DNA from: an uncultured bacterium | GTDB taxonomy: Bacteria; Acidobacteriota; Thermoanaerobaculia; Multivoradales; JAHZIX01 | Assembly (NCBI GenBank): GCA_965368975.1 | Contig: CBDUPA010000002.1 | Location: forward strand, 288,001-352,000 | Reading direction: 5' to 3' | Length of the DNA stretch: 64,000 nucleotides | Shown: positions 1-64,000 of the stretch, piece after piece | Layout: every line of letters starts with the position of its first letter | How positions within the stretch are numbered: position 1 is the stretch's first letter | Program-made: the position numbers and the translations under genes | The notes under the pieces: model-generated | Databases searched by the model: none | Told to the model about the DNA's origin: nothing | The model's input: the letters and a program-made list of their open reading frames with translations, nothing else

Positions 1-828
1 GATCGGTCTAACGGCCATGGCGCGCAGCATGTCCGGCGTCACGATGTCCGCCACCGAGACTCCGACGAAGACGTCGGCGCCCTGCATTGCATCGATCAAC
101 GAACGGCGGTCCGTCTCGGCCGCGAACTCTTGCTTGTGTGGCGCCAGGTCCGTGCGGCCCGTGTGCACGACACCTTTACTGTCGCATAGCAGCACGTTTT
201 CCTGCCGCACCCCCATCTCCAGATACAGGCGCAAGCAGCCGATCGCCGCGGCGCCAGCCCCCGAGAAGACGACCTTGATCTCATCGATCCTCTTGCCCAC
301 CAGCTCCAGCGCGTTGCGCAACGCGGCACCGGAGATGATCGCCGTGCCATGCTGGTCGTCATGAAACACCGGGATGTTCATCTCGGCTTCCAGTCGGCGC
401 TCGATCTCAAAGCACTCGGGTGCCCGGATGTCCTCCAGATTGATGCCGCCGAAGGTCGGCTCCAGCAGCTGGACGACGCGAATGAACTCCTCAATGTCCT
501 CGGTCGCCACTTCGAGATCGAACACATCAATGTCCGCAAAGCGCTTGAACAGGACGCCCTTGCCCTCCATCACCGGCTTGCCCGCCTGGGCGCCAATGTT
601 GCCCAGGCCGAGGACCGCCGTACCGTTGGAGATCACGCCAACCAGGTTTCCCTTGGCCGTATAGTCGTAAGCCTTGAGCGGATCCTTGTGGATCTCCTTG
701 CAGGGCTCGGCGACACCTGGACTGTAGGCCAGCGACAGGTCCCGCTGGGTCGCGGTCGGCTTGGTGGGCACGACTTCGATCTTGCCCTTGCGTCCACGGG
801 AGTGGTAGTCGAGCGCATCTTGCTTCAT
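1..828 (-). CDS. maeB: NADP-dependent malic enzyme, N-terminal part (runs off the window edge)
   Basis: Not in the ORF track (no stop codon in the window). The minus strand from ATG 828 reads [43 protein letters not shown]...[17 protein letters not shown]...[25 protein letters not shown] upstream. Confidence 0.93.
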
Positions 829-910
829 CTGGGGGAGTTCCTTCCTTGTGGTACTTTGGAGTCTCACAGTCTACTGCTTCCAAAGAGATCTCCCAAGCCG
901 ACAACCTTCC

Positions 911-2155
911 ATGCCCGTCGAACCTGCCACCGCATCAACCTCTGCCGTGCAGCCGCATCCGAAGGATCTCAACACGGCGCCCAATGCCCTGGCTCCAGGC
1001 TACAGCGCCTTCCGCGTCGACCAGCGCTTGTTGCTCAGCGGTCATTCGCACCAGGCCTGGCCGGACTGCGCACGCGAGGCACAATTGCAGGCGTACGACG
1101 ATGCGGCCCGCGATGTCGACGCCAAGTGGACGCGCGCCTTCGAGCAGGCGGCGCGGGTGCGTCGAGGCTACGCACAGCTGCTCGGCGACGCGACCGACAC
1201 CCACGTCACCTTGGCCAGCAACACACACGACCTGCTCGTGCGTCTGCTCTCGGCGCTGCCTTTGCGCCGGCGCCCACGCTTGGTGACCACCGACGGTGAG
1301 TTCCACTCGGCACGCCGGCAGCTACAGCGGCTGGCAGAAGAGGGCCTGGAGGTCGTCTGGGTGCCGGCCCAACCGGTCGACACCCTGGCCGAGCGCTTGA
1401 CTGCAGAGGTCCAGGGCGATCACGGCGACCGAACTGCCCTGGTCATGGTCTCGGCCGTGCTGTTCCGTACCGGCCACGTCGTCTCCGGCCTCGGAGACGT
1501 GCTGCGCGCCTGCCGCCGCGTCGGTGCCGAACTCCTGGTCGACGTCTACCACGCCCTTGGCGTCGTGCCTTTCCGCTTGGCCGAGCAAGGCCTGGAGGAC
1601 GCCTTCGTGGTCGGCGGCGGCTACAAGTACCTGCAACTGGGCGAAGGCAATTGCTTCCTACGCTTCCCGGCGGATCGTTGGCTGCGCCCCGTGATCACCG
1701 GCTGGTTCAGCGAGTTCAGTGCACTGGCCGCTCCCGATGGCGATGATCGCGTCGACTACGGCCAAGGAGGCGATGTCTTCGCCGGTGCCACCTACGACCC
1801 GGTGAGCCACTACCGAGGCGCCCGGGTCTTCGACTTCTTCGATGAAAAGGGCTTGACGCCCGCGTTTCTGCGCCAGGTAAGCCTGTACCAGGTCGGCCTC
1901 CTGCGGACCGAGGCCGAAGCGTTGGATGCCCCGCCGCAACGGCTCAGGATCGTAGATCCCGACCTCTCGCCTGAGAGGCGAGGTGGCTTCCTGGCCCTCG
2001 AGAGTCCGGAGGCCGAGATCTTGAGCCAGCGCCTGCGCGACGCCGGCGTCTCGACCGACAGCCGCGGAGACATCCTGCGTCTCGGTCCCGCTCCTTACTT
2101 GTGCGACTCCCAACTGCGCGACGCCGTCGCGATTCTTGGAGACCTGCTCCGATGA
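911..2155 (+). CDS. Kynureninase-like PLP-dependent enzyme (aminotransferase class V)
   Basis: Motifs LLSGHSHQAWPD, DVYHALG, PLP-lysine GGGYKYLQLGEG, P-I-T-G-W-F and LRLGPAPY. ATG 911 chosen as start. Confidence 0.8.
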   Translation: MPVEPATASTSAVQPHPKDLNTAPNALAPGYSAFRVDQRLLLSGHSHQAWPDCAREAQLQAYDDAARDVDAKWTRAFEQAARVRRGYAQLLGDATDTHVTLASNTHDLLVRLLSALPLRRRPRLVTTDGEFHSARRQLQRLAEEGLEVVWVPAQPVDTLAERLTAEVQGDHGDRTALVMVSAVLFRTGHVVSGLGDVLRACRRVGAELLVDVYHALGVVPFRLAEQGLEDAFVVGGGYKYLQLGEGNCFLRFPADRWLRPVITGWFSEFSALAAPDGDDRVDYGQGGDVFAGATYDPVSHYRGARVFDFFDEKGLTPAFLRQVSLYQVGLLRTEAEALDAPPQRLRIVDPDLSPERRGGFLALESPEAEILSQRLRDAGVSTDSRGDILRLGPAPYLCDSQLRDAVAILGDLLR

Positions 2156-2805
2156 TCAACCTCACTCCCGCCATGCTCGATCACCTGCAGCGAGCTACCG
2201 CTCTCGGCCTATGGCACGCCGGTGCCGTGCGCGTCAACGTCGAGGAGCCGTTCACGTTAGCGTCCGGCAAGAAGAGCCCGATCTACGTCAACTGCCGTCA
2301 GGTGATCTCCAGCCCGGCCTTCCTGCAGCTCTTCACCTCCTACGTACGCCTGCGCCTTGACGCCGGTGAGTTCGACTTCGACGCCGCCGCCGGTGGCGAA
2401 ACCGCTGGTATCCCCTTCGCCGCCTATCTCGCGCGCGACCTGGCCAAGCCGATGCTCTACGTGCGCAAGAAAGCCAAGGGCTACGGCATCGCGTCGAAAG
2501 TCGAGGGCACGGTGCAGCCGGGCTGGAAGGTACTGCTGGTCGAAGACCTGATCACGGACGGAGGCAGCAAGATCGGCTTCTTGGATGCCTTACGCGCTGC
2601 CGAAGCCGAGGTGACAGACGCACTGGTGCTGTTCGATCGCCAGCAGGGCGGCACCGAGCTGATGGCGGAGCACGGTGTGCGCCTGCATGCCGTGTCGGAT
2701 CGGGCGGCGGTGCTGGATGTCGCCGAGCGTCACGGGCTGCTGAGCGTCGGGGAACGCCAGGTGGTGGACGCCTACTTTGCTAACCCGGATGGCTGGCACC
2801 CGTAG
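2152..2805 (+). CDS. pyrE: Orotate phosphoribosyltransferase
   Basis: FTLASGKKSPIYVNCR, YVRKKAKGYG and PRPP motif LLVEDLITDGGSK. ATGA overlap with the upstream gene. Confidence 0.9.
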   Translation: MINLTPAMLDHLQRATALGLWHAGAVRVNVEEPFTLASGKKSPIYVNCRQVISSPAFLQLFTSYVRLRLDAGEFDFDAAAGGETAGIPFAAYLARDLAKPMLYVRKKAKGYGIASKVEGTVQPGWKVLLVEDLITDGGSKIGFLDALRAAEAEVTDALVLFDRQQGGTELMAEHGVRLHAVSDRAAVLDVAERHGLLSVGERQVVDAYFANPDGWHP

Positions 2806-2841
2806 GTTTCTTTGTGTAGACTCTTGTGTGAAGGGGGTCTC

Positions 2842-3042
2842 ATGGCCACGAATCTCGACATCGATACTGTGCTTCTTCGAGAAGCACAGCAGATCGGCGG
2901 CTACCGCACCAAGAAGGAAACCGTCAACAACGCGCTCTCCGAGTTCGTCAAGCGACGTAAGCAGCTTGAGATTCTCGATCTCTTCGGGCGCCTCGACCCA
3001 GATCCAGACTACGACTACAAAGCAGCTCGAAAAGCGCGCTGA
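2842..3042 (+). CDS. vapB: VapB-family antitoxin
   Basis: MATNLDIDTVLLREAQQIGGYRTKKETVNNALSEFV pattern; its stop overlaps the start of the PIN gene. Confidence 0.88.
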   Translation: MATNLDIDTVLLREAQQIGGYRTKKETVNNALSEFVKRRKQLEILDLFGRLDPDPDYDYKAARKAR

Positions 3043-3452
3043 TGTCCAGCGTCCTGGTAGACACCTGCATCTGGTCGCTCGCACTGCGCCGGAACGAGCC
3101 CGGCGACCACCACCTGACCCAGAAACTGGCGAATCTCATTCGTGATCATCGAGCCCTGATGGTCGGCCCGATTCGGCAAGAACTCCTGTCCGGGTACAGC
3201 GACCTGGACCGCTTCGAGACCCTACGCAGCAAGCTGGCGCCCTTCGACAACTTTCCCATCCAGAGTTCGGACTACGAGACTGCCGCACGCTTTTCGAATC
3301 TTTGTCGCCGCAGGGGCATCCAGGGTTCGCCTGTAGACTTCCTGATTTGCGCCGTAGCCTACCGCGCAAAGAGTCCCATCTTCACTGTCGATCAAGACTT
3401 CGAACACTTCGCGCAGCATCTCGACATCTCTCTGTTCCCTACTGCACCGTGA
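3042..3452 (+). CDS. vapC: VapC PIN-domain toxin
   Basis: VLVDTCIWS...QELLSG...DFLICAVA...IFTVDQDFEH acidic PIN motifs. Confidence 0.9.
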   Translation: MSSVLVDTCIWSLALRRNEPGDHHLTQKLANLIRDHRALMVGPIRQELLSGYSDLDRFETLRSKLAPFDNFPIQSSDYETAARFSNLCRRRGIQGSPVDFLICAVAYRAKSPIFTVDQDFEHFAQHLDISLFPTAP

Positions 3453-5937
3453 CCCACACGCGCCGCGATCTTGCATCCCGATACGGAATCTCGACCTGGA
3501 AGCTGTGCCGCCCCGGCACTAAAGGCCAGCGCGCGGTGTACGGATAGTCGACCAGCTGGTATGGCTGGCCGTCGACCAGCCACAACACCTGCTCGACCCG
3601 CGGATCGACCACGACTTTCAAGGCCAGGGTCGCGCGTTCGGCCGGCATTTCCGGATCACGCAGGAGCTGCGCTTCCGGTTCCGGTGACGTGAGGGTGAGC
3701 CGAGGGGGTTCGAGGCTGGTGGCCGGGCGGATCTGGCCGTCGAGCCGAGGGAGCGCGCGAGCGGAGACGGGATCGAGGTCAAGAGGGCTGAGCTGCTGCG
3801 GTGGCGGGATCAAGCCGACCACGACGGCCCAGGAAGCGTAGTGCGGCGGTAGCTGGACGAAGGGACGGATCTCGACCTCGGCGGTCGGTGTATGACCACC
3901 AGCCAGCAGACCGTTGCGCCGATCGATAGCGCGCAAGAGGTGCGCGGTGCAAGGATCTACCGGAGCCTGACCCGAGGCGAACCACTCCCGCGTCACGCGA
4001 TCGCAGGCCGGGCTGGCGCGCGCGCCGGTGAGCGCGCACAGCCGGACACTCTCGTGGCCACGCGGCGGCGGGAAGGAGCCATCCTCGAGACCATCGAGCT
4101 GGTCCGGGTGCAGAGACACCAGGATTGCGTGCACCAGGCTGGCACCGGCACGGTAGCCGGAAAGACCCTGCATCGGGCGGTAGTCCGGATGACCGACCCA
4201 GGCGCCGACCAGGTAGCGCTCAGACCACGCGACGGCCCAGGCATCGCGATACTGGGACGACGTCCCCGTCTTGACCGCGACGGGGAACGGAAATTCGGCG
4301 TGCCCCATCCGCGGGAAACTCGGCAGGCGTGCCATGGGATCAGCGAGAAAGAGAGCGAGTTGCCGTGCGGTGGCTTCAGACAGCACTCGGCGCTCGGGGC
4401 CAGAATCACCCGCAACCCAGACCAGCTCGCCGAGCAGCCCATCGTTGGCCAGCACGGAATAGGCAGTCATCAACCGCTCGAGCGTGACAGGAAGCGCCCC
4501 GATGGCCAGACCCAGGCCATAGTAGCGAGCGCTCTGGTTGCGCTCGTGCAGACCCAGATCGGCGAAGTGACTGTAGACCTCATCCAGGCCCAGCTGCCGC
4601 AGCAACACGACGGCCGGCACGTTACGGGAGTTGCCAAGCGCGACACGCGGCAGCTGCGGACCGAGGAAACGGTGGTCCGCGTTGCCAACGCCGCTCGGTC
4701 CACGGTCGAGATCGTCGAGGACAGTGGCCGGCGTAATCCGTCCGCGCTCGAGGGCCAAGGCATAGAGAAACGGCTTGAGAGTGCTGCCCGGAGAGCGCTC
4801 GATGCGCGCGTAGTCGATGGCGCCAGCTCGGCTCTCGTCGAAGTAGCTGGAGGATCCGACCCAGGCCAGCACCTCGCGACTGCGACGATCGAGAACGATC
4901 ACGGCCGCGTTGCCGGCACCGCGGCTCTGCCAGGCGTCGAGGCTGTTGCGCACGTGCCAGGTGGCGGTGCGCTGGATGTCCAGGTCGAGCGTGGTGGTGA
5001 CACGGGGTGCACGCTGCAGGCGCTGACGCTCGGCGGCTGGTAGGTCGGGGCGGCCGAGGCGTTCGCGCAGGTAGAGAACCGCGTGCAGGGCTTCCTCGGG
5101 TCGCTGTTCGCGCGCCGGGATGGGCAGGTGGCGGATCTGCTGGCGTGCCAGCTGGTATTCCTCGTCGTTCAGGTGTCCCTCTCCGTGCAGCAAGTCGAGG
5201 ATGCGCAGGCCGCGCCGCGTGGCGCGCGCCTTGCCCAGCGGCCGGAAGGGATTGTGCCGTGACGGCGACTGGGGGATGGCTGCCAGGAAGGCGACTTCGG
5301 CCCAGCTGAGATCCTCCACCGGCTTGTCGAGATAGCGGCGCGCGGCATAGCGGATGCCGTAGACCTGGTTGCCGTAGGGCACGATGCGCAAGTAGTGCCG
5401 CAACACCGCGTCACGGCCGTGACGGCTGGTCAGTGCCAGCGCGATCAAGCCTTCGAGGGCCTTGTTGACATAGGTCCTGGCACCAGGCTGCTGCATGCGC
5501 GCCACCTGCATGGCCAGCGTCGAAGCACCGGAAACGCGGTCGGCGGAGCGTAGGTTCTGAACCAGGGCGCGCGCCACTGCACGCGCGTCAACACCTGGAT
5601 GACGACGAAAACGTCGATCCTCGACCGCCAGCGTCGCCGCCACAACGCGCTCGGGCAGCTCGAGAACCGGCCAGTAGCCGTACCCGACGTCCGGGTCGAC
5701 CTGCCCCGCGCCGGAGCTGATACCCGCGACCTCACCCAGGAAGCGGCCGTGTCGATCGCGCAGCAGCAGCGTGGCCTGCGGCGACTCCAGGGTCGAGCGT
5801 TGCCAGATCATCACCAGCAGCCAGGCCAAGACTACGGCCAGCAGACCGGTGCACACCATGAGCACCCGCCGCCGGCGCACCGGTAACCGGCGCCAGGCCA
5901 AGACAAAGCGGGTCCAAAGCTGTCGCAGGCGAGCCAC
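3439..5937 (-). CDS. pbpC: Penicillin-binding protein 1C (transglycosylase/transpeptidase)
   Basis: EDRRF..HPGVD, GASTL-MQVAR, SPGSTLKPF, SRN and KTGTS motifs plus a PBP1C-type C-terminal domain. GTG 5937 chosen as start. Confidence 0.88.
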   Translation of the reverse strand: MARLRQLWTRFVLAWRRLPVRRRRVLMVCTGLLAVVLAWLLVMIWQRSTLESPQATLLLRDRHGRFLGEVAGISSGAGQVDPDVGYGYWPVLELPERVVAATLAVEDRRFRRHPGVDARAVARALVQNLRSADRVSGASTLAMQVARMQQPGARTYVNKALEGLIALALTSRHGRDAVLRHYLRIVPYGNQVYGIRYAARRYLDKPVEDLSWAEVAFLAAIPQSPSRHNPFRPLGKARATRRGLRILDLLHGEGHLNDEEYQLARQQIRHLPIPAREQRPEEALHAVLYLRERLGRPDLPAAERQRLQRAPRVTTTLDLDIQRTATWHVRNSLDAWQSRGAGNAAVIVLDRRSREVLAWVGSSSYFDESRAGAIDYARIERSPGSTLKPFLYALALERGRITPATVLDDLDRGPSGVGNADHRFLGPQLPRVALGNSRNVPAVVLLRQLGLDEVYSHFADLGLHERNQSARYYGLGLAIGALPVTLERLMTAYSVLANDGLLGELVWVAGDSGPERRVLSEATARQLALFLADPMARLPSFPRMGHAEFPFPVAVKTGTSSQYRDAWAVAWSERYLVGAWVGHPDYRPMQGLSGYRAGASLVHAILVSLHPDQLDGLEDGSFPPPRGHESVRLCALTGARASPACDRVTREWFASGQAPVDPCTAHLLRAIDRRNGLLAGGHTPTAEVEIRPFVQLPPHYASWAVVVGLIPPPQQLSPLDLDPVSARALPRLDGQIRPATSLEPPRLTLTSPEPEAQLLRDPEMPAERATLALKVVVDPRVEQVLWLVDGQPYQLVDYPYTARWPLVPGRHSFQVEIPYRDARSRRVWVTVQ

Positions 5938-6006
5938 GCGTCTATTCTCTCCCGTCTTGCAGCGCACTGCTAGAATCGAAACACCAACCCGCATCCAGGA
6001 GGCACC

Positions 6007-7029
6007 ATGCTCGGCATCCGCTTCATCAAGGTCCAGCCGACCGACTATGTCTTGCAGTACCGCCGCGGCCAACTCAAGCGGCAGGGCGCTGGCCTGTCGT
6101 TCTTCTACTTCGGACCGACGTCATCGCTGGTGCGCATCCCGACCGGCAGCGTCGACGTACCCTTCATCTTCGAAGAGGTAACTGCGGACTTCCAGAGCGT
6201 CACCGTGCAGGGGCAGCTGACCTACCGCATCGCCGAACCACAGGTGCTGGCCGGGCTGATGAACTTCACCCTGGGCACCAACGGCCGCGACTACGTCTCC
6301 GAAGATCCACAGAAGCTCGACCAGCGACTGATCAACCACGTCAAGGTGCTGACCACGTCGTCGCTCAAGGCGCTGAGCCTGCGCCAAGCCCTGGCCAGTT
6401 CGGACGACTTGGTGTCGACGCTGCGTGCCGGACTCGGTGAATCCGAGGCCATCCGCGCGCTGGGCATCGAGATCCTGGGCCTGTCGATCCTCGCCATCCG
6501 CCCGACCCCCGAGACCGCGCGGGCGCTGGAAGCCGAAGCCCGCGAGCAGATCTTGCGCGAGGCGGACGAAGCGGTCTACGCGCGCCGCAACGCGGCAGTG
6601 GAACAAGAACGGGCAATCAAGGAGAACGAGCTCAGTACCGAGGTGGCAGTCGAGAACAAGAAGCGACAGATCGAAGAGGCCAGGATGGACGCCAAGATGG
6701 CGGTCCAACAAAAGAACCGCGAGCTGCAGGAAGCAGGCATGGAGGCCAACATTGCGCTCGAGGAACAGAAGAAGACGCTGGTCGAGTTGGCGACCGAGAA
6801 CGCGCGCCAGGAAGCCGATACCAAGGCCTACGGCGTCTCCGCCATGATGAAGGCGCTGTCCGAGACGGACGTCAAGGTACTGCAGGCGCTGGCTGCCTCC
6901 AAGATGGAGCCGGGGCAGTTGATCGCCCAGGCCTTCCGCGACCTGGCCGCGGACTCGTCCAAGATCGGTCAGCTCAACGTCTCGCCCGATCTGCTACGCG
7001 AACTGCTCGACGGTCCCACGGACCGTTGA
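6007..7029 (+). CDS. SPFH/Band 7 domain protein with coiled-coil C-terminus
   Basis: G-L-S-F-F-Y-F-G-P, TADFQ-VTVQGQLTYRI, followed by an EA-rich coiled coil. Confidence 0.85.
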   Translation: MLGIRFIKVQPTDYVLQYRRGQLKRQGAGLSFFYFGPTSSLVRIPTGSVDVPFIFEEVTADFQSVTVQGQLTYRIAEPQVLAGLMNFTLGTNGRDYVSEDPQKLDQRLINHVKVLTTSSLKALSLRQALASSDDLVSTLRAGLGESEAIRALGIEILGLSILAIRPTPETARALEAEAREQILREADEAVYARRNAAVEQERAIKENELSTEVAVENKKRQIEEARMDAKMAVQQKNRELQEAGMEANIALEEQKKTLVELATENARQEADTKAYGVSAMMKALSETDVKVLQALAASKMEPGQLIAQAFRDLAADSSKIGQLNVSPDLLRELLDGPTDR

Positions 7030-7039
7030 AGCACACCCC

Positions 7040-7972
7040 ATGCGAAAGAATGACGACAAGCTCGTCCTCGTGGTGCGCAAGACGCGTCTCGACGAGCTGG
7101 TCGCACGCTTCAACACCAAGTCGCAAGCGCGCTTCTACGTCGAGCACCTGGGGGCCGACTTTTCCGACTACCAGCTTGAGGACCAAGTCTACAAGGCAGC
7201 GGTGCGGCAAGTACGGGAAGAGCTGCAACAGCACGGCCGCGTCCACGTGGTGGACCGTGCTTTCTTGCCCAACTTCCTGTTCGGGCCACACGACCTCGTA
7301 ATCACCCTGGGCCAGGACGGCCTGGTCGCCAACGTTCTCAAGTACCTCGAGGGCCAGCCCGTGATTGGCGTCAACCCCGATCCGGCACGCTGGGAAGGCG
7401 TGCTGCTGCCATTTGAGCCCAGCGATCTGAGCCTGGTGGTGCCGGAGGTGATGTCCGACAAGCGATCGCGGCGCGAGGTCTCGATGGCCGAGGCACGTCT
7501 CAACGACGGCCAGACCCTACTCGGCGTCAACGACCTGTTCATCGGCCCCAAGAGCCACAGCTCGGCACGCTACGCCCTGCGCATCGGCGAGCGCGAGGAG
7601 CACCAGAGTTCGAGCGGCATCATTGTCTCGACCGGCCTCGGCTCGACCGGTTGGCTGCGCAGCATCGTCGCCGGAGCCGCCGGCATCGCGTCGCAGTTGT
7701 TGGAGCAGCCGCTCGAGACGCCGGCCGCCCGCTTCGACTGGGAGTCGGACTACCTCTGCTTCTCGGTGCGTGAACCGTGGCCCAGCACCACGACTTCAGC
7801 GAACATCACCTTCGGCCACATCACACGAAACACGCCGCTGCAGATCGTCTCGCAGATGCCCGAGCACGGCGTCATCTTCAGTGATGGCATGGAAAAGGAC
7901 TTCTTGCAGTTCAACTCCGGCGCCAAGGCCGAGATCAGCCTGGCGAAGACCAAGGGTCAGCTGGTCGTCTAG
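7040..7972 (+). CDS. NAD kinase-like (PpnK-type) protein
   Basis: LGQDGLVAN, GVNPDP, VNDLFIGP and SSGIIVSTGLGSTGW motifs. Confidence 0.8.
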   Translation: MRKNDDKLVLVVRKTRLDELVARFNTKSQARFYVEHLGADFSDYQLEDQVYKAAVRQVREELQQHGRVHVVDRAFLPNFLFGPHDLVITLGQDGLVANVLKYLEGQPVIGVNPDPARWEGVLLPFEPSDLSLVVPEVMSDKRSRREVSMAEARLNDGQTLLGVNDLFIGPKSHSSARYALRIGEREEHQSSSGIIVSTGLGSTGWLRSIVAGAAGIASQLLEQPLETPAARFDWESDYLCFSVREPWPSTTTSANITFGHITRNTPLQIVSQMPEHGVIFSDGMEKDFLQFNSGAKAEISLAKTKGQLVV

Positions 7973-7991
7973 ACTGCTAAGCTGCCGGCGC

Positions 7992-9287
7992 ATGATTCCC
8001 CGGCCGTACCTCATCCTCTTCACCCTCTGGCTGCTGCTCTTCTCCATGTTCAGCCAGGTGATGATCGTGTCGCCCATCCTGCTGCAGATCGGGGAAGAGC
8101 TGGACGTACCCGTGGCCCGCCTGGGCCTGCTGATCACCGCCTACGCGCTGAGCATGGGGGTGTGCGCACTCGCTACCGGTCCGGTTTCGGATCGGGTCGG
8201 ACGGCGGCGCGTGCTCTTGGTCGGTTCGCTGATCATGACCGTCGCGCTGCTGCTGCACGGCCTGGCCTGGAGCTTCGCGTCCTTGCTGGCACTGCGCGCG
8301 CTCGCCGGCTTGGCGGCCGGCATGGTCAGTGCCTCGGCGGTCGCCTTCGTCGGCGACTACTACCCGCCACACCGTCGTGGTTGGGCCAATGGCTGGACAC
8401 TCAGCGGTATCGCCGTCGGCCAGATCGCCGGCGTCCCCGCGGGCACGCTACTGGCCGACCACTTCGGCTTTCGTGCTCCATTCGTCGGCTGCGCGGCCTT
8501 GATGCTGGCCGTGAGCCTCATGATCTGGCGTGTCATCCCGCACCTGGACACCGGTTCCGGCAGCGAGCGGCTCACCATCGCCGGAGCCGCCCGTGGCTAT
8601 GCCGAACTTCTGCGTAGCAAGACCACCGCTGCCGCCGCGATGGTGTTCTTCCCGATGTTCGGCGGCATCACGCTCTTCCTCTCGTACTACCCCACCTGGC
8701 TGCGCAGCGAGCACGGGTTTTCCGGCGGCGACATCGCGGTGATGTACCTGCTCGGCGGTGTCGGCAACATCCTCTTCGGGCCACGTGCCGGACGCCTGTC
8801 GGACCGTGTCGGCCGCAAACCGGTGATCCTCTTCGCCTGCATCGGCCTCGCCGTGCTCAAGCTACTGGCCCCCCTGGCCGTCGACCACTGGACCGCCAAC
8901 GCGCTCTTCTTCGTCGTCCTCGGCTGTTTCGCCTGCCGTGGTGGGCCGATGCGCAGTCTGATCACTGAACTGGTCCCCAGCCACCAGCGCGGCTCACTCG
9001 TCAGCCTGACCGTCGCCTTCGGCCAGACCGGGCTGGCGCTCGGCGGCGCCCTCGCCGGTCCTATCTACATCCGCTTCGGCTTCGCCGCCTGCGCCATGTC
9101 AGCCGCCGCCACCGCCCTTGTCGCCGCCGCGGCCATCTGGCGGCTGGTACCGGAGTCCCTACCACCGGACAAGCGCACTGGCGCTAAAGCAGAGCCACCC
9201 CCGGCAGCACCAGGGGTGGGATCGGGAGCGGGCGCCATCGTGGTCGAAGTCTGCAAGGCTGAGCCCGCATCTACCCGAGTTGGCTGA
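7992..9287 (+). CDS. MFS transporter
   Basis: About 12 TM segments; motif A in both halves (GPVSDRVGRRRV, GRLSDRVGRKPV). Confidence 0.9.
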   Translation: MIPRPYLILFTLWLLLFSMFSQVMIVSPILLQIGEELDVPVARLGLLITAYALSMGVCALATGPVSDRVGRRRVLLVGSLIMTVALLLHGLAWSFASLLALRALAGLAAGMVSASAVAFVGDYYPPHRRGWANGWTLSGIAVGQIAGVPAGTLLADHFGFRAPFVGCAALMLAVSLMIWRVIPHLDTGSGSERLTIAGAARGYAELLRSKTTAAAAMVFFPMFGGITLFLSYYPTWLRSEHGFSGGDIAVMYLLGGVGNILFGPRAGRLSDRVGRKPVILFACIGLAVLKLLAPLAVDHWTANALFFVVLGCFACRGGPMRSLITELVPSHQRGSLVSLTVAFGQTGLALGGALAGPIYIRFGFAACAMSAAATALVAAAAIWRLVPESLPPDKRTGAKAEPPPAAPGVGSGAGAIVVEVCKAEPASTRVG

Positions 9288-9316
9288 CGTCTACATCCGA
9301 GTCTGCATTCTGCCTA

Positions 9317-9655
9317 CTAGTTCAGAGGCGTGCATGGTGGGCCTGGCACCGTCTGACAACCACCATAGAGACCCTGCATTCCGCCCGTGGCACAACCGGT
9401 ACCATTGAGCGCAGAACAAGTGGTCGTGCTACAAGCGAATTCGATAATCGGTTCAGTTGAGCCGTAGCAGGCACACGCACAAAGAGTCCCCGTTGAGGCC
9501 AGCGAGGGCTCCGGCGACATCAAAGGGATCTCTAGCTCAGCACTCTCTTCCTGCTCTGGCCCTGATGCAGTGTCCACAACTTCCCCGGGGGCGTCAGCCC
9601 ACAACGGGAAACTGACCAGGAACAAGCAGAACGTTAGCGTGATCATTCTCAGCAT
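9317..9655 (-). CDS. Small secreted Cys-rich protein (hypothetical)
   Basis: Signal peptide, acidic pro-like segment and a C-terminal region with 8 Cys. Strong AAGGAGA RBS upstream. Confidence 0.75.
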   Translation of the reverse strand: MLRMITLTFCLFLVSFPLWADAPGEVVDTASGPEQEESAELEIPLMSPEPSLASTGTLCACACYGSTEPIIEFACSTTTCSALNGTGCATGGMQGLYGGCQTVPGPPCTPLN

Positions 9656-9743
9656 TCACTTCTCCTTAATTCTGAATTGCGACTATTTCCTGAAGGCATT
9701 GTTGCAGATTCAGAAGTTCAAGAAAAGAGACGTAAGCGTGAAC

Positions 9744-11696
9744 TTATTCCGGCTCACAGAAGCAGATCGAGTAGAGACCGCGCGGATCGTTCATGCGCTG
9801 CATGCGGACGAGGTCGCGGCTGAGGCGGTCGATAGGCGAGAAACCAGTGACCTGCTGCAGTTGTAGCAGCGGGTTCTGAGGTCCACCAACTTGACGCCGA
9901 GCCCAGCGTGCCAAGGGCTGCGCGACGTGCCGACCCATCGGCTCTTCGCCGGCCTCCAGCATGTCGAGCATTAGCTGTTCGCTAAACGAGAGCTCCTTTT
10001 CCATCCAGTGCAGCTTGTACTCGTCCAGCCCTGCACGCGATGACGCCGAGGCGACAGCATCTTCCAAGCTACCTAGCTGGTCGACCAGGCCGATCCGATG
10101 CGCATCAAGGCCGCTCCAGACACGGCCCTGGGCCACCCTGTCGACTTCGCCGTAGGTCATCGAGCGGGCTTCAGCCACCAGCTCCAGGAAACGACGGTAG
10201 CCGAACTCGGCCGAGTCCTGGAGGATGGAGGCCAGGTCTTCCGGCATCTGGAGGTCGGGACGGAAGGAGCCGGAAAGCGGTGTCGTCCCGATGCCGTCGG
10301 TGTGAACGCCCAGGCGCTGCAGACCCGCCTGGAAGGTCGGAACGGTGCTGAAGATGCCGATCGAGCCGGTCAACGTCGTCGGTTGCGCCCAGATCTCGTC
10401 GGCGGCAAGAGCGATCCAGTAGGCGCCCGAAGCGGCCAGCGAGCCCATCGACACGACGACCGGTTTGCCCGCCTTGCGGGTCAGCTCCAGCTCGCGGCGG
10501 ATCAACTCGGAGGCGAATGTGCTGCCGCCACCACTGTCGATACGCAGTACCAGCGCCTTGACGGTGTCGTCCTCGCGCGCCTGACGAATCAAATCGATCA
10601 TCGGTGCGCTGCCGATAGAGCCTGGAGGCTGTTCGCCATAGAGGATGTCACCACTGGCGACCAGGATCGCAACGGATGGTCCGAAGAGCGGGGGCATCGG
10701 ATCGAGTTCCCCTTGCGCCGCCAGGTAGTCCTCGTGTGTGATGCCCCGATAGCCACCCTCGTGCGCCTCACCGACCTGCGAACTCAATTCCTGGCGCACC
10801 ACATCACGGTCCACCAAGCGGTCGACCAGACCGGCAGCCAGCGCCAGACCGGCGGTATCACCGCGCGCCTCGTCGAGACGCTCAGCATAGGTTCGCACGA
10901 AAATTTCGACGTCCGCGGCCTGCAGACCGCGCGCCGCCGCGACATCCTCTTTGTAACTCTGCCACAACACACTCAGCCACTGCCGGCTCGAGTCTTCGAC
11001 TTCGGGCGACATGTCGTTGCGCAGCAGCGGCTCGACAGCGCTCTTGTAGGTGCCGACACGGAAGACGTGGTACTCGACCGACAGTGCATCCAGGGCTTCG
11101 CGATAGTAGTTGTCGAAGCGGCTGTAGCCCTCTAGAAACAACATTCCGAGCGGATGCATCAGCACCTCATCGGCCTGTGCCGCCAGGTAGTAGCGCGCCT
11201 GCGTGTACTCGTCAGCTACCGCGATGACGCGCTTTCCCTTGGCCCGGAAGTCGCGCAGCACCGCCCCCAGCTCCTGCAACTTGGTCAGCCCGGCACCACC
11301 CATGGCGTTGAGGTCGAGCACCAGCAGCTTGATTCGCTTGTCGTCGCCCGCCAACTCGACGGCGCGCACCAACTGCCGCAGTGGCGTCTGAGCGACGGAG
11401 TCGCCCGCGAGCTGAGCGAAAGCCTGATCCAGACGCTCGCCAGACACCTGGTCGACGATATCGCCACGCGGTGTCAAGACGAGCGCAACGCCATTCTCGA
11501 CGATCGGTGGACCGCTGGTCACCAGCAGGATCAGGAACAGTAGGCAGAGAAACAGAAATAGCGCGTTGAGAGCCAGCCGTCGCAGGAAGTTGACGCTGCG
11601 CCAGACAAAGCGAAAGCCGCGCCGGATCAGGCCGGGCGGGCGGGCGGGTCTGGCGGCGGATCCGGTGGCAGAGAGCGTAGAGGCTGTAGGTTCCAT
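9744..11696 (-). CDS. sppA: Signal peptide peptidase SppA, 67-kDa type
   Basis: FRVGTYKSAVEP, LRIDSGGGS, SMGSLAASGAYW, TLTGSIGIF and VAQGRVWSG motifs. Confidence 0.93.
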   Translation of the reverse strand: MEPTASTLSATGSAARPARPPGLIRRGFRFVWRSVNFLRRLALNALFLFLCLLFLILLVTSGPPIVENGVALVLTPRGDIVDQVSGERLDQAFAQLAGDSVAQTPLRQLVRAVELAGDDKRIKLLVLDLNAMGGAGLTKLQELGAVLRDFRAKGKRVIAVADEYTQARYYLAAQADEVLMHPLGMLFLEGYSRFDNYYREALDALSVEYHVFRVGTYKSAVEPLLRNDMSPEVEDSSRQWLSVLWQSYKEDVAAARGLQAADVEIFVRTYAERLDEARGDTAGLALAAGLVDRLVDRDVVRQELSSQVGEAHEGGYRGITHEDYLAAQGELDPMPPLFGPSVAILVASGDILYGEQPPGSIGSAPMIDLIRQAREDDTVKALVLRIDSGGGSTFASELIRRELELTRKAGKPVVVSMGSLAASGAYWIALAADEIWAQPTTLTGSIGIFSTVPTFQAGLQRLGVHTDGIGTTPLSGSFRPDLQMPEDLASILQDSAEFGYRRFLELVAEARSMTYGEVDRVAQGRVWSGLDAHRIGLVDQLGSLEDAVASASSRAGLDEYKLHWMEKELSFSEQLMLDMLEAGEEPMGRHVAQPLARWARRQVGGPQNPLLQLQQVTGFSPIDRLSRDLVRMQRMNDPRGLYSICFCEPE

Positions 11697-11765
11697 GGCG
11701 GGGATTATCGCACGCCAAACTCATCCGATCGGCGAGCAATGTTCAGCATGCACTACCATAGCGGC

Positions 11766-12377
11766 ATGAACACGCCGTCTTCCTCTACCTCGGATCTGTC
11801 CGTGAGCACCGCGGCACCCCGGCAGGTCTCCTTCGACGACGAACCCCTGATCCTGGTCGACGCACGAGACAACGTCCAGGGGTACCGGCCGAAGGCTGAC
11901 TGCCATGTCGGCGACGGCATCCTGCATCGAGCGTTCTCGATCTTCCTCTTCGACGCCCAAGGTCGCCTGCTCATTCACCAGCGCAGTGCCGAAAAGCCCC
12001 TGTGGCCGGGCTTCTGGACCAACAGCTGCTGTAGCCACCCGCGGCGCGGCGAGACGGTGGAAGAGGCGGCACACCGGCGGCTGCGCGAGGAGCTGGGCGT
12101 CGAAGCTGAACTGACGCGACTCTATGCCTTCCAGTACCAGGCGCGCTATCTCGACATCGGTTCCGAGAACGAGCTGTGCACCGTCTTCGTCGGGCCACTG
12201 CAAGGCGAGCCCAAGGTCAATCCCACAGAGATCGAGGAGTGGCGAATGATTTCCGCCCAGGAGCTGGACGCCGCGCTGGCCGACGACCCAGAGAGCTACA
12301 CGCCCTGGTGCCGCATGGAGTGGCAGCGCCTGCGCAACGACTTCTGGCCAAGAGTCGAAGCCCTCGTCACCAGCTGA
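11766..12377 (+). CDS. idi: Isopentenyl-diphosphate delta-isomerase, type 1
   Basis: LHRAFSIFLF, QRSAEKPLWPGFWTNSCCSHP, ENE and YTPW motifs. Confidence 0.93.
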   Translation: MNTPSSSTSDLSVSTAAPRQVSFDDEPLILVDARDNVQGYRPKADCHVGDGILHRAFSIFLFDAQGRLLIHQRSAEKPLWPGFWTNSCCSHPRRGETVEEAAHRRLREELGVEAELTRLYAFQYQARYLDIGSENELCTVFVGPLQGEPKVNPTEIEEWRMISAQELDAALADDPESYTPWCRMEWQRLRNDFWPRVEALVTS

Positions 12378-12423
12378 GATGGACCCGGCACCATGTCCAC
12401 CGGCAAAGACCGGCAGAGGCTCA

Positions 12424-13131
12424 TCAGTTGAGCATCAGGCTCTCGACTTCGGTCTCCTGACTACCCAAGTCGACGCCCATGCGCATCAGCATCAGCAGAA
12501 TCTGATGCCGCTCGCGAGCACCGGCTTCGAGCAATGCCTGTTTCTCAGCTGGCGCGAACGGCAACGCCGTGGCCAGGCCATTGACCAAGGTCTCGGCTGG
12601 TAGCTTGCGCAGTCGGTCAAGATCGAAGCTGAGCTGCTGGTCGTGGGCGAACTGCTGCAGCGCTTCGAGGAGACTGAAGGCATCGAGTTCCTCGCCAGCA
12701 TCGCTCCGGTCCTCAGCGTAGGCTCGGTAGTCGACTCGTACCCGTCGATAGAGGCGGTGCAGGGGCAGTTCCTCTTCGATGCGGAAGCGGGTCAAGCCGA
12801 CCAGCGCGATCAAGAAGCGGCCGCCCGGAATGCGCTCGCACTCTTCGATGCGGCCGGCACAGCCAACGCGATATAGACGCGGGTCGATGTGGGCCGAGTC
12901 CGGAGCAGCCTGCGCTTCGTCCACGGAAGTGGATCGAGCATCCTCGTCTTCCGGTAGGTCCAGCGGCTGCACCATGCCTATGATCGACTCGCCAGCCATG
13001 GCGTCCTCGACCATATTGCGGTAGCGGGGCTCGAAGACGTGCAGCGGCAGCCAGCTCCCCGGCAGGAGTAGAGAACCTGCAAGCGGGAAAACGGGAATCA
13101 CATCGGGCAACTGGGGCTTCGGCTCGCTCAT
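12424..13131 (-). CDS. Stand-alone Lon substrate-binding (LON_N) domain protein
   Basis: IPVFPL...LLLPG..LPLHVFEPRYRNMV and EKQALLEA motifs. Confidence 0.88.
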   Translation of the reverse strand: MSEPKPQLPDVIPVFPLAGSLLLPGSWLPLHVFEPRYRNMVEDAMAGESIIGMVQPLDLPEDEDARSTSVDEAQAAPDSAHIDPRLYRVGCAGRIEECERIPGGRFLIALVGLTRFRIEEELPLHRLYRRVRVDYRAYAEDRSDAGEELDAFSLLEALQQFAHDQQLSFDLDRLRKLPAETLVNGLATALPFAPAEKQALLEAGARERHQILLMLMRMGVDLGSQETEVESLMLN

Positions 13132-13250
13132 CAAGATCTCCAAGGCGGCATCCAGTCTACCATCGGAGATCCACCGCCGCGCCGGCTTGCGACAGGCGCT
13201 TGGGCAAGCTGCCGTATTCACAGGCGGAGCTTCCCTGGTAGACTCTTCGA

Positions 13251-13676
13251 ATGCGAGTGAATGTACGGAATGTAGACGACGTCATTATTGTGGACCTGGC
13301 AGGACGCCTGGTGGCAGGTGTGGGCGACGAACTGCTGCGGGACGTGATCAACGAGCTGCTGTCCGAGGGCTGGAAGAAGATCCTGCTCAACCTGTCCGAG
13401 GTGTCCTACATGGACAGCGCCGGCCTCGGTGAGCTGCTCGCCAGCCATCGAACGGCACGCAATCTCGGCGCGCGTATGATCACCACCAGCCTGGCACAGC
13501 GCACGAAGCGCGTGCTCCGCCTGAGCCAAATCCTGCCTCTGATCGAGGTGCACGACACCGAACAGGAAGCTCTCGAGACCTTCCGCCTGGGGGTCGAACA
13601 CACTCCGACACGGGAGATCGACCCGTTGAACGAGGAGGATGTCGATCGAGACGACGAGACGACCCCGGCATCCTGA
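13251..13676 (+). CDS. STAS-domain anti-sigma factor antagonist
   Basis: ILLNLSEVSYMDSAGLGEL phosphoserine motif. Confidence 0.9.
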   Translation: MRVNVRNVDDVIIVDLAGRLVAGVGDELLRDVINELLSEGWKKILLNLSEVSYMDSAGLGELLASHRTARNLGARMITTSLAQRTKRVLRLSQILPLIEVHDTEQEALETFRLGVEHTPTREIDPLNEEDVDRDDETTPAS

Positions 13677-13822
13677 GGTGAACCCGTCTTCAGGCGAGTC
13701 CATCCGCTCTGGTGGATTCCACCTTGCTCACAACGGACCCGGATTCTGCACCAAGGCCTGAGAACACGGGACAAGGAGCCCACGACTAGCAGGCACGGCA
13801 CGAATCAAGTGCTCCAAGAATG

Positions 13823-13850
13823 CAAAGGGCGACCCGAGGGTCGCCCTTTG
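13823..13850. terminator. Probable bidirectional intrinsic terminator
   Basis: CAAAGGGCGACC-cgag-GGTCGCCCTTTG perfect 12-bp hairpin between convergent genes. Confidence 0.7.
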
Positions 13851-13916
13851 ACATTGCGCCTGGATTGCGCGGACAGAGCTGGCTGGCAGAACCAGGCAGT
13901 CCGACCTCGAGGCAGC

Positions 13917-14642
13917 TTACTCGCCGCCGCCAATCTCCAGCAGTTCGACCTCGAACACCAGGACCGCGTTGGGCGGGATTCCCGGACGGCCCTGAGGACC
14001 GTAAGCGGTGTCCGGCGGACATACCAAGCGGCTCTTGCCACCGACCTTCATGGTCTGTAGGCCTTCAGTCCAGCATGAGATCACCTGGTTCAGCGGGAAG
14101 GTCGCGGGAGTACCGCGATCGACGGAACTGTCGAAGACGCTGCCATCGCGCAGAGTACCGTGGTAGTGCACGGTCACCGTGTCGGTAGCAGTCGGAGATG
14201 CACCGGTACCCGCCGTCAGCTCGGTGATGATGACGCCGGACTCCTTCTTCTGAGCTCCCGCCGCAGCAGCCTGCTCATCCAGGAAAGCCTGTCCAGCAGC
14301 ACCTTCGGATTCCGCCGCGCGCGCCTGGCGATCCTGCGCCATCTGCTGCAACTTGGGACCATACTCGGCCAAGGCCACCTTGGCCTCGTTGCCCAGCACA
14401 CCGTCGACCAGGCCTTCCTGCACGATCTTCAGCTCCTCGGTGGTCAGGCTGAAGACGCTCAGGTTCTGGGCCATGGCTTGGCCCAACGCGTATAGGGTTT
14501 TCTGTTCCTCGGTCATAGTTCCTTCCTCGCTGCTCTGGCTACTAGCCCCGTCTTGGGCAGCGGCCGGCGCCGGGTCGGCATTGCAAGCCGGCAGCACCAT
14601 GCAGAGCGCAAGGGCGAGGAACAGGCGGACGATCGATTTCAT
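13917..14642 (-). CDS. FKBP-type peptidyl-prolyl isomerase (FkpA/Mip-like lipoprotein)
   Basis: VTVHYHGTLRDGSVFDSS, VISCWTEGLQ, AYG...IPPNAVLVFEVELL; lipobox-like LPAC. Confidence 0.93.
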   Translation of the reverse strand: MKSIVRLFLALALCMVLPACNADPAPAAAQDGASSQSSEEGTMTEEQKTLYALGQAMAQNLSVFSLTTEELKIVQEGLVDGVLGNEAKVALAEYGPKLQQMAQDRQARAAESEGAAGQAFLDEQAAAAGAQKKESGVIITELTAGTGASPTATDTVTVHYHGTLRDGSVFDSSVDRGTPATFPLNQVISCWTEGLQTMKVGGKSRLVCPPDTAYGPQGRPGIPPNAVLVFEVELLEIGGGE

Positions 14643-14734
14643 AGATGACTCCTTTCTCATCGGCGCCGACCCTACCAGGGTGCGTGGAGCGTGTCGAGCC
14701 ACTTGCTCGACCCAGAATCGGCCGAGGTTTTGTG

Positions 14735-15373
14735 TCACGCTGCCTGCAGCAGGTGGTGCAGTCTCTCGCGACTCTCGGTCAGACCCGTGGGTTGAAATCC
14801 TAGGCTGCTCAGTTCCTGCTGGGCCTGCTCCACATGGCGCAGTGCGGTCTCGCCGTCGAGTCGAGCACCGGTGGCATCGAAGGTCGGGAGTTCGGCCTCC
14901 AGGGCGACGGTCAGCTCGTACGTACAGCCGTTGCTGTACTGCCAGCCTTCATTGAAGTACACGGCTCGGACACGACTACGAATGACCCGGTCCCAGAAGC
15001 CCAGGTACTCGGGCTGGCTCCACTCCGGAGCCACGAACGGTGCCGGCGTCATCACCAGTGCCTGCGGCTGCTGCCGGCGCAGCGCGGCGGCAAAGTCGTT
15101 GGCGGCCTCGGCATTCGGATCCCACAGCTGCTGCCGCCAGCCGGCCGGTCCCAGAGCCTGACGCAGCTCGTCGGACGTCGAGACCCCGTGCTCGGCGAGC
15201 AACTGGTAGTAGCGGCGGCCAGTGGTCAACTCGCTACTGACATAGAGAGCGCGCTCGCCGTTGAGCGCACAGTCCATGGCGGAGAGGATCAGCTCGACTT
15301 CTTGCGGCCAGGTACGGCTGCGGCGGATGGCCTGAATTTCGGGAAAGGGTACGGACACGTCGACTCCGAGCAC
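14735..15373 (-). CDS. Hypothetical protein, NDT/DUF4406-like fold
   Basis: N-terminal ALYVSSELTTG strand and YFNEGWQYSNGCTYELTVA (W..S.G...E) motif. The start overlaps the upstream stop. Confidence 0.55.
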   Translation of the reverse strand: MLGVDVSVPFPEIQAIRRSRTWPQEVELILSAMDCALNGERALYVSSELTTGRRYYQLLAEHGVSTSDELRQALGPAGWRQQLWDPNAEAANDFAAALRRQQPQALVMTPAPFVAPEWSQPEYLGFWDRVIRSRVRAVYFNEGWQYSNGCTYELTVALEAELPTFDATGARLDGETALRHVEQAQQELSSLGFQPTGLTESRERLHHLLQAA

Positions 15374-17007
15374 TAGCGCTGCGTCTCCAGCTGGGGACGC
15401 AGCGTGCTCTCGAAGAGCTTCTCGTTGAAGTTGCGCAGCAGGTCGCTGAGTAACTGGTCGGCCTCGTAGATCTTGCGGCCCAGGATGTCGTCGCTATCGG
15501 TGCGCACTCCCAACACGTTCTGCCAGTCCTGGTACTGGATGACCTTAGTTTCGCCCGAACCTTGTCCCGAGGCCGCTGCCGGCGCCGGGAGGTCTGCTTC
15601 CAGCTGCGGCCAGAGTTGCTCCAGCCAGTCCTGCTGACGCAGGGAGATGTGGATGCCGGCTCGCACGTCGTGGCCGTGCGGGTTGCGCAAGCGCAGCGGA
15701 ATCGGGATCACGACGTAGGCCTCGTAATCGCTGTCGCGCGAGTCGCTGTGATAGGTGCGCGGATCGACGATGAGGGGTTTGGGTTTGCCCTCCTCTGCCA
15801 CCTTCTTCTCGGACTCGGCCGGGTCGAGGAGCTCCGGCAGCCGACGCGGCAGAACCAATCGCGATTGGAACTGCTTGCCGCTGTCGGTCTGCGGGTCGTA
15901 AGCGTCTCGCCACCACAGGGCGTGGCCGGTGTAGATGGCCAACCAAGCCATCGTGTTCTTGCCGAAGGAGTCGTCGAGGCTGCCGCTCGGCTTGGAGACG
16001 TAGTAGGTCGACTGGTGGTTACGGGCCAGGACGCTGACCGAGACGCGCACACCATAGTCACTCAGCTGGTCCAGGTTGAAGCTCTTGTCCTCGCTGAAAC
16101 GGCCACGGATCGCCTTGAAGATCTGTTTGCACACCTCGTCGACGGTGCGCAGGTTGGCTGCCTGCAGCTGCAGGATCTCCTGCGTGAAGGGCCCCGTCTT
16201 GAGCTGGTTCTTGCCCTGCAGGAAGGTGAAGAAGGTATCGAAGAAAACCGTCCAGGTGATGTTCCAGCGCCGGTGCACCAGGCGACTGCGCAGGGCCTCG
16301 TTGCTCGCCTGGGCGAAGGCGAAGAACAACAGCAGAACGACGAAGAAGAGGACGAAACAGACCAGGTAGTAGGCCTTGGCATCGATCTCTTTGCTCCCCC
16401 ACAGACTCTGCAGGAAGGTCAAGGCGACCATGCCACCGAGGCCGCTGATGGCGGCGCGACCGACGTTGTTCTGCAGGAAGTAGAAGCTGAGGTCTTTGCT
16501 TTCCTGCTCGGAGGGCCTCGGCGAGGCATCCGCGGCTTCGTCGTGCTCTTCCTTGACGAACATCGACTTCTTACTCGGCACGCGCCAGATCTGGATCACA
16601 GTCAAGAACGCGGCCAGAAAGGCGATGGAGAGGACGGCGGCGCGATCGAGCAGGGCTTTGTTGGTCGGCAAGTCCCAGAACCACTGGAGCCAGCTTCGAT
16701 CTTCGTGCATGGCACCATCTAGGGTCTCTTGCGCCTCCGCCTCGGAGCTGCCAGCCGCATCAGGTTCGGTCGCGCTCGGTTCGCTCGCATCGGGTGCAGT
16801 CGCATCCGGGGCCGCAGAGGCGTCCGCGGAGCTGGTCGACGACAGGGGCTCAGCCGGTGGCTGGGCTGTCGGGTTGGAAGCTGCCCCTGAGTCTGGCTCG
16901 GCAGTGGCTGGATTTTGTGCCCAGGCTTCAGGAGCCGGCAGTACAGGCACCAGGACAGCGAGGAACCAGCCGAGTAGTAGGACAGCCGCGGTGGGCCTAC
17001 GACGCAT
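15373..17007 (-). CDS. Hypothetical membrane protein (signal peptide, low-complexity linker, ~3 TM, soluble C-terminal domain)
   Basis: ATG 17007 overlaps the end of the upstream gene; hydrophobic segments; codon usage typical of the genome. Confidence 0.7.
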   Translation of the reverse strand: MRRRPTAAVLLLGWFLAVLVPVLPAPEAWAQNPATAEPDSGAASNPTAQPPAEPLSSTSSADASAAPDATAPDASEPSATEPDAAGSSEAEAQETLDGAMHEDRSWLQWFWDLPTNKALLDRAAVLSIAFLAAFLTVIQIWRVPSKKSMFVKEEHDEAADASPRPSEQESKDLSFYFLQNNVGRAAISGLGGMVALTFLQSLWGSKEIDAKAYYLVCFVLFFVVLLLFFAFAQASNEALRSRLVHRRWNITWTVFFDTFFTFLQGKNQLKTGPFTQEILQLQAANLRTVDEVCKQIFKAIRGRFSEDKSFNLDQLSDYGVRVSVSVLARNHQSTYYVSKPSGSLDDSFGKNTMAWLAIYTGHALWWRDAYDPQTDSGKQFQSRLVLPRRLPELLDPAESEKKVAEEGKPKPLIVDPRTYHSDSRDSDYEAYVVIPIPLRLRNPHGHDVRAGIHISLRQQDWLEQLWPQLEADLPAPAAASGQGSGETKVIQYQDWQNVLGVRTDSDDILGRKIYEADQLLSDLLRNFNEKLFESTLRPQLETQR

Positions 17008-18403
17008 GTTCCACCTCTCTCTCCAAACGCGACGGGATCTGTGCCTTGCGCAGCACGTCCCCGAGGTGACTCGTGATCCCGACGTTACCCTGGACGACAA
17101 TACCGTCGCCACTACCCTGCACGCGGGCAACCAGGGCACGCAGAGCTTCCAAGCCTTCGCTGACCTGGAAGGTGTGGAAGCGTTCCGCCTCGCCGGGATA
17201 GATGACACTGCCGCTGACGTCCATGGCGCCTCGGTGTAGCTGCACAATCCACACTTGGTTTCCATCGTGCACCCATTCGAAGCGCACCGGACCGATGTAC
17301 TCTGAGATGTTGTGCAGGCACTGCAGCACGTCGGCGTAGATGCCGTCCGGCAAGGGGACGGGAGCCCGCTCGCCCGTCATGAAGCCTTCACCGATGCCGG
17401 CAACGCCTTCGATCACGGGCTCGCCAACCAGCGGCGACAGCAGCGCCCCGGACCACGCCGCCTCGACACCCTGCTGGCACAGGATCGACGCGATGGCGGT
17501 GCCGTCCGGGTCTTCCTGCTGCATCAGGCGGAAGGGGTCGATCCAGCCATGGGTCGTGGTGAAACGGCCGGGAACCTGCTCGACCGGGCAGGTGCGCAGC
17601 CACACTTCGTGGCTGCCGGTGTCACTGCCAAAGCTGAAGGGAGCCAGTCCGCGCGCAATCACCTGGGTGCGTGGCACCGGCAGTGCCAGCAGGTGTGCCA
17701 TCAGCAAGCCGAAGGCTTTGTCGCCGAGGAAGCGACTGAAGCGGTTGGGCCAGCGTGGATAGTTGCCGATCGGCGGACCGTCGGAGTGCTCGGTCTCCCA
17801 GAATACCGTGTGATCGTGACGGTAGCCGCGACGCAAGGGATGCAGGCTGAACTCGACGCGCAGGCATTCGTCGGCCGGCAGCGCCGGTACGAAACCGTAC
17901 ACCGTCTCGAACAAGGCCGGCGCCATCTTGCGGCTGATCGACACGGTGCCCGGCTTCTCGACGCAGCGCGGCGTGTCTCCGGGCGCGAACTCGACAATGG
18001 TGCCGAAGGCGACACCCGAGACGCCTCCATCGTGGATGTCGATCGTCTCGTTGATCAGCGTGTAAAGGCCGTCTGCGGCCAGCCGTCGCACCTGGGCTTC
18101 GACCTCTTCAGCGCTCCGCAAGCCGTAGAGGAACTCGCGGCTCTTGGCGTCGTGCGGCTGATAGCAGCGGACATTGACGGAACGCTCCGGCGAGTGGCGC
18201 AGCAGGTAGTCGATCGCCTCGCGCAGAGAGCCGAACGCCTGGTTGACCGGCCAGTCACGGATCCACGCGAAGCGCTGCTGTAGCCGCGGATCGAAGCTGA
18301 CGAATTGGGCCACGTTGGCGTCCCGGGCCAGCTGGTCCAGAATCGTGTCCTTGAAGTGGCCGCCCGATCGAGGCTCGGCCAGCGCGGGGGGCGTCTCGGT
18401 CAT
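16997..18403 (-). CDS. Hypothetical protein with tandem ATP-grasp/PEP-synthase N-domain-like modules
   Basis: Two repeats of the pattern (V/L)R-x...(E/Q)..I/V....SG...IEG..G.GE...RxE(F/W)......W(E/Q). Fold assignment is inferred. Confidence 0.55.
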   Translation of the reverse strand: MTETPPALAEPRSGGHFKDTILDQLARDANVAQFVSFDPRLQQRFAWIRDWPVNQAFGSLREAIDYLLRHSPERSVNVRCYQPHDAKSREFLYGLRSAEEVEAQVRRLAADGLYTLINETIDIHDGGVSGVAFGTIVEFAPGDTPRCVEKPGTVSISRKMAPALFETVYGFVPALPADECLRVEFSLHPLRRGYRHDHTVFWETEHSDGPPIGNYPRWPNRFSRFLGDKAFGLLMAHLLALPVPRTQVIARGLAPFSFGSDTGSHEVWLRTCPVEQVPGRFTTTHGWIDPFRLMQQEDPDGTAIASILCQQGVEAAWSGALLSPLVGEPVIEGVAGIGEGFMTGERAPVPLPDGIYADVLQCLHNISEYIGPVRFEWVHDGNQVWIVQLHRGAMDVSGSVIYPGEAERFHTFQVSEGLEALRALVARVQGSGDGIVVQGNVGITSHLGDVLRKAQIPSRLEREVEHAS

Positions 18404-18486
18404 TGGTAGATTCTACTCCATCCCTGCCGCACTCCTGCCGGCGGAGCACGGCAGGGACTTCTGGAGCCATGAACCTCGCGACGACG

Positions 18487-21400
18487 CTAGTGCTGCAGCG
18501 CTCGCTTGGACGGCGGTGGCGGCTCGGTACGCACCGGTACCGGGTTGGCCTCCAGGTCTTCGAGCAGCACCTCGACAGCCTTCTCCAGCTGTGGATCCCG
18601 CCCGGCCATGAAGTCCGCTGGTAGTAGATCGACTTCGATGTCCGGGGCGACGCCCTCGTTCTCGACCACCCACTCACCCTCGGGGCTGAAGATGCCCACG
18701 CGCGGTGAGTTGACGTAGCCACCGTCGATCAACTGCGGGTAGTCGAAGATGCCGATCAAGCCGCCCCAGGTCGTTTTGCCGATCAGCTTGCCGAGTTCCC
18801 GCCGGCGGAACATGTAGGGCAAGGCATCGCCACCGGAGGAGGCGAACTGGTTGATGAGCATGACCTTCGGGCCGAGGATCGAGCCGAGCGGCGAGTGGAA
18901 GACGCCACCGTCACGCGTGGCCCAGTAGCTGAGCAAGGGGCGATCGAGCAGATCGATGATGTAGTCGGCCACGAAGCCGCCACTATTGAAGCGCTCGTCG
19001 ACCACCACGGCATCGCGGTCCAGCTGCGAGAAGTAGTAGCGGGTGAAGAAACTGTAGCCCTGCCCAGCGGTGTTGGGCACGTGGACGTAGGCAATGCGAC
19101 CATCGCTCAGCTCTTCGACCTTCCGGTAGTTGGCCTCGACCCAGTCGAGCATTCGGAGGGCGTTGTCGCTGTACAGTGGCCGCACGCGGACTTCACGCGC
19201 ACCCTCGAAGGTTGGCTGGTCATTGACGGTGAGCGTGATCAAGCGATTCGCGGTACCGACGAACAGGCTGTAGGGGTTGGTCGGTGCTCTCAAGAGCCGA
19301 CCATCGACCGCCAGCAGGTAGTCACCTTCCCGCACGTCGATGCCGGGCTCGTGCAGCGGTGCGCGCTGGTTGTTCCAGGTATCACCCCGCAGGATGCGGG
19401 CCAGGCGGTAGTGGCCGCCCTCGAGCTCGAAGTCGGCGCCCAGCAAACCCACCGGCGGCGGGTCTTCGCCAGGCAGGTCACCACCGCCGACGTACGCGTG
19501 CCCGACTACGAGTTCAGCTGCCAGCTCAGTGAGCAAATAGTTGAGGTCGCTGCGGTGTCCGACGTGCTCGAGAAAGGGCTCGTAGCGCGCGAGCATCGCC
19601 GGCCAGTCCAGTCCATGCATGTCCGCGTCGTAGAAGAAGTCGCGGTGGATGCGCCAGGCCTCGCGCAGCATCTGCGGCCATTCGGCCCGCGGCTCGACGT
19701 AGAGCTGCGCGCCAGCCAGGCTCAGGCGGTCACCGTTGTCGGCGGCTCCGGCTGTATCCGCGATTACCCAACCACCTCCGTTGGCCAGCTGCAGCAAGGC
19801 CTTCGTGCCGTCAGCGCTCAGACTGTAGCCGTTGACACCACCACGGAAGCGCTCGCTCTCGCGCTTCTTCAGATCGAAACGCAGGAGGTCGTAGTGGGCA
19901 TTGTCGGTAACCGTCGCCGCGGCCCGGTCGGAGCTGCGGTAGAACAGCGCACCGCTGGCGACCACCTGAAGGTCCAGGTAGGCCCCAGCGGGAACCGGCA
20001 GGGGGACGATGCGTTGGTCGAGATTCTCGAAGTCGATCCGTACCTCCGGCAACGCGTCAGCACTCTCTGGCTCGGAAGCTTCGCCACCCTCCTGCGACGA
20101 CTCAGCACCGCGAATCGGCTCCTCGTCGCTCTCTGCGGCCAGTGGCGAGGCGACATCCTGACGCAGCACTGCCAGGTACAAGCCACGGTTCTCTGGGCGG
20201 TCGAAGGAACTCATGTCGAGCCAGGCGGCGTTCAGACCATGCTCGGCACTGAGCGTGAAGTAGAGGTACTGGCCGTCGCGACTGAACACCGCGTGACCGG
20301 CGTCACTGCGGCCGTCCGTCACCTGGTGCGTTTGACCACTCGCCAGCTCGTAGACAAAGACCGCCCGCAAGTGGTGCGGCAGCCGCTTCGTGTAGGTAAT
20401 CCAGCGACCGTCCGGGGACCAGGAAGGATCCAGGCCGCGCACCGGGTGCGTGTAGCCATCCTGATCAACCTCGATCGGTGCCGCCTCTTCGCTCTCGACG
20501 TCGAGTACATAGATGCGGCGGTGTTTGTCGGTGTAGAGAATCTTGCTGCCGTCCGGAGACCACGCGGGCTGGTAGTAGAAGGTCGGCTCGGCGCTCAGGG
20601 CCAGGCTACGCTGTGACCGCTCACCGCTGAGGTCGTCGATCACCAAGCGGTATTCACCCGAGGCGTCGGACAGATAGGCGACGTAGCGACCGTCCGGCGA
20701 CCAGGCGGGCTGACGCTCGTGACTGGCGGGCGCGTGGGTCAGATTACGCACCGAGCCGTTCTCCGCCGGCACACTGACGACTTCGCCACGAGCCGAGAAC
20801 AGCGCTCGTGCACCGCTGGGAGACAGAACGCCACCCTGCAGATACGGCCCCGCGGGAATCCAGCGCGCACGCGCCGAAGGCAGGTCCGGATCGATGTGGA
20901 CCATCAGCGGCTGTGACGTCCCGCTCGCCAGGTCGAATTCGTGCAGTCGACCGGCCTGCTCGTACACCAGGTGGTCACCATAGCCGTTCAGCCAGCGGAC
21001 GTCGTACCCCGTGTGCTGGGTCAGTTGCCGGACAGCCGCGCTCTCCGTGCCGCTGCTCGCTGCCGCGGCTGTAGCGTAGGCGAAAACGTTGACCGTGTAC
21101 TCACGATCCGACAGGAAATAAACAGTGTCACCGAGCCATACTGGGTGCATGTTATTGCTGCCCGCCGGCGGGATCTCTTCCACCGCGTAGGTCTCGAGGT
21201 CGAGCAACCAGATGGGCGGCATCAAGCCACCTCGGTGACGCTTCCAGGGACCGTTGGCAGGATCCGGCAGCTGCTGGTACGCGAGCCGCGAACCGTCCGG
21301 CGAGAAACTGGAGCGAAAGCCCCAGGGCAGTGGCAAGGGCTGCGGTAGTCCTTCACCACGGCCGATCAGGTAGAGCCGCGAGAGACCGCCTTTGAAGCCG

Positions 21401-21879
21401 CGCCGGGCCGAGTTGAAGAGCACGCGTCCATCGCGGCTCCAGCCGCGCACCGTATCGCTCTCCGGATGCCAGGTCAGACGCTCGGGTTGGCCGCCATCGA
21501 CACTCACCAGGTAGACGTCATCGTTGCCCCCATACTCGCCGGTGAAAGCAATCCAGCGCCCGTCGGGCGAGAAGTAGGGAGCGCTCTCGACACCCTCGTG
21601 CACGGTCAAGCGGCGCGGTGACGAGCCATCACGCTCGGACAGCCACAGGTCGCCGGCATAGACGAAAGCGAGGTGGTCGGCGCTGATGGCGGGCATCCGC
21701 AGCAAGAGGGTGCCCGTTTCTTCGACCTGGGCCTGCTGGGTGGGCTGGGCCTGCTGGGTGGGCTGGGCCTGCTGGGTGGACTGGGCCTGCTGGGTGGGCT
21801 GGGCACTGGTCTGAGCGCTCAGCAGGGGTACGGCGGCGAGGCAGAGCGCGAGAAGCGGGAGGGCGAGGCGGCGTTGCAT
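18487..21879 (-). CDS. Tricorn protease homologue (S41 family; propellers, PDZ, catalytic domain)
   Basis: LAFVYAGDLW, PD40-like WSPDG repeats, DERFNSGG, SSGGDALP, TWGGLIG and ENEGVAPD motifs. Confidence 0.95.
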   Translation of the reverse strand: MQRRLALPLLALCLAAVPLLSAQTSAQPTQQAQSTQQAQPTQQAQPTQQAQVEETGTLLLRMPAISADHLAFVYAGDLWLSERDGSSPRRLTVHEGVESAPYFSPDGRWIAFTGEYGGNDDVYLVSVDGGQPERLTWHPESDTVRGWSRDGRVLFNSARRGFKGGLSRLYLIGRGEGLPQPLPLPWGFRSSFSPDGSRLAYQQLPDPANGPWKRHRGGLMPPIWLLDLETYAVEEIPPAGSNNMHPVWLGDTVYFLSDREYTVNVFAYATAAAASSGTESAAVRQLTQHTGYDVRWLNGYGDHLVYEQAGRLHEFDLASGTSQPLMVHIDPDLPSARARWIPAGPYLQGGVLSPSGARALFSARGEVVSVPAENGSVRNLTHAPASHERQPAWSPDGRYVAYLSDASGEYRLVIDDLSGERSQRSLALSAEPTFYYQPAWSPDGSKILYTDKHRRIYVLDVESEEAAPIEVDQDGYTHPVRGLDPSWSPDGRWITYTKRLPHHLRAVFVYELASGQTHQVTDGRSDAGHAVFSRDGQYLYFTLSAEHGLNAAWLDMSSFDRPENRGLYLAVLRQDVASPLAAESDEEPIRGAESSQEGGEASEPESADALPEVRIDFENLDQRIVPLPVPAGAYLDLQVVASGALFYRSSDRAAATVTDNAHYDLLRFDLKKRESERFRGGVNGYSLSADGTKALLQLANGGGWVIADTAGAADNGDRLSLAGAQLYVEPRAEWPQMLREAWRIHRDFFYDADMHGLDWPAMLARYEPFLEHVGHRSDLNYLLTELAAELVVGHAYVGGGDLPGEDPPPVGLLGADFELEGGHYRLARILRGDTWNNQRAPLHEPGIDVREGDYLLAVDGRLLRAPTNPYSLFVGTANRLITLTVNDQPTFEGAREVRVRPLYSDNALRMLDWVEANYRKVEELSDGRIAYVHVPNTAGQGYSFFTRYYFSQLDRDAVVVDERFNSGGFVADYIIDLLDRPLLSYWATRDGGVFHSPLGSILGPKVMLINQFASSGGDALPYMFRRRELGKLIGKTTWGGLIGIFDYPQLIDGGYVNSPRVGIFSPEGEWVVENEGVAPDIEVDLLPADFMAGRDPQLEKAVEVLLEDLEANPVPVRTEPPPPSKRALQH
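21727..21804 (-). repeat. 18-bp tandem repeat (~4.3 copies) encoding (P/S)TQQAQ
   Basis: CTGGGCCTGCTGGGTGGG units seen directly. Confidence 0.95.
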
Positions 21880-21971
21880 GCAGATCTCCTTGCGGTATCG
21901 AAAGTCTGGGCTGCTCATTCTCGCAGATCGAGCGGCCCAGACGAAAGATACGTCGGGAGGTCGCGATCGGA

Positions 21972-24665
21972 TCAGGGCTGGCGCTGCTGGCGCACCGGTC
22001 CGAGTTCCAGCGCCGTGCGCTCCAGGCGCCAGAGTTCGCGTCCGCTGACGCCGTCGTCGGCACTGAAGTAGAGGTACTCCCCCGCCACCGTCAGCTGTTC
22101 GGGCAGGGACGAGCCGGCGCCCGGCACGAGGTCGCTGAGCCGCCGGACCCTAGCGCCGTCGCTGAACCACAGCTCGCGCCCCTGGCGGCCGTCGGTAGCG
22201 CTGAAGACGAGCCGGCCGTCGACCGCGACCAGGTGCTGCGGATGACTGCCCCGTGGTCCCGGCCACAGGTCGCGCAGCAGCCGGGTGCCGGCCGCCGTGC
22301 CGTCGCTGCGCCACAGTTCGACGCCGGTCGTCTCGTTGGCTGCGGTGAAGAAGAGGTGCTCACCAGCCACCACCGCTTCCAGCACATGGCTCGGCAAGCC
22401 GTCGACTTCGAGCTGGGACAGCACTGGCGTCGCAGAGCTGGCACCGGAGCTGGCGCGCAGCTGATCCCCCGCGGTGCCCGCGCGGGTGAAGAACAGCACC
22501 TGCTCTCCCAAGCGCTCCAGCAAGCGCGGATCGGAACCCGCTTGCCCCGGCACGATGTCGGCCAGGATGCGGGTGCCCAGGGGGGTCCCGTCGGTGAACG
22601 CCAGCTCGCGGCCGGTATCCGGGTGCTCCGCAGCCAGCACGATGCGCTCCCCCAACGGCGTCGACAGCAGCGTCAATTGATCCGGCGTCGCGAACAACGG
22701 CCCATCCGCGCCATCGGGACGGAGCGGAGCGGTGCCGTCTGTAGAGCCGTCACTGAGGATCAGCTGCCGGTGATCCTCCTCGCCACCGAACAAGGCGCTG
22801 AACACCACCTGGTCACCGAGCACCGTCAGCTCGCGTGGTTCGCTGGACAGCAGGAACGGCAGGACGCCGATGGAACCCATCCAGGAAGCGAGGTCCGCCA
22901 CTTGGCCCGTGCCGGCCGTGGTGTTGACCCACAGCTCCTGGTCGGTGAAGGACGTCGCCGCGAACAGCAGCATGCCGTTCAGCTCCGCGAAGGACTGTGC
23001 CTCGGAGAGACCTTCATAGAGCAACTCGACGTCACTGCCGTCACTACACCAGAGGCCAGCTTCAGCCGCCTCTGGACTGCTGTAGAACACCTGGTCACGA
23101 GCCGCGAAGAACTCCTGGACGTCGGCGGGAGTGGTGCTCAGATTCCAGGCTTGCTGGCCATCCGTGGTCCAGATTCCGGGAGCTGCCTCGCTGTCGGCGT
23201 CGAAGAACAGCAGATCTCCGAGGGCCGTGAGATGCCGCGGATCGGAGGAGGGATCGCCCGCGTGCACGTCATGCAACAGATCCGCCCCTGCAACGCTCGC
23301 CCACCAGGGCTCGCGACCTGTGTCCACGGCCTCGGCGGTGAACACGACGCCGGACGAGAAGCCGGTCAGATCCGCGGGTGCGGACAACCGCGCCACGAGA
23401 ACCGTGCCGGCAGCCGTGCCATCGGTGGTCCACAGATCGGCGCCTTCGACCACGAAGAACGCTCGATCACCGGAGGTCGCCAGAGACGAAACGACCGTCT
23501 CGGCAGTCGGCATCGACAGCGTCTCGATGAGACGGGCCGGCGCGGCCGGTTCCTGCAGCCAGAGCTCGATGGCGTCGAGGCGCTGCACCACGACAAGGAG
23601 CCCACCGTTGAATTCGACCGCCCCCCGATAGGGACCGACCGGCATACCCGTTACGCGCTCCATCCCGTCTCCCCGCACCTCGTACAAGCGCACCGGGGAC
23701 AGCGCGTTGGGACTGCGCGCGCTGACATACAAGCGCTCCCCCAGCGCGACGCTGAAGGACTCTTCGAGCAGTCCCGAGCAGAGCCCGAAACACACCTCTG
23801 CCAGGCGCCGCGAGCCGTCGACCGTACCGTCCGTGCGCCATGCCTCGAATCCGTCTCGACGATCGGGGCTACGAGCCGCGAACACCAGGTCGCCATCGAC
23901 CACGCGCGCCAAGTGCGGCAAGCCGGGCTGGAAGCGATCCGGACCGGAGAGCTGTTCCAACGTCTGGGAGACAGCGTCCAGCGTCCAGAGCTGGAGCTGG
24001 GAGAACGTCGAGGAGTGATGCAGCAGCAAATACAGTCGATCCGCCGTCGCGAGCAGGCGGTCTGTACCTGGAGCATAAGGATTCTCCGGCAAGTCCTCGA
24101 GTTCAACCGTACCTTCGCGGGTACCGTCGGTACGCCACAGCGAACGCGTCAAGTCAGACCGCCAGCTCAGCAGGTACAACTCGTCGCCGACTCCGACGGG
24201 AGCCGCTGCGCCCGGCCGGAAGGCATTGCAAGGTCCCGGGCAGATGTCGCGCACCAGCCGCAGCTCGCCGCCCGTGTCCAGGCTCCACAGCTCACGGCCG
24301 AAGGCACCGTCGTCGGCAAAGAAGTAGAGCCGATCGTTCCACACGGTCAATGCCTCCGGCTGAGACGCACAGCGTCCCGGACACAGGTCGTCGACCAAGC
24401 GCAAACCATCCGCACTGCCGTCCGTGGACCACAGCTCAATGCCGTAGCGAGGATGGTCGGCGGCGAAGTACAGGCGACCGTGGAATTCGGCACGCTGGAA
24501 GTCGTCGAGCTGCACCGAGCCTTCGTTGATGCCCTGCTGCACCAGGTCGGCCACCAGATGTGGCTGAGCGTCCACGGTAAGGCTGAAGACGAGCAGGGCA
24601 ACGGTCGAGACCGCGAGTGGGAGGAACGAGCTGGGAACCGGAAGGCAGGGACGAAGGAAGCGCAT
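21972..24665 (-). CDS. Secreted ELWxxDGT-repeat beta-propeller protein
   Basis: Signal peptide; repeated G-x-ELW-x-S/TDG-T/S units. Confidence 0.92.
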   Translation of the reverse strand: MRFLRPCLPVPSSFLPLAVSTVALLVFSLTVDAQPHLVADLVQQGINEGSVQLDDFQRAEFHGRLYFAADHPRYGIELWSTDGSADGLRLVDDLCPGRCASQPEALTVWNDRLYFFADDGAFGRELWSLDTGGELRLVRDICPGPCNAFRPGAAAPVGVGDELYLLSWRSDLTRSLWRTDGTREGTVELEDLPENPYAPGTDRLLATADRLYLLLHHSSTFSQLQLWTLDAVSQTLEQLSGPDRFQPGLPHLARVVDGDLVFAARSPDRRDGFEAWRTDGTVDGSRRLAEVCFGLCSGLLEESFSVALGERLYVSARSPNALSPVRLYEVRGDGMERVTGMPVGPYRGAVEFNGGLLVVVQRLDAIELWLQEPAAPARLIETLSMPTAETVVSSLATSGDRAFFVVEGADLWTTDGTAAGTVLVARLSAPADLTGFSSGVVFTAEAVDTGREPWWASVAGADLLHDVHAGDPSSDPRHLTALGDLLFFDADSEAAPGIWTTDGQQAWNLSTTPADVQEFFAARDQVFYSSPEAAEAGLWCSDGSDVELLYEGLSEAQSFAELNGMLLFAATSFTDQELWVNTTAGTGQVADLASWMGSIGVLPFLLSSEPRELTVLGDQVVFSALFGGEEDHRQLILSDGSTDGTAPLRPDGADGPLFATPDQLTLLSTPLGERIVLAAEHPDTGRELAFTDGTPLGTRILADIVPGQAGSDPRLLERLGEQVLFFTRAGTAGDQLRASSGASSATPVLSQLEVDGLPSHVLEAVVAGEHLFFTAANETTGVELWRSDGTAAGTRLLRDLWPGPRGSHPQHLVAVDGRLVFSATDGRQGRELWFSDGARVRRLSDLVPGAGSSLPEQLTVAGEYLYFSADDGVSGRELWRLERTALELGPVRQQRQP

Positions 24666-24738
24666 GATGGTGTCCTCGGGTTGATTTATGCCAAAATAGC
24701 ATAAAGAAACCACGAGTGCAAGAGGGCTTCCGAGGGCG

Positions 24739-27354
24739 TCAGGTACCGATGTGTCGTAGCCGCAGCAACGGACCGTCAGTGCTCACAACGCCCCGCAAGT
24801 CGACGTCACCGCGGATGCACCACAGGTTGTCTTCCTCCGGATCGAGCAAGACGTGGCTGACCTGCCAGCGTTGGGGGCCATCGGATCGCAAGTGCGTCAG
24901 GTGCGCTTGGCGGGCCCGCGGGTCGAAGACGATCTCGCCGTAGTCGGCCAAGAAAGGCGCCAGCGCCTCGGCGAAACGGGCATCGTCCCAGTGCGTTTCG
25001 GGATCGCCGGGATCCTGACGGATGCAACGGACCGCGTCCTCGTAGTTGCCATTCGACAGCACACGCACCAACTGGTGGAGCTCCGCGCGTAGGCGGGCAC
25101 GCAGCGCCTTCGGATCGTGCAGCAGTTCGAGCGCTTTGATCGCCTCCTCGGCAGCAGCCCGCTCCTCCTGGTCGCGGGTCGGTAGATCCGGATTGAGCAT
25201 CTGCTCCCACTCCTGCAACAGGCTGGAGTCGGTGTGTCCGAGCATGGTGCGAAAGAATGCAAGAACGTCATAGACGTCTTCTGTCTTGGCCTGCTCCGGC
25301 ACCGTCTGGCTCATCGTCTTGTACAGCTGGCTCAGGTAGCGCAGCAGCACACCTTCGCTGCGCTGCAGACCGTAGCGACGGATGAAATCCGCGAAGGCAT
25401 AGTAGTTGGCGTAGATCTCGTGACCGATGCCCTTGGTACGAATGTCCTCACCGCGCAGCGACGGGTGATGGCGCCGGAAGACCTCGAAGGTGCCGTGGAT
25501 GTACTCGGCATAGGGCTGCGGATAGCTGACGTTCTCCAGCCGCTCGATGCGCTCTTCGTAGTCGAACCCTTCGGCCTTGAGCCGGCCCATCAACTCGTCC
25601 TTGAGCTTGTTCTCCTGGGCATAGAGGATGACCCAAGGGTCCTCCAGAACCGCCTCGACCAGCGACAGCACCTCCAGCGAGTACTCGTCGCCCTCGGTTT
25701 CCAGGTGCTCGATGACGTCGATCAGGTAGAGAGCGAGCGCCTGGAAGAGTGAGAAATCCCACTGCAGGTCCTCGTTCAGCACCACCCACTGGTAGTTGGT
25801 GACCGTATCTTTGACCAGCTTGATGACGCCCGAGCGATACAAGGAACGCACCAGCAGGGCAGCCTGCGTGAGCAGTTTGTCCTGCTTCTGCGGCGGTTCG
25901 TGACTGCGCCGGATCAGGCGCCGCAGGGAGGTGAAGTTGTCGTCTTGCACGCCTTGTTCGGCGTCGCGCTGCAGCAAGTTGACGACCAAGCCGGCGGTGA
26001 TGCGGAAGCTAGAGCGCAGAGCTTCCGGCTGCCGCTCGATCAGCTTGTTGAAGGTGGTCTCGTTCCAGTCCACGAAGCCGCGCTGCGGCGGCTTCTTCTT
26101 GACCAGCTTCTTGCGCTTGCCGCTGGCCGCCGCCTTGCGCTCCAGCGCCAGGTTCTCGATCACGTACTCCGGCGCCTGGCAGACGACGCTGCCGGCCACA
26201 TCGAAGCCCCGGCGGCCGGCGCGGCCGGCGATCTGCTTGAAGTCACGCACGGAGAGGATCCGCGTCTTGCGGCCGTCGTACTTGCACAGCTTGGTGAACA
26301 GCACGGTGCGGATCGGGATGTTGACCCCGACGCCCAGGGTGTCAGTGCCCGAGATCACCTTGAGCAGCCCCTGCTGCGCCAGCTGCTCGACCAGCAACCG
26401 GTACTTGGGCAGCAAGCCGGCATGGTGGACACCGATACCGAAGCTCAGAAAGCGGCGGAACTCCTTGCCGTACGGCGAGTCGAAGCGGAAGTCGCCGATC
26501 GCCTCACGGATGCGCCCCTTTTCTTCCTTGGAGCACAGATTCATGCTGGTCAGGTTCTGCGCCAGCTCCGGGCATTCGCGCTGCGTGAAGTTGACCACGT
26601 AGATCGGATACTTGCCGTCGCGCATCAAGTCCTGCACCGTCTCGTGCAGAGGCGTCTCTCGATACTCGAAGTCCAGAGGCACCGGCCGATCCGTCGAGCT
26701 GACGATAGCGACCTCGGAGTTGGTCTGCTCCTCCATGCGCTCTTTGATCACCGCCGGATTGCCCAGCGTCGCGGACATCAGCAGGAACTGCGTATCCGGC
26801 AGGCTGATCAGCGGAATCTGCCAGGCGACACCGCGCTCGCGGTCCGAGTAGTAGTGGAACTCGTCCATCACCACATAGTCCGCGGACAGCTGCTCGCCCT
26901 GTCGCAAGACCATGTTGGACAGCACTTCCGCGGTGCAACAGCGCACTAGCGCCGATGCGTTGATCGAGGCATCGCCGGTCAGCATGCCGACGTTCTCTGG
27001 ACCCAGGTCGTCACACAGGGCGAAGAACTTCTCGCTCGCCAGCGCCTTGATCGGCGAGGTGTAGTACGACACCCGCTGCTCGCACAGCCCCTTGAAGTGA
27101 AATCCGAGCGCGACCAGTGATTTGCCGGAGCCGGTCGGCGTGTTGAGGATGACGTGCTTGCCCGCCATCAGCTCCAGCAGGGCTTCTTCCTGCGCCGGAT
27201 AGAGTTCGAAGCCGATATCCAGCACCCAGTCCAGGAAGAGATCCAAGATCTCGTCAGGATCGCGGGTGCCACCTTCGGGCACGCGGTCGAGCAGGGAGCG
27301 CACGAAGGTCGAGGTGGCGGAATCTTCGGAGGCGGCGGGATCGGCTGTGGTCAC
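24739..27354 (-). CDS. Ski2-like DEAD/DEAH-box helicase with DUF3516-type C-terminus
   Basis: TPTGSGKS, YTSPIKAL, MDEFH, MSAT and QIAGRAGRRG motifs. Confidence 0.92.
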   Translation of the reverse strand: MTTADPAASEDSATSTFVRSLLDRVPEGGTRDPDEILDLFLDWVLDIGFELYPAQEEALLELMAGKHVILNTPTGSGKSLVALGFHFKGLCEQRVSYYTSPIKALASEKFFALCDDLGPENVGMLTGDASINASALVRCCTAEVLSNMVLRQGEQLSADYVVMDEFHYYSDRERGVAWQIPLISLPDTQFLLMSATLGNPAVIKERMEEQTNSEVAIVSSTDRPVPLDFEYRETPLHETVQDLMRDGKYPIYVVNFTQRECPELAQNLTSMNLCSKEEKGRIREAIGDFRFDSPYGKEFRRFLSFGIGVHHAGLLPKYRLLVEQLAQQGLLKVISGTDTLGVGVNIPIRTVLFTKLCKYDGRKTRILSVRDFKQIAGRAGRRGFDVAGSVVCQAPEYVIENLALERKAAASGKRKKLVKKKPPQRGFVDWNETTFNKLIERQPEALRSSFRITAGLVVNLLQRDAEQGVQDDNFTSLRRLIRRSHEPPQKQDKLLTQAALLVRSLYRSGVIKLVKDTVTNYQWVVLNEDLQWDFSLFQALALYLIDVIEHLETEGDEYSLEVLSLVEAVLEDPWVILYAQENKLKDELMGRLKAEGFDYEERIERLENVSYPQPYAEYIHGTFEVFRRHHPSLRGEDIRTKGIGHEIYANYYAFADFIRRYGLQRSEGVLLRYLSQLYKTMSQTVPEQAKTEDVYDVLAFFRTMLGHTDSSLLQEWEQMLNPDLPTRDQEERAAAEEAIKALELLHDPKALRARLRAELHQLVRVLSNGNYEDAVRCIRQDPGDPETHWDDARFAEALAPFLADYGEIVFDPRARQAHLTHLRSDGPQRWQVSHVLLDPEEDNLWCIRGDVDLRGVVSTDGPLLRLRHIGT

Positions 27355-27411
27355 GGTGATGGGAAGGCTCCTTCTGAGCTGTGGAAGATGGCGTCAAGAT
27401 ATAGCACGGCT

Positions 27412-28362
27412 TCAGTCGATCGACGCGAGGAGGTCCGCCAAGCGGTAACCGGCCAGTGCTACGCGCCGCTCGGCGATCGCGGTGGCGGCGTCCAGGTAAC
27501 CGGACGGCAGCCGGGTTCCGCGATCACGATCACGGCTGACGCTCAGCGCGCCCTCCTGATAGGCAGCCTCCCGAGCCAACGGCAGGCTCTCGCGGCGAGC
27601 CCAGGTGTTCCAGGCGCGCGGATCGGAGCCCAGTTCGTCGAGCTGCGGTCGCCGATAGCCTCGCCGCAGTTCGGAGGCGAGCCGGCTGGCGTCGCGATAG
27701 TCGTCGCGGCGCAAGACGAGACCGTCCCACAGGGCGTGCAGGTTGGTGGTTCGCGTGCGGCTGTGCACGCGCACGTACATTTCATTGCCGCCCTTGTCGC
27801 CGTCCGGAAACTGACGCGAGAAGAACTGCACGACGTGCAAGGGCTGGTGGATGTCGCCCACCAGGTGCAACAGCCAGCTGAGAGCCACCGCTCGCTCTTC
27901 TGGGTCGCGGGCGCTGCTCAACGTGCGGAGGTTGGCGTCGAGCGCGGCGAGAATGTTTTCGTCATAGGGGTCGCGCGTGCGAACCGACGCCGGTTCTCCG
28001 GGGGGCTTGTAGGGCAGGTTGACGAAGTGCCAGCGTGTCCGGTGGTAGCGTTGGAAGTCTTCGTCGTCGCGAATGTCGTCGGCCCAGCGCGCGGCGAGCA
28101 TGAACAGACGTTCAGCACGTTGCTCGGCGTCGAGCCCCTGCAGCCTGGACTTCCAGCGCGAACGGAAGGCCGGGTGTTGTTCCAACAACGCAACCAGATT
28201 CGCCGCTGTATTGGCATCCCGCGCCGCCAGATCCTGGTAGGCGATGGCGCCCGTGACCATGTGTGTGGGGCGGTTCCAGGCCGCCGCGGACGTCGCCAGT
28301 ACACCGGCCAAGACCAGGACGGCACCGAGCGCCGCTAGTCGCTGGCTGAACGAACGGCACAT
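27412..28362 (-). CDS. Secreted S1/P1 nuclease
   Basis: Signal peptide then W...H, WADDIR, WHFVN, HLVGDIHQPLH, GGN, NLHALWD and AGYRLA motifs. Confidence 0.93.
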   Translation of the reverse strand: MCRSFSQRLAALGAVLVLAGVLATSAAAWNRPTHMVTGAIAYQDLAARDANTAANLVALLEQHPAFRSRWKSRLQGLDAEQRAERLFMLAARWADDIRDDEDFQRYHRTRWHFVNLPYKPPGEPASVRTRDPYDENILAALDANLRTLSSARDPEERAVALSWLLHLVGDIHQPLHVVQFFSRQFPDGDKGGNEMYVRVHSRTRTTNLHALWDGLVLRRDDYRDASRLASELRRGYRRPQLDELGSDPRAWNTWARRESLPLAREAAYQEGALSVSRDRDRGTRLPSGYLDAATAIAERRVALAGYRLADLLASID

Positions 28363-29675
28363 CAGATCTGCTCCAGAGCGACTTCCAGATCGCGCAGGAT
28401 GTCTTCCGGTTGTTCGAGACCGAGCGACAGTCGAATGCCGCCGGGATCGATACCCGCCTCGACCTGCTTGTCGGCCGGTACGGTGGCATGGGTCATGGAT
28501 GCCGGGTGTTCGACCAGCGTGCGTATCTGGCCCAGCGACACCGCCAGCGTGATCGTCAACGCATTCGTGGCCAGGTAGTCCATGACCTGAGCACCACGCT
28601 GCTTGGCTTGCTCGCCACCATGCGGAGTATCGTCACCGCGCAGCGTGAAAAAGATCATGATGCCGGGGGCGAAGTTGCCGTCGAAGTCACGCATCTGGCG
28701 CTGCGCCACCTCGTACTGCGGATGGCTCGGCAGCCCCGGATAGAAGACACGCTCGACCTTCGGGTGGGCTTCCAGGTATTGGGCGACCGTCAGCGCGGAC
28801 TCTTGCTGTTGGCGTGCGCGCAGCGGCAGAGTCGGCAGGCCGTAGACCAGGGCCGGCCAGGCCGCTTTGGGCGACAGCACGCCGCCGAAGTCCTTGCGGT
28901 AGAGCAGCAGGTCCGGCTCCAGCAAGCGCGGTCCGATCACCGCACCCCCCATATCGGTACCGAAGCCACCGATGTTCTTGGTCAGGCTGTGGACGACGAT
29001 GTCGATCCCCAGCTCCAGCGGTCGCTGGCAAAAGGGCGTCGCGAAGGTGTTGTCGATGATCGTGAAGACCAGCCGGCGTGGCGGGCGTGTGGCGTTGTGC
29101 TCGGCCACCAGGTCGGCGATCGCCTTCAGATCGAGCAGTTCCAGACTGGGATTGCACGGGCTCTCGCCATACACCGCCATGATGTCGGGCTGTTCGTCGA
29201 GCAGGCGGCGCAGGTTGTCTGGATCGGTGAGGTCCGTGAACAGGACCTCGATACCCAGACGCGGGTACCAGTTGGTGAACAGCGAGTACGTGCAGCCATA
29301 GACCGTCTTGTGGGCGACAACCTTGTCGCCGGTCTTCAGCAAGACCCCCAAAGCCGCGGAAATCGCCGCCATACCGGTGGCGAACGTCACGCAGCACTCA
29401 CCGCCCTCGGCTGCCTCCAGGTTCTCTTCGAGCATGCCGCGACTCGGTTCGTCGAGCCGGTCGTAGATGTAGATCGGCGATTGCTGCTCGCGATTGAACT
29501 CGGGGTTGGCGAATTCGAGAAAGCCTTCTGCACCACGTGCGGTGCTCTCGAGACGGTAGGACGTCGAGGCACTGACCGGCGGGATGATGTGATCTTTGTA
29601 GTTCCAGTGAGGGCTCATCATCTTGCCGTGGATGAGTCGCGTGCGTAGGTGGTACTCCGGACGTTCCTTGCTCAT
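28362..29675 (-). CDS. Cys/Met metabolism PLP enzyme (methionine gamma-lyase / cystathionine gamma-lyase family)
   Basis: FATGMAAIS, ESPCNP, IDNTFATP, HSLTKNIGG, VSLG...HPASMTH and IRLSLGLE motifs. Confidence 0.9.
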   Translation of the reverse strand: MSKERPEYHLRTRLIHGKMMSPHWNYKDHIIPPVSASTSYRLESTARGAEGFLEFANPEFNREQQSPIYIYDRLDEPSRGMLEENLEAAEGGECCVTFATGMAAISAALGVLLKTGDKVVAHKTVYGCTYSLFTNWYPRLGIEVLFTDLTDPDNLRRLLDEQPDIMAVYGESPCNPSLELLDLKAIADLVAEHNATRPPRRLVFTIIDNTFATPFCQRPLELGIDIVVHSLTKNIGGFGTDMGGAVIGPRLLEPDLLLYRKDFGGVLSPKAAWPALVYGLPTLPLRARQQQESALTVAQYLEAHPKVERVFYPGLPSHPQYEVAQRQMRDFDGNFAPGIMIFFTLRGDDTPHGGEQAKQRGAQVMDYLATNALTITLAVSLGQIRTLVEHPASMTHATVPADKQVEAGIDPGGIRLSLGLEQPEDILRDLEVALEQI

Positions 29676-29898
29676 TCGAACTGGGCTCCTAGCGGGTGTT
29701 CCGGCTTTCAAAATCAGGGGATATCGGGACGCCACCGCGCACCGCGCGGTTGCACAAGCAGTATAGCCGGCAAAGAGAATGCAGAAGTTGAAGTTCTACA
29801 CGATTTTGGTTGCGCTGACGAAGCCGAGCGCGCTACACTTCTATCGGAAGATACATCTTCACTTTCCTCAGGACTGTACTTTTTGGAGGTAAGGGCCC

Positions 29899-30351
29899 GT
29901 GACTAACGCAAATGCACAACCTACGAGCGGCGCGCAAGCAGAGGGAGATAATCCCGAAGCGGCTTCCAGGCTAAATTTCGTACACATAGGCCAGGCATTG
30001 CGATGGCTCCGCAATCAACGCAGCCAAAAGCAACGAGAGGTAGCTTTGACCGCTGGCATCACACCCGCGATGTTGAGCGCCTATGAAACCGGCAAGCACC
30101 GCCCGAGCCTCGATACCGTTGACCGACTCCTGGGCGCGCTGCGCTGTGATGTCTACGATCTCACGCACGCCCTGCACACCGTTTCAGGCGCGGTGCTGGG
30201 CCGCCAGAGTCCGGTACCGCCATTGATGCACGGCGACGGACGGGCACTCGACGCAGCCGGTGCCATCGAGCTGGAAGCCAGCGAACAGGAAATGCTCGCT
30301 TCTCTGATGCCGGCGCTGGTACAGGTACTGCGCTACGTCCGTAGGACCTGA
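29899..30351 (+). CDS. XRE-family HTH transcriptional regulator
   Basis: IGQALRWLR...QREVALTAGITPAMLSAYETGKHRPSL motif. Confidence 0.85.
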   Translation: MTNANAQPTSGAQAEGDNPEAASRLNFVHIGQALRWLRNQRSQKQREVALTAGITPAMLSAYETGKHRPSLDTVDRLLGALRCDVYDLTHALHTVSGAVLGRQSPVPPLMHGDGRALDAAGAIELEASEQEMLASLMPALVQVLRYVRRT

Positions 30352-30368
30352 ACCCTCAGGTCGTCCGA

Positions 30369-30400
30369 TCCGCCATGCTTCTCTGGAGAAGCGTAGCGGA
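30369..30400. terminator. Hairpin between convergent XRE gene and pilB
   Basis: TCCGCCATGCTTCTC-tg-GAGAAGCGTAGCGGA imperfect inverted repeat. Confidence 0.45.
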
Positions 30401-30403
30401 AGG

Positions 30404-32122
30404 TCAATCCGCTACGGTCTCGCGCACGACCTCTTCGATGGTCGTCAGACCGGCGCGGATCTTGTGCATACCGCTACCCCGCAGCGTGACCATGCCGAGT
30501 TCGACCGCTCGCTGCCGCAGCTCGTAGGAGCTGCCACCGGAGAGAATCATCTCGCGCAGATCGTCGCCGATGTCCATGACCTCATAGAGACCGACACGGC
30601 CCTTGTAGCCAGTGCTGTTGCAGCGGTCGCAACCACGGCCACGGAACAGCTTGAGCTTCTTGGCTTCCTGCTCGCGAAAGCCGACGTTGATCAGAGCCGT
30701 CGGCGGCGCGTCCACCGGTTCTTTGCAGAAGGTGCAGATGCGGCGTACGAGACGCTGGGCGACCACCAAGTGCACCGAGGTCGCGACCAGGAAGGGCTCG
30801 ATACCCATGTTCATCAAGCGGCTGATCGCCGAGGGGGCGTCGTTGGTGTGCAGGGTGGAGAGCACGAGGTGACCGGTCATGGCAGCCTTGATCGCCACCT
30901 CGGCGGTTTCGAAGTCGCGGATCTCACCCACCAGCACGATGTTCGGGTCCTGACGTAGGAAGGAGCGCAGCGTCGCCGCAAAGTTGAGGCCGATCTGCTC
31001 CTTCATCTGCACCTGGTTGATGCCCGCGAGGTTGAACTCGACCGGATCCTCGGCGGTCATGATGTTGACCTCCGGGGTGTTGATGCGCTGCATCGCCGAG
31101 TACAGGGTGTTGGTCTTGCCGGACCCCGTCGGCCCGGTGACCAGCACCATGCCGTACGGCTGCAGCACCGCCTGCTCGAACTTGCGCAGGGACTCCGGCT
31201 CGAAGCCGAGCTTGGTCAGGTCGAGCATCAGCTTGTCTTTGTCCAGCAGCCGCATGACGATCTTCTCGCCGAACAGAGTCGGCAGGATCGAGACGCGGTA
31301 GTCGAGATCCTTGCGCTTGCCAGAGATGCGCGTGCGGATCTTGATACGGCCGTCCTGCGGCAGGCGCTTCTCGGCGATGTCCAGCTTGGCCATGATCTTC
31401 AAGCGGCTGGTGATCGCTTCACGCAGCTTCATCGGCGGCTGCATGACCTCGTAGAGGATGCCGTCGATGCGGTAGCGGCAACGGAACTCTTTTTCGTACG
31501 GCTCGATATGAATATCGGAGGCGCCGCGCTTGATGGCGTCGGTGAGGATCAAGTTCACCAGCTTGACGACCGGCGCGGTCTCGGACTCGTCTTCGAGGGT
31601 CGAGAGATCGAGCTCCTCGTCCTCTTCCAACACCTCGAGGTCGGCATCGGCCTCGTCGGCCAGATCGTCCATGACCTTCTTCAACTCGACCGCGTGGGTC
31701 GAGCCGTAGTACTTGTCGATCGACATGCGTAGCGCCGTCTCGGACGCCAGCACCGGTTGCACCTGGTAGCCGGTCATGAACTTGATGTCGTCCATGGCGA
31801 ACACGTTGCTGGGGTCGATCATCGCCAGGGTGACCTTGGCGCCGGCCTTCGACACCGGAACCACCGTGTACTTGCGAGCGATGTCCGCCGGGATGATCTT
31901 GATCACACCCTCGTCGAGATCCATGTTGGCGAGATCGACCGACGGCACGCCGAAGTGCTTGGAAAGGAACTGCACCAGGTTGGGCTCATCCAGGAAACCC
32001 AAGCTGACAAGCGCACTGCCCAGACGCCCACCCTGTTCCTTCTGGTACTGCAACGCTCTCTGCAGTTGCCCCTTGTCGATCTTGCCTGCCTTGATCAGCG
32101 CCTCGCCAAATTTTTCTTGCAT
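30404..32122 (-). CDS. pilB: Type IV-A pilus assembly ATPase
   Basis: ASDIHIEP, LDIAEKRLPQDG, GPTGSGKT, LRQDPN..VGEIRD, TGHLVLSTLHTN and CxxC..CxxC motifs. Confidence 0.95.
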   Translation of the reverse strand: MQEKFGEALIKAGKIDKGQLQRALQYQKEQGGRLGSALVSLGFLDEPNLVQFLSKHFGVPSVDLANMDLDEGVIKIIPADIARKYTVVPVSKAGAKVTLAMIDPSNVFAMDDIKFMTGYQVQPVLASETALRMSIDKYYGSTHAVELKKVMDDLADEADADLEVLEEDEELDLSTLEDESETAPVVKLVNLILTDAIKRGASDIHIEPYEKEFRCRYRIDGILYEVMQPPMKLREAITSRLKIMAKLDIAEKRLPQDGRIKIRTRISGKRKDLDYRVSILPTLFGEKIVMRLLDKDKLMLDLTKLGFEPESLRKFEQAVLQPYGMVLVTGPTGSGKTNTLYSAMQRINTPEVNIMTAEDPVEFNLAGINQVQMKEQIGLNFAATLRSFLRQDPNIVLVGEIRDFETAEVAIKAAMTGHLVLSTLHTNDAPSAISRLMNMGIEPFLVATSVHLVVAQRLVRRICTFCKEPVDAPPTALINVGFREQEAKKLKLFRGRGCDRCNSTGYKGRVGLYEVMDIGDDLREMILSGGSSYELRQRAVELGMVTLRGSGMHKIRAGLTTIEEVVRETVAD

Positions 32123-32241
32123 CTGTCTCGCGTCCAGGAGACCGCTCCCAAGAGTTGGGAGTGATCGAGGTGGATGAAATGAGCGGCGTCTCCGAATGAA
32201 GGCTCGCAGCTGGTCAGTGTAGCAATGCCCTCAAAGCCGGG

Positions 32242-33270
32242 TCAATGAGAGGTTCTTGTAAGTAGCTCCAAGGCACGCTCCACGACCACTGCCGGCGGGA
32301 TGCCGAGCAGACAGGCTTTGGCTTCTTCGTAGCGCTTATAACAGTAGCTGCACGGCAGCGGCCGAGCCAGCGCTCGCCGCGGCTCCCCATAAGGACCGTG
32401 GCGACGGGGGTCGGTCGGGCCAAGTACACACAGCACCGGGGCTCCCAAGGCGTGTGCCAGGTGCAACGGACCGCTGTCCCCCCCCAGCACCAAGCGGGCC
32501 CGGCGCATCAGACCAGCAAGCGTCGGCAGGTCGATCAAGCCCAGATCACGCGCCGCACCTTGCGACGCGGCCGCCAGCTCCGCCGCCAGTTCCTGCTCCC
32601 CGGGGCCGCAGGGGACCCAGACCCGGATACCGGTCTGTTGGTGAATCTGCCGGGCGACCGTCCCCCACCACCGAGCCGGATATACCTTGTTGCCCCATCC
32701 GGCCCCAGGAGGGATCAGGGCAAATGGCTCCGGGTGGGCGTCGAGCAGCTGCTGGACGGCTGGCGGCTCGGTGGTCATGATTCGTTCGGCGCCAAAGTCG
32801 ACATCGACCGGGGGAATCTGCAGCGCATCGAGCACCCCCAGCACCTGATCGACGGCGTGCTCACCGCGCGGCCGTACCGTCTCGTTGATCCACAGCGCAC
32901 TCGATGGCTCCCGGCGAAACGGACGCGCCAGCCCGATACGGCGCGGACAGCCACTGAGCCAAGCCAGCGTACCGGCCTTGTGGTTCCCCATCAGGTCGAG
33001 CACCGCGTCGGCATGGAACTCGCGCATGGCCCGGACGGCAGCGCGCATCTCACGCCAGGTGGCGGCACGACCCAGCGCCCGGCGCCAGCCGCGCAGCTTC
33101 ACTGGGATACGCACGTCGATGTCGGGGTGGTCCTGCAGTAGAGGCAGCATGGACGCCTCGACCACCCAGCCGACGCGGGCTTCCGGCAGGTGACGGCGCA
33201 ATGCCGTCAGCACGGGCAGCGCGTGGACGATGTCTCCCAGGGCACTGGTGCGGATGATCAGCAGACGCAC
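32242..33270 (-). CDS. GT9 LPS heptosyltransferase
   Basis: RTSALGDIVHALP, GGDSGPLHLAHALG and GPTDP motifs. Confidence 0.9.
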   Translation of the reverse strand: MRLLIIRTSALGDIVHALPVLTALRRHLPEARVGWVVEASMLPLLQDHPDIDVRIPVKLRGWRRALGRAATWREMRAAVRAMREFHADAVLDLMGNHKAGTLAWLSGCPRRIGLARPFRREPSSALWINETVRPRGEHAVDQVLGVLDALQIPPVDVDFGAERIMTTEPPAVQQLLDAHPEPFALIPPGAGWGNKVYPARWWGTVARQIHQQTGIRVWVPCGPGEQELAAELAAASQGAARDLGLIDLPTLAGLMRRARLVLGGDSGPLHLAHALGAPVLCVLGPTDPRRHGPYGEPRRALARPLPCSYCYKRYEEAKACLLGIPPAVVVERALELLTRTSH

Positions 33271-33293
33271 GCCGGGGTCTCGACGCGGGAGCG

Positions 33294-33815
33294 TCAGGAG
33301 TGCGCCTTCAGGGGGGGTGCCTTCAGGGGGAGGGCCTTCAGGGGGAGGGCCTTGACGGCGGCGATGATATCGCTGGTGGCGTGGTCCTTGGGATCGCCAA
33401 CCAGACGCGTCTCACCGCCGTAGGCTTGGACCACCGGGTATTCGGGGACGTTCTCGGGCGTGCCGTAGTCCGTGCCCTTGCAGTGCACGTCGGGCTGCAG
33501 CAGGGTGAGCAGGGGAGCCGGCGAGTCCCCTTCGAAGATGACGACAAAGTCGACCGGCTCCAGCGCCGCCAGTAGCTCGGCCCGCTCGGCGGACGGCACG
33601 ACCGGCCGTCCCTCGCCCTTGAGGCTGCGCACGGAATCGTCACTGTTGAGGCCCACCACCAGCGCATCCGCGGTGGCTCGGGCATCGCGCAGATAGCGCA
33701 GATGACCGACGTGCAGCAGATCGAAATGGCCGTTGGCGAAGGCGACCCGCTGGCCGGCAGCGCGCAAGTCGTCCAGCCGGCTCTTCAACTGCTCTGGCGA
33801 GATTACTTCTCCCAT
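33294..33815 (-). CDS. rfaE2: Heptose 1-phosphate adenylyltransferase (RfaE2/HldC-like)
   Basis: ANGHFDLLHVGH, VGLNSDDSV..LKG.GRP and KGTDY motifs. Confidence 0.85.
   Translation of the reverse strand: MGEVISPEQLKSRLDDLRAAGQRVAFANGHFDLLHVGHLRYLRDARATADALVVGLNSDDSVRSLKGEGRPVVPSAERAELLAALEPVDFVVIFEGDSPAPLLTLLQPDVHCKGTDYGTPENVPEYPVVQAYGGETRLVGDPKDHATSDIIAAVKALPLKALPLKAPPLKAHS
33304..33353 (-). repeat. 15-bp tandem repeat (~3.3 copies) giving a KALPL-type C-terminal tail
   Basis: GCCTTCAGGGGGAGG units. Confidence 0.9.
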
Positions 33816-33887
33816 CGTACGTCTCCCATCGTTCTGCTCCTATCGTCCTGGCCATCAGCTCGTCCTGGCCATCAGCCTCTGGAAGGC

Positions 33888-34973
33888 TTACTTCGGTTCC
33901 GTCCCGGCAAGGTAGCGCAAGCTCTGGAGCGGCGTCGGGTCGGATTCGACGGCATGGCGCAGCTCAGCCGGACTGACCGTCGCGGTACCCATCTTGGTGA
34001 CCACGATGCCGCCGGCGTAGTTGGCGAGCAGCGCCGCTTCCAGGGGATCGCCACCGGCGGCCAGCGCAAGGGCAAACGTGCCGATCACGGTATCGCCCGC
34101 GCCGGTGACGTCCGCGACCTGGTCCGTACCGTGTACCGGCAGGCAGACCGCTCCGTCTGCGTCGCACAACACCATACCGTGACTGCCGCGCGTGATCAGC
34201 AGAAAGCCGAGCCCGAGCCGGGCACGCAACTGCTGCGCGGCAGTGTGCAAGCCGTCATCGGCTTCGGGCAGCGGATGGCCCAGCAGATTCTCGGTCTCTT
34301 CCTCGTTGGGCGTGGCGCCATCGAGATGCTGCCACGCATCCAGTCGATAGCGACTGTCGCCGAGCACGAGACCCCCGGGTGCCAGCGCCTCTCGGACTGC
34401 CGCCAGCAGCGCAGGTACCGCGGCACCGTAGCCGTAATCGCTGACCACAGCGACGGTGGCCTGCTCACCCTCGGTACCAGCGCGCAGCCGGCGCGTCAGC
34501 TCGGCGCTCTCGTCAGCGGTCAGTTCGAGCGGTTCCTCGACGTCGTAGCGCACGATCTGCTGCTTGATGGCGTGACGGCCACCGCCCAGGATGCGCGTCT
34601 TGGTCGGCGTTCGGTAGCCAGCGCGCACCAGAATACCTTCGGTGTCGATACCGCGCTCGGCCAGGACCGCCAGCAACTGCCGACCGCTGGCATCGTCGCC
34701 CACCACGCCGACCGGCATGGGGCGACCGCCCAGCGCTCGCACGTTGGTCACCGCGTTGGCGCCACCCCCGGGAATCAGCGTCTCATCCTGGAAGCTGAGG
34801 ATCAGCACCGGTGCCTCGCGGCTGATGCGCTTCGGGATCCCGGTGATGAAGCGATCCGCCACCAGGTCCGCCAGAATCACGACACGACAACCATCCATGG
34901 CGTCGATGCGTGACAGCAAGCGCTCGCTGGATGGAACTGCGGAATGCGGGGAAGAACGTGGCGGAGAAGTCAT
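33888..34973 (-). CDS. rfaE1: Heptose 7-phosphate kinase (RfaE1/HldA-like, PfkB family)
   Basis: RISREAPV, PGGGANA, SDYGYG, TPNEEE and DVTGAGDTV motifs. Confidence 0.88.
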   Translation of the reverse strand: MTSPPRSSPHSAVPSSERLLSRIDAMDGCRVVILADLVADRFITGIPKRISREAPVLILSFQDETLIPGGGANAVTNVRALGGRPMPVGVVGDDASGRQLLAVLAERGIDTEGILVRAGYRTPTKTRILGGGRHAIKQQIVRYDVEEPLELTADESAELTRRLRAGTEGEQATVAVVSDYGYGAAVPALLAAVREALAPGGLVLGDSRYRLDAWQHLDGATPNEEETENLLGHPLPEADDGLHTAAQQLRARLGLGFLLITRGSHGMVLCDADGAVCLPVHGTDQVADVTGAGDTVIGTFALALAAGGDPLEAALLANYAGGIVVTKMGTATVSPAELRHAVESDPTPLQSLRYLAGTEPK

Positions 34974-35215
34974 TCTTGAGACGTTGAATCAGACAGCAAA
35001 CTATACCACGCACCTGAAGTCCTCCCCCTCCAGCAGCTGCGTCACCGCCTCGAAGCCAGCTGTCCCTCAACGAAGACAGCAGCGCCCACGGAGCGTCCAC
35101 CTTGGGGGACACTGCCCGTACCGCTGATCGGGTCGAGCCCAGAAATTCCCGCTACAACAGGATTCTGTGGTGATGGCATCGATCCTGCGTAGGAAGAACA
35201 GCGGAGGGTCTTCAC

Positions 35216-35893
35216 ATGATGCCAGCACTCAAACAGCAGCCAGCCAACGAGACGACAGCCAACGGGCCAACCACGAGCCACAAGCCGAACCAGAGTTCCT
35301 GGGACTTCGAAGCGGCCGCGATGCCCTTCGTCGACTCGCTGTACAGCACGGCCTATCGCATGACGCGCAACTCCGAGGACGCCGAAGACCTCGTGCAAGA
35401 GACGTACATGAAGGCCTACAAGTACTACGACAAGTTCCAGGAAGGGACCAACTTCAAGGCCTGGCTGTTCAAGATCCTCAAGAACACGTTCATCAACGCC
35501 TACCGCAAGAAGCAGCAGAAGCCGCTCGAGAACGACTTCGCCGAGATCGAAGATGCCTTCGAATCGCAGGTCAGCGACCAGGCTACCGGACTGCTCAAGA
35601 GTCCTGAAGAGCGGCTGCTAGAAAACGTCCTCGACGAGCACATCCAAAGGGCACTGGAGAGCTTGCCCGAAGACTTCCGCGTCGCCGTCCTCCTGGCCGA
35701 TCTGGAAGATTTCTCCTACAAAGAGATTGCCGAGATCCTCAACGTTCCCGTGGGTACCGTGATGAGCCGCCTCTACCGAGGCCGGCGCTTGCTCGAAGCC
35801 GCGATGCTGACCTACGCCAAGGACCACGGCTACCTCAGGGAGGGAGAACCGACCAAGATGCGCAGCCGTCGCGGCCGCAAGAAGAAAGAGTGA
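35216..35893 (+). CDS. ECF sigma-70 factor (SigH/SigR-like)
   Basis: [25 protein letters not shown] and [23 protein letters not shown] motifs. Confidence 0.93.
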
Positions 35894-35957
35894 GGCTCCT
35901 GCAAACTGAAGAAGGCTCCCTGAAGAACACTCGCTAGACAGATTTAGCTGCAGACAA

Positions 35958-36164
35958 GCCTAGCTATCCGAACCGAGAACCTGACCGCGGGATGCCGCGG
36001 TGCCGGGCAAAGAAGCGTAGACCATCTTTCTGCCGACAGCCGGAATATGCCGGCCCGTCTCCCCTGTTGTGGGGGTTGGATCGAGCCCCCAACGAAGTGC
36101 CCAGATGAGTGAGTAGGTGGAACGGGGTTCCTCCGATCCTCAAGAAGGCACAGGAGAGACGCGC
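35958..36164 (+). ncRNA. Putative structured RNA / leader between sigma and anti-sigma genes
   Basis: Hairpins at 35984-36001, 36039-36054 and 36070-36091; long-range pairing of 36053-36067 with 36150-36164 (13/15 bp). Boundaries approximate. Confidence 0.55.
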
Positions 36165-36407
36165 ATGGACTGTTCCAGGTTCCGAGAAGTAGTGTTCCAA
36201 TTTGCGGACGGCGAGATGGAAGGTGAGCTCCTAGCCGACTTCCGCACACACATGGCTGGCTGCCCCGATTGTGACCAGCGCCGCCAGACTACCGAGCGCT
36301 GGCTGCAAACGCTGAAGCGGCGGCTGCCCAAGTTGACCGCTCCCGAAAGGCTACGCCAGCGGATTCTGCACAATCTGCCGCACCGACGCTTCCGTAGCAC
36401 CGCTTGA
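36165..36407 (+). CDS. Zinc-binding (ZAS / zf-HC2) anti-sigma factor
   Basis: MDC...DGE...HMAGCPDC (HxxxCxxC) and APERLRQRI motifs; AGGAGAG RBS. Confidence 0.9.
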   Translation: MDCSRFREVVFQFADGEMEGELLADFRTHMAGCPDCDQRRQTTERWLQTLKRRLPKLTAPERLRQRILHNLPHRRFRSTA

Positions 36408-36490
36408 AGGTGTCCAGAAGAGACAGGCAATCTCTGATCTCACAATAACTTCCTGTGGTACGCTCGAAAGAATATGGCCGAGAGCGAACT

Positions 36491-37978
36491 ATGAAGCGAG
36501 ACAACCTACCCCAAGCTTCCCCCGACTCCTCTTCCAACTCGACTTCTCGAGAGGCTCTGTCCCTTAGAGAGGCGTCCCTTCAAGAAGCTCCGTCGTGGCG
36601 CCGTCCAAACTGGATCGTGCGCCTGGGCCTGCCCCTGGGTCTGGTGGCAGCGGCCCTGCTCATGATGCAGAGCACGCTGCACTTGCAACAAGCCAACACC
36701 ACTCCTCGAGCTCAGTCCGCCCTGCGCTTCGACCCCGATCTGGCGCTCCATCCCGCTGGCAGCCCGCTGCGCGTCGCGACGCGTGACATCCCGCTGATGT
36801 TGCCGCTGGAGCGCGGCCAGACGCTGGGCTCCGTCCTCGGTGACTTCGGCCTCGAGCCGGCGGAAGCTCGCGACGTGGTCGAGGCACTCGCCGAGCATGT
36901 GGACCCACGGCGCTTGCGGGCCGGCGATCCCTACGCCGCCTACCTGGAAGAAGACGGTGCCCTGCACGCTTTCCAGCTGGTGGTTCCGGAGAAGGGGAAG
37001 GTGCGCGTGGCCCGCGACGACCAGGGCTGGTCGACTTCGTGGCGTGACTTTGTCCGCACCGAGCGTCTGAGCCAGGTCCGCGGCACCCTCGAAGGTGCCC
37101 TGGAAACTGCGATCCGCGACGCCGGTGGACGCCCCTCCGTAGCCTTCCTGATGGCCGACGCCCTGCAGTGGGACCTCGACTTCAACCGCGATCTGCGCAC
37201 AGGCGACCGCTTCGAAGCCCTGTTCGAAGAGGTGTACCTGGACGGCCGGTACCACGGCCTGGGACGCTTGCTGGCCGTGGTCTACGAGACGCGAGGCCAG
37301 CGGCTGGAAGGCTTCCGGTTCGACGGCGAGGGCCGCGGAGGCGACGACGGCGGTTTCTACGACGCCGAGGGACGGCCGCTGTGGAAGATGTTCCTGCGCT
37401 CACCGATGCGCTACTCGCGAGTGACCTCGCAGTTCAGCCATCGTCGCTTCCACCCCGTGCTCAAGACGTACCGCCCGCACTACGGCGTCGACTACGGCGC
37501 CCCCACCGGCACGCCAGTGCGGGTAACGGCTAGTGGCACCGTCAACTTTGCCGGCTGGAACGGTGGCGCCGGACGCATGGTGCGCGTGCGCCACCCCAAC
37601 GACTACGAGACCGCCTACCTGCATCTATCCGGGTTCGCCGACGGCATCCGCTCCGGTGCCCGCGTCAGCCAGGGGCAGGTCGTCGGCTACGTCGGCTCGA
37701 CCGGTCTGTCGACCGGCCCACACCTGGACTACCGCGTCAAACACCGCGGCAGCTACATCAATCCGGGCTCGCTCAAGACCATGCCCGCCGAACCGATCGC
37801 CCAGAAGGATCTGCCCGAGTTCATCGCCTGGCGCGATGCCCTGCGTCACAGCATGGCGACCGGGGAACCATTGCCCGAAGATCCGTTCCGCGTCGACGAA
37901 CCTGACGCGACCGCGCTCCAGATCGCTGGCCAGAGCGACCGCGAAGCGGCGGACGGGGCCACGGTTCGCACTCGCTGA
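36491..37978 (+). CDS. M23 family peptidoglycan DD-endopeptidase (MepM-like)
   Basis: RFHPVL..RPHYGVDY, YLHLS and GSTGLSTGPHLDY motifs. Confidence 0.93.
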   Translation: MKRDNLPQASPDSSSNSTSREALSLREASLQEAPSWRRPNWIVRLGLPLGLVAAALLMMQSTLHLQQANTTPRAQSALRFDPDLALHPAGSPLRVATRDIPLMLPLERGQTLGSVLGDFGLEPAEARDVVEALAEHVDPRRLRAGDPYAAYLEEDGALHAFQLVVPEKGKVRVARDDQGWSTSWRDFVRTERLSQVRGTLEGALETAIRDAGGRPSVAFLMADALQWDLDFNRDLRTGDRFEALFEEVYLDGRYHGLGRLLAVVYETRGQRLEGFRFDGEGRGGDDGGFYDAEGRPLWKMFLRSPMRYSRVTSQFSHRRFHPVLKTYRPHYGVDYGAPTGTPVRVTASGTVNFAGWNGGAGRMVRVRHPNDYETAYLHLSGFADGIRSGARVSQGQVVGYVGSTGLSTGPHLDYRVKHRGSYINPGSLKTMPAEPIAQKDLPEFIAWRDALRHSMATGEPLPEDPFRVDEPDATALQIAGQSDREAADGATVRTR

Positions 37979-37997
37979 GGCGGCGGAGAGCCCCTTT

Positions 37998-39098
37998 TTG
38001 AGCACTCCGAGCGCATCCTCCCGTGGCGTCACAGCTCGGGCGTGGTGCCGCGTAGACCTGGCCGGCGGCACCCTCGACATCTGGCCCCTGGGTCAGCTCG
38101 TCACCGGGGCACGCACTCTGAGTGTCGCCATCAGCCTGCCGGTGAGCGTGACAGCCCGCTTGGCCGAAAACGGGCCGGCTGCAGTCAGCAGACCCACTGC
38201 GGCCTTCAGCGTGCACATGGCCGACGCCGACACCGTGCACGCGGCCAGCTGGGAACAGTTGAAGGCCAACCCCAAGACGGCGCTCGTCGGCGTCATCGCC
38301 GAAGCCCTCGAAATACCCCCGGTGCGGTTGCACCTGGACAGCGCCTCACCACGCGGCGCCGGTCTGGGCGCCAGTTCGGCTCTGGCCGTTGCCCTGATCG
38401 CCGCGTGCCAGACCTTGCTCGCTCCCGCCGATCGAGCAGCGACTGCCGTAGAGGACGCCACGGCCCCCGACGCGATCCACCGCTACGCCGCCATGGCCCG
38501 GGACCTCGAAGCGCGCCTCATGAGGCTGCCGACGGGCACCCAGGACCATTACGCGGCGCTGCTCGGCGGTGTCGTCGAACTGACTTACCCGGCAGGCGGT
38601 CTCAGCAGCACCGGTGCTGCGTCCGCGATCCAGCGCCTGGACGTCGACCTCGACGCGCTGGGCGACAGCCTGATCGTGGTCTACAGCGGCCAGAGTCACA
38701 TCTCCGCCGACACGAACTGGCAAGTGATCCGCCGCTTCCTCGACGGCGAAGCGGACACCGTCGCCTGTTTCGACGGTATCGCCGCCGCCGCTGGCGATCT
38801 GCACTCAGCACTCCTGGCCGGCGACCTCGAAGGCGTCGGCGCGTGCATGGCCCGTGAGTGGCACCACCGCAGCCGCCTGGCGCCCGGGGTCTCGACGCCC
38901 AAGCTCGAAGCCCTGCTCCAGGCAGCACGCGACCATGGCGCCTGGGGGGGGAAGGCATGCGGAGCCGGTGGCGGTGGCTGCCTCGCGGTGCTCTGTCCTC
39001 CCGAACGGCGGGACGACGTGACGCAGGCTATGGCCACTCTGGGTGGCCAGCTGCTCGAGGCGCGCCCCGTTGCCGAGGGCTTGCGGCTGAAGGCCTGA
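37998..39098 (+). CDS. GHMP-family sugar kinase (HddA-like)
   Basis: RVDLAGGTLD, PRGAGLGASSA, GTQDHY and GGKACGAGGGG motifs. TTG 37998 inferred as start; the upstream part of ORF 37533 overlaps the M23 gene and is not counted. Confidence 0.82.
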   Translation: MSTPSASSRGVTARAWCRVDLAGGTLDIWPLGQLVTGARTLSVAISLPVSVTARLAENGPAAVSRPTAAFSVHMADADTVHAASWEQLKANPKTALVGVIAEALEIPPVRLHLDSASPRGAGLGASSALAVALIAACQTLLAPADRAATAVEDATAPDAIHRYAAMARDLEARLMRLPTGTQDHYAALLGGVVELTYPAGGLSSTGAASAIQRLDVDLDALGDSLIVVYSGQSHISADTNWQVIRRFLDGEADTVACFDGIAAAAGDLHSALLAGDLEGVGACMAREWHHRSRLAPGVSTPKLEALLQAARDHGAWGGKACGAGGGGCLAVLCPPERRDDVTQAMATLGGQLLEARPVAEGLRLKA

Positions 39099-39255
39099 AC
39101 AGACCGAGTTGAACGTCCTCTCCAGGTGACACTTTCTCGCCCCTCGGCCGCCTGATCCCCGGTTCTGCGGCGCTTTCCGAGGCTGGCATCCAGCTTGCTC
39201 TACTTCTTGCTGCTGAACAGCTAAGCTGTTGCCGATGCCTTGGAGAGGAGACACC

Positions 39256-40542
39256 ATGCAAAGATTCACCTTCAGCGTCGCCGGCCTGATCGTTCTGCTG
39301 CTGGCCAGCGGCGGCTGCGACCTCGATACCAGCGCCGCAACCAAGGCGCGCCCGAAGAGCGTCGAGGAGACTCTCCGCGACCTCGAGCAGCGCGAACAGC
39401 GCGTGCGCGATCGCGAAGTCGAACTGGCCGAGCAGAGCGAAGTCCTGGACTCCCGCGAAGCCAACCTACAAGCCCGCGAGCAGGGCGTCGTCGGCACCGA
39501 GAGCGACGTCGACGAACGCGCGCAGCAGCTGACGGCCCAAGTCGAGACCCTGGAGAGTCAGCTAGCGGCTCTGCAGCAACGAGAGAACGAGCTGGCGCGG
39601 GAACTGGAAGAAGCCGACGCACGCGCCCGTGAGCTGCAAACGCGCCAGGCGAGGCTCGACGAAGTCGATCAGTTGCTGCGCCAGCGCGAGAGCCGGCTCA
39701 CCGAGCGCGAAGACAAGGCCGCGCAGCGCGCCAGACAGCTCGACACCAGCGCAACGCAGCTGCGCCAACGCGAGCAGCGGGTGCACCAAGACGAAGCACA
39801 GCTACAGCAACGTCAGGCCACCCTGGACACGCAAGCTGCCCAGGTCCAGGACGAACGCCGACAGCTGGAGCGCGACGCGGCAGAGCTGGAGGCACAGCGT
39901 CAACGGCTGGCGCGCAGCGGGACCCTACCGCCCTATCAAGACCGCAACGAGCCGACCATTCCGCGGCGCACCGACGATCCGCGACGGCAGACACCTCCAC
40001 CGGTCAGTGGCGAGGCTCGTCCGATTGACGTTCGCCTACCCGCGGGGACGGAGTTGCAGGTCGAGTTTCTCGCATCCCTGAGCAGTGCCAGACAGCGCAG
40101 CGGCCAGACGTTTCGTACCCGGGTGTTCGAAGACCTCTATATCGACAACCGCCTGGCCATACCCGCCGGCTCCGAAGTCCTCGGCCTGGTGCATGGTGTG
40201 ACCGCTCTGCGCGATCGCGACGGCCGAGCGTGCCTCGAACTGCGCTTCACCCACCTGGTCCCCCGTGGCGGCACCTCCATCCCGATCCACGCCGAGTGGG
40301 TGGAAACGAGCAGCGACCGCAGCGGCCGCGACGCTGCCACCATCGGAGCCGCGACCCTGGGCGGCGCCTTGCTCGGCCGCATCCTTGATCGCGGCGGTGA
40401 CGGCGGCACCATCGTCGGCGCCATCCTGGGGGCCGCCACCGGCGCGGTGATCACCGGCAACCGCGGTGAAGAAGCCACCATCGACCAGGGCACCGTCATC
40501 CGGATGCGGCTGGAAGAGTCGGTCCGGGTGTCCAGCCGCTAG
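39256..40542 (+). CDS. Putative lipoprotein with long coiled coil and C-terminal beta-rich/glycine-zipper region
   Basis: Signal peptide ending ASGGC; E/Q/R-rich heptads; LPAGT.L...LSS...IPAGS.V.G; GAATLGGALLG...GAILGAATG. Confidence 0.7.
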   Translation: MQRFTFSVAGLIVLLLASGGCDLDTSAATKARPKSVEETLRDLEQREQRVRDREVELAEQSEVLDSREANLQAREQGVVGTESDVDERAQQLTAQVETLESQLAALQQRENELARELEEADARARELQTRQARLDEVDQLLRQRESRLTEREDKAAQRARQLDTSATQLRQREQRVHQDEAQLQQRQATLDTQAAQVQDERRQLERDAAELEAQRQRLARSGTLPPYQDRNEPTIPRRTDDPRRQTPPPVSGEARPIDVRLPAGTELQVEFLASLSSARQRSGQTFRTRVFEDLYIDNRLAIPAGSEVLGLVHGVTALRDRDGRACLELRFTHLVPRGGTSIPIHAEWVETSSDRSGRDAATIGAATLGGALLGRILDRGGDGGTIVGAILGAATGAVITGNRGEEATIDQGTVIRMRLEESVRVSSR

Positions 40543-40603
40543 AGCCGATCAGCAAGCATAGTACCCCTGGTCAGATTCGTGTCTCTTCGGTAGGCTGAAA
40601 GGG

Positions 40604-42823
40604 ATGAATACTCGACTTTCTCTCACCCTCTCCCTCACCCTCCTCACGCTCAGCTCGGCGCCCGCGACGGCCGAAGGTACAGCCGCAACTACCTGGACAC
40701 CGCTCTCGATCCAGCTGGAGGCCGAACTCGATCCCGCGGCAGGTTCCCTGCAGGCCAAAGCCCACCTCGACTTCCGGGCCGGCAGCGAGGCCCTTCGCCT
40801 GGCCCTGCATCCCGCGCTGACCCTCGACTCGGTGGTAGAGCTTGGCACTTCGCGCCAGCTCGAGGTCCTGCAGGTCGAGGCTGGCAACCTGGAAGAAGCT
40901 CCGCTCCAGCCGGCAGTCTACGAGCTGGTCGAGCTGACGGAGCTCCGCGGCGGCGTTCTGCTCGAGGTCCGCTACCACGGCACCCTGCGCCAAGACATCA
41001 CAGCCGGTGAGCAGCCCGGGCAGATTCACAACTTCCAGATGCAGGCCCACATCGGCACCGAAGGCGTCTACCTCGAGGCCGACGCCTACTGGCATCCGCG
41101 CCTGCCTCCCGCCGCCGACAACACCCCGGCTCCGTTGGTCACGCACGAACTGGTCGTCGAGGCACCGTCCGACCTCGTGCTGGTGGCCAGCGGCGAACGC
41201 TCAGAGACGAACTCCACCCATTGGACCACCCCTCTGCCCCTCCCCGGCCTGACCCTGGTCGGCGGCCAGCACCGCGTGTGGCAGCGGCAGGTTGGCGATG
41301 TGCTCGTGCGGGCCCATCTGAGCGAGGACTCCGCGGCTTTCGCCGAACCCTTGCTCCAGGCTACCGAGCACTACCTCGGCCTCTTCCAGCCCCGCCTCGG
41401 CGCCTACCCCTACCGTGAGTTCACCATCGTCGAGAACTTCTTCAGCTCCGGCTTCGCCTTCCCCGGCTTCACGCTACTGGCCAAGGAAGTGATCCGCATG
41501 GGCGAGAGCAGCCTGCGCCCCGGCTACCTCGACCACGAGCTGCTGCACAGCTGGTGGGGCAACGGCGTCTACGTCTCCCCCGAAGACGGCAACTGGTGCG
41601 AAGCGCTCGCGACCTTCTGCGGCAACTACATGCGTCCCGTGCTGGAGGGCCACGATGCGGACGGCCGCAAGTTCCGCCGTGACGTGACCGAAAGCGTCAG
41701 CCGACTCGACGACGACCGCCTGCATCCGCTAGGTGACTTTCAGCTCGAAGGTGCCCCCGAAGAGGTGAGTCGCTTCCAGGGTTACCAGGGGGGCGCCATG
41801 GTGTTCCACGAGCTACAGCGCCAGCTGGGCCAGGAGGCCATGTGGAACGGCCTGCGTCGCTTCTACACCGAGCACAAGGGCCAACACGCTGGCTGGGCGG
41901 AACTACAAGCCGCCTTCGAAGCCGAAAGTGGTCGCGATCTGGACGCTTTCTTCCACTACTGGCTGCGAGGCGACCAGGTACCCGAGATCGCGGTCACTGC
42001 AGCCCGGACGGTGGAGACGGGCATCGAGCTGGAAGTCCACGCCGACTTCGGCAGCTCGGACAGCGAGATGACCTCCCTGGGCTCCACCCTACCGCTGAAG
42101 CTCAAAGCCGCCGACGGCATCACCATCGCCGAGCGCGACATCGCGGTCCAGCAGGGTACCCACACCGTTCGATGGAACCTGCCCGCCGAGGTGACGACCC
42201 AGCCGCTGACGGTCGAAGTCGACCCCGACTTCCTCACCCTTCGCCGCCTGCCACCGCAGCTCCTCATGCCCACCCTCTCCGCCGTCGGCCTGCCGCAGGG
42301 CTTGACGCTGGTGCAGTCGAGCGAAGAGTCCGAAGCCGCGAAGGCAGCCTATGCCCCCGTCGTCGAGGCGTTCGAGCGTCGGTACACGCGATCCCCGGAC
42401 GACCTGCGTCAAGTTGATGCCGCGAACCTGCAGAAGAGTCTGGGCGAAGGCGATTATCTGATCCTCGGCCGAGCCACGCAGCAGCCAGCCGTGCAAGCCG
42501 TGCTCGAGAACTCACCGGTCAAGGTCACAGCCGGCGGCTTCCAGCTCGACGGCACTAGCTACACCGGCCCGGCGGATGCTCTGCTGGCCTGCCTGCGCAA
42601 TCCGAACGATCCGGAGGGCGTCGTGTGCCTCTACAGCGGCAACCGTCCCGAAGCGTTGGAGCGGGCCCACCTGCTGCCGTTCTACGGCGGTAATAGCTTG
42701 ATCGTGTTCCAGAGCGGCAGCCCCGTCGAGCGTCGGGACTTCGAAGGGGTAGAGCGGGTGGCAACTTTGCGTTCTTGTAGGAGCTATGATCCAGCCTCTT
42801 TGGATTCTCCGGATCAAAACTAG
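40604..42823 (+). CDS. Secreted M1-family (gluzincin) aminopeptidase
   Basis: HELLHSWWGN plus NWCEAL (HExxH..E); signal peptide. Confidence 0.88.
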   Translation: MNTRLSLTLSLTLLTLSSAPATAEGTAATTWTPLSIQLEAELDPAAGSLQAKAHLDFRAGSEALRLALHPALTLDSVVELGTSRQLEVLQVEAGNLEEAPLQPAVYELVELTELRGGVLLEVRYHGTLRQDITAGEQPGQIHNFQMQAHIGTEGVYLEADAYWHPRLPPAADNTPAPLVTHELVVEAPSDLVLVASGERSETNSTHWTTPLPLPGLTLVGGQHRVWQRQVGDVLVRAHLSEDSAAFAEPLLQATEHYLGLFQPRLGAYPYREFTIVENFFSSGFAFPGFTLLAKEVIRMGESSLRPGYLDHELLHSWWGNGVYVSPEDGNWCEALATFCGNYMRPVLEGHDADGRKFRRDVTESVSRLDDDRLHPLGDFQLEGAPEEVSRFQGYQGGAMVFHELQRQLGQEAMWNGLRRFYTEHKGQHAGWAELQAAFEAESGRDLDAFFHYWLRGDQVPEIAVTAARTVETGIELEVHADFGSSDSEMTSLGSTLPLKLKAADGITIAERDIAVQQGTHTVRWNLPAEVTTQPLTVEVDPDFLTLRRLPPQLLMPTLSAVGLPQGLTLVQSSEESEAAKAAYAPVVEAFERRYTRSPDDLRQVDAANLQKSLGEGDYLILGRATQQPAVQAVLENSPVKVTAGGFQLDGTSYTGPADALLACLRNPNDPEGVVCLYSGNRPEALERAHLLPFYGGNSLIVFQSGSPVERRDFEGVERVATLRSCRSYDPASLDSPDQN

Positions 42824-43023
42824 GGTCTAAGGCCAAGAGCAGTTCTCTGAGGTATGGACTCGACCTACTAAGCTCAACCCTTGACACGCATTAAAGCCGG
42901 TGCGTGCCTTAGGGAGCAAACATGCGCCAGCACACATCAAGTAAAGACACTATACTCTTGCAGGCTGCGCCAGTTCACCGAGCGATCAGCCAGCACCCAA
43001 CTCAGTAAGAGACTGGAGGCCCT

Positions 43024-44349
43024 GTGATCTTGATGCCAGATCCATCTCTATTGACTACGAGTGATAGTCGAAGTTTCATCGATGCCCTACCAGACTGGTT
43101 TGGTTGGGCCCTCTTGGGGATCTTTGCTACCTGTGTCTTCATTTTCGGCTACGCATACCGAAGCGTTCGGACCGGGCAAGAAGGGTCCTCAGAGCCACCA
43201 AGAGTAGTCGTCATCCCTCGCGATCATTACGACTTATCCAGGCTCGCACTTTCTGCCTTATTGTTAGCAGTCAGCGCTGTGGCAACCATCGTTCTTCCTT
43301 TTACCTTCTACGACTCCCAGACTAAACGGGATCAGGAAGCTCTCCGAATCTCTAAGCTAGAACTCGCCCTTCCACTTCTTGCCGAGCAAGACCCCAGCGC
43401 AGTGAGGACTGGCCTACTGACTCTTGATCGTTTGGGAGATACGCAAAGGGCCCTCGAATTTGCAAGAAGCTCTAACAACCGTGGGGTAATATCCGGCCTT
43501 GTTCAAATCATCTCCGACCAGAATCGACAGCCATCTCTCAGGGACTTCAAGTGCGACCGAGCCTTAAACCCAAGCACCGAAGCCCGAATACTGGAGACAA
43601 TTAGAAGAGGTATGCAGACCAGGTGGGCCTCTGCAATTGCAGAAATCACCTACCGAAATTACCAGAATATCCCCGCACTGAACAATACTACCTCAACAGG
43701 CCTTTTGTTAAGCCAGGAGCTTACGAACAAGGCGTCTTCCACAACTTCGAACCAACCTATGCTTCTTTTTGATCCTGAGTTAAGAACCCGAAAGGACTTG
43801 TGCCCCGAGGAAGAGAAACAGGAAGAGGAGGAAGAGAAACAGGAAGAGAACGAGGAAGAGAACGAGGAAGAGAACGAGGAAGAGAACGAGGAAGAGAACG
43901 AGGAAGAGAGCAAGCCTAGTCTGGAGTTCATCACTCTTTCTGGCATCTCAGGCAGCGTTGAGTTCTGCTGTGAATGTCAAGCACCAGTCCATTTTGGCAA
44001 CTCTGAAGTGGACGAGCAACAATGGAAAATTGTACGACCAGGGGTAAACCTAGGAGATCATGTGATCGGAATCTCCAGAAACAGAAGTGCGCCCGTGCTC
44101 CGCGAGGACGGAGACGCAGAGTGCTTGCTCACCGCGATTCCTGGCCGAATAATCAGAGTAAATGACCAAATCGTGGAAGTGAAGTTCCTCAAGCAGACCT
44201 TCCCGCCGGATTTCATATTCTCAGAGTATGGATACTTCCTAGGGTATCGGACAATAGAACGGGCTCCGCCTGGAAGCGAGTTAGTAAGACTTACAGCTAT
44301 CTACACATCCGTTACACGACAGGATGTGACTATCAAAGAAGGATGGTGA
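43024..44349 (+). CDS. Hypothetical lower-GC membrane protein with acidic repeat
   Basis: Two N-terminal TM segments; GGAGG RBS; EEEN repeats. Confidence 0.7.
   Translation: MILMPDPSLLTTSDSRSFIDALPDWFGWALLGIFATCVFIFGYAYRSVRTGQEGSSEPPRVVVIPRDHYDLSRLALSALLLAVSAVATIVLPFTFYDSQTKRDQEALRISKLELALPLLAEQDPSAVRTGLLTLDRLGDTQRALEFARSSNNRGVISGLVQIISDQNRQPSLRDFKCDRALNPSTEARILETIRRGMQTRWASAIAEITYRNYQNIPALNNTTSTGLLLSQELTNKASSTTSNQPMLLFDPELRTRKDLCPEEEKQEEEEEKQEENEEENEEENEEENEEENEEESKPSLEFITLSGISGSVEFCCECQAPVHFGNSEVDEQQWKIVRPGVNLGDHVIGISRNRSAPVLREDGDAECLLTAIPGRIIRVNDQIVEVKFLKQTFPPDFIFSEYGYFLGYRTIERAPPGSELVRLTAIYTSVTRQDVTIKEGW
43807..43910 (+). repeat. 12-bp tandem repeat GAGGAAGAGAAC encoding EEEN/EEKQ
   Basis: Seen directly. 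Confidence 0.95.
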
Positions 44350-44352
44350 AGG

Positions 44353-44631
44353 ATGAGAGGCCTAATAACCGAAAACAGGATAATCCCAACATGCGTCAAT
44401 GCCACAGATGTGCTAGTTTTTGCTGGGGTCCTGATTTTCATCGTCCTAGGGCTGTTTCCCAGCCTAATCGAAGAGGATGTACCCGAGACTCAGCCACCAG
44501 TAGACTTCATGCTTCCGAGCTGCCTTGCCCAACAGGGCTATGCGCTTCGACATCTTGGACAAGAGCCGCAGATTGGCGGAACTATCAATCCAGCTACCTT
44601 GAGGTGCTCAGGTGCTCCAACCAACTGCTAG
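44353..44631 (+). CDS. Small exported peptide A (C-terminus GTINPATLRCSGAPTNC)
   Basis: Hydrophobic N-terminal segment. The C-terminus is conserved with 49750-50001 at the protein level, with many synonymous differences. Confidence 0.8.
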   Translation: MRGLITENRIIPTCVNATDVLVFAGVLIFIVLGLFPSLIEEDVPETQPPVDFMLPSCLAQQGYALRHLGQEPQIGGTINPATLRCSGAPTNC

Positions 44632-45886
44632 GATAAGAAGGCTAATCCCAAGGAGAAGCATCATTGTTCAAGTGACTCTCGTTTTCGGCCTTGGTGCCTG
44701 CGGCTGGGAAGGAGAGCGAGTAGAGTTGACCCCTCCACCTAGATGGGTTTCCAGCTTACACATAAATTCGACCGAGAGTTCTTTCCTGATTATTGTAGAT
44801 CCTACAGCTGAAGTAGAGGACGGCCTACTCTTCTATGACCACAGAGGCTCAAGTCTCCGCATGCAGCACCCGGCCAATGGAATGATGGTGGTTGCTATGC
44901 AAGCTTTCGGTTCTGGCGATATCTCAAGAGTTCCCGGCAGCGGGTACATCGCACAAACTGACGGACCCAAGTTCCTGCATTTTGATGACCAACTCAAGCT
45001 CAGGAGCGAAGTCTTCGATAAGACAACGCTCCTCATCAATGGAGCAGCTCAATGCAACTCAAGCATTGAGACGGAATCTAATTTCAAATTTGCAACAATC
45101 GGCATGCCTATAGCATGGCATTTTTCTGCTGAACGGTTGTTCCTCTTGGGAGATATCCAGGTGTTTGAAGGGCCTCCAGAAGACTCCGAGGGCTCATGGA
45201 TGTTTGGCCTACTAGAGATTGACAGATCTGCATCAAGGCCGTCATTCAATATCATCGGTAGCCTGCATTCGGTCGACGAATCCACCAGAGATCAGCATTT
45301 GGATCAATCCACCAGAGATCGGCATTTGTATGCTCGCTTTCCGGTCCTCACAGTTGTCAAGAATTATCTTTATTTCCTGCATTTAGAGGAGAACCCGACA
45401 ATCCTCAGATACAGAATCGGTAGCTGCGCAGAACCCAGGGTCATCCTAGCGCTCAGTGAAAGGCCATTCCAACTAACAGCTCCGAATGTACCTCGGAGGA
45501 TTTCTGGGCCAGATGTTGGCAGCGTTTTCAAAGCTCAGGAGATGTCGGATATGCCGATAGGCCTATTCAACTGGGAAGACCGGTTGGTCTTGGCATCACG
45601 GCGCAGAGCAGTCCCGGGTGCAACTACTGATTGGGAGTTACATCTGCTTAAGGGAGCACGCTCAAGCTCTCTTGAGCTGGATCGTTCACTTAAACTCACC
45701 CAAGTGAGTGCCTCCCACCTGATGATTGCTCCTGGAGACCCTGAGTGGGTATTTCTGGAGCAAGGCACTGTCGAGAGTCTGGGATTTCAGAATCAGGAAT
45801 CCATCTTAATACTTCCGAATTCAAGAATACAGCACTGCTTCCACAAGAGCGGAGACGGAGTCACTGCTGAGTGCCCGCCGGTCTAA
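44612..45886 (+). CDS. Exported beta-rich (propeller-like) protein A, unknown function; start uncertain
   Basis: Lipobox-like LGAC; motifs collinear with 50105-51235. Confidence 0.7.
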   Translation: MLQPTARIRRLIPRRSIIVQVTLVFGLGACGWEGERVELTPPPRWVSSLHINSTESSFLIIVDPTAEVEDGLLFYDHRGSSLRMQHPANGMMVVAMQAFGSGDISRVPGSGYIAQTDGPKFLHFDDQLKLRSEVFDKTTLLINGAAQCNSSIETESNFKFATIGMPIAWHFSAERLFLLGDIQVFEGPPEDSEGSWMFGLLEIDRSASRPSFNIIGSLHSVDESTRDQHLDQSTRDRHLYARFPVLTVVKNYLYFLHLEENPTILRYRIGSCAEPRVILALSERPFQLTAPNVPRRISGPDVGSVFKAQEMSDMPIGLFNWEDRLVLASRRRAVPGATTDWELHLLKGARSSSLELDRSLKLTQVSASHLMIAPGDPEWVFLEQGTVESLGFQNQESILILPNSRIQHCFHKSGDGVTAECPPV

Positions 45887-45894
45887 GAGGCAGC

Positions 45895-47304
45895 CTAGGT
45901 CCACCCGATCCACACCGCTACCACCAACGCGACGCACGCCACGATCCACGCCTTGACCAGGAACGGCAGCACAAAGCGCACCCAGCGGTCATAAGGAATA
46001 CGGGCGATCGACAAGATACCGACGAGCACCGCGTTGGTCGGCACCAGGATGTTGGTGAGACCGTCGCCGAACTGGTAGGCCAGCACCGACACCTGACGCG
46101 ACACGCCGACGAGATCCCCGATCGGTGCCATCAGCGGCACGGTCACGTACGCTTGACCGCTGCCGGAGGGGATGAAGAAGTTACACAGGCTTTGGAACAC
46201 CAGCATACCGACGGCGGCAAGCTCCGGACCCAGAGTCTCCAAGGTCGACGCAATGCTGTGGATGATCGTATCGACGACTTGACCCTCGTCCAGCACCAAC
46301 TCGATCGTGCGCGCAAAACCGATCAGGAGCGCGGTCGTCGTAAGTTCGGCGGCGCCGTGGCAGAAGTTCTTGGCGGTGCCATCGAAGCCGAGACGTCCGG
46401 CGAGGCCCAGGACGATCGAGAGGCCGAGGAAGAGAGCTCCCATCTCGACCAGGTACCAGCCCTGGCTGACCAGACCCCAGATCAACAAACCGACGGCGGC
46501 AACTGTGACGAACAGGGACAGCTTGTGCCGCCCGGTCAGGCTCGGGTGCTCGTTGGCGTCGACGGTGGCGGGTGGCTCGATGCCGGCGACCAGGGACTTC
46601 GACGGATCCGCCTTGACCTTGCTGGCATAGCTCCACACATGGTGAATGCCGATGGCCAGGAAGACGACGACCCAAGCGAGGCGGTATGGCATGCCGGAGC
46701 CTTGAGGCAGGCCAGCAATGTCCTGCGCGATGAAGATGGTGAAGGGGTTGATGATCGCCAGGCCGTAGCCAATGCCGTAGCCGATGCACATCACGCCAAC
46801 GGCGGTCACAGCGTCGAAGCCCAGGGCAACGCACAGCGCAACGAGCATGAGGACGAAGGGTATGTACTCCTCCGCCATGCCAATCGTGCTAGAGCCAACG
46901 GCGAAGAGCAGGATGCCGCCGGTGATCAACCAGAAGGGTCGATGACCGAGCCGGCGCAGCAGAGCGCCGATGGCGGCATCGGCAGCGCCGGTGGCGCGGA
47001 AGACACCGAACGCTCCGCCGACGATGAAGACGAAGAAGATGATGTTCTGCGCCGCCGCAAAGCCGGCCGGGATGGCGGTGAGCGGCGTCAGGGGGCTGAG
47101 CGTCGTGGGCTCTGCGGCGCGTTCGTAACTGCCCGCGACGACACGGTCGTGACCGTCGACCTCCTGGCGCTCGTACTGCCCCTGCGGCAGCAGGTAGGTG
47201 AGTACCAGCGCCAGCACGATCATGCCAAAGAGCAGCACTAGCGTATGGGGCACGCGGAAGCCTGAACTGGAAGGGGCGGAACCGCTCTTGGTAGTCTCAG
47301 CCAT
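45895..47304 (-). CDS. YfcC/DcuC-family transporter
   Basis: [33 protein letters not shown] and AYQFGDG motifs. Confidence 0.9.
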
Positions 47305-47475
47305 AGTCTTCTCCTAATATCTTCCTCGGTGTGGCGTACATCAAGCCGATGCGCGCCGAGTTAACCACATCTGACCCCGAGGCGACGAGAGCAGTCTTGA
47401 ACCGCTGTAAGACTCACGCTCCTCAACAGAACACTGGTGCTGGGTCGCATCGTCGTCTGACGCGCCATAGACACC

Positions 47476-49499
47476 ATTGGTAGATCCTTACACGTTTCTA
47501 AGCGGTCGCCCGCTCGGGTAGATGTCAAGACCCCCTTTCAAACCGTGCTTGCGGATTTCCCGCACACGGCTTACGGATGGCCTCTCGGGTCGCGGCATTA
47601 CGCAGCCTCCGGGTAGCGGATCGTGCCCATGAGCTTGTAGAGCCCGAGGTTCCAGAAGGACTCACTCGTCCAGCGGCGCGCCTCGCCCAGCTTCAGGTGC
47701 CGCCCTTTGCGCGTAAGGCGCAAGCGGCGCAGTCGTCGCCAGACGTAGGTGTCGACTTGAACGAATTGCTTGGCGGCGTTTCCCGTGCGGAAGTACTGAC
47801 TCCACCCTCGAAGCACGGGGTTGAGACTCGCGATGACATCGCGCAGATCCGCGTGGCATCGTGACCTCGGAGTCAGCTCTTTGATGCGCTGCCGTATACG
47901 CTGCATCGAGCGCTGCGACGGCCAACGGTGGAGAAAGTAGAGCCGACGCCCCGTCTTCTCCCACAATCGACCGCTCAAACGCTTGTGCAGGTGGCAGCCG
48001 AGGAAGTCGAACCCCTCCTTGCCGTCGTAGAGATTCACTCGCCTCGTCTTCTCCGGGTGTAGCTCCAGACCAAGACGTTCCAGGATCACGCGGATCCGCG
48101 CCTCGGCCTGATCGCACTGGGACTTCGTGCGACAGATCACGACGAAGTCGTCTGCGTACCGCACCAGCGTCCCCAAGGGAGCGCTGTGGCGCGTCCACAG
48201 CGTGTCCAGCACATGCAGGTAGATGTTCGACAGCAAGGGTGAAATCACACCACCCTGCGGTGTACCGACCCGCGTCGGCGACACCTTGCCGTCCTCCATC
48301 ACACCAGCTTCGAGCCACTGCCGCAGCAGCTTCAGCATCCGCCGATCCGAGACGCGCCGTGCCACCAGAAGCAACAGCTTCCGGTGGTCGATGCTCCCGA
48401 AGTAGTCCCGGATGTCGGCATCGAGCACGTGATGATGCCCCTTGGCGCCGAGCTTCCTCAGCGTCTCCAGCGCATCCGTCGCACTCCGCTTTGGCCGGAA
48501 ACCATACGAGACGGGCAAGAAATCCGCCTCGAAGATCGCCTCCAACACCAGCTTTGCCGCCATCTGGACCACACGGTCTCGTACCGTCGGGATACCCAGC
48601 GGCCGCTTCCTTCCATCTGCCTTCGGGATGTACCGGCGCAGCACCACCTCAGGCCGATACTTCTTGGCTCGCAGCGAGGAACCGAGCTCTTCCAGGAAGC
48701 GCTCGGTACCGTACTGCTCCACGTCGCCTAGCGTCGCGGCATCGACGCCCGCGGCTCCGCGGTTGGCTCGTACCCGCTTCCACGCCTCCCACAGGATGTC
48801 ATCCCTGTGGATGTGGTTGTACAGGGCGTGGAAACGCCTACCCGGCGACCGCTTGGCCGCCGCCCACAGTCGACGTTGGAGGTGGCGCACTTTCACGCTC
48901 GGCCTACGGCCGACGGGGTCGATAGGTCCGGTCTTGCCGGCCATTCCCTTGCACGTGCCTCCACCCTCGACATGACCAAACCAGGGACCCTTCCCTAAGG
49001 CGGCGTTCTTCTGCACCGCCTTCACCGGTACTACGATCCCCTCGGACTCCCGCTGCGCACGACCCGACTTCGCCTTCGGCCTATACGGGCACGCTGGCCG
49101 CGACAACGGCTGCACAGACGGGTCTCTCGTGTTCCGCGCGTCTCCTTGCACACGTGCTGCGCCCCATACCCCGCCGGCATCCGACGCAGGCTCCGGATCT
49201 GACCCCACGCCGGACATGGCCTTCGCCGTGACATGAGCGGCTCGGCTACCGAATTGTAAATCTGTCGAGGCTGCAGGCTTCACTTCATGTTGCGGCCCGT
49301 GTGCTTGCTCCCCGTCCAGCGGAAATTCTCCGCCTCCGGGCTTGTGACGCCCCGCTCGGGCAAAGGGGTCTCCCCCAAATACCTGGGGCCGGCTACTCGG
49401 CGCTCCGGCGCTTACCGAGGTGGGACTTTCACCCACTGGACACGCGCAGCGCACAGATCTCTCCCCGGAAACCAGAGTTCGATCTGTTTCACGACGCAC
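47476..49499 (-). mobile_element. Group II intron (full length)
   Basis: 5' end GTGCG at 49499. Domain V AAGCCGTGTGCGGGAAATCCGCAAGCACGGTTT at 47572-47540. Domain VI and 3' end ...CTACCAAT at 47476. Internal RT ORF present. Confidence 0.92.
47598..48944 (-). CDS. ltrA: Group II intron reverse transcriptase/maturase, no endonuclease domain
   Basis: RPLGIPTVRDR, SYGFRPKRS, GTPQGGVISPLLSNIYL, RYADD, FDFLG and maturase LNPVLRGW..YF motifs. The frame is open upstream to ATG 49502. Confidence 0.93.
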   Translation of the reverse strand: MAGKTGPIDPVGRRPSVKVRHLQRRLWAAAKRSPGRRFHALYNHIHRDDILWEAWKRVRANRGAAGVDAATLGDVEQYGTERFLEELGSSLRAKKYRPEVVLRRYIPKADGRKRPLGIPTVRDRVVQMAAKLVLEAIFEADFLPVSYGFRPKRSATDALETLRKLGAKGHHHVLDADIRDYFGSIDHRKLLLLVARRVSDRRMLKLLRQWLEAGVMEDGKVSPTRVGTPQGGVISPLLSNIYLHVLDTLWTRHSAPLGTLVRYADDFVVICRTKSQCDQAEARIRVILERLGLELHPEKTRRVNLYDGKEGFDFLGCHLHKRLSGRLWEKTGRRLYFLHRWPSQRSMQRIRQRIKELTPRSRCHADLRDVIASLNPVLRGWSQYFRTGNAAKQFVQVDTYVWRRLRRLRLTRKGRHLKLGEARRWTSESFWNLGLYKLMGTIRYPEAA

Positions 49500-49600
49500 C
49501 ATGGCCTCATTCTAGGTCCGACAACGCGTACTAGTATTGAGCCAGAAGATTCGCTAGCAAGAACATTCCCAGCGAGCCTCAGACTGATTGGGCCAATAGG

Positions 49601-49630
49601 TTGACAAGCAAAGTTGGCCGGAGCTACACT
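49601..49630 (+). promoter_or_regulatory. Possible sigma70 promoter for peptide B cassette
   Basis: TTGACA-18 nt-TACACT. Confidence 0.45.
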
Positions 49631-49749
49631 CTCATTCTTCTTTTCTCCTCCTTATTTCGGTCTAACTTCAATCTCAGAATCTGTGTTCTCCATGCAACAA
49701 AGACCGGAGAATCGCGTTTCTGTTATAGTATGAGTACCCGAAGGAGCCA

Positions 49750-50001
49750 TTGATGAAATTGCACAAGAGACTTTGGCGGGTTTCGGCTATTTGTGTTGCT
49801 CTGCTCGCATTTTCGGCAGGCGCAGTAGGCCAAGGACACTGTCCATCGCAAACAGCCTCTTCTGCTGCCAGGGACTTTGGCAGTACAAGCTGCACGGACA
49901 AGAGCAATCACCGGGGGGACTTGCACGAATCTCCTGACATCCTATCCGGAACGATCAATCCCATCTCCCTGACGTGCAGTGGCGCACCAACAAACTGCTG
50001 A
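49750..50001 (+). CDS. Small secreted peptide B (C-terminus GTINPISLTCSGAPTNC)
   Basis: AAGGAG RBS, Sec-type signal peptide, conserved C-terminal motif. Confidence 0.85.
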   Translation: MMKLHKRLWRVSAICVALLAFSAGAVGQGHCPSQTASSAARDFGSTSCTDKSNHRGDLHESPDILSGTINPISLTCSGAPTNC

Positions 50002-50104
50002 GTCCTTCCCCCCGACTGAGAACCAGGTAAAACGATCAATGAACATGCCAGAATCTGCTCTCTTGGCAGCCTACTCCTCTTGGGCTGACCGGTACTACAC
50101 TTTC

Positions 50105-51235
50105 ATGCGGTGGCTACTTGCCTTAGCGGTTCTGTTGTCCGCATTGGGCAACCCAGCATTCGCTCAGACAAGCGAGAGCTGCACGCAGTTTCGGTTGAGT
50201 GCTGCACCGGATTGGACAGCGTCCATCGCTTGGTCTCCAAACCATCGCGCTTTGATCTTCGCGGACCCGACGTCGGCGACGCTTCACGCATTCCGACCTT
50301 CGTATCTCTCCAAGAGCATGATTCTGGATCCCGGCCTGACACAGACACTCAACGAGAACCAGCCAGCTAGACGCCCGTCGACGTTGCATCGAATCAGTTC
50401 TGGATTCCTACTGGAGGATGCGGCAGATGGCTCTATCGTGCGCCTCTCTTCAAGCTGGGAAAGTGTGGATCGAGTTCGCGTTGCAGGGATGTACCATCGT
50501 ACCCAAGGCACGTTGGAAGCTCTCCACAACTGGAGGCCGTCACCCGACGGCTCGGAGATCTTCGCCTATGGCGACGTCAAGGCCCAGGACTCTTCAAAGT
50601 GGACAGCTGCGTTGGTACGTATCGACCTGAGCGAGGAGACCTTCGAGGTGATCCAAGAACAGGAGTTCTCTTCGCCACTTCGCTCTCTTTACCTAGCCGG
50701 CCTACCCTACATCGAAGCAAGGGGAACACCTGCAACCTTCGTTGGGCAGAACACCAATGGTGAGATCAGGTTGGTACGACATGCTGCTGGGACGAGGACT
50801 GTCCAGGAACCACCTGGGCAGCTCCGAAGGTTCCTAAACTTCCGGGATTTTGTGCACTACAACGGTCTGGCAAACTTCGTCGACTTCTTTGATTCCCTCG
50901 GAAGTCGCGAGTACCTAGCAGGCTTTCTCGAGGTAGATGGTGTAAGCCACCTGCTACTGAGAGCCCGCACCGACGCTGGTCGATATGTTTGGGCTGTCGC
51001 AGACGAACAAGATGGCGACAGACAGCAGATTAGCTTCGTGCAGCTCCCCGTCCAGTCACCACAGGTACTTATCACCTCGACAGAGGATTCAGTCATCCTA
51101 GTCGAGGCCACCGTCACAGATGTTGGTCGGAAAGAATTTGGCTCGGTATGGGAGATTCCAAACAATCTCCTGAATTCAGCTGTGGCCCTGGCGCAAGAGC
51201 ACCCTGGGAGGGTCCGGCTAGTCTGCCAGAACTGA
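50105..51235 (+). CDS. Secreted beta-rich (propeller-like) protein B, unknown function
   Basis: Signal peptide MRWLLALAVLLSALGNPAFA; WSPN and PSPDG blade-like motifs; paralogous to 44612-45886. Confidence 0.75.
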   Translation: MRWLLALAVLLSALGNPAFAQTSESCTQFRLSAAPDWTASIAWSPNHRALIFADPTSATLHAFRPSYLSKSMILDPGLTQTLNENQPARRPSTLHRISSGFLLEDAADGSIVRLSSSWESVDRVRVAGMYHRTQGTLEALHNWRPSPDGSEIFAYGDVKAQDSSKWTAALVRIDLSEETFEVIQEQEFSSPLRSLYLAGLPYIEARGTPATFVGQNTNGEIRLVRHAAGTRTVQEPPGQLRRFLNFRDFVHYNGLANFVDFFDSLGSREYLAGFLEVDGVSHLLLRARTDAGRYVWAVADEQDGDRQQISFVQLPVQSPQVLITSTEDSVILVEATVTDVGRKEFGSVWEIPNNLLNSAVALAQEHPGRVRLVCQN

Positions 51236-51256
51236 TCGACCCGAGAACGAGGCACA

Positions 51257-51294
51257 AAACGACCCTTAGCTCCTTGGGAGCTTGAGGGTCGTTT
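51257..51294 (+). terminator. Hairpin downstream of cassette B
   Basis: AAACGACCCTTAGCTCC-ttg-GGAGCTTGAGGGTCGTTT. Confidence 0.6.
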
Positions 51295-51464
51295 CCCGTT
51301 TTGGGGTCCCAACCGTCTCGGCTCACTTCAAGAACTTCGGCCACAACCCCTGGTGTAGGATGCCCGCAATGAGAGGCATCGATCCCGGCCCTCTCGAGCG
51401 GCAACCGAACTCTCGACCTCTCCGCTCCAACGCCCACCGACAACCAGACGCAAGGGAGGCACGC

Positions 51465-54400
51465 ATGACGCGTAGCACGTGGACCCTCGGACTCGTTCTC
51501 ATCCTGCTCGCCGCCCTCACGGCGGTACCGGCCGTCGCCTCGAAGACGCAACCGGCACCCGGCACCTCCGCCGGCCTCGACGCCGATCTGCTCGCCGGCA
51601 TGACGGCACGCGCCATTGGCCCGGCGGCGATGAGCGGTCGTATCGGCTCGATCGACGCGCTGGCGAATGACCCGAACGTGATCTACGTGGGCGCCGCCAC
51701 CGGCGGCTTGTGGCGCACGCGCAACGGCGGCGTCACCTGGGAGCCGATCTTCGACGATCAGCCGGTAGCAGCGATCGGAGCAGTGACGCTGGAGCAGGCG
51801 AATCCGGACGTGGTGTGGGTGGGCACCGGCGAGGGCAACACGCGCAACAGCGTGTCCGTGGGCAACGGCGTCTACAAGTCGCTCGACGGCGGCGACACCT
51901 GGACGCACCAAGGCCTCGACCAGACCGAGCGCATCCACCGCATCCGCCTGCATCCCGACAACGCGGACATCGCCTATGTGTGCGCCCTCGGCCAGCTGTG
52001 GGGCGAGAACGAGCAACGCGGCGTGTTCAAGACCACCAACGGCGGCACGACGTGGGCCAAGATCCTGTACGTCGACGAGCGCACCGGCTGCTCCGACCTG
52101 GAAGTGGACCCAGTGAACGGTGACAAGGTGATCGTGGGCATGTGGCAGCACCGCCGCTGGCCGTGGTCCTTCAAGTCAGGTGGCCCGGGCTCCGGGCTCT
52201 ACGTAACCCATGACGGCGGCGCGACCTGGACGCAGCGCACGCAGGACGACGGCCTACCGGAAGGGCACCTCGGCCGTATCGGCCTGGCGATTTCTCACTC
52301 GCAGCCGAACGTGGTCTACGCCATCGTCGAGGCCGAGAAGTCGGCTCTGCTGCGTTCCGACGACGGCGGCAAGACGTTCCGCGCCGTCAACACGAACAAC
52401 AACGTCATCTCGCGGCCCTTCTACTACGCCGACATCCGCGTCGACCCGAAGAACCCGAACCGTGTGTACAACCTGTGGTCGCTGCTTTCGGCCTCGGACG
52501 ATGGCGGCCGCACCTTCGACATCATCGGCTCCTGGAACACGATCCATCCCGACCACCACGAGCTGTGGATCCATCCGCACAACCCGCGCTTGCTGATCAA
52601 CGGCAACGACGGCGGCGTCACGATCTCGCAGGACCACGGCCGCACCTGGCGCTTCATCGGCAACCTGCCCTTGGCGCAGTTCTACCACGTGCGAGCTGAC
52701 AACCAGATCCCTTACAACGTCTACGGCGGCCTGCAGGACAACGGCTCCTGGGTCGGCCCCAACGAGGTGTGGGAGAACGGCGGCATCCGCAACCACCACT
52801 GGCAGGAAGTCAATTTCGGCGATGGCTTCGACACCGTGCCGGACCCGCAGATCCCCAACCAGGGCTACGCCATGGCGCAGACAGGCTACCTCGTGCGCTG
52901 GAACCTGGACACCGGCGAACAAAAAGAAATCCGACCAGCACCGCCGGCGGAGGACGAGAAGCTGCTGCGCTTCAATTGGAATGCCGGCATCGAATTCGAC
53001 CCGCACGACCCGACCGGCGCCACCGTCTACTACGGCAGCCAGTACATCCACAAGTCGACTGACCGCGGAGACACCTGGACGATCATCAGCCCGGACCTGA
53101 CCACCAACAACCCAGAGTGGCAGAAGCAGGCGGAGAGCGGCGGCCTGACGCTGGACGTGACCGGTGCCGAGAACTTCACCTCGATTCTGGCGATCGACCC
53201 CAGCCCGGTGCAGGAAGGCGTGATCTGGGCAGCCACCGACGACGGCCGCCTGCACGTGACGCAGGACGGCGGCGAGACCTGGACCAGCGTCGAGGGCAAC
53301 CTGCCGGGCGTACCGGCCAACACCTGGATCCCGCACGTCAACGCGTCGCCGCACGCCGCCGGCACCGCTTTCGTGGTGCTCGACGACCATCGGCGCTCCA
53401 ACTGGACCCCCTACGTGCTGCGCACCGACGACTTTGGCCAGACCTGGACGTCGCTGGTGAGCGACAACCTGTGGGGCTATGCCCTGGTGATCGAGCAGGA
53501 CCCGGTGGACCCGAACCTGCTGTTCCTGGGCACGGAGTTCGGCCTCTGGATCTCGACCGACGCCGGTAGCGGCTGGCTGCGCTTCGAGCACGGCGTGCCG
53601 ACGGTCAGCGTGATGGACCTGGCGATCCAGGAGACCGAGCACGACCTGGTGATCGGCACCCACGGTCGTGGCTTGTTCGTGCTGGACGACATCCGCCCCC
53701 TGCGCGGACTGGCCGCCGAGCACCAGGCGGGAGAGCTCCGCTTGTTCGAGATCCCCACCGCCTACCAGCACGAAGTCGCCCAGACTGGCTCCTCGCGCTT
53801 CCCGGGCAACATCGAGTTCCGCGGTGAGAACCCCCGCTACGGCGCGCTGCTCACCTTCTCCCTTCACGGCGACGACCTACCGCACCCGGACGAGGCGAAG
53901 GAACGCGAGCGCAAGGCCGCCGAACGCGCTGCCAAGCTGACCGAAGTCGAAGCCGGCGAGAGCACCGAACAAGAACCGGCACGGCGTCGCGGACGGCGCG
54001 CTGGCGCAGGTGGTCCAGGCCCAGGCGGCCCCCCGTGGGCGCGCGGCGACGACGGACCGCAGATCGACATCGAGGTCGCGGACGCCAGTGGTGAGGTCAT
54101 CCGCAGGTTCAAGGCACCCGCCCGCCAGGGTCTCAACCGGACCACCTGGAACCTGGCACGCGACGGCTTCCGTCGGCCAGCGGGGGACTTGCCCTTCTGG
54201 ATCACGGGAGCACCCACGGGACCGGCCGTACCGCCGGGCACCTACACGGTGACCGTGAAGTTCCGCGACCAGGAATCGAGCCAGACGGTCGAGGTGAAAG
54301 CCGATCCGCGCATCGATCCGCCCCAATCGCAAGCGACCTGGGAAGCCCACTACCAGGGCCTGCTCGACGTCGGGGCCCTACAGGAGGTCCTCACCGACGC

Positions 54401-54965
54401 TGTAGAGCGTATCGACGCGACCAAGACGAGCGTCGACAGCCTGCTGGCCCGCGCCGGTACCCTCAACAAGGAAGCTCTCGAGGCAGAAGAGGAGGAAGGC
54501 GGCGAGATAGAAGACGCTGCTTCCGAGACAGCTGACTCAGACACGGGCGACACCGAAGGCGAAGCGGGCAACACCAGCGGCACCGAGGTCGCGGCGACCG
54601 AAGAAGACGAGGCAGCCCGCGGTCCATACGGGGAACTGCTCAAGGCCGGCCGTGAGCTGAACGAGCAGCTCGACGGACTGCGCGAACGCCTGGTCGGTCC
54701 CGAAGAGAGCAAGGGCATCCAGGAGGACACCGACGCGCAAAGCTACCTGGGCGGTGTCCGCGGCTCGATGAGTTCCTCGTGGGATCCGCCGACGGCGGCA
54801 CAGCTGGCCTACCTGGAGCGCGTGCGCCAGCAACTGGCGGCAATCCTGGAAGACCTCAACCGCGTCCACGCCGAGGACGTCGCCGCCTTCCGGACCCAGG
54901 TGCGCGAGTCGCAACTCGACTGGCTGCCCGAGCAAGAACCTCTGACGCTGCCCGAGTCGGAGTAG
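51465..54965 (+). CDS. VPS10/BNR (Asp-box) repeat sortilin-like secreted protein
   Basis: RAIGPAAMSGRI, many S/TxDGGxTW boxes, GGLQDNGSW and GTHGRG motifs; signal peptide. Confidence 0.92.
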   Translation: MTRSTWTLGLVLILLAALTAVPAVASKTQPAPGTSAGLDADLLAGMTARAIGPAAMSGRIGSIDALANDPNVIYVGAATGGLWRTRNGGVTWEPIFDDQPVAAIGAVTLEQANPDVVWVGTGEGNTRNSVSVGNGVYKSLDGGDTWTHQGLDQTERIHRIRLHPDNADIAYVCALGQLWGENEQRGVFKTTNGGTTWAKILYVDERTGCSDLEVDPVNGDKVIVGMWQHRRWPWSFKSGGPGSGLYVTHDGGATWTQRTQDDGLPEGHLGRIGLAISHSQPNVVYAIVEAEKSALLRSDDGGKTFRAVNTNNNVISRPFYYADIRVDPKNPNRVYNLWSLLSASDDGGRTFDIIGSWNTIHPDHHELWIHPHNPRLLINGNDGGVTISQDHGRTWRFIGNLPLAQFYHVRADNQIPYNVYGGLQDNGSWVGPNEVWENGGIRNHHWQEVNFGDGFDTVPDPQIPNQGYAMAQTGYLVRWNLDTGEQKEIRPAPPAEDEKLLRFNWNAGIEFDPHDPTGATVYYGSQYIHKSTDRGDTWTIISPDLTTNNPEWQKQAESGGLTLDVTGAENFTSILAIDPSPVQEGVIWAATDDGRLHVTQDGGETWTSVEGNLPGVPANTWIPHVNASPHAAGTAFVVLDDHRRSNWTPYVLRTDDFGQTWTSLVSDNLWGYALVIEQDPVDPNLLFLGTEFGLWISTDAGSGWLRFEHGVPTVSVMDLAIQETEHDLVIGTHGRGLFVLDDIRPLRGLAAEHQAGELRLFEIPTAYQHEVAQTGSSRFPGNIEFRGENPRYGALLTFSLHGDDLPHPDEAKERERKAAERAAKLTEVEAGESTEQEPARRRGRRAGAGGPGPGGPPWARGDDGPQIDIEVADASGEVIRRFKAPARQGLNRTTWNLARDGFRRPAGDLPFWITGAPTGPAVPPGTYTVTVKFRDQESSQTVEVKADPRIDPPQSQATWEAHYQGLLDVGALQEVLTDAVERIDATKTSVDSLLARAGTLNKEALEAEEEEGGEIEDAASETADSDTGDTEGEAGNTSGTEVAATEEDEAARGPYGELLKAGRELNEQLDGLRERLVGPEESKGIQEDTDAQSYLGGVRGSMSSSWDPPTAAQLAYLERVRQQLAAILEDLNRVHAEDVAAFRTQVRESQLDWLPEQEPLTLPESE

Positions 54966-54978
54966 CCGGCGAACGACC

Positions 54979-55710
54979 GTGACACTGACCCACCGAGACG
55001 TCGCCGGCTACCCAGTCTGGCGCGACCGTCGCCTCGACGAGCGCGGCACCGTGGAGATCCTCTTCACGGGCCGCGGCTCCCACACCGCTGCCGAGGCTGC
55101 CAAAGAACCTCGGCAGCAAGTCCTCGCGGCCGTCGAGTCGACACCACCCGCGTTGGCGATGGCCAAGCAGATTCATTCGGACCTTGCACTACCAGCCCAG
55201 CCCGGGCACTGCGGCGAAGGCGACGCCCTGTTCACCACCGAGCCGGATCTGGCGCTGTCCGTGATCACCGCCGACTGTGTACCCGTGCTGCTGGCCGGCA
55301 AGCACTGGCTGGCCGCGGTGCACGCCGGCTGGCGTGGGCTGGCTTCGGGAGTGTTGGCGCGGACCCTCGAACACGCGACCGAAGACACCGCCGACCTCAC
55401 CGCCTGGATCGGCCCGGCGATCGGGCCGTGCTGCTACGAAGTGAGCCCCGAGGTGGCGGACGAAGTCGCACACACCAGCCGTGCCGGCGGAAGCGATAAC
55501 GAGCCCGTCGTGGTGCCGGGCAAAGCCGAGCGTCCGCACCTCGACCTGCACGCTGCTGCGCGCAACCAGCTGCGCGCCCTGGGACTCGATGCGGCGCGCG
55601 TCCACTCGGGGCCGGACTGTACGCGCTGCCGGGACGACGTGCTGTGGAGCTACCGGCGGGAAGGGAAGCGAGCGGGGCGCAACATGGCGTTCATCTGGCG
55701 CCGGTCTTGA
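54979..55710 (+). CDS. pgeF: YfiH/PgeF (laccase-domain) family protein
   Basis: QIHS, GDAL.T, TADCVPVLL, HAGWRG, IGPAIGPCCYEV, CT.C and SYRR motifs. Confidence 0.9.
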   Translation: MTLTHRDVAGYPVWRDRRLDERGTVEILFTGRGSHTAAEAAKEPRQQVLAAVESTPPALAMAKQIHSDLALPAQPGHCGEGDALFTTEPDLALSVITADCVPVLLAGKHWLAAVHAGWRGLASGVLARTLEHATEDTADLTAWIGPAIGPCCYEVSPEVADEVAHTSRAGGSDNEPVVVPGKAERPHLDLHAAARNQLRALGLDAARVHSGPDCTRCRDDVLWSYRREGKRAGRNMAFIWRRS

Positions 55711-55749
55711 GGACTCCTGCTGAGGTTTGGCTGCTAAACTTCGGCCTCA

Positions 55750-57999
55750 ATGGATCCACCCTCTCCCTCCGTCTTCATCAGCTATAGTCACGACACCGAC
55801 GAGCACAAACAGCGTGTCCTGGCGCTGGCGGATCGGCTGCGCCAGGACGGGATCGACGCGATTCTCGATCGCTACGCGGGGTCCCCGGAGGAAGGCTGGC
55901 CGAGATGGATGTTCGGACAGATCAAGGCTGCCGACTTCGTGCTCGTCGTCTGTACCGAGACGTATTACCAGCGCTTCTGGGGCCTGGCGCTGGACGGGCT
56001 CGGTGTGAACTGGGAAGGCGCCATTCTCACTCACTCCCTCTACGCCGCCCGTAGCTGGAATCCGCGCTTCGTGCCTGTCCTCTTCGACACCGAAGACAAG
56101 TCACACATCCCCGAGATCTTCAGCGTCTCCTACTTCTCAGTCTCCACAGAAGCAGGGTATCTCGACCTCTACCGCCACCTGACAGGTCAACCCGAGACAC
56201 CGCCCCCGCCCATTGGCCCACCACGAGAACTCCCGCCGTCCGACCGCCCTGACCCCCTCTTCGAGAGCGACGAAACCCGCGGCTTCTCCAAAGAGCTACA
56301 GTCCGCGCGACAGGAAAGGAAAGCCCTGTCACTCCGAGGCGAGGACATCACTACCGTCCAGGAACGCATCCTCGACCTGAGACGCAAGCTGCGCGCCGGA
56401 CCACAGCTGCAAGCCGGGGACCTGTTGCTCGACCGCTTCGAGCTGGTGGAGGAGATCGGTCACGGCGGCTTTGCGGTGGTGTGGAAAGCCTGGGACGAGG
56501 AGGACGAGGTAGTTGTCGCGGTCAAGGTGCTGCACGGCCAGTACTGCAAAGACCGCACTCGCCGCCAGCGCTTCTTCAACGGCGCCAGGCGCATGGCGAA
56601 GTTGCACCATCCGCACGTCGTCAAAGTGCTGCACCAGAAGCAGGTCGACGATGGTCATTACTTTTTCGTGATGGAGTACCTGCCCGGTGGTGACTTCCGG
56701 CAAGCCGTCTGCAGCGGTGCTCTCTCGCAAGATGAACGCCTACAGGTCGTGCGTCAGATCGGAGATGCACTGGAATACGCCCATGAAAGACAGGTAATCC
56801 ACCGCGACGTCAAACCCCACAACATCCTGCTGGACACAGATGGCACCCCCAAGCTGACCGATTTCGACCTGGTGCGCGCGCTCGAGTCAACGCAGGGGAC
56901 CAAGACCGGCTTCTTGGGTACACCGCTGTACGCGGCACCGGAGATGATGGAACGCCCACAGGACGCAGGGCCCGCGGCGGATGTCTATGGATTGGGGATG
57001 ACGGCGCTGTTTGCCCTGGCGGAGCGGGAACTGCCGCTGTCCCTGATGCGGGGAGTCGATGCCTTCCTGGCAGACTTGCAAGCACCAGAGCCCATCAAGA
57101 AGGCAGTCCATCGGGCGGTAGCATGGAACGTCCAAGAGCGGTTCAGCTCAGTAGCGGAGTTCTGCAGCGCGTTGGAGCTGCCCCGCAAGCCGACCCGGGT
57201 GGAGCCGCAAGCTGCACGATCAACGCGACCGCGACTAGCCTGCGGGAGTACGGGAGAGATTCTGCCACCGACCCAGGTCCGCGAGCGCCAATACGGAGAA
57301 TTGGGCATCGAGCTGGTGCACGTACCGGCCGGTGTGTATCCGATGGGTGCCAAGGGCATCAAGTACGCCGAACCAGTTCACCAAGTACAACTCAGCGAGT
57401 TCTGGATCGGCAAGTACCCCGTGACCCGCGAGCAGTACGCCGCGTTTCTGAAGGCCCATCCAGATCATGCGAAGCCACTCTTGTGGACCGAGGAGGGCTT
57501 TCAGCAGCCACGTCAACCCGTGGTCGGCGTGAACTGGCACGATGCCAAAGCCTTCTGTGGGTGGATCGGCGCACAGCTCCCCACCGAGGCGCAGTGGGAA
57601 GCCGCGGCGCGCGGCCCAGAGGGTCGGCCGTATCCATGGGGTCCTGCTGAGCCGACGAAGCAACTCGCCTGCTTCGGGCAAGACTGGGAGACGGGAAGTC
57701 CGGAAGCGGTCGATGCGCTACCCGAGGGTCAGGGGCCGTTTGGCACCTGGGCTCAGGCGGGCCACGTCTGGGAATGGTGCGAGGACGGCTGGGATGAGAA
57801 TGCCTACGCCGAGCGCGCGAAACGCATTCTGGAAGATCCCGCCCATGCCGCCGACAAATCTGCGTATCGTGTGCTGCGCGGCGGGTCTTGGGCCCACCAG
57901 GCCAGGAACCTGCGGGCCGCGTCCCGGAACAGGCTCAGGGCCGACTATCGGTACCGGAGCATCGGGTTCCGTGTCTGTGTGTCGTCCTCCGAGCCTTGA
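55750..57999 (+). CDS. SEFIR/TIR - Ser/Thr kinase - FGE-sulfatase (CLec) protein; DGR target 1
   Basis: VFISYSHD...GWPRWM; IGHGGFAVV, VAVK, HRDVKPHN, DFDL; LPTEAQWE, GHVWEW, RVLRGGSW, GFR. Confidence 0.9.
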   Translation: MDPPSPSVFISYSHDTDEHKQRVLALADRLRQDGIDAILDRYAGSPEEGWPRWMFGQIKAADFVLVVCTETYYQRFWGLALDGLGVNWEGAILTHSLYAARSWNPRFVPVLFDTEDKSHIPEIFSVSYFSVSTEAGYLDLYRHLTGQPETPPPPIGPPRELPPSDRPDPLFESDETRGFSKELQSARQERKALSLRGEDITTVQERILDLRRKLRAGPQLQAGDLLLDRFELVEEIGHGGFAVVWKAWDEEDEVVVAVKVLHGQYCKDRTRRQRFFNGARRMAKLHHPHVVKVLHQKQVDDGHYFFVMEYLPGGDFRQAVCSGALSQDERLQVVRQIGDALEYAHERQVIHRDVKPHNILLDTDGTPKLTDFDLVRALESTQGTKTGFLGTPLYAAPEMMERPQDAGPAADVYGLGMTALFALAERELPLSLMRGVDAFLADLQAPEPIKKAVHRAVAWNVQERFSSVAEFCSALELPRKPTRVEPQAARSTRPRLACGSTGEILPPTQVRERQYGELGIELVHVPAGVYPMGAKGIKYAEPVHQVQLSEFWIGKYPVTREQYAAFLKAHPDHAKPLLWTEEGFQQPRQPVVGVNWHDAKAFCGWIGAQLPTEAQWEAAARGPEGRPYPWGPAEPTKQLACFGQDWETGSPEAVDALPEGQGPFGTWAQAGHVWEWCEDGWDENAYAERAKRILEDPAHAADKSAYRVLRGGSWAHQARNLRAASRNRLRADYRYRSIGFRVCVSSSEP
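57867..57999 (+). repeat. DGR variable region VR1
   Basis: 119/133 nt identical to the reverse complement of 58663-58795; differences confined to codon positions 1-2. Confidence 0.88.
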
Positions 58000-58042
58000 T
58001 TCTTGGCCCTTGGGCCTTGTTCCCCTTCCGGTTTCCCCCTCC

Positions 58043-58067
58043 GTGTTGACAGTGACACTGTCAACAC
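58043..58067. other. 25-bp palindrome downstream of VR1
   Basis: GTGTTGACAGTG-a-CACTGTCAACAC. Confidence 0.85.
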
Positions 58068-58094
58068 TCCGGCAGCATTGACAATGTCAACACG

Positions 58095-58340
58095 TCAACA
58101 ACCGAAGCCCAGAACTCCGCGCCACGAAGCCAGCGAACGCTCCAGCGTGGTCAGATCACCGCGAGCGAGCAGAGCCAGGCGCTTGCGGAACCGCTGGGTA
58201 GCCTTCTTGCCAACCTCGATTCCCTGTCGCGAGATTCGGTAGCCCAGGTACGGCTGGGTACCGATGGAGCTGCGGATGTGCCCCTTGCGAACATTCAAGG
58301 CCAGGCGGCGCTGCTGCCACAGCCAGGCCCGGACCTCGCC
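58095..58340 (-). pseudogene. C-terminal remnant of a DGR-type reverse transcriptase
   Basis: EVRAWLWQQRRLALNVRK...PYLGYRI...RFRKRL...SLASWRGVL resembles RT motifs 6/7 and thumb. No YxDD motif and no start codon of its own. Confidence 0.75.
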
Positions 58341-58537
58341 ACCGCCAAACGCGTGGCGCGCTCCTGCCGGGCCTGCGCGGCACAAATGCGCGCCTCGTTC
58401 AAGGGCAGGTCTTCGCGCTTCAGACTCCAGCGTCCATCGACCTTCCGCGCCGGAAGGTCGCCCTGGCGTATGCGGTACCGGAGCTGAAGCTCCGACTTCC
58501 CAAGCAACCGTGCGGCTTCCGACAAGGACAATTCCAT
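58341..58537 (-). pseudogene. Truncated excisionase/MerR-like HTH protein (probable DGR accessory gene N-terminus)
   Basis: MELSLSEAARLLGKSELQLRYRIRQGDLPARKVDGRW; abuts the RT remnant in a different frame. Confidence 0.7.
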
Positions 58538-58662
58538 GTCGACATTGGTAACAAAATTTCCCCGTGCACGTCAAGAACCACGATGCTACAAACCGAACCC
58601 AGCAGAATCTTAGCTTAGGAAGAAATTCTAGGCATTCCGGAACAAGGCTCAAATACCAAGTC

Positions 58663-58795
58663 TCAAAGCTCGGAGGACGACACACAGACACGGAACCCGA
58701 AGTACCGGTTCCGATCGTCGGCCCCGTACCTGTTCCGGTACGCGGCCCGCAGGTGCCAGGCCTGGGAGGCCCAAGACCCGCCGCGCAGCACACGA
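58663..58795 (-). repeat. DGR variable region VR2
   Basis: Paralogue of VR1 with the same mismatch pattern. Confidence 0.88.
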
Positions 58796-61700
58796 ACCGC
58801 AGGATCTCGACTGGTGGAGAGCGGATCTGTTGACAAAGTGTCAACACGTTTCTGGTACGCCTTCTCGTCCCAGGCATCCGCACACCACTCCCAGACGTTG
58901 CCGGCTTGGTCCAGGGTACCGAAGGGCCCAGCCCCCTGGGGATAGGCATCCACCGGCGTGGTCTTACCCACGTGGGCGTTCCAGTCGTCATCGGCAAAAT
59001 TTGCAACTTCAGGTGTTGGCTCGCCCTCACCCCACGGGTATTTTCGACCCTCTGGCCCACGCGCGGCCGCTTCCCACCGCGCCTCGCTCGGGAGTTCCAG
59101 CCCCGCCCACGCGCAGTAGGCCTGTGCCTCGTTCCAGCTCACGCCCACCACCGGTTGATCCGGCTGGTTGAACTGCTTGTCGTCCCAGATTTCCGGCTTC
59201 GGCTGGTCCGGCTTTGCCTCCAGGAACTCCTGGAACTGCGCATTGGTCACCGGGTACTTGCCGATCCAGTAGGGGCTGAGCCGCACTGCGTGGAAAGGCT
59301 TCTCGTCGTCGGTAATGTCATCAGCTCCCATCGGATACTCCCCACCGGGAACGAAGACCAGCACCGAACCGTCCTTCTCATGCACCCGCTCCTGCCCGGC
59401 CCTCGCCTCTTCCCCGCTACGCGCAGGTTCGGCGACCGGCCCCCCTGCAGGATGCGCCTCCTTGCCCAGCAGCTCCGCCGCCAGCCGCCGGACCGCCGCA
59501 GTCGCTTCCGCGTTCTCGGCCAGCCGGCCGACAATCTCGACACCGGATTCCTCGCCCACCCGAGCCTCTCGCCAGCCGCGCAATCCCCGCAGCGGGCGCA
59601 GCGCGTGGTAGCACTCGTCCGAGCTGTCCAGCCCGCGCTGCAGCGCTTCCAGGAACGGTAGCGGCGTGCTGACGTGTGCATCACGCAGGCAGTCATCGAC
59701 CAGAGAAGCGTCCTGCGCCAGCACGCCGGCACGCAAGCAGGCGTCCATCAGCGGCCGGAAGAGGGACGGCGTGCTCAGGCCCAGCGCTAGCAGGATCACC
59801 TCGCGCCACCACTTCTCCCCGAAGTGCTCGGCCAGTTCGTCCAGCCCGCCCGGTTCCCCCACGCGGTTCTGGAAATACAGAGCGCACAGATACTCCTGGA
59901 AGCTCAAGTGCAAGAAACCGTAGTTGCCCTCGCCCACTGCCACCAGAACGCCGCTCTGTTGCCGAATCTCCTCCAGCAAGCTGAGACCTTCTTCGGGATC
60001 GCGGCCCAGTTCGCGCAGAGGCTCGCGCAGCTGCTCGGCCAACTCGACGCCCGGGGCTTCCCGCTCTTCTGCGCGGTGCAGATAGTAAGCCAGCGGCTGC
60101 AGCAGGGTCATGGCTTCCTTGGCCGACAGGTCGATCCGTAGCCCCTTGGCGCCGCGCCAGGTTTCCAGCAGCACCATTACGCACTCTTCGTACAGGTCGA
60201 CGCGACGGCCCGGCAGGCTGCGACGGTCACGGTGGACGAGGCACAGGTTCTGCAGCATCAGCGGATTGGTGGCGAGCTTCCGCAAGCTCTCGGTGCGCGG
60301 ATCGTCGCCTTCGAAGATGTCGGCGCACAGGCGGTCGGCCTTGGCGTCGGCAGCGGCTTCCAGCTCGGCTTCGCCGTCCGTGGTGTCCACATCACCCAGC
60401 GTCGCCACCGCCTCGCCGACTCCTTCCAGGCGCTCGACCACCCGGTACCAATCGCGAATGAAACGCCGCGCCTCTTGCGGCTTCAAGTCCTGGACGTGCA
60501 GCTCCAGGAAGCGACCGCCCAGGCGGGCATCGCCTTGGTAGCCGGCGTAGCGACTGGTGACGACGAAGCGGCTGCGCGGGTACTGGTCCAGAGCCTTGTC
60601 CAGCCAGGCTGAAACGGCGGCACGCTCGCTCGGGTCGGCGACTTCGTCGAGGCCGTCGAGCAGCACCAGCAGGCCGCCCCGGTCACGCAGGTACTGCGCG
60701 AGCTTGCGGCAGCGCTCGGGACTCTCGGGGCCGTCGAGTTGGAAGCCCAGCGCCGCTTCGAGTGCGGCCGCGAAGCCGGCGGTGGGATCGGGCAGACGGC
60801 GCAGCTCGATCAGCACGGGGATGGTTTCCGCCGGCAAGCCGAGCGCCACCGGACCGGCCGGTTCGGTGGCCAGCTGGACGAAGTGCTTGAGCAGGGTCGT
60901 TTTGCCGCTGCCTGGATCGCCGAGCACAACGACGCCCGGTAGCTGGTAGCGCTGGGCGAGTTGCAGGGCTTGGTCGAAGGGAAGATCCCGGCGCTCGTCC
61001 TGTTGTTCCTGCGCCAACTTCCGCAGATCCCTGCGGCTGCGCACCTCACCGTGTTCTGCCTCGAACATGCTGTGCCGCACGTTGGCGCGCAGCGGCACGT
61101 AGACCTTCTCCAGCTCCAGCCCGACGCGCAGCTTGGTGACGAAGCCGGCCAGGCGCAGGTAGGCGTGCTCGGCGCGCAGGCGTTCCAGGTAGCGGGGCAG
61201 GGTTGGCGGGGCTTGTGCGGGAGGCGTCTTCGGCGCGGATGTCACCGGCTGAGCTTCGACTTCCTGAGAGCTGCTGGTTTCCAACTCCTTCAACCAGTTC
61301 AGCTGCAGCGGCCAGACGCCGTCTTCCGCATGCTTGGCCACCGGCCGCCGTACCCAGCCGCCACCGTCCGCATCAAAGCGACGCAGCCAGACCTCTCCTT
61401 GCCCTGCCATCGGCTTCAGACAGACCAGGCTGTAGCCGTTCTCGATCTTGGAGCCCTGATAGCACGCTGCCGCCGAAAAGACGACGTAGTTCCCGCCTTC
61501 CAGCGGCTCGACCCACTTTTTGTGCTCGTGGCCATGAAGCAAAAAACGAAAATCTTGTCGCAAGCCACGGCTGAAGTCGTTCTCTTCCGCCTCGACTAGC
61601 CAGTTCGGTGGATGATGTGCCAGCGCGATGCGGACATCGGCGGAGCGCAGCTCGGGGGCGAGCTTCTGCTGCTGCCAATCGCCCGCCATCCACAGCTGGC

Positions 61701-62289
61701 CCTTTTCGCCGTTGCGATGGCAGGACCAAGCGGAATTGAAACCACCGATGCCGACGCGCAAGCCGTCGAAATCGCGAATCGCCGTGTAGATCAGGTGCTG
61801 GGCGTGGTCAGCTGGCAGCAGGTGTTGATAACCGTGGCGGTTCAGCGCGTCGCGGTATGGCTTCAGCCGGACGGTGACCTGCTGCCAGTCGATACCGGCT
61901 TGCTGGACCATCTCGACGACGTCGGACAGCTCCTTCAATCCCGCTTGCCAGGTCTTGACCATGGTCGAGACCTGAGTGCGGTCGACGTCGTGGTTGCCCG
62001 GCACCAGGAAGACATTGGTCTTCAGCAGGGATGGCTCGAAGGCGGTCCGCACCGCCTCCAGGAACTTGAAGGCCACATCGAACTGGTCACGCAGGTTACG
62101 CCCCTCTTCCGGCCCCAGTTGCCCAAAGGCGAGATCCCCGGTGAAGAAGATCAGGTCCGGGCGCAATCCCTCGTCACGTTGTAAGCGTTGCAGGTCGTCG
62201 ACCAGCTTGCGCGTCACGCGTTCGGCATCCCAACCGTGCTTGGGATTGCAGGCGTGCAGATCAGAAAGGTGTAGCCAAGTCAGAAACAA
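58663..62289 (-). CDS. Metallophosphoesterase - NACHT NTPase - FGE-sulfatase (CLec) protein; DGR target 2
   Basis: HLSDLH, FTGDLA, VPGNHD, AHHPP, LHGHEH; GDPGSGKTTLL, LLDGLDE, VTSR, NPLML, FLHLSFQEY; GNVWEW, RVLRGGSW. Confidence 0.92.
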   Translation of the reverse strand: MFLTWLHLSDLHACNPKHGWDAERVTRKLVDDLQRLQRDEGLRPDLIFFTGDLAFGQLGPEEGRNLRDQFDVAFKFLEAVRTAFEPSLLKTNVFLVPGNHDVDRTQVSTMVKTWQAGLKELSDVVEMVQQAGIDWQQVTVRLKPYRDALNRHGYQHLLPADHAQHLIYTAIRDFDGLRVGIGGFNSAWSCHRNGEKGQLWMAGDWQQQKLAPELRSADVRIALAHHPPNWLVEAEENDFSRGLRQDFRFLLHGHEHKKWVEPLEGGNYVVFSAAACYQGSKIENGYSLVCLKPMAGQGEVWLRRFDADGGGWVRRPVAKHAEDGVWPLQLNWLKELETSSSQEVEAQPVTSAPKTPPAQAPPTLPRYLERLRAEHAYLRLAGFVTKLRVGLELEKVYVPLRANVRHSMFEAEHGEVRSRRDLRKLAQEQQDERRDLPFDQALQLAQRYQLPGVVVLGDPGSGKTTLLKHFVQLATEPAGPVALGLPAETIPVLIELRRLPDPTAGFAAALEAALGFQLDGPESPERCRKLAQYLRDRGGLLVLLDGLDEVADPSERAAVSAWLDKALDQYPRSRFVVTSRYAGYQGDARLGGRFLELHVQDLKPQEARRFIRDWYRVVERLEGVGEAVATLGDVDTTDGEAELEAAADAKADRLCADIFEGDDPRTESLRKLATNPLMLQNLCLVHRDRRSLPGRRVDLYEECVMVLLETWRGAKGLRIDLSAKEAMTLLQPLAYYLHRAEEREAPGVELAEQLREPLRELGRDPEEGLSLLEEIRQQSGVLVAVGEGNYGFLHLSFQEYLCALYFQNRVGEPGGLDELAEHFGEKWWREVILLALGLSTPSLFRPLMDACLRAGVLAQDASLVDDCLRDAHVSTPLPFLEALQRGLDSSDECYHALRPLRGLRGWREARVGEESGVEIVGRLAENAEATAAVRRLAAELLGKEAHPAGGPVAEPARSGEEARAGQERVHEKDGSVLVFVPGGEYPMGADDITDDEKPFHAVRLSPYWIGKYPVTNAQFQEFLEAKPDQPKPEIWDDKQFNQPDQPVVGVSWNEAQAYCAWAGLELPSEARWEAAARGPEGRKYPWGEGEPTPEVANFADDDWNAHVGKTTPVDAYPQGAGPFGTLDQAGNVWEWCADAWDEKAYQKRVDTLSTDPLSTSRDPAVRVLRGGSWASQAWHLRAAYRNRYGADDRNRYFGFRVCVSSSEL

Positions 62290-62306
62290 AGAATCTCAGG
62301 CCCCGT

Positions 62307-62346
62307 GCAGTGATGATGTAGCAGTGATGATGTAGCAGTGATGATG
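62307..62346. repeat. 14-bp tandem repeat (~2.9 copies) in a divergent intergenic region
   Basis: GCAGTGATGATGTA units. Confidence 0.9.
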
Positions 62347-62419
62347 GAACTGTGCAGCATGATACCGGATGCGGCTTGGCCGCAGGCCCGGGGGAGAGTG
62401 ATATCCTCCCCGCCAGCTC

Positions 62420-63001
62420 ATGAAAACTTGGCTCGGCTTCGCGCGCGGCATCGACCGCTTGAATGACCTCGTTGGCCACGGCATCCGCTGGCTGGTGCTG
62501 GCGATGGTGCTGCTGGGCGCCTACAACGCGGTGGGGCGCTATGTCGGACGCTCGCTCGACCTACAGCTGAGTTCCAACGCCTATCTCGAGGCGCAGTGGT
62601 ACATGTTCAGCCTAGTCTTCCTGCTCGCCGCGGCCTATGCGCTCGGGCACGACAACCACGTACGGGTGGACGTGCTCTACTCGCGCCTGTCGCCGCGCGG
62701 ACGCCTGTGGATCGACCTGGTGGGCAATCTGCTCTTCCTGCTGCCCTTCTGCGTCTTCATGCTGTGGGTCTCGTGGCCCTCGGTGGCCAACTCGTGGAAG
62801 GTATGGGAGGGCTCTCCGGACCCCGGCGGCCTGCCGCGGTATCCGCTCAAGAGCATGATCTTGGTGGCTTTCGTGCTCATCCTGCTCCAGGGAGTGTCGC
62901 TGACGATCCAGAACATCGCACGCCTGCGTGGAATCCTGCCGTTCGAAGACGACGACTCTCCGATGGAACATGAGCCGCTGACGGACGGAGGGCACCTGTA
63001 G
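62420..63001 (+). CDS. dctQ: TRAP transporter small permease
   Basis: EAQWYMF, HVRVDVLY and SPDPGGLP motifs. Confidence 0.92.
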   Translation: MKTWLGFARGIDRLNDLVGHGIRWLVLAMVLLGAYNAVGRYVGRSLDLQLSSNAYLEAQWYMFSLVFLLAAAYALGHDNHVRVDVLYSRLSPRGRLWIDLVGNLLFLLPFCVFMLWVSWPSVANSWKVWEGSPDPGGLPRYPLKSMILVAFVLILLQGVSLTIQNIARLRGILPFEDDDSPMEHEPLTDGGHL

Positions 63002-64000
63002 TGGAAGGCGACTGGATGGGGCCGCTGATGTTTGTGGTCGCCTTCTTCCTGATTTTCTCGGGATATCCGGTGGCCTTTTCACTCGGGGGCACAGCGCTGA
63101 TTTTCGCCGTTCTCGGGGTCGAGATGGGCTTCTTCGATTGGGGGCTGCTGTTCGCCATGCCGGAGCGCACGTTCGGCATCATGTCGAACTCGATCCTGCT
63201 GGCGGTGCCGTTCTTTATCTTCATGGGCACGGTGCTCGAGAAGTCGCGCCTGGCGGAAGATCTGCTCAAGACGATTGGCACGCTCTTCGGCCGTCTGCGC
63301 GGCGGGCTGGCGCTGGCGGTGGTTTTCGTGGGTGCGCTGCTGGCGGCGGCAACGGGCGTGGTGGGTGCGTCGGTGGTGGCGATGGGGCTGATCTCGCTGC
63401 CCGTGATGATGCGCTACAACTACTCGCCCGAGTTGTCGACCGGCGTGATCACCGCCGCCGGGACGCTGGGACAGATCATTCCGCCGTCTGTGGTGCTGGT
63501 GGTGCTGGCGGACCAGTTGGGAATCTCGGTGGGCGATCTTTTCGTCGGCTCACTGCTACCCGGTGTGATGTTGGCGGGCCTGTACGGGGTGTACGTCGCG
63601 GGTGTCGCCACGTTCCGCCCCGAAGCCGCACCGGCGCTGCCAGCGGAAGAGCGCAGCATGCCGGTTGGCCAGTTGCTCAAGCAGGTGGTGGTCGTGATGC
63701 TGCCGCCGCTGGTGCTGATCGTGCTGGTGCTGGGCAGCATCTTCTTCGGCATCGCGACGCCGACCGAGGCTGGGGCACTGGGTGCCGTCGGCGCGATGGG
63801 CTTGGCCTTGCTGCACCGCCGCCTGGACCGCAAGGCCCTCACCGCGACGCTGGATGAGACGACCAAGCTGACCACCATGGTGGTGATGTTGCTGATCGGC
63901 TCGACGGCGTTTGCACTGGTGTTCCGCGGTCTCTACGGCGACGTGTGGATCGAGGAGTTGCTGACCAACTTGCCGGGCGGTGTGATCGGTTTGCTGATCG
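63001..64000 (+). CDS. dctM: TRAP transporter large permease (truncated by the window end)
   Basis: GTG 63001 reads MEGDWMGPLMF...GYPVAFSLGG...LAVPFFIFMG..LEKS...GTLGQIIPPS...ATPTEAGALG. Confidence 0.92.
   Translation, partial: MEGDWMGPLMFVVAFFLIFSGYPVAFSLGGTALIFAVLGVEMGFFDWGLLFAMPERTFGIMSNSILLAVPFFIFMGTVLEKSRLAEDLLKTIGTLFGRLRGGLALAVVFVGALLAAATGVVGASVVAMGLISLPVMMRYNYSPELSTGVITAAGTLGQIIPPSVVLVVLADQLGISVGDLFVGSLLPGVMLAGLYGVYVAGVATFRPEAAPALPAEERSMPVGQLLKQVVVVMLPPLVLIVLVLGSIFFGIATPTEAGALGAVGAMGLALLHRRLDRKALTATLDETTKLTTMVVMLLIGSTAFALVFRGLYGDVWIEELLTNLPGGVIGLLI

Follow-up and report, generated by a model that had tools for sequence, protein, structure and literature searches.

NHL propellers, such as those of Brat, TRIM2/3/71 and Thin (PF01436), are six-bladed domains that bind ligands on their top face. 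TolB is a periplasmic six-bladed propeller that grips short disordered 'TolB-box' peptides (colicin E9, Pal/TolA). Methylamine dehydrogenase has a propeller heavy subunit (MauB), a Cys-rich light subunit (MauA) and a thioredoxin-like helper (MauD). NHLRC2 and plant SOQ1, in which a thioredoxin-like domain is fused to an NHL propeller, bring the two folds together in an oxidising compartment; they are not known to have a dedicated small peptide partner. Disulfide exchange between SOQ1 and a client has been proposed (PMC6107167; bioRxiv 10.1101/2021.03.16.435614).

Here we describe a locus in a stretch of 64,000 nucleotides of DNA from an uncultured Acidobacteriota bacterium, called the window below. 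It holds two cassettes, each with a small protein followed by a propeller, both predicted to be exported (Table 1). With moderate confidence, and based partly on structure prediction, each cassette is read as a cognate extracytoplasmic peptide-propeller binding pair. Such a pairing would be an unnamed and apparently undescribed peptide-receptor module.

Table 1. Features of the locus, in window coordinates.
Feature	Position	Strand	Basis or remark
441 aa ORF	43024..44349	+	candidate cassette 1 member; ORF list, GC3 0.53
Peptide 1, 92 aa	44353..44631	+	ORF list, six-frame regex, codon comparison
Propeller 1, 424 aa from GTG 44612	44612..45886	+	hhalign, hmmsearch
DcuC/YfcC-type transporter	45895..47304	-	Pfam DcuC E 6.4e-95; NCBIfam YfcC E 3.3e-99, below its cut-off
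Group II intron with reverse transcriptase/maturase ORF	47512..49502	-	Rfam, TIGR04416; intron ends approximate
Sigma-70-like promoter match TTGACA-18-TACACT	49601..49630	+	lies ~120 nt ahead of peptide 2
Peptide 2, 82 aa from ATG 49753 (83 aa from TTG 49750)	49753..50001	+	ORF list, six-frame regex, codon comparison
Propeller 2, 398 aa from ATG 50039	50039..51235	+	relatives, AF2, fold comparison

The cassette genes have a GC3 of 0.51-0.61, against 0.82-0.87 in native flanking genes. Between the cassettes sit a transporter gene of native composition (GC3 0.83) and, adjoining cassette 2 on its upstream side, a group II intron (RF00029 at 47512-47574, RF02003 at 49285-49438; reverse transcriptase/maturase ORF, TIGR04416 E 7.6e-124). 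Both are outside the module. This layout, with lower-GC cassettes kept apart by a transporter gene and an intron, is as an earlier reading of the sequence, here called the original prediction, had described it. The promoter match ahead of peptide 2 is a positional hint only, because the region's three sigma-70-like sites are no more than the 3.1 expected from shuffles.

The 441 aa ORF may be part of cassette 1. Its stop lies 3 nt ahead of the peptide-1 ATG, and its GC3 resembles that of the cassette genes, not of the native flanks. It has two predicted membrane helices, with the topology judged by eye, and an acidic, E/N/K-rich tandem-repeat stretch (12-nt tandem repeats at 43807-43926). Searches of Pfam and NCBIfam gave weak low-complexity matches only; the C-terminal domain, residues 300-441, matches no known family and has no Atlas hit.

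Peptide 1 ends in GTINPATLRCSGAPTNC (codons 44578-44628, stop 44629-44631), and peptide 2 in GTINPISLTCSGAPTNC (codons 49948-49998, stop 49999-50001). The two tails share 14 of 17 residues (82%). Half of these 14 are written in differing codons, including TCA versus AGT for Ser, and the stop codons differ too. At the DNA level the tail is identical at 22/30 positions, versus 5-11/30 outside it in the same register. The differences fall seven times on the third codon position, versus four and three times on the first and second, and the remaining reading frames of the tail DNA show no conservation. By this codon comparison the tail is conserved at the protein level, as originally claimed. A six-frame regex search for the tail finds the two window copies and no other match in the 7,125,974-base genome.

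Ahead of the tail the peptides differ. Peptide 1 starts with a hydrophobic, signal-anchor-like segment followed by a variable linker; peptide 2 has a Sec-type signal peptide and two more Cys in its linker. These hydrophobic N-terminal segments were read from sequence, and agree with what had been said of the two short ORFs. Peptide 1 matches no family in Pfam or NCBIfam, and a search of 5.8 billion proteins scored no homologue of peptide 2.

The ORFs downstream of the peptides, of 424 aa and 418 aa, each come with a lipobox or signal peptide, in keeping with the exported partners that were predicted. Propeller 1 has a lipobox-like LGAC behind a charged n-region, judged by eye. Propeller 2 has alternative starts at GTG 49979 and ATG 50105, the latter directly 5' of the signal peptide MRWLLALAVLLSALGNPAFA.

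BLASTP finds no likeness between the two propellers (E 0.92), and their local and semi-global scores are the same as those of shuffles; a global alignment gives z 2.3-3.1. Aligning a 78-row family alignment (A1) with propeller 1 by hhalign, however, gives a probability of 99.8% and E 6.8e-30 over 330 columns. By profile comparison, and only by profile, the window propellers are thus homologous, so the collinear motifs noted in the original prediction reflect real kinship to which BLASTP is blind. In a genome-wide hmmsearch with the family profile, propeller 1 scores E 4.5e-43, and the genome has three family members, each with an exported Cys-loop ORF upstream. Propeller 1 is a divergent member of this unnamed six-bladed propeller family; a word search of 5.8 billion proteins matched it to nothing besides itself. 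Propeller 2 has 131 distant relatives at 21-36% identity.

The AF2 model of propeller 2, built on the 78-row alignment, reaches pLDDT 89.9 and pTM 0.84. Its predicted fold is a six-bladed, NHL-like propeller (VIA Z 16.1, rmsd 3.7 over 250 residues to 1q7f), which bears out the propeller-like partner first proposed. The VIA fold neighbours are generic, with NHL binding domains on top and many rows tied. Against solved NHL domains the A1 profile scores only weak matches, at E 9.8e-6 to 1e-3 over ~60-80 residues.

The family thus shares with NHL propellers the six-bladed fold and, in the complex prediction described below, a top-face ligand site. Its members differ from them in being bacterial and exported and in carrying N- and C-terminal Cys; 0/78 reach the Pfam NHL model at E<=0.01. 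In place of RNA or a cytosolic protein, the proposed partner is a peptide encoded by the neighbouring gene. With TolB it would have in common a periplasmic six-bladed propeller and a short epitope ending a disordered chain, and the TolB-like structure 2ojh is among the fold neighbours (Z 14.4). It has no sequence relation to TolB, lacks the TolB N-terminal domain and does not occur in a Tol-Pal context; the epitope would be a Cys-closed C-terminal loop from an adjacent gene. Pfam and NCBIfam hold no relevant match to the propeller family, and our literature search found nothing on point for the pairing. The pair therefore still belongs to no named family, as stated at the outset.

In the predicted complex of peptide 2 with propeller 2, ipSAE is 0.88, 0.85 and 0.88, versus 0.01 for the best control. 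By rough counts, with own alignments used, the ipSAE mark is reached by 58/80 solved complexes and 2/110 mismatched pairs. The runs have at least 67% of contacts in common. On the peptide side, residues 66-74 and 76-82 make up the whole predicted interface and coincide exactly with the conserved tail; the peptide's own pLDDT is 50-54. On the propeller side it includes W59, S62, E126, D179, W188, G221 and G363 (propeller-2 numbering), conserved in 57-77 of 78 members. Interface conservation as a whole (0.435) shows no significant excess over the rest of the domain (0.381; permutation p 0.08). Between the two propellers, 8/36 interface positions are identical, versus 52/354 overall (p 0.14), and therefore the 82% identical tail would meet largely different pockets. 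That the propeller binds the tail is a prediction of these models, which favour the cognate pair of the original prediction.

The propeller family occurs in 60/401 genomes of a sample of the same Acidobacteriota class (E<=1e-10), and in 18/401 genomes of a phylum sample (E<=1e-5). An exported small Cys-loop ORF lies just upstream in 27/43 testable loci, or 25/31 without one genus, by criteria (small, hydrophobic N-terminus, Cys-loop tail) set after the data were seen. Such ORFs recur before diverged propellers, with differing spacing. The same pairing thus recurs across related soil bacteria and appears to be a genuine peptide-receptor module that has not been described before. The adjacency that was proposed as a check holds in these loci and fails in the other 16/43, comprising 10 of 12 in the one genus and six others. 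A propeller can thus function with no peptide beside it. In that genus, propeller copies stand in tandem behind a PQQ-dehydrogenase-like gene.

The wider peptide family alignment has 26 rows and 17% mean column identity, with variable linkers and conserved cores. Cx6C is present in the last 35 residues of 24/27 upstream peptides, and 10/27 have an odd number of Cys past the hydrophobic segment. Cx6C arises easily by chance in Cys-rich tails. One peptide (L057) ends in GTFSNFGCDGAPRNC at its stop. A near-identical motif, GTLN-5x-CTGAPDDC (within GTLNAGTGICTGAPDDC), occurs in one other genome, from another Acidobacteriota family, 10 nt before a propeller (L033/L006). Peptide and partner co-occur elsewhere, the partners are related by profile and no characterised family matches the pair; on these three points, named beforehand as those on which it could fail, the original prediction held. 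Its observation is confirmed and its interpretation supported.

Some loci have fuller operons. A gene for a ResA/TlpA-like protein, which has a thioredoxin fold, follows the propeller in 6/21 loci, and a gene for a giant CarboxypepD_reg-repeat protein is present in 10/21. By the ORF list and Pfam, the window cassettes have neither. Fuller operons resemble NHLRC2 and SOQ1 in architecture; unlike in those fusions, thioredoxin fold and propeller are separate genes. One family member is a bSEFIR-TM-propeller fusion, a receptor-like architecture.

On the binding-pair reading, the small protein would be exported, peptide 2 via a cleavable signal peptide and peptide 1 probably as a membrane-anchored protein. 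Its only conserved part is taken to be the C-terminal G-T-hydrophobic...C-x-G-x-P-x-x-C loop, presumably disulfide-closed. The downstream six-bladed NHL-like propeller, probably secreted or lipid-anchored, would capture this loop on its central face with family-conserved and variable residues. The window pair may represent the smallest version of a module that occurs, unannotated, throughout one Acidobacteriota class and whose fuller form adds the thioredoxin-fold and giant-repeat proteins; these partners point to a redox-handled loop and a cell envelope or surface role. The very divergent, low-GC window copies may have been horizontally acquired or be fast-evolving, with only the tail kept.

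The same central face is where six-bladed propeller enzymes have their active site. The peptide could thus be a Sec-exported precursor whose C-terminal loop the propeller modifies, cyclises or trims in the periplasm, assisted in fuller operons by the thioredoxin-fold protein. The dedicated thiol-disulfide oxidoreductase-like gene in 6/21 loci, the precursor-like variable linkers and conserved cores, and fold neighbours such as peptidyl-alpha-hydroxyglycine alpha-amidating lyase (3fw0, Z 13.7), strictosidine synthase and lactonases all fit. We nevertheless consider this unlikely. The family-conserved interface residues form no metal-binding or catalytic constellation, and in propeller 2 the best candidate His (column 342, 64/78 members) is replaced by Gln, at a position outside the interface. 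The fold matches are generic and score highest for NHL binding domains. Across 21 neighbourhoods no further maturase, protease or exporter is conserved, and the varying C-terminal residues (C, G, P, N, S and others) leave no common amidation-type signal.

The cast of small exported Cys-rich protein, exported propeller and thioredoxin-like protein is also analogous to that of methylamine dehydrogenase. A two-subunit periplasmic enzyme of that type would place a Cys-knotted small subunit, perhaps with a Trp-derived cofactor, on the propeller, with disulfides formed by the thioredoxin-like helper. Many peptides have G-[TS]-W just ahead of the Cys loop (L004, L008, L041, L042, L043, L046), some operons have the thioredoxin-fold gene, and there is the PQQ-dehydrogenase-like gene of one genus. 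The window tails, however, have Ile where others have Trp and contain no tryptophan; the propeller has six NHL-like blades where MauB has seven; and neither Pfam nor NCBIfam links any protein to dehydrogenase subunits, MauD or another Mau protein. With no MauG-, MauE- or radical-SAM-like gene conserved in the 21 neighbourhoods, this is distinctly improbable.

Tightly linked, fast-evolving, low-GC genes, in several copies in one genome, could also encode a secreted peptide toxin (bacteriocin) and a propeller that confers immunity or neutralises it, which the predicted docking of the tail on the neighbouring protein would suit. This is very improbable, given that PADLOC, Pfam and NCBIfam yield no match, conservation is confined to a small polar loop, with unconserved linker making up the rest of the peptide, peptide 1 appears membrane-anchored rather than released, many propellers lack a peptide, and the 21 neighbourhoods conserve no dedicated exporter or lysis gene.

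Finally, the small ORFs might not be genes, and the tail chance or regulatory DNA such as the ribosome-binding region of propeller genes; the propeller-1 GTG overlaps the tail, which contains GAGG, and peptide 2 has no scored homologue, but this is barely credible when the substitutions fit the peptide frame alone and ORFs that combine a signal peptide with a Cys loop are found repeatedly ahead of diverged propellers, with a distance to the propeller that varies. In the genome, 131 of 88,329 open segments have a hydrophobic 12-mer plus Cx6C in the last 30 residues, and the chance of such an ORF ending within 270 nt upstream is ~0.0025 per gene. It is seen at 3/3 propeller paralogues, which excludes chance, and gene callers have annotated three of the upstream peptides as genes in public data.

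Cassettes 1 and 2 each hold a gene for a short exported peptide followed by that of its partner, a propeller protein (see the table below). The original prediction placed both short ORFs correctly. Their last 17 residues, here called the tail, share 14 positions as it had stated, and 7 of these 14 use different codons, among them TCA and AGT for serine. The stop codons differ as well. Per codon position, the tail DNA shows 4, 3 and 7 differences (positions 1, 2 and 3). There is no conservation in the tail's other five frames, and the flanking DNA, compared without gaps, is at random identity. Set against the long branches and low GC3 of the window propellers, the tail, at 82% identity, is conspicuous as the part under selection.

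Features of the cassettes and of related loci. Bare numbers are window positions; a prefix such as L045 names a family locus from this or another genome.
Feature	Position	Strand	Description
441 aa ORF	43024-44349		low-GC membrane protein (two helices); 3-nt gap to peptide 1, translationally coupled
Tandem repeat	43807-43926		12-nt unit within the 441 aa ORF; encodes an acidic (E/N/K)-rich stretch
Peptide 1	44353-44631	+	92 aa; hydrophobic segment VLVFAGVLIFIVLGLF preceded by a 19-residue N-terminus
Propeller 1	44612-45886		partner in cassette 1
Group II intron	47512-49502	-	complete-looking; Rfam D1-D4 and D5/6 domains, RT/maturase ORF; spacer between native transporter gene and low-GC cassette 2
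Peptide 2	ATG 49753 or TTG 49750 to 50001	+	typical signal peptide
Propeller 2	50039-51235		partner in cassette 2
Exported protein	51282-54965	+	native, high-GC, 1227 aa, right after cassette 2; sortilin/BNR-type repeat likeness judged by eye
Fused relative	L045:874-2673	+	single chain: N-terminal SEFIR/TIR domain, transmembrane helix, propeller
Larger loop protein	L057:2787-3752	-	321 aa open frame ending ...GTFSNFGCDGAPRNC-stop, closest to the window tail; no Pfam match; start uncertain
STAND-NTPase plus leucine-rich-repeat protein	L061:4001-7111	-	about 1000 aa; adjoins pair
STAND-NTPase plus leucine-rich-repeat protein	L062:8599-11580	+	about 1000 aa; adjoins pair; L061 and L062 are two genomes of one family
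Third cassette (contig C16)	L079:9135-15887 / L004:3055-4092	-	just 3' of a very large ORF

The cassettes had also been described as low-GC islands, and this holds: GC3 is 0.51-0.61 in the cassette genes versus 0.82-0.87 in native neighbours. As claimed, a native transporter gene (DcuC/YfcC-type) and a group II intron with RT/maturase separate the two. The 441 aa ORF ahead of peptide 1 could belong to cassette 1 as a third component; Pfam, NCBIfam, PADLOC and Atlas return nothing for its C-terminal domain. The odd AT skew of bin 39500-39999 has a plain source, unremarkable DNA that encodes a coiled coil. Among read sets, no RNA run is listed for this region, and a single DNA run, of a sediment metagenome, has a share of 0.07.

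Both DNA patterns, strict and relaxed, show the precise tail motif to be rare. A six-frame regex across the genome (7,125,974 bases, 59 contigs, 65.4% GC) returns only two such tails, both in the window. The strict degenerate pattern (NP-4x-C.GAP.NC-stop) finds just these two copies in 401 phylum genomes, and has no match in genome_contigs. The relaxed pattern (GT.N-5x-C.GAP.[ND]C) hits a single genome_contigs record, L033, which is the L006 locus, and nothing in metagenome_contigs. As a protein query, peptide 2 gave no scored match.

The original prediction took the two partner proteins to be homologous from shared motifs. That was right; the relationship is barely visible pairwise and is settled by profile. 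BLASTP of propeller 1 against propeller 2 gives E 0.92, and local and semi-global scores are no better than those of shuffles. Global alignment of the mature proteins reaches z 2.3-3.1, a level attained by 0-4 of 400 shuffles. An exhaustive phmmer search with propeller 2 against 1.84 billion representatives returned 131 proteins at E<=1e-3, 25 of them at E<=1e-10, at 21-36% identity with the self-match set aside. Propeller 2 and 77 of these 131 relatives form the 78-row family alignment A1, and hhalign of A1 against propeller 1 yields a probability of 99.8% and E 6.8e-30 over 330 aligned columns, at 16% identity. Propeller 1 as a protein query finds only itself.

No relevant Pfam or NCBIfam family matches either propeller or the 78 aligned members. 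Of ten relatives that were looked up, none has a name beyond 'hypothetical protein'; one comes from an Acidobacteria MAG. The Atlas places propeller 2 near 'hypothetical' and NHL/DUF5128/TolB_like clusters at 0.88-0.92, with recognition under the stated level.

In a maximum likelihood tree of 35 propellers, the window copies sit in the larger clade on very long unresolved branches, apart from the genome's third copy. Their branches measure 2.02 and 1.95 changes per column, where the median is 0.92. The tree is compatible both with an old in-place duplication and with separate acquisition. Either a foreign origin or rapid evolution would account for the low GC3 and the long branches.

The pairing itself recurs. 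A profile search of the window genome finds a third family member, on contig C16, and directly 5' of it an ORF of 72 aa encodes a signal peptide and the C-terminal end ...DCSGVSIACPSGPLQQT. In this genome 131 of 88,329 open segments qualify as such an ORF, which puts the background at the upstream position near 0.0025 per gene; one was observed at 3 of 3 propellers. With A1 as the query, the family is present in 18 of 401 phylum-sample genomes at E<=1e-5, with a concentration in the order to which the window belongs. The module joins two wholly unannotated protein families, yet its propeller occurs in 60 of the 401 genomes sampled from one class at E<=1e-10 (58 of 340 high-quality genomes; again A1).

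Family loci were inspected at 45 places, two of which are cut by contig ends, leaving 43 testable. By criteria judged by eye and set after the data were seen, 27 of these 43 have a same-strand ORF with a hydrophobic N-terminus and a Cys-containing tail that ends near the propeller start. Peptide and partner therefore do co-occur elsewhere, as had been expected. The distance from ORF end to profile match is mostly within about 60 nt (111 nt in L046, 140 nt in L057). Outside one genus the upstream peptide is found in 25 of 31 loci; inside it, in 2 of 12.

That genus, which belongs to the same order, carries 1-3 tandem lipoprotein propellers right 3' of a gene resembling PQQ-dependent dehydrogenases; these loci (L009-L014, L017, L023, L024 and L030) have no peptide upstream. 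Two further copies in one genome of this tandem-copy genus, L016 and L025, do have Cys-rich peptides.

The loop is Cx6C in 24 of the 27 peptide tails and Cx7-8C in the remaining three, and in 14 it is preceded by G-[TS]-hydrophobic. By reading, C-x-G-x-P-x-x-C loops occur in ten: the two in the window, and those of L006, L035, L040, L053, L054, L055, L057 and L058. The nearest relatives of the window tail are GTLNAGTGICTGAPDDC in L006/L033, in a genome of another family and 10 nt upstream of the propeller, and GTFSNFGCDGAPRNC-stop in L057. In L057 the loop may end a larger protein, not a small peptide.

An alignment of 26 upstream peptides (A3) has no Pfam or NCBIfam family. Searched against 5.8 billion proteins, its profile picks up just three entries, unnamed or 'hypothetical' and identical to three of the peptide ORFs. 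Small exported ORFs like these are mostly missed by gene callers, with 3 of 26 in that collection, and are discoverable through their conserved partner.

The propeller is a six-bladed, NHL-like fold according to its predicted structure, and lies outside the Pfam NHL family by that model. AlphaFold2 with A1 gives propeller 2 a pLDDT of 89.9 and a pTM of 0.84. Foldseek returns generic propellers. In VIA-align, run over 48,161 chains, NHL domains come out on top: 1q7f (Z 16.1, rmsd 3.7, 250 residues) and 7nyq (Z 16.0). The next neighbours are also six-bladed, namely MRJP/yellow, TolB-like proteins, SGL lactonases, strictosidine synthase and PAL (Z 13.7). Neither search points to a specific functional relative; all neighbours are generic propellers. 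The likeness to the NHL repeat family (PF01436) is thus one of fold. The Pfam model itself is unmatched: the window propellers have no Pfam family at E<=1, and NHL is absent among families matched by the 78 members at E<=0.01. Against solved NHL domains the A1 profile matches only weakly and in part (E 9.8e-6 across some 80 residues).

A single controlled complex prediction paired residues 45-398 of propeller 2 (using A1) with residues 27-82 of peptide 2 (using A3). The ipSAE values are 0.88, 0.85 and 0.88, against 0.01, 0.01 and 0.00 for three controls. Among solved complexes, 58 of 80 attain this ipSAE mark; among mismatched pairs, 2 of 110 do. These counts are approximate here because custom alignments were used. 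The runs have at least 67% of contacts in common, and the pLDDT of peptide 2 itself is only 50-54. The prediction is specific: on the peptide, the confidently predicted contacts cover residues 66-74 and 76-82, exactly the 17-residue Cys-closed tail, placed at the mouth of the six-bladed propeller. The propeller side of the predicted interface is made of loops drawn from the whole chain. It includes residues shared by many of the 78 members (W59 by 77, S62 by 69, E126 by 61, D179 by 67, W188 by 57, G221 by 68, G363 by 60), and D179 is predicted to contact G77 and A78 of the tail loop.

Conservation of the interface is 0.435 versus 0.381 for the rest of the domain, which is not significant (p 0.08). 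Propellers 1 and 2 are identical at 8 of 36 interface positions and 52 of 354 overall (p 0.14), the eight being mostly family-conserved. Both results count against a simple lock-and-key picture.

The reading preferred here is a cognate extracytoplasmic binding pair: the small protein's C-terminal, Cys-closed loop would plug the face of the NHL-like propeller encoded next door. Confidence is high that this is a real, conserved two-gene module, moderate that peptide and propeller, as modelled, physically bind, and low for any physiological role.

Clustering the neighbourhood ORFs of 20 fetched neighbourhoods and the window gives just three conserved groups. These are the propeller (21 of 21), a CarboxypepD_reg-repeat protein (10 of 21) and a 165-210 aa protein (6 of 21). 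The second is 900-1100 aa long and lies just 3' of the propeller (Pfam E 2.4e-55). The third is encoded between the two. It has an invariant Cys in a F-W-P-x-L-x-G-C-x-P-C-like motif, with the CxxC intact in 3 of 6, and no Pfam or NCBIfam match. Its alignment found nothing meaningful against PDB sequences; it was identified by fold search. The core (pLDDT 86-95) matches ResA, DsbE/DsbF, TlpA and Sco-type thioredoxin-fold proteins in Foldseek, at E 6.6e-6 to 1e-4. The window cassettes are without both genes; the pairs there neighbour the transporter, the intron and an unknown membrane protein.

These neighbourhoods bear on other readings of the pair. One is a two-subunit enzyme like the amine dehydrogenases. 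Methylamine dehydrogenase (MauA/MauB/MauD) has a thioredoxin-like helper, and a ResA/TlpA-like gene is found in 6 of 21 family loci, though in none of the window cassettes and with no NCBIfam match. Its TTQ cofactor needs a small-subunit Trp; some family peptides have G-[TS]-W, while both window tails are without Trp. No subunit-type Pfam or NCBIfam match is seen for the propellers or the 26 peptides. Quinohemoprotein amine dehydrogenase also combines a small gamma subunit with a propeller beta subunit, but neither its radical SAM maturase nor a haem subunit gene is conserved in the 21 neighbourhoods.

The original prediction had also allowed for a peptide and its maturase, or a toxin with its immunity protein. 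Unlike double-glycine-leader bacteriocins and RiPPs, the peptides here have Sec-type N-termini, and no C39 peptidase/ABC exporter or other maturase is conserved in the 21 loci. In PADLOC, the two peptides, the two propellers and the 441 aa ORF are all without a match at E<=0.01. That the small ORFs are not genes at all is improbable beside the tail's single conserved frame and the three upstream ORFs at three propellers in this genome.

For the binding pair, the L045 relative is informative. Its SEFIR domain matches Pfam SEFIR at 3.7e-16 and PADLOC bSEFIR at 2e-50, and its layout is a receptor layout. This suggests that the propeller can act as the external sensing part of a protein of the defence or signalling type; one relative would thereby tie the module to bSEFIR/TIR signalling. 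In NHLRC2/SOQ1-type proteins a thioredoxin-like domain shares one chain with the NHL propeller, a Trx+NHL precedent as far as the available parts of the sources go. Here the thioredoxin-fold protein is a separate gene where present, and the window's propeller ORFs have only a signal peptide or lipobox ahead of the propeller. The linked thioredoxin-fold gene, this partly sourced precedent and the bSEFIR fusion together favour a redox-handled function, either as a ligand sensor or in envelope assembly.

In the literature covered, openly accessible articles without their supplements, no account of the pairing came up. PMC10875860, in its accessible part, is unrelated to it.

Acidobacteriota are abundant in soil, and their envelope and signalling biology is poorly known. 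A bolder proposal, and a rather doubtful one, is a previously undescribed class of extracytoplasmic peptide-receptor pairs. A linked, disulfide-closed C-terminal 'plug' loop would meet a dedicated NHL-like six-bladed propeller, which might also be coupled to a cytoplasmic bSEFIR/TIR signalling domain, or work alongside a thioredoxin-fold oxidoreductase of its own. This would form a redox-gated ligand-sensor system of the Acidobacteriota envelope, with paralogous pairs as separate specificity channels. If the binding is true, it would yield a new peptide-receptor pair that is genetically encoded, with a possible redox switch and with natural paralogues on which specificity could be studied.

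Some other layouts were seen around family members. L047 (minus strand) is a 595 aa open frame in which a long N-terminal extension, with a membrane helix and a charged coiled-coil-like region, comes before the propeller; it has no upstream peptide gene. The very large ORF next to the third cassette ends in what looks, by eye from its translation, like the adenylation and carrier parts of a non-ribosomal peptide synthetase.

Follow-up and report, generated by a model that had tools for sequence, protein, structure and literature searches.

The window, as we call the whole 64,000-nucleotide stretch of DNA that was analysed, carries two gene pairs, each encoding a small exported Cys-containing protein and, directly downstream, an exported propeller protein, and sequence comparison places these pairs in a large, unnamed and unannotated family of one class of Acidobacteriota. 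The small protein and the propeller most likely bind to one another in the extracytoplasmic space, and the best overall explanation, to which we give a probability of about one half, is that the C-terminal Cys-loop module of the small protein docks on the propeller, in cis or in trans, as an extracytoplasmic binding unit. Two new protein families are thereby defined, together with the rule that links them, a module in front of a propeller, either split or fused; this rule helps to annotate hundreds of small ORFs that may escape gene callers and gives experimenters a clean, testable protein pair.

Two cassettes in the window encode small proteins with a shared Cys-loop tail

Table 1. Features of the two cassettes and their surroundings in the window.
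Feature	Coordinates	Strand	Evidence
Low-GC island with cassette A	42900..45900		GC 0.48-0.54
Orphan 441-aa ORF, inside the cassette A island	43024-44349	+	ORF list
pepA, 92-aa small protein	44353..44631	+	ORF list, peptide-profile match, hydropathy test
PA, 424-aa predicted exported six-bladed propeller	44612..45886	+	profile E 2.6e-31 from 7 foreign relatives
Group II intron 5' end GTGCG	49499-49495	minus	sequence
Low-GC island with cassette B, beginning just past the group II intron 5' end	49500..51500		GC 0.51-0.58
Promoter-like site TTGACA-18-TACACT	49601-49630	+	site count in region no higher than in shuffles
pepB, 83-aa (TTG) or 82-aa (ATG 49753) small protein	49750..50001	+	ORF list, BLASTP, peptide profile, hydropathy test
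PB, predicted exported six-bladed propeller, longest ORF 418 aa	49979..51235	+	profile E 1.7e-38, AlphaFold2 model

Both small ORFs were confirmed at the positions given in Table 1. pepA has a hydrophobic N-terminal segment followed by three Cys and ends in ...GGTINPATLRCSGAPTNC, its C-terminal module being GTINPATLRCSGAPTNC and then the stop, and pepB has a signal-peptide-like N-terminus with four Cys beyond that segment and ends in ...SGTINPISLTCSGAPTNC, with the module GTINPISLTCSGAPTNC and then the stop. A crude hydropathy test detected a basic plus hydrophobic segment at the N-terminus of both proteins, as in all 27 peptides of the family (27/27). The tails of pepA and pepB are identical at 14 of their last 17 residues, BLASTP related the two proteins at E 1e-9, and in the DNA alignment seven of the 14 shared positions are encoded by different codons (Thr, Pro, Leu, Ser TCA/AGT, Gly, Ala and Thr). 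These results agree with the original prediction, made from the letters of this DNA, which had described two short ORFs with shared tails, seven changed codons, export-type N-termini and an exported partner directly after each peptide, the last now confirmed as ORFs of 424 and 418 aa.

Alignment of 27 peptides gave the module consensus G-T-x-[DN]-x3-5-C-x-G-x-P-x-x-C plus one further invariant Cys, and the three Cys are the only invariant residues; the three variable specificity positions proposed earlier had been based on two sequences and were not borne out. That the tail ends at the stop is true of pepA and pepB and is peculiar to them: the second Cys is the exact C-terminal end in these two only, and 2-15 extra residues follow in the other 25 (alignment A5). 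The third invariant Cys, present in most peptides, had been missed before, and the disulfide first proposed to close the C-x6-C tail is a putative one.

As called, the partner genes overlap the peptide genes. PA begins at a GTG that overlaps pepA by 20 nt, with GAGG ~8 nt upstream, and its N-terminus (...VFGLGAC) resembles a putative lipobox. The PB ORF as called overlaps pepB by 23 nt; the public gene call P0001 places the start at Met21 (398 aa), and a signal peptide is found from Met43 (50105). PA is a canonical member, in which almost every position shared by at least 95% of 153 members is retained, and PB is a divergent one, whose last blades are without the H, PG, W, K, G and Q conserved elsewhere in the family. 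The likeness between PA and PB was undetectable by pairwise BLASTP (E 0.92), and the collinear motifs described for them are real at profile level only; a profile built solely from relatives in other genomes recovers both, and by profile the two are homologous. The basic plus hydrophobic N-terminal segment was detected in 27 of 28 propellers by the same crude test.

The GC content is 0.48-0.54 over 43000-45999 and 0.51-0.58 over 49500-51499, compared with a genome average of 0.654, and the two cassettes are separated by a transporter of the DcuC family (Pfam E 6e-95) and by a group II intron, consistent with the lower-GC setting and the intervening genes already described for this DNA. Neither the fetched loci nor the rest of the genome contain a relative of the 441-aa ORF, which also has no Pfam family above the cut-off. 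A Pfam scan of the neighbours in the window and at 8 other loci identified transporter, intron RT, LRR, pentapeptide, STAND, CarboxypepD_reg, TIR and TPR domains, and no maturase family (radical SAM, YcaO, lanthionine synthetase etc.) was present among them. A RiPP precursor with its maturase was rejected on the Sec-like N-termini of all 27 peptides (crude hydropathy) and the absence of a maturase family nearby. A TIR signalling or defence system was likewise rejected for the window, whose cassettes have no TIR gene beside them.

The peptide is found next to the propeller across the family

The profile from 7 foreign relatives found exactly three propellers among 35,249 ORFs of the genome (E 1.3e-47, 1.7e-38 and 2.6e-31; next match 0.021), and the peptide profile found exactly three peptides among 97,386 six-frame ORFs (next match E 0.17), with pepA and pepB, each itself a row of that profile, matching at E 2.1e-11 and 7.4e-13, respectively. 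Each of the three peptides lies directly upstream of a propeller; what had been reported as twin cassettes are thus three, the third being on contig C16. The propeller was present in 117 of 300 genomes of the same order, with up to 5 matches per genome and very divergent paralogues, and was confined in a phylum-wide sample to the same class of Acidobacteriota. With a limit of E 1e-30 the family comprises 744 cluster representatives, a number that rises to 3407 with a limit of E 0.001, and the few source names on record are all 'hypothetical protein'. With E 1 as the limit, none of 9 propeller members matched a Pfam model, not even that of NHL, NCBIfam matched 0 of 28 propellers, and no credible Pfam match was obtained for the 27 peptides. 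As anticipated, neither part matches a named family.

Directly upstream of the propeller, 26 of 28 loci, these being the best-scoring ones with upstream DNA, have a small ORF with a signal peptide and the ending G-T-x-[DN]...C-x6/7-C, and two propellers (L014 and L017) are peptide-less. The distance from the peptide stop to the called propeller start was -25 to +52 nt in 24 of 27 correctly picked peptides, the larger overlaps of the remaining three being due to over-long start calls. Reciprocally, 29 of 32 places matched by the peptide profile in the 300 genomes adjoin or fall inside a propeller gene, and the three without a propeller are the weakest, partial matches. The predicted module of conserved peptide and partner is thus found beyond this genome. 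The examination covered the 30 loci with the best scores, and therefore distant subfamilies are under-sampled; L056, at which the filter used picked up no peptide, is an example.

Spurious ORFs are frequent in high-GC genomes, and the small ORFs are known here from sequence alone, which would suit the view that they are not genes or that their position beside the propeller has no functional meaning. However, a signal-peptide ORF with three invariant Cys is retained at those 26 loci although the propellers are 16-23% identical to PB, the tail is conserved at the protein level despite 7 synonymous codon changes, and the same module occurs in frame inside fused proteins, which makes this view extremely improbable.

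Natural fusions join the module to a six-bladed propeller

A signal peptide, the module, a linker and the propeller form one chain in 13 of 21 fetched representatives, and in three proteins of 861-885 aa the module is flanked by a TPR-like domain on one side and the propeller on the other, so that at least 16 natural proteins fuse the two parts. A fused ORF of 550 aa is also present in G036. AlphaFold2 predicted PB with pLDDT 86.8 and pTM 0.85 and the fused member P0090, a natural fusion, with pLDDT 86.5, its module having pLDDT 84-88 and its 32-residue linker below 50. By VIA-align, the best match of PB was the Brat NHL domain 1q7f (Z 16.5, rmsd 3.5, 249 aligned), as it was for the fused member (Z 18.0), and the six-bladed NHL domain 7nyq was also among the top matches (Z 16.3 and 17.6, respectively). 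The models thus depict the partner as a six-bladed, distantly NHL-like beta-propeller, in line with the propeller-like protein first proposed. Solved propellers align only to residues ~95-427 of the fused member, and therefore its module is an addition to the ring rather than one of the blades. The family profile matched the NHL chains of TRIM3, TRIM71 and TRIM2 weakly (E 7e-8 to 1e-5) and over only ~65 of 368 positions. NHL propellers (Brat, TRIM2/3/71 and the PknD sensor) have the same six-bladed fold, and the PknD sensor domain shares the extracytoplasmic location, but the family described here has no Pfam or NCBIfam match and adds helical inserts and an N- and C-terminal Cys pair, which probably clamps the ring. 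It also has an obligatory Cys-loop partner module, which is not known from NHL proteins.

The fusions bear on two readings put forward in the original prediction, a toxin/immunity and a free ligand/receptor pair, both of which fit poorly because such fusions exist. A reading as a secreted toxin or bacteriocin whose cognate immunity protein is also exported would account for the multiple, very divergent copies and for the GC content below that of the flanks at 24 of 27 cassette loci, and an ORF upstream of one peptide-less propeller (L008/L017), which by its motif we take to be an Rhs-like C-terminal one, points the same way. Pairs of class II bacteriocin or microcin and immunity gene likewise have a small exported Cys peptide gene just before the cognate gene and are likewise multi-copy, divergent and located in low-GC islands, but the peptides here carry a Sec-type signal and not a double-glycine leader, the partner is a 350-450-aa exported propeller, and natural fusions exist. 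A toxin and its immunity protein would neutralise themselves, since both lie in one exported chain in the fused proteins; furthermore, PADLOC matched neither peptide nor propeller, 0 of 27 peptides matched Pfam toxin or bacteriocin families at E 0.1 or better, and neither an export ABC transporter (Pfam scan of the window) nor a double-glycine leader (27 peptides) was seen. We therefore regard a toxin and its immunity protein as quite unlikely, and reject them as separate polypeptides on the 13 fused representatives and the three large fused proteins.

A diffusible signal peptide with a propeller receptor or sensor, for kin or quorum recognition, would fit the sensor-like architectures described below and the fold match to the PknD NHL sensor domain 1rwi (Z 13.6-14.6). 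However, most propellers are soluble exported proteins without an output domain, the ligand would be covalently tethered in the fused forms, and the near-identical tails in the window would lead to cross-talk and not to specificity, so that a diffusible signal also appears improbable.

The module may dock on the propeller outside the cytoplasm

In the docking explanation, each cassette would yield two Sec-exported proteins acting as one extracytoplasmic unit. The small protein would consist of a variable front part and a conserved, hairpin-like module, which would dock on the cognate propeller in trans where the genes are split, as in the window, or in cis in the natural fusions; if the module docks in this way, the variable part or domain preceding it would be held there. 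The unit would most likely serve in binding or recognition at the cell envelope rather than as an enzyme, and would diversify through paralogy and horizontal transfer; in one sub-lineage it lies in an operon with a membrane-spanning TIR protein. The genes, their homology, adjacency and fusions, the fold and the taxonomic range are established by the results above; the binding, the disulfides and the recognition role are inferred. Several results count against docking. Two of the 28 loci have the propeller and no peptide. The identity of the tails and that of the propellers were weakly correlated (Spearman 0.15, 276 pairs), and the two tails of the window are 82% identical while their propellers are 17% identical, which is not what tight pairwise co-evolution predicts. 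In addition, at least 95% of the 153 members share D, R, H and Q and 90-94% share two E, and these conserved polar residues could belong to a catalytic or metal site instead of a site for docking; PB lacks many of them, yet its tail is canonical.

The same residues are consistent with a propeller that acts as an enzyme on the C-terminal tail of the small protein, the real product, by processing, cyclising or trimming it. Enzyme activity is common among six-bladed propellers, the fold is similar to that of enzymes with peptide or small-molecule substrates (peptidyl-alpha-hydroxyglycine lyase 3fw0, Z 13.8-14.5; lactonases; strictosidine synthase), and the 0 to 15 residues beyond the second Cys look as if trimmed. 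However, a lyase-type zinc site consists of three His, and such a site is impossible because only one His is conserved; moreover, PB is without most of the conserved polar set although its peptide is canonical, a substrate would not usually stay fused to its enzyme, as it would here in at least 16 natural proteins, and the cassettes have no adjacent maturase-type Pfam domain. An enzyme with its substrate is thus rather unlikely.

Some known pairs of a propeller and a small disulfide-bonded or Cys-rich partner resemble the pair described here. In quinoprotein amine dehydrogenases, a small Cys-rich subunit binds the propeller (light and heavy subunits of methylamine dehydrogenase; gamma and beta of quinohemoprotein amine dehydrogenase), and both are likewise periplasmic and encoded by neighbouring genes. 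In contrast to these, the 27 aligned peptides have no conserved Trp column for a tryptophan-derived quinone, the propeller is six-bladed and not seven-bladed, no radical-SAM or other maturation gene is nearby, and neither propellers nor peptides matched the Pfam families of these enzymes. In eukaryotes, the YWTD propeller of the LDL receptor is paired with an EGF module and the Sema propeller with a PSI domain; there the small disulfide module is encoded beside the propeller, is presumed to pack on it, and has the one-chain layout of the fused members. These pairs have no sequence relation to the present family, whose module is much smaller (~20 residues), lies N-terminal to the propeller and usually comes from a separate gene.

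A more specific version of docking, which we offer tentatively and hold unlikely, is that the Cys-loop module serves as a portable tag for docking, which fixes variable 'head' peptides or domains to the envelope propeller, possibly via an unpaired third Cys, in a diversifying recognition system of this class that is wired in some lineages to a membrane-spanning TIR protein; if true, envelope surveillance or self/non-self recognition of a new kind would be the result. The TIR linkage is limited to one sub-lineage (G215, G290, G030 and P0132). If this link reflects a general function, it would offer a view on how abundant soil bacteria sense their surroundings. In three genomes an operon includes a TIR protein bearing one membrane segment, and P0132 combines TIR_2 (E 3.4e-21), one membrane segment and the propeller, in that order.

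Two peptide–propeller cassettes in the window and a third in the genome

Two short ORFs in the window, pepA and pepB, had been predicted to encode peptides with unrelated front parts and nearly identical tails, and both ORFs were found in place. Their N-terminal parts are indeed unrelated, the 17-residue tails have three mismatches, and the DNA alignment indicated that seven of the 14 identical tail residues are encoded by different codons, for instance Ser by TCA versus AGT, as had been read from the sequence; by BLASTP the two peptides match at E 1e-9. Searched in six frames, the entire 7.13-Mb genome (65.4% GC) has the full tail motif at pepA and pepB only, and a GTINP match on contig C46, considered as a further copy, was dismissed as chance because its frame is full of stops.

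PA and PB, the exported proteins encoded next to pepA and pepB, respectively, showed no significant pairwise likeness (BLASTP E 0.92), and weak relatives of PB occurred in 12 of 40 related genomes. A propeller profile built from seven foreign PB relatives alone and run over the own genome's 35,249 ORFs (≥100 aa) matched PB at E 1.7e-38 and PA at E 2.6e-31, which bore out the predicted homology of the partners. The same profile matched a third propeller on contig C16, the next-best ORF lying at E 0.021, and directly upstream of this propeller is a small signal-peptide ORF ending in ...GTWDDGNLDCVGGSHVDCSGVSIACPSGPLQQT. Reciprocally, a peptide profile of 27 peptides, the own three included, was run over 97,386 ORFs (≥40 aa) and matched those three only, with the next at E 0.17. 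The results of the two profiles thus give three peptides and three propellers in this genome, always paired.

Features of the cassettes and their surroundings (window positions unless a contig is named)
Feature	Position	Strand	Remarks
Protein with M1 peptidase domain	40604-42823	+	739 aa; high-GC flank
Orphan ORF	43024-44349	+	441 aa; in the low-GC island of cassette A, upstream of pepA
pepA	44353-44631	+	92 aa; C-terminus GGTINPATLRCSGAPTNC
PA	44612-45886		Partner of pepA
DcuC-family transporter gene	45895-47304	-	Pfam E 6e-95
Group II intron	47505-49499	-	Complete-looking; RT and maturase ORF, Rfam domains, GTGCG end
Intron domain V/VI	47512-47574	-	Rfam
Intron RT and maturase ORF	47598-49502 (as listed)	-	Over-long at the 5′ end
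Intron domains D1-D4	49285-49438	-	Rfam
Intron 5′ end	49499-49495	-	GTGCG
pepB	49750-50001	+	83 aa; C-terminus SGTINPISLTCSGAPTNC
PB	49979-51235		Partner of pepB
Sortilin/Vps10 and BNR-repeat protein	51282-54965	+	1227 aa; high-GC flank
Third cassette (locus L009)	C16:47568-49076	-	Own genome, G000
Third propeller	C16:47568-48782		E 1.3e-47, foreign-only profile

The C16 copy belongs to a second cassette type, whose peptides carry 4-6 Cys. Second-type cassettes in four loci have a five-repeat CarboxypepD_reg protein downstream, C16 being counted by BLASTP clustering: after the C16 cassette come an unknown protein of 209 aa and a long ORF, cut off at 582 aa by the end of the stretch retrieved, and the latter clusters with the five-repeat proteins of loci L054 and L055. 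Long ORFs lie downstream in L056, L057 and L058 too. Directly upstream of the C16 cassette, a very long ORF carries a GGHSL motif, which we take to be thiolation-domain-like, and probably encodes a non-ribosomal peptide synthetase.

The peptide gene accompanies the propeller gene in related genomes

The adjacency of peptide and partner was assayed in the best 30 loci by score from a search of 300 genomes; two of these loci end at a contig edge. In 26 of the 28 usable loci a small same-strand ORF lies directly upstream of the propeller gene, and these ORFs end in C-x6/7-C plus 0-15 residues; the propellers of L014 and L017 have no upstream peptide ORF. The gap from peptide stop to propeller start is -25 to +52 nt in most loci, with starts as called, and a crude hydropathy test indicated a basic and hydrophobic N-terminus in all 27 aligned peptides and in 27 of the 28 propellers. 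The reverse search with the peptide profile gave 32 places in 29 of the 300 genomes, and 29 of the places adjoin or fall inside a propeller gene. Of these, 26 are rows of the profile itself, and the new places are G216:C3:739969, a 550-aa fused ORF of genome G036 and one on contig C41 of G038; the other three of the 32, which have no propeller, are partial matches and score lowest (E 2.7e-5 to 9.5e-4). These samples are biased to the closest relatives, and the picture is less complete for distant members such as L056, where no peptide adjoining the two tandem propellers passed the filter. At L008/L017 (G038, contig C44) the peptide-less propeller is downstream of a 253-aa ORF and an ORF ending in ...DPLGL, presumably a Rhs/YD-repeat core-like ending.

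The Cys-loop module is fused to the propeller in single proteins

From the best 150 representatives in a large protein library, 21 were fetched, chosen mainly for a late start of the match within the protein. Thirteen are one chain composed of a signal peptide, the Cys-loop module with the pattern [KW]-G-T-x-D-x4-C-x-G-x-P-x2-3-C, a linker of 50-90 residues and the propeller; seven are without the module, most merely having long N-terminal extensions. The other one, P0132, combines a TIR_2 domain (E 3.4e-21), one hydrophobic segment and the propeller, an architecture in which the propeller can form the outer part of a TIR protein that spans the membrane. A five-gene operon is moreover kept in three genomes (G215, G290 and G030; loci L059, L060 and L061), in which the peptide and propeller genes are followed by those of a TIR_2 protein with one membrane-like segment, a secreted Cys-rich protein ending in ...HRHCP...CPGP, and an 861-885 aa protein with a lipobox-like start, a TPR-like N-terminal half, an internal module, a linker and a propeller. 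All architectures observed have the module ahead of a propeller of the same family; the part before the module ranges from absent, through some 30-60 variable residues, to a domain of 430 residues. The pairings offered by the original prediction include toxin/immunity and ligand/receptor; a toxin/immunity pair, and likewise a diffusible ligand with its receptor, fits badly with proteins in which the module and the propeller are fused.

Fold of the propeller and proposed docking of the module

The model of PB, based on 28 homologues, was predicted with a pLDDT of 86.8 and a pTM of 0.85 and is nearly all beta. A Foldseek search of the PDB returned generic propellers only (TM ≤0.46), and the ESM Atlas fold-level look-alikes only (hypothetical proteins, DUF5128/NHL). 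In a structural search against representatives, six-bladed NHL domains came out on top (Brat 1q7f, Z 16.5, rmsd 3.5, 249 aligned), and Yellow/royal-jelly and Mala s 1 were among the six-bladed proteins close behind; in sequence, the propeller profile weakly matched the NHL chains of TRIM3, TRIM71 and TRIM2 over about 65 positions (E 7e-8 to 1e-5). The peptide profile gave nothing below E 0.29 against the PDB sequences, and pepB no usable match in the ESM Atlas.

The natural fusion P0090 was also modelled (pLDDT 86.5). Its module, at residues about 21-45, has a pLDDT of 84-88 and two strand segments, and linker residues 47-78 fall below 50. Solved propellers align to the model at residues about 95-427 only, which indicates that the module is an extra element, not a blade. 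A confident 20-residue module on a disordered tether is compatible with packing against the propeller, and the module of P0090 may thus dock there. Docking of the Cys-loop module on the propeller, whether in cis or trans, is favoured by the fusions, by how tightly the genes are coupled and by the fold model, and we rate it at roughly even odds. Such docking would hold whatever precedes the module on the propeller.

Two unannotated families within one class of Acidobacteriota

The propeller profile matched 117 of 300 same-order genomes, a tally that includes the own genome and G140 (flagged unpublished), and 33 of 89 genera, with up to five matches per genome (E ≤1e-5). Of 301 genomes sampled evenly across the phylum, nine matched at E ≤1e-10: seven, the own genome among them, belong to the same order and two to a second order of that class. 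The remaining genomes searched gave no match. The titles of 16 related public loci, located with a 12-row alignment, name Holophagales, Thermoanaerobaculia or Acidobacteriota MAGs. As far as searched, the two-part module is confined to one class of Acidobacteriota. Among 1.84 billion cluster representatives, the propeller profile matched 3407 at E ≤0.001, 1161 at ≤1e-10 and 744 at ≤1e-30.

Pfam gave no match at E ≤1 for nine propellers, bar two at chance level, and no credible one for the 27 peptides; NCBIfam matched none of 28 propellers. A word-indexed protein search returned only the query itself with PB, and with the propeller profile six proteins that are named 'hypothetical protein' or unnamed. 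Literature searches on secreted or periplasmic propellers with a small Cys-rich partner, on Acidobacteria NHL proteins and on DUF5128 found nothing. The original prediction could assign the pair to no named family, and neither peptide nor propeller had one in Pfam, NCBIfam, the few source names or the literature searched. Collectively, the peptide–propeller module is real, old and made of two unannotated families.

Genomic setting of the cassettes

The low GC ascribed to the cassettes was confirmed, with 0.48-0.54 for cassette A and 0.51-0.58 for cassette B versus about 0.65 for the genome, and so were the transporter gene and the intron between them; the intron, itself of high GC, borders on the low-GC island around cassette B. 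Across loci, cassette GC is below that of the flanks in 24 of 27, by a mean of 5.8 points. Recurrent neighbours in the 16 public loci are LRR proteins (six), pentapeptide-repeat proteins (four) and a STAND-type NTPase with LRR (one). The 441-aa ORF upstream of pepA has two hydrophobic segments close to its N-terminal end and an extended low-complexity tract rich in Glu and Asn; Pfam gave it no family above cut-off, and neither the fetched loci nor the rest of the own genome contain a relative. Since none lies beside other cassettes, it was not counted in the module. A promoter and terminator scan gave sites no more numerous than in shuffles. A look for sequencing runs that contain the stretch brought up no RNA run, and one DNA run with a word share of 0.15. 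Both flanking genes, Sortilin/Vps10 and M1 peptidase, have a signal-peptide-like start by eye and are seemingly resident. Another low-GC stretch (0.46-0.53) of the own genome is at contig C46:2000-10000.

Conserved cysteines and polar residues

Three Cys are the only invariant residues in the alignment of 27 peptides, namely the C-x6/7-C pair and one located 17-30 residues upstream. By a rough count, the number of Cys past the hydrophobic segment is three in 14 peptides, four in 11 and five in two, and this third invariant Cys beside the pair leaves about half of the systems with an odd number. The fused forms (P0065, P0074, P0077, P0090 and others) likewise have three Cys in module and linker; the third is before the loop in separate peptides and after it in fused proteins. 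The intraloop disulfide and the three specificity positions of the original prediction are guesses. In the propellers, one Cys lies just past the signal peptide and one at the very end; 17 of the 28 have both in the main columns, two more at nearby columns, and six have neither. This terminal pair suggests a clamp across the closure of the propeller ring.

In 153 family members, conservation reaches at least 95% for a D, an R, an H, a Q, two W, a G and a P, and 90-94% for two E. These conserved polar residues keep alive the reading that the propeller is an enzyme. The diversified paralogues, the siting in low-GC islands, and the variants in which TIR is joined to the propeller through a membrane segment or shares its operon make a non-enzymatic role in binding or recognition somewhat more likely than catalysis. 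Nearly all of the conserved residues are present in PA, and PB has lost the last-blade H, PG, W, K, G and Q and one E. Over 276 pairs, tail identity correlated weakly with propeller identity (Spearman 0.15), and the two cassettes of the window are the extreme, with tails 82% identical and propellers 17%. In its last blades PB thus lacks most conserved polar and aromatic positions that PA retains, yet the tails of their peptides are the most alike of all pairs.

What the first reader, a model, noticed from the sequence alone, without database searches (positions are those of the whole stretch)
57867..58795. Paired DGR variable regions that allow reconstruction of a missing template repeat
Seen: the last 133 nt of both genes are 119/133 identical, while upstream DNA is much more diverged. 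Thirteen mismatches fall in ten codons (CAC/TCC, AGG/TGG, AAC/CAC, TCC/TAC, CTC/TAC, AGG/GGG, TAT/GAT, TAC/AAC, AGC/TAC, ATC/TTC). All are at codon positions 1-2 and non-synonymous. Ten have A in one copy (6 in VR1, 4 in VR2), so neither copy is the template. An invariant 3' tract GGGTTCCGTGTCTGTGTGTCGTCCTCCGAG (IMH-like) follows. This is the established DGR adenine-mutagenesis signature. Predicted TR core (inference): ...GCC AGG AAC CTG CGG GCC GCG AAC CGG AAC AGG AAC AGG GCC GAC AAT CGG AAC CGG AAC ATC GGG TTC CGT.
Basis: partly seen in the sequence, partly recalled or inferred. Interest (0 to 1): 0.85.

Follow-up and report, generated by a model that had tools for sequence, protein, structure and literature searches.

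The report
Dead DGR with two frozen variable regions
Two facing sensor genes carry the mutation scars of a diversity-generating retroelement whose template and enzyme have since been deleted from between them, a known kind of decayed locus.

Summary
The last 133 nt of two convergent genes are 119/133 identical. The genes encode a TIR/SEFIR-kinase-FGE protein (55750-57999, +) and a Metallophos-NACHT-FGE protein (58663-62289, -). Thirteen core mismatches sit at codon positions 1-2; ten have A in one copy.

The DGR reading is supported, and the template is missing because it was deleted. On the minus strand between the two VRs lie only the first 66 residues of an HTH_17 accessory protein and the last ~78 residues of a DGR reverse transcriptase. 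Intact relatives in the same order (an Acidobacteriota MAG) carry VR, HTH protein, Avd, TR, RT and a convergent VR over about 2.5-2.7 kb; this locus has 663 bp. Their TRs have A at 10 of the 13 mismatch sites in both loci and at 12 of 13 in at least one. Both copies here end in the VR-type CGAGC, not the TR-type CGAAC.

The 7.1-Mb assembly holds no TR. A 90-95% identical strain in sludge metagenomes carries 555 more bases exactly at the junction, but is also too short for a full cassette.

Degenerate DGR loci with such targets are already published. The predicted TR is mostly right; one codon is more likely TAC than AAC.

The parts
55750..57999 (+). Target gene 1, 749 aa: SEFIR/TIR, protein kinase and a C-terminal FGE-sulfatase (C-type-lectin-fold) domain that carries VR1
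   Evidence: ORF. Pfam: FGE-sulfatase 7.9e-46, Pkinase 4.6e-44, SEFIR 1.5e-17, TIR_2 2.1e-14. PDB: FGE enzymes 1e-22, and the Treponema DGR variable protein TvpA (2y3c) 1.3e-16.
57860..57994 (+). VR1: a variable region carrying at least 13 A-type mismatches against VR2, ending in the VR-type CGAGC
58044..58092 (.). Cluster of three TGT[CT][GA]ACA octamers (58044, 58059, 58085). The first two form a perfect palindrome. The cluster sits between the VR1 stop and the RT-remnant stop.
   Evidence: hairpin -13.7 kcal/mol, z -2.6. The same motif lies 5-84 nt after the RT stop in 6 of the 10 related loci where the stop could be placed.
58095..58343 (-). C-terminal remnant of a DGR reverse transcriptase, about 82 codons plus the stop. 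The catalytic part is absent.
   Evidence: 36% identity over 78 aa to residues 270-347 of the 347-aa C15 DGR RT, E 5e-9; 55% identity to residues 272-349 of 349 (G135 C57) and 56% to residues 263-337 of 337 (G135 C164).
58341..58342 (.). Deletion junction. A related strain carries 555 extra bases here, with a 2-nt overlap.
   Evidence: X2 record 7 (1279 nt) and X3 record 12 (1133 nt) each hold 555 letters between the pieces that end at 58342 and begin at 58341.
58295..58537 (-). Truncated HTH_17 (excisionase-type) accessory gene. Residues 1-66 are homologous to the ~190-aa accessory proteins of intact relatives; the last 14 codons are out-of-register sequence.
   Evidence: Pfam HTH_17 1.6e-6. 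59% identity over residues 1-66 to the G230 protein and 47% to the G135 C164 protein. 42% to the C15 homologue. The C-terminal domain is not found anywhere in G000.
58625..58652 (-). Sigma-70-like promoter match upstream of the HTH gene (consensus match only)
   Evidence: 1 site found, against 0.1 expected in shuffles.
58668..58802 (-). VR2, the variable region of target gene 2
58828..58846 (.). Second perfect TGTTGACA-N3-TGTCAACA palindrome, inside gene 2 just 5' of VR2. Unexplained.
   Evidence: the whole 7.1-Mb genome holds only two such palindromes, both in this locus. Fold.
58663..62289 (-). Target gene 2, 1208 aa: calcineurin-like phosphoesterase, NACHT NTPase and a C-terminal FGE-sulfatase domain that carries VR2
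   Evidence: ORF. Pfam: FGE-sulfatase 1.3e-54, NACHT 1.1e-14, Metallophos 7.4e-11.

Best explanation
This is a decayed diversity-generating retroelement. Two convergent genes encode intracellular sensor or conflict proteins: a TIR/SEFIR-kinase and a metallophosphatase-NACHT NTPase. Each ends in an FGE-type C-type-lectin ligand-binding domain. Both domains were rewritten from one template repeat by adenine-mutagenic retrohoming. The cassette that sat between the genes was, on the minus strand, HTH_17 accessory protein, Avd, TR and RT. It has lost about 1.9-2.0 kb by deletion, in at least two steps. What remains is the first 66 codons of the HTH gene fused out of frame to the last ~80 codons of the RT, plus the palindromic motifs that flank such cassettes. 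With no TR and no RT catalytic domain, the two VRs are frozen at the last variants written. Shown here: the mismatch pattern, the remnants, the absence of a TR from the assembly, the intact homologous architecture, and the junction. Inferred: that the proteins still function with fixed specificities, the order of the deletions, and the sensor role.
For: The VR pair and its A-type pattern are. Homologous TRs carry A at the mismatch sites: 10 of 13 in both TRs and 12 of 13 in at least one, against 13/112 and 11/112 at identical sites. Both copies end CGAGC as VRs do, whereas three TRs (C15, G135 C57, G135 C164) end CGAAC. RT remnant. HTH remnant. Intact relatives have the order VR, HTH, bAvd-like, TR, RT, convergent VR, with stop-to-stop distances of 2666 and 2546 bp against 663 bp here. 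No third copy exists in the 7,125,974-base assembly, which is 99.3% complete by markers. The VR queries hit only each other; the next hits are at most 79 nt at about 71%. Of the 5 RVT_1 genes in the genome, 2 are 637-663-aa open frames that I read by eye as group II intron type. The other 3 are DGR type, and their TRs do not match these VRs. Junction: contigs of a 90-95% identical strain in two runs hold 555 more bases exactly between 58342 and 58341. The 30 loose letters on either side, translated by eye, continue the RT frame (..DDRATLRRW..) and the HTH frame (..EILQPQEGRG..) as the homologues do (compared). That strain's span from VR tail to VR tail is 1279 nt, also too short for a full cassette. 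Within 57867-57991 none of the 112 non-variable sites differs between the copies, as expected if both were written from one template.
Against: The assembly is a draft of 59 contigs whose smallest contig is 2.7 kb. A short TR-RT contig or a plasmid could be missing. No reads of the source sample were available, so neither polymorphism at the A sites nor a subpopulation with an intact cassette could be tested; Dore et al. 2024 found such variants with long reads (PMC10907252, passages read). The complete absence of non-A differences between the two VRs would also fit very recent or continuing homing. Whether the related strain's 555 bases hold a TR cannot be read directly. I infer they do not, from the space available and from the contig running through without breaking.
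Confidence: 0.85

Rival explanations
1. The DGR is still active. A matching TR and RT exist elsewhere (an unassembled contig, a plasmid, or a subpopulation with an intact cassette) and diversify both VRs in trans or in some cells.
For: Trans-diversified and structurally heterogeneous degenerate loci are reported in Thiohalocapsa (PMC10907252, passages). The genome holds three other DGR-type RTs. No non-A difference has accumulated between the VRs. The assembly is a draft.
Against: No TR-like third copy is in 7.1 Mb. The TRs of the other DGRs do not match: C15 and C16 give no hit with the VR queries. The nearest RT in the genome is only 36% identical to the remnant. A sister strain also has a truncated cassette. 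In relative G038 (98% complete) the equivalent VR pair likewise has only two copies in the genome.
Confidence: 0.09
2. The deletion is an assembly artefact. The assembler jumped across repeats and left out the TR-RT segment.
For: DGR repeats often break or mis-join short-read assemblies. The locus is flanked by a 164-nt inverted repeat.
Against: The junction at 58341/58342 lies in unique sequence, inside the HTH and RT reading frames and not inside a VR/TR repeat. Independent metagenome contigs of a related strain run collinearly through the same remnants and differ only by 555 bases there. Comparable truncations occur in G230, G010 and G038.
Confidence: 0.03
3. This is not a DGR product. Gene conversion homogenised the paralogous 3' ends, and diversifying selection then acted on ligand-contact codons.
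For: Inverted paralogous ends can undergo conversion. All differences are non-synonymous.
Against: Selection would not restrict changes to sites where one copy has A and where homologous TRs have A. DGR core remnants lie between the copies. The tails are VR type.
Confidence: 0.02

Closest known systems
Degenerate or incomplete DGR loci with STAND/NACHT, TIR, kinase and metallophosphatase targets in multicellular bacteria (Dore et al. 2024, PNAS, PMC10907252; abstract, section 5 and passages read)
   Same: C-terminal CLec/FGE variable domains fused to NACHT, TIR, Pkinase and Metallo (PF00149) modules. Several DGR loci per genome. Loci where the RT, TR or accessory gene is missing or pseudogenised. 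Mobile elements degrade the redundant parts; here RAYT/REP insertions occur at the orthologous locus of G010 and G038.
   Different: This locus is in an acidobacterial lineage. Its VRs match no TR in the genome, so trans service is not available. The deletion junction and a longer intermediate form in a sister strain can be pinpointed. The cassette carries an extra HTH_17 protein.
Canonical avd-TR-RT DGR cassettes with one or more targets (Wu et al. 2018, NAR, PMC5758913; abstract and passages read)
   Same: The intact relatives have Avd (bAvd 4.3e-6; NCBIfam DivGenRetAVD 1.5e-9, below the cut-off), a TR upstream of the RT, and FGE-sulfatase-type targets.
   Different: Two convergent targets bracket the cassette. 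A ~190-aa HTH_17 protein precedes avd. The paper's text names four accessory classes (Avd, HRDC, MSL, CH1), and the terms HTH and helix-turn-helix do not occur in it. Its supplements were not seen.
TvpA, the Treponema denticola DGR variable protein (PDB 2y3c)
   Same: The FGE-type C-type-lectin fold matches the VR-bearing domain of gene 1 by sequence (E 1.3e-16).
   Different: TvpA is a surface lipoprotein (recalled, not from a call). The proteins here have cytoplasmic signalling and NTPase modules, and no signal peptide was looked for.

Membership tests
Functional diversity-generating retroelement | A DGR-clade reverse transcriptase with a catalytic domain, in the locus or in the genome, that serves this repeat | tested here: not met
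   Only the last ~78 residues remain, equivalent to residues 272-349 of 349. Pfam finds nothing in the 321-aa frame that holds the remnant. The other DGR RTs in the genome belong to other TRs.
Functional diversity-generating retroelement | A template repeat that matches the VR at all non-adenine sites | tested here: not met
   blastn with word size 7 against all 59 contigs finds only the two VRs. There were 0 exact hits for a 26-mer of the A-free tail in JGI metagenome contigs.
Functional diversity-generating retroelement | An accessory gene (Avd or equivalent) | tested here: not met
   There is no Avd between the VRs (frames). The HTH accessory gene is truncated at residue 66. Its C-terminal domain has no match in G000.
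DGR-derived variable region (a past product of mutagenic retrohoming) | Substitutions confined to template adenines, mostly at codon positions 1-2 of AAC-type codons | tested here: met
   Tested indirectly, since the locus's own TR is gone. All 13 core mismatches are at codon positions 1-2 and 10 have A in one copy. Homologous TRs have A at 10/13 sites (both) and 12/13 (either), against about 11% at the other sites.
DGR-derived variable region (a past product of mutagenic retrohoming) | A VR-type 3' end distinct from the TR end (IMH versus IMH*) | tested here: met
   Both copies end CCGAGC. In C15, G135 C57 and G135 C164 the VRs end CGAGC and the TRs end CGAAC. That this position is the IMH discriminator is inferred from these three loci, not shown by experiment.
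DGR-derived variable region (a past product of mutagenic retrohoming) | The VR lies at the C-terminus of a C-type-lectin/FGE-fold domain | tested here: met
   PF03781 at residues 521-742 of 749 and 977-1201 of 1208. TvpA 2y3c, E 1.3e-16.
Degenerate DGR locus in the sense of Dore et al. 2024 | VR-bearing targets next to missing or pseudogenised RT, TR or accessory genes | tested here: met
   the definition is read.
STAND/NLR-like bacterial conflict or sensor proteins | An NTPase (NACHT) or kinase core with an N-terminal effector-type domain and a C-terminal sensor domain | tested here: met
   The domain order comes from Pfam only. No functional test is possible with these tools.

The most novel reading that the evidence does not exclude
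This acidobacterial DGR clade uses a fifth kind of accessory protein, in addition to Avd: an excisionase-type HTH_17 domain joined to a ~115-aa helical domain of no known family. The rare TGT[CT][GA]ACA palindromes clustered just after the RT stop and near the HTH start would be its binding sites. They would mark or regulate the cassette, or the VR-proximal target DNA, and so add sequence-specific DNA recognition to retrohoming. The decayed locus in this window still keeps the HTH domain and all the motif copies.
Probability: 0.25. Interest if true: 0.55.

Novelty: new member of a known kind. Interest (0 to 1): 0.35.

Why it matters
The locus is a clean natural example of the end of a DGR's life. 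Two sensor proteins keep the last variants written, the deletion junction can be placed to the base, and a sister strain shows a longer intermediate form. Related genomes of the same order show the same loss repeatedly (G038, G230, probably G010), next to intact versions (G135, G100, G168). This lineage could therefore be used to ask why diversification is switched off and what happens to the targets afterwards. It also extends the association of DGRs with NACHT, TIR and kinase conflict-type proteins to Acidobacteriota, and it points to an unlisted HTH accessory protein. It does not reveal a new mechanism.

Tried and rejected
1. Exact scan of JGI metagenome contigs with a 26-mer of the A-free VR tail: 0 matches.

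2. Protein-guided scan of the same collection with gene 1: 93 relatives, the best 47% identical, so no near relative that could supply the lost TR.

3. VR DNA against 41 related genomes: 5 genomes with a match including G000; the best foreign match is 73%.

4. Sequencing runs: only 5 runs, with small word shares (0.07-0.10), all kept as contigs. When laid they gave the junction, but table 3 was cut at 40 of 157 places. The relative's letters at the VR A sites could therefore not be read, and no raw reads were available to look for polymorphism. Run X5 gave only short pieces and is not used.

I used a single RT protein instead, which found only 6 loci.

6. Profile-profile comparison of the accessory protein's C-terminal domain with Avd: probability 0.4%, no relation shown. 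The profiles had only 3 rows each, so the result is inconclusive.

7. Rfam on 57500-59100: no match at E up to 1.

8. Terminator scan: the only hit is the 58828 palindrome, at the chance level.

9. Earlier notes of this scan: none for this place.

10. Idea considered and dropped: that the C15 or C9 DGR serves these VRs in trans. Their TR and VRs give no hit with the VR queries.

11. No structure prediction or complex prediction was run, because neither would change the verdict.
Full report
**Observation**

The window lies at G000:C2:288001-352000. Two convergent ORFs end 663 bp apart: 55750-57999 (+, 749 aa) and 58663-62289 (-, 1208 aa).

Their last 133 nt are 119/133 identical.
- Thirteen mismatches lie in ten codons between 57895 and 57961, all at codon position 1 or 2.
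- Six mismatches have A in VR1 and four have A in VR2.
- Three have no A in either copy; each lies in a codon that also has an A-type mismatch or an A kept in both copies.
- The 14th mismatch (57995) is in the last codon.

The repeat finder reports the pair as an inverted repeat, 57860-58023 / 58639-58802, at 87%. The next arms upstream are 72%. The alignment shows identity rising sharply near 57860. With 10.4% A in the copies, the probability that 10 or more of 13 mismatches involve an A is 1.4e-5. The probability that all 13 fall at codon positions 1-2 is 0.005.

**The genes**

- Gene 1 has SEFIR/TIR, protein kinase and FGE-sulfatase domains.
- Gene 2 has Metallophos, NACHT and FGE-sulfatase domains.
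- The VR-bearing domain of gene 1 matches formylglycine-generating enzymes and the Treponema DGR variable protein TvpA (2y3c, E 1.3e-16) among solved structures.

**What lies between the VRs**

On the minus strand the 663 bp hold two remnants.

1. An 80-codon ORF (58537 to 58295) with an HTH_17 domain.
2. In another frame, ending at the stop 58097-58095, a stretch that aligns with the C-terminus of DGR reverse transcriptases.
   - 36% identity over 78 aa to residues 270-347 of the 347-aa RT on contig C15 of the same genome (E 5e-9).
   - 55% to residues 272-349 of 349 and 56% to residues 263-337 of 337 of two RTs in genome G135.

The HTH ORF is 42% identical to an ORF in the same position of the C15 DGR. 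It is 59% identical over residues 1-66 to the ~190-aa protein of G230, and the homology stops at residue 66.

**The genome's other retroelements**

Five RVT_1 matches exist in G000.
- Two are open frames of 637-663 aa. I read them as group II intron type from their translations. One lies in this window near 47598-49511.
- Three are DGR type.
  - C16 has Avd and a TR at 92586-92716 with two VRs.
  - C15 has a TR at 7183-7341. Its co-oriented VR differs from it at 11 TR adenines (7 A>T, 4 A>G). The other 16 differences counted by the script lie in the non-homologous flanks of the 176-nt slices.
  - C9 is a paralogue of C15 in which the TR segment and the RT start are missing.

None of these TRs matches VR1 or VR2. 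In a word-size-7 blastn of the VR ends against all 59 contigs, only the two VRs themselves score. The next hits are at most 79 nt at about 71%.

**Intact relatives**

The RT remnant was used to search 251 genomes of the same order. It matched in 14, counting G000, with open frames from 81 to 509 aa.

G135 is titled 'MAG: Acidobacteriota bacterium' in its public record. It holds two complete loci.
- On C164: a Metallophos-NACHT-FGE gene with a VR, facing RT (337 aa), TR (4820-4954), bAvd-like gene, HTH_17 protein (191 aa), then the VR of a second NACHT-FGE gene.
- On C57: the same order of parts.

Stop-to-stop distances there are 2546 and 2666 bp, against 663 bp here. About 1.9-2.0 kb is therefore missing: the C-terminal two thirds of the HTH protein, Avd, the TR, and RT residues 1 to about 270.

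The two G135 TRs align with VR1 and VR2 without gaps over the core.
- At the 13 core mismatch sites, TR-a has A at 10 and TR-b at 12. Both have A at 10, and at least one has A at 12.
- At the 112 sites where VR1 equals VR2 they have A at 13 and 11.
- The exception is 57961 (ATC/TTC), where the TRs read G and C.
- The two AGG-type codons have A in one TR only.
- In C15 and in both G135 loci the TR ends CGAAC and the VRs end CGAGC. Both copies here end CGAGC, so both are VRs.

**The junction**

Five public runs hold small shares of the words of this stretch. Four were laid. Three sludge-metagenome runs of one study carry a strain that is 90-95% identical.
- Gene 1 piece: 67 other letters and 9 gaps in 848 nt.
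- Central pieces: 18 other letters in 373 nt, and 12 in 237 nt.
- Gene 2 pieces: 23 other letters in 256 nt, and 48 in 471 nt.

X2 record 7 (1279 nt) and X3 record 12 (1133 nt) run from the VR1 tail through the RT remnant to 58342. They then hold 555 letters absent here, and resume at 58341 through the HTH start. Record 7 continues to the inverted VR tail.

The 30 loose letters on each side, translated by eye, continue both frames.
- The RT frame continues (..DDRATLRRW, then R-G-EVRAW..), which parallels ..LERWRKRIAEW.. of the C15 RT.
- The HTH frame continues (..RLAV-EILQPQEGRG..), which parallels ..RLAMEVLQPREEQQG.. of G230.

So 58341/58342 is a true deletion endpoint with a 2-nt overlap. 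The sister strain's 1279-nt span is itself about 1.3 kb short of a full cassette. I infer at least two deletion steps, with the TR already gone in the longer form. That last point is not directly readable. Table 3 was cut, so the relative's letters at the A sites are unknown.

**Recurrence**

- G038 has the orthologous pair: a NACHT-FGE gene and an 843-aa gene. Its VRs are 87.5% identical with A-type differences. An RT fragment and a RAYT-type transposase with REP-like repeats lie between them. Its genome, 98% complete, holds only those two copies.
- G010 is similar: a TIR-Pkinase-FGE gene of 837 aa, with a third copy on another contig that was not resolved.
- G230 keeps a full HTH protein running straight into an 81-aa RT stub beside a NACHT-FGE VR. 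Its only other copy is a VR-type end of a TIR-starting frame on another contig, with a 1-nt indel.

Loss of the DGR core with retention of the targets is thus repeated in this order. Because within-genome VR pairs are more alike than VRs across genomes (88% against 68-73%), homing must have continued after the lineages split. The losses are therefore independent. This is inference.

**Side observation**

The octamer TGT[CT][GA]ACA occurs 256 times in 7.1 Mb, or 0.036 per kb. Six copies fall in this locus:
- 58044, 58059 and 58085, just after the RT stop;
- 58537, on the HTH start codon;
- 58828 and 58839, inside gene 2, 5' of VR2.

The genome's only two perfect TGTTGACA-N(0-8)-TGTCAACA palindromes are both here. 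The motif lies 5-84 nt after the RT stop in 6 of the 10 related loci where my script could place the stop. Four loci had none. In the 8 loci where the stop was not placed, one motif was seen.

The C-terminal domain of the HTH protein was found in 9 of 251 genomes, with 13 matches.
- Nine matches lie 0-1.9 kb upstream of, and co-oriented with, an RT hit.
- One more lies on a G135 contig whose RT was seen.
- Three are not next to a found RT.
- G000 has no match.

Pfam and NCBIfam name only the excisionase-type HTH. A shallow profile comparison with Avd showed no relation. I therefore regard the HTH protein as a regular part of this clade's cassette. That the palindromes are its sites is a hypothesis.

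**Literature**

- Dore et al. 2024 (PMC10907252; abstract, section 5 and passages) describe nine DGR loci in one genome. The targets carry CLec with NACHT, TIR, Pkinase and Metallo domains. The paper reports 'degenerate' loci that lack the RT, TR or accessory gene, trans service for some, and intact structural variants in subpopulations for others.
- Wu et al. 2018 (PMC5758913; abstract and passages) list Avd, HRDC, MSL and CH1 as accessory classes. The terms HTH and helix-turn-helix do not occur in the main text. Supplements were not seen.
- Two full-text searches, and the passages of the myRT paper that hold those terms, showed no description of an HTH_17 DGR accessory. Dore et al. mention a helix-turn-helix gene at one locus.

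**Verdict**

The TR is missing because the cassette between the two VRs was deleted. The kind of locus is already known, so novelty is modest. The unlisted HTH accessory protein and its palindromes are the part most worth following up.

Noticed in passing
window 58044-58092, 58537-58544, 58828-58846: Rare TGT[CT][GA]ACA octamers (0.036 per kb genome-wide) cluster after the RT stop, on the HTH start codon and just 5' of VR2. The only two perfect TGTTGACA-N-TGTCAACA palindromes of the genome are both here. The same motif follows the RT stop in 6 of 10 related loci. The copy inside gene 2 is unexplained.
   Followed up: partly
L034 10683-11258 (-), L035 5331-5906 (-), L036 7831-8400 (+): Intact relatives carry a ~190-aa protein upstream of avd: an excisionase-type HTH_17 domain plus a helical C-terminal domain of no known family. 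Its C-terminal domain lies next to a DGR RT in 10 of 13 matches in the order. It is not among the four accessory classes named in the text of Wu et al. 2018.
   Followed up: partly
G000 C9:138700-141000 and C15:5500-8300 (L004, L005): C9 is an 84-88% identical paralogue of the C15 DGR in which the TR segment and the RT start are missing. The C15 TR fits only one of its two VRs. The second C15 VR and both C9 VRs share a form that is 12 nt shorter and matches no TR in the genome. This may be a second set of orphan VRs in the same genome.
   Followed up: partly
window about 47598-49511 (-); G000 C45:13484-15475: Two nearly identical open frames of 637-663 aa with an RVT_1 domain (E 5.7e-37 and 1.6e-38). 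By eye they have a maturase-like C-terminus, so they are probably copies of a group II intron.
   Followed up: no
L013 8230-9556; L014 8211-9446: At the orthologous locus of G010 and G038 a Y1/RAYT-type transposase gene and REP-like repeats occupy the place of the HTH, Avd and TR. A REP-like sequence has extended the end of the kinase-type target (..EDSHGLKPE..). The transposase was identified by eye only.
   Followed up: no
window 57860-58802 compared with L013, L014, L035: The RT remnant here is co-oriented with the Metallophos-NACHT gene, whereas in G010 and G038 it is co-oriented with the kinase-type gene. In the sludge strain the tail on the VR2 side is 54/54 identical to this genome's VR1 tail. 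Recombination between the inverted VRs may flip the cassette.
   Followed up: no
L124 4335-4510 (G230 C20): The only other copy of the G230 VR is a VR-type end of a TIR-starting frame. It has a 1-nt indel relative to its partner, so that target may be frameshifted.
   Followed up: no
window 51282-54965 (+): A 1227-aa ORF with Sortilin-Vps10 and BNR/Asp-box repeats. These explain direct-repeat family D1 (51871-53306).
   Followed up: no

Follow-up and report, generated by a model that had tools for sequence, protein, structure and literature searches.

The window considered here, a stretch of 64,000 nucleotides, lies on contig C2 of a 7.1 Mb genome assembly, which comprises 59 contigs (the smallest of 2.7 kb) and is 99.3% complete as judged from marker genes. 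Two convergent target genes of a DGR, both uninterrupted and both encoding an FGE-sulfatase-like domain of the CLec type (Pfam E 8e-46 and 1e-54), are found in it. Target 1 (55750..57999, plus strand) codes for a protein of 749 aa with the domain order TIR/SEFIR, protein kinase and FGE-sulfatase-like, for which SEFIR, TIR_2, Pkinase and FGE-sulfatase were all above the Pfam cut-off. Target 2 (58663..62289, minus strand) codes for 1208 aa with metallophosphoesterase, NACHT and FGE-sulfatase-like domains (Metallophos, NACHT and FGE-sulfatase, again above the cut-off). The stop codons are at 57999 (+) and 58663 (-), and the 663 nt between them agree with the distance of approximately 660 nt given in the initial annotation. 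Elsewhere in the window, a group II intron RT/maturase (RVT_1 and GIIM; 47598-49502, minus strand), which is unrelated to the DGR, lies approximately 6 kb from target 1, and three tandem 14-nt units are located at 62307-62354, just upstream of the start codon of target 2.

The 3' ends of the two targets form an inverted repeat of 164 nt, the two arms of which are 87% alike. These ends contain VR1 (57867..57996, plus strand) and VR2 (58666..58795, minus strand). In the 130-nt core all 14 differences between VR1 and VR2 are at codon position 1 or 2. Of these, 13 can be aligned with the TR of the intact related locus L021 and every one is opposite an adenine, as compared to 13 of the 114 unchanged sites (Fisher p 5e-11). 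Against six other TRs, 7-12 of the 13 differences are opposite A. The differences are adenine-directed, and the two 3' ends are therefore regarded as two DGR variable regions written from one template; from these alignments, both were last written by a common adenine-mutated TR. The initial annotation had called them selected variants, which goes further than the data, as these reach only to VRs written from a common TR and to intact targets.

In the spacer following VR1 (58000..58094, plus strand), a 3' tail is shared with VR2 up to approximately 58023; the spacer also contains TGTCAACA-type words in an array and, at 58043-58067, a perfect inverted repeat of 12 bp. The DNA fold of 57995-58100 has a z of -2.9. 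On the opposite side, the spacer from the stop of target 2 to the HTH start (58538..58662, minus strand) has the tail common to both VRs, together with a single TGTCGAC-type word where the HTH gene starts, and its fold is not significant (z 0.0). A CTTG-like word with a 7-nt period is located directly after both VRs (58000-58025 and 58638-58662), before the spacers diverge. In addition, an inverted word pair, TGTTGACA...TGTCAACA, of the same type as in the arrays after the VRs is present in frame within target 2 (58829-58848), just upstream of VR2.

Two gene fragments, both on the minus strand, occupy the region between the spacers. The ORF starting at 58537 matches Pfam HTH_17 above the cut-off (E 1.6e-6, residues 3-44) and follows positions 1-66 of the family HMM (E 1.7e-25), i.e., to codon 65-66. 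This is the 5' remnant, 65 codons in length (58343..58537), of an accessory gene for an HTH_17 domain and a four-helix bundle; beyond it the ORF, 80 aa in total, continues out of frame for 14 further codons and ends at 58295. The two bases of the junction (58341..58342, minus strand) are followed by the 3' remnant of a DGR RT (58095..58340, minus strand), the last 81 codons and the stop, which was recognized by protein search and a family RT HMM. It begins approximately 15 codons past YxDD, with no in-frame start codon at the junction, and retains LGYRI and SLASWRG. On its own, the remnant had no match in Pfam or NCBIfam. In the protein search, however, it proved 54-64% identical to the C-terminal ends of 10 RVT_1 proteins, with a best E of 2e-23, and in the 330-position family RT HMM, built from nine of these ten, it corresponds to positions 252-328 (E 2.6e-30), with YxDD at approximately positions 234-237, just upstream of the retained segment. 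The initial annotation had described the first ~65 codons of an HTH gene joined out of frame to the last ~80 codons of an RT, without YxDD, Avd-like bundle or TR, and both the identity of the RT fragment and the rest of this description proved right. No Avd, TR or YxDD is left at the locus, which thus has none of the full-length RT, TR and Avd of a functional DGR.

An alignment of 12 full-length HTH homologues and the window piece served to collect related loci; the sources were species genomes, metagenomes and 300 genomes belonging to the same order. Intact cassettes have the order target, HTH-helical gene (~187 aa), separate Avd gene (~115 aa), TR, RT (~330 aa) and convergent second target. 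Loci L037, L021, L034 and 13 more carry the HTH gene, Avd, a full RT and a TR whose mismatches to the VR are wholly or mostly at A; the Avd of L037 matches PF22296 with an E of 2e-8, under the curated cut-off. The HTH and RT remnants match the cassettes of L021, L034 and L037, in which the TR-VR mismatches are at A only, in both order and orientation. Measured from HTH base 197 to the homologous RT codon in five intact cassettes, the missing length is 1762-1856 nt. By this comparison, the window has lost the C-terminal bundle of the HTH gene, all of the Avd gene, the TR and, with YxDD, codons 1-251 of the RT. The single deletion of accessory C-terminus, TR and RT core put forward in the initial annotation is supported, and since in the intact relatives a separate Avd gene follows the HTH gene, the deletion took one more whole gene than had been counted. 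A close relative from sludge places the breakpoint at 58341-58342, at a microhomology of 2 nt, and the comparison with intact loci called for in that annotation gives approximately 1.8 kb as removed.

VR-bearing targets and ordered remnants of the machinery are the two criteria of a degenerate, formerly active DGR locus, and judged from the sequence the locus is one. We consider it highly probable that it was a two-target DGR whose accessory genes, TR and RT core were lost through one deletion of approximately 1.8 kb, joined at 2 shared bases, with the targets left intact and likely frozen. Two sensor-like targets would once have been diversified from an adenine-mutated TR, and the VRs would since have stayed at their last-written sequences. 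The deletion may have arisen by RecA-independent slippage or by microhomology end-joining. No Ku was found in the genome, and Ku-dependent end-joining was therefore rejected. There is no IS or MITE at the lesion: the junction joins native HTH to native RT with zero inserted bases.

The junction can also be viewed in a relative approximately 95% identical to the window, contigs of which were obtained from four sludge runs (X1-X4) of one study (share 0.11). In three of the four runs, a single contig aligns to the window in two pieces, 58043/58118-58342 and 58341-58577. The pieces end separately in run X1, and the loose letters past 58341 continue the native HTH gene in frame (reading EILQP), as those before 58342 continue the native RT in frame (reading ADDRATLRRWR). 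The native HTH and RT ends of the relative share only 2 bases at the position of the window junction. Its 1279-nt contig has 555 extra bases between the pieces where approximately 1.8 kb is needed. Judged from this length, as the middle of the 555-nt segment is unread, the relative too appears to be without approximately 1.2 kb, through a smaller deletion of its own. Beyond 58577 its spacer differs from that of the window and holds GGCAAG/CTTGCC words.

In the two remnants, 20 listed differences out of 25 between window and relative comprise 7 non-synonymous and 13 synonymous changes, where the neutral expectation is approximately 70% non-synonymous (p 0.001). The ratio is 2 to 7 in the HTH remnant (p 0.004) and 5 to 6 in the RT remnant, where the deviation is weak (p 0.09). 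The synonymous excess points to purifying selection on the cassette, probably during the greater part of the period since the two strains diverged. Both non-synonymous changes in the HTH remnant, one of them R17L in the predicted recognition helix, move the window copy off the family consensus. The deletions in the window and in the relative are probably separate and recent. A deletion made by the RT itself (from cDNA), with adenine mutagenesis near the junction, was also considered and rejected, as on inspection the 20 listed differences are ordinary transitions on both remnants.

How common such losses are was estimated from 38 distinct HTH-anchored loci, after merging of duplicates (L032, L068, L076, L051 and L052). 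Four loci (L030, L033, L035 and L065) were dropped because of contig ends. The 34 scorable cassettes comprise 16 intact ones, two with frameshifts only (L075 and L078) and 16 with deletions, all of which have different breakpoints; these frequencies apply to loci that have kept the HTH start, depend on how good the MAGs are, and include kindred genomes that do not count as independent. L025, counted as intact, has a stop inside the HTH envelope. Outside the window genome 13 of the 31 HTH-type cassettes are deleted, and within it all three are, each in a different way. Thirteen deletions are clean (the window locus, C9, C15, L022, L029, L031, L036, L039, L040, L074, L077, L080 and L082), and at the other three, L028, L079 and L081, foreign DNA is present. 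By eye, the foreign DNA at these three loci and at the second cassette of L078 (~12000-13300) resembles genes for an IS200-type transposase or a small endonuclease and has palindromic ends. Comparable scars, with HTH and RT joined in frame, are seen in two proteins from the databases, P0017 and P0014. At the deleted loci 24 of the 26 visible target domains are unbroken. The targets are not always spared: L040 has a stop in the hit, L077 has a stub, and at L028, L029 and L079 the DNA retrieved shows no target on the downstream side.

As a control, 29 canonical Avd loci of the same order were inspected, of which 26 remained after one HTH-type locus and two contig ends had been dropped. Five of the 26 have an internal RT deletion, and one more has frameshifts. 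Given an intact Avd, RT deletions are found in 2 of 20 HTH-type and in 5 of 26 canonical cassettes, and the idea that loss of the machinery is specific to the HTH type was therefore rejected. The canonical Avd-type DGRs with differing internal RT deletions are L087, L097, L098, L100 and L101; four of these are from one genus with near-closed genomes and intact relatives ~90% identical, which makes them suitable for a breakpoint study. Compared by eye with relatives 80-95% identical, the junction homologies are approximately 1-7 nt. A breakpoint hotspot near YxDD, where 4-5 of the 16 right breakpoints cluster, found no support in a scan test (p 0.08, 0.09 and 0.25 for three window sizes), which used approximate positions and left out the foreign-DNA loci, the second break of L029 and the canonical set. 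Nor is the break focused on the TR, as the whole TR is gone in only 9 of the 16 deletions.

The window locus would then be one case of frequent loss, in which the targets stay under selection and the machinery is dispensable, or mildly costly, in the short term. A different view of the same data is that the deletion acts as a selected off-switch: cells that destroy the machinery would outgrow those that mutate their sensors, for instance by avoiding self-reactive variants, and the machinery would be lost again and again in the short term and kept only in the long term. This is possible, and several observations speak for it, i.e., the 16 independent deletions among 34 cassettes with the targets mostly spared, the different breakage of all three HTH-type cassettes of the genome, the losses in the window strain and the ~95% relative, which appear to have occurred separately and to have followed a phase of purifying selection, and the ratio of 16 deletions to 2 cassettes with frameshifts only. 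Neutral loss under the deletion bias of bacteria, with only the targets selected, nevertheless predicts the same pattern. Point lesions of an earlier date would also disappear in a large deletion, and the unclustered breakpoints (p 0.08-0.25) give no sign of a programmed switch. On balance we regard selection for the loss as doubtful.

Continued diversification of the targets would require a TR and an RT outside the assembly, acting either in trans or in cis in an intact subpopulation. Both trans service and coexisting intact variants have been described, as far as the parts of that paper used here extend, in Thiohalocapsa PB-PSB1 (Dore et al., 2024; PMC10907252). The window genome itself is not without DGRs. 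The search for a complete DGR RT suggested in the initial annotation returned five RVT_1 matches, two of them long and of the group II type and three DGR RTs, on contigs C16, C9 and C15, none of which belongs to the subfamily of the window. C16 carries an intact canonical DGR, the RT of C9 is truncated, and that of C15 is apparently full-length. Contigs under approximately 2.7 kb are absent from the assembly, and its 59 contigs could therefore lack a small one with the TR, or a minority variant that is intact. Against this, a serving TR must match all the non-A sites of a VR, and the best non-self match in a scan of both strands of the whole assembly with VR1 and VR2 has 35 non-A mismatches in 130 nt. 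The TR region of C16 has 41 non-A mismatches to the window VRs, the TR of C15 fits just its own upstream VR, and the genome is 99.3% complete. The segments missing from the window were taken from three intact relatives as queries for tblastn and blastn, which returned only the distant RTs of C9, C15 and C16, the group II RTs and the VRs of the window; no RT, Avd or HTH C-terminus of the window subfamily was found in the assembly, and the sole Avd match in the genome is a distant one on C16. Service in trans, named as an alternative in the initial annotation, is thus not supported by any sequence in this unclosed assembly, as none templates either VR, and ongoing diversification by whichever route is improbable.

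Two other, paralogous HTH-type cassettes are present in the genome. That on C9 (139286-140531) is without Avd, TR and RT start, and that on C15 (7636-6040) without the HTH C-terminus and Avd. Across RT and spacer the two are identical for 1099 bases, and of the four VRs only one is matched by the TR of C15; gene conversion or mis-paired flanks are therefore possible. Further FGE-domain genes, 50-63% identical to the window targets, are found at C1:74449-75126, C37:7661-6969 and C49:9686-10372, with no DGR cassette in the DNA viewed and with ends unlike VR1 and VR2.

The chance that the window junction is an assembly artefact is very small. It is known from the assembly rather than from the source reads, and the identical C9/C15 tract is a place in the same assembly where flanks could have been mis-paired. 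The two sides of the junction, however, share only 2 bases, which is far under the k-mer or overlap length of any assembler and cannot produce a mis-join. Moreover, the missing 1.8 kb is nowhere else in the assembly, the non-synonymous changes in the HTH remnant (R17L included) leave the consensus as expected after a real inactivation, and similar scars are present in genomes of 1-3 contigs (L087, L097 and L098). Least credible of all is a functional HTH-RT fusion or minimal element, expressed for instance via frameshifting, for although HTH-to-RT-tail joins recur (in frame near RT codon 250 in P0017 and L040, at ~260 in L022 and at ~158 in P0014), the frame is not conserved (the window, L022 and L074 are out of frame), the left breakpoints are spread over HTH codons 39-178, YxDD is missing from the RT tail, and the seeming concentration of right breakpoints has no statistical significance.

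The accessory HTH protein, of which only the head survives in the window, was studied through a predicted structure of an intact homologue (pLDDT 86.8). In this model the N-terminal domain resembles BldC/RacA (Foldseek probability 1.0, with E above 0.1), and Foldseek against PDB gave no match at E <= 0.001. For the C-terminal four-helix bundle the best match is Xcc0516 (Z 14.4), and the same bundle superimposes on bAvd (4DWL) over 94 residues with Z 11.2 and an rmsd of 2.0, as compared to Z 12-13.4 for unrelated helical bundles. The Pfam bAvd model had no match to the HTH proteins P0011 or P0020. The models are thus only suggestive of a second Avd-like bundle at the C-terminus; possibly, such an HTH-Avd-like protein and the separate Avd form a mixed Avd oligomer with a DNA-binding head.

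The spacers after the VRs are rich in short words. In 30 cassettes without an RT.RA-type helix (mostly RQ.RY), RACA/TGTY words reach median densities per 100 nt of 4.6 in the upstream spacers (n=25) and 6.2 in the downstream ones (n=17); after the TR and in HTH coding DNA the density is 0.7. In eight RT.RA-type cassettes GGCA/TGCC words dominate, with 3.3 and 4.3 per 100 nt and 0.7 after the TR; the words were picked post hoc, and the RACA versus GGCA contrast amounts to one phylogenetic split. Two of the three TGTYRACA clusters in the genome are at the window locus, and both GGCAAG clusters are at C9 and C15. A reading of the arrays as genome-wide MITEs was dismissed, as word clusters are almost only at DGR loci in this genome. 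The sequences suggest that the arrays are candidate binding sites of the HTH protein, with the word type varying with the recognition helix, and that the protein may serve as a DNA tether. Since a promoter would not be expected between convergent 3' ends, the location of the downstream array there would favor marking of the target over transcriptional control. A wider proposal would be that the machinery is a disposable module, deleted repeatedly to lock working sensors so that near half of the cassettes are dead, and that in living cassettes the HTH-Avd-like protein tethers RT-Avd at the arrays after the VRs; taken as a whole this is rather speculative. Within the literature covered, with subscription journals and the supplementary figures of PMC10907252 outside its scope, nothing was found on a DGR accessory gene combining HTH and Avd fold or on the frequency of cassette deletion.

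The DGR of BPP-1 (mtd-avd-TR-brt) has one target and one Avd. The Avd-TR-RT order and the adenine-specific TR-VR differences are common to it and the intact relatives of the window. Unlike BPP-1, the family of the window has two convergent targets and an extra gene for HTH and four helices, and the window copy is dead. Closer counterparts are the DGRs of Thiohalocapsa PB-PSB1 and clade 5D, which, in the sections of the paper considered here, likewise have two CLec-type targets with NACHT, TIR, kinase or metallophosphoesterase domains and several loci per genome, some of them without RT or TR (Dore et al., 2024; PMC10907252). The same sections describe two-target DGRs, degenerate loci without RT or TR, a variant of DGR 7 from which the RT is deleted, and both trans-served VRs and orphan VRs with no matching TR. 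Of the clade 5D traits given there, two targets with a single CLec each are present in the window; the central STAND NTPase common in that clade is represented by NACHT in target 2, and target 1 has TIR-kinase instead. By target architecture, rather than by a placement of its RT on the clade tree, the locus is a dead DGR of the clade 5D type. Decay in PB-PSB1 is attributed to transposons and MITE-like arrays (Dore et al., 2024; PMC10907252), whereas the junction in the window is a clean one, formed at 2 nt of microhomology with nothing inserted. The sections of that paper considered here give no cross-genome frequency and mention no HTH and Avd-fold gene ahead of a second Avd.

Loss of the machinery with retention of the target has also been reported, in the portion consulted, for Epsilon crAss-like phages, where the RT is "fragmented or deleted" in many relatives (PMC11054128); unlike the window locus, these are phages with a single receptor-binding target, and no breakpoints were mapped in that portion. 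In a GenBank survey over half of the candidates were discarded as broken or incomplete (Wu et al., 2018; PMC5758913), i.e., such loci were excluded rather than analysed, and the terms "deletion" and "helix-turn-helix" are absent from the main text. The accessible parts of Roux et al. (10.1101/2020.04.01.020958) and of a Bacteroides preprint (10.1101/2024.11.15.621889) contain nothing on deletions, and a theory preprint, as far as its available part goes, raises the loss of DGR activity as an open scenario (bioRxiv 10.64898/2026.02.18.706561). Broken DGRs are thus already known; in the present set, nearly half of the cassettes are without their machinery, each through a deletion of its own.

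As a single locus, the one in the window is an ordinary dead DGR, and its value is comparative. Approximately 45% of the cassettes carry independent deletions of the machinery with the NLR-like and TIR-kinase sensors kept, which makes them natural, breakpoint-dated replicates. These bear on the question of when hypermutation pays its cost, as treated in the part of the theory preprint at hand (bioRxiv 10.64898/2026.02.18.706561). Surveys of DGRs that are anchored on the RT miss many loci of this kind, in which frozen targets remain. Finally, how DGRs may recognize their DNA targets could be tested by way of the HTH-Avd-like protein and the arrays that co-vary with it next to both VRs.
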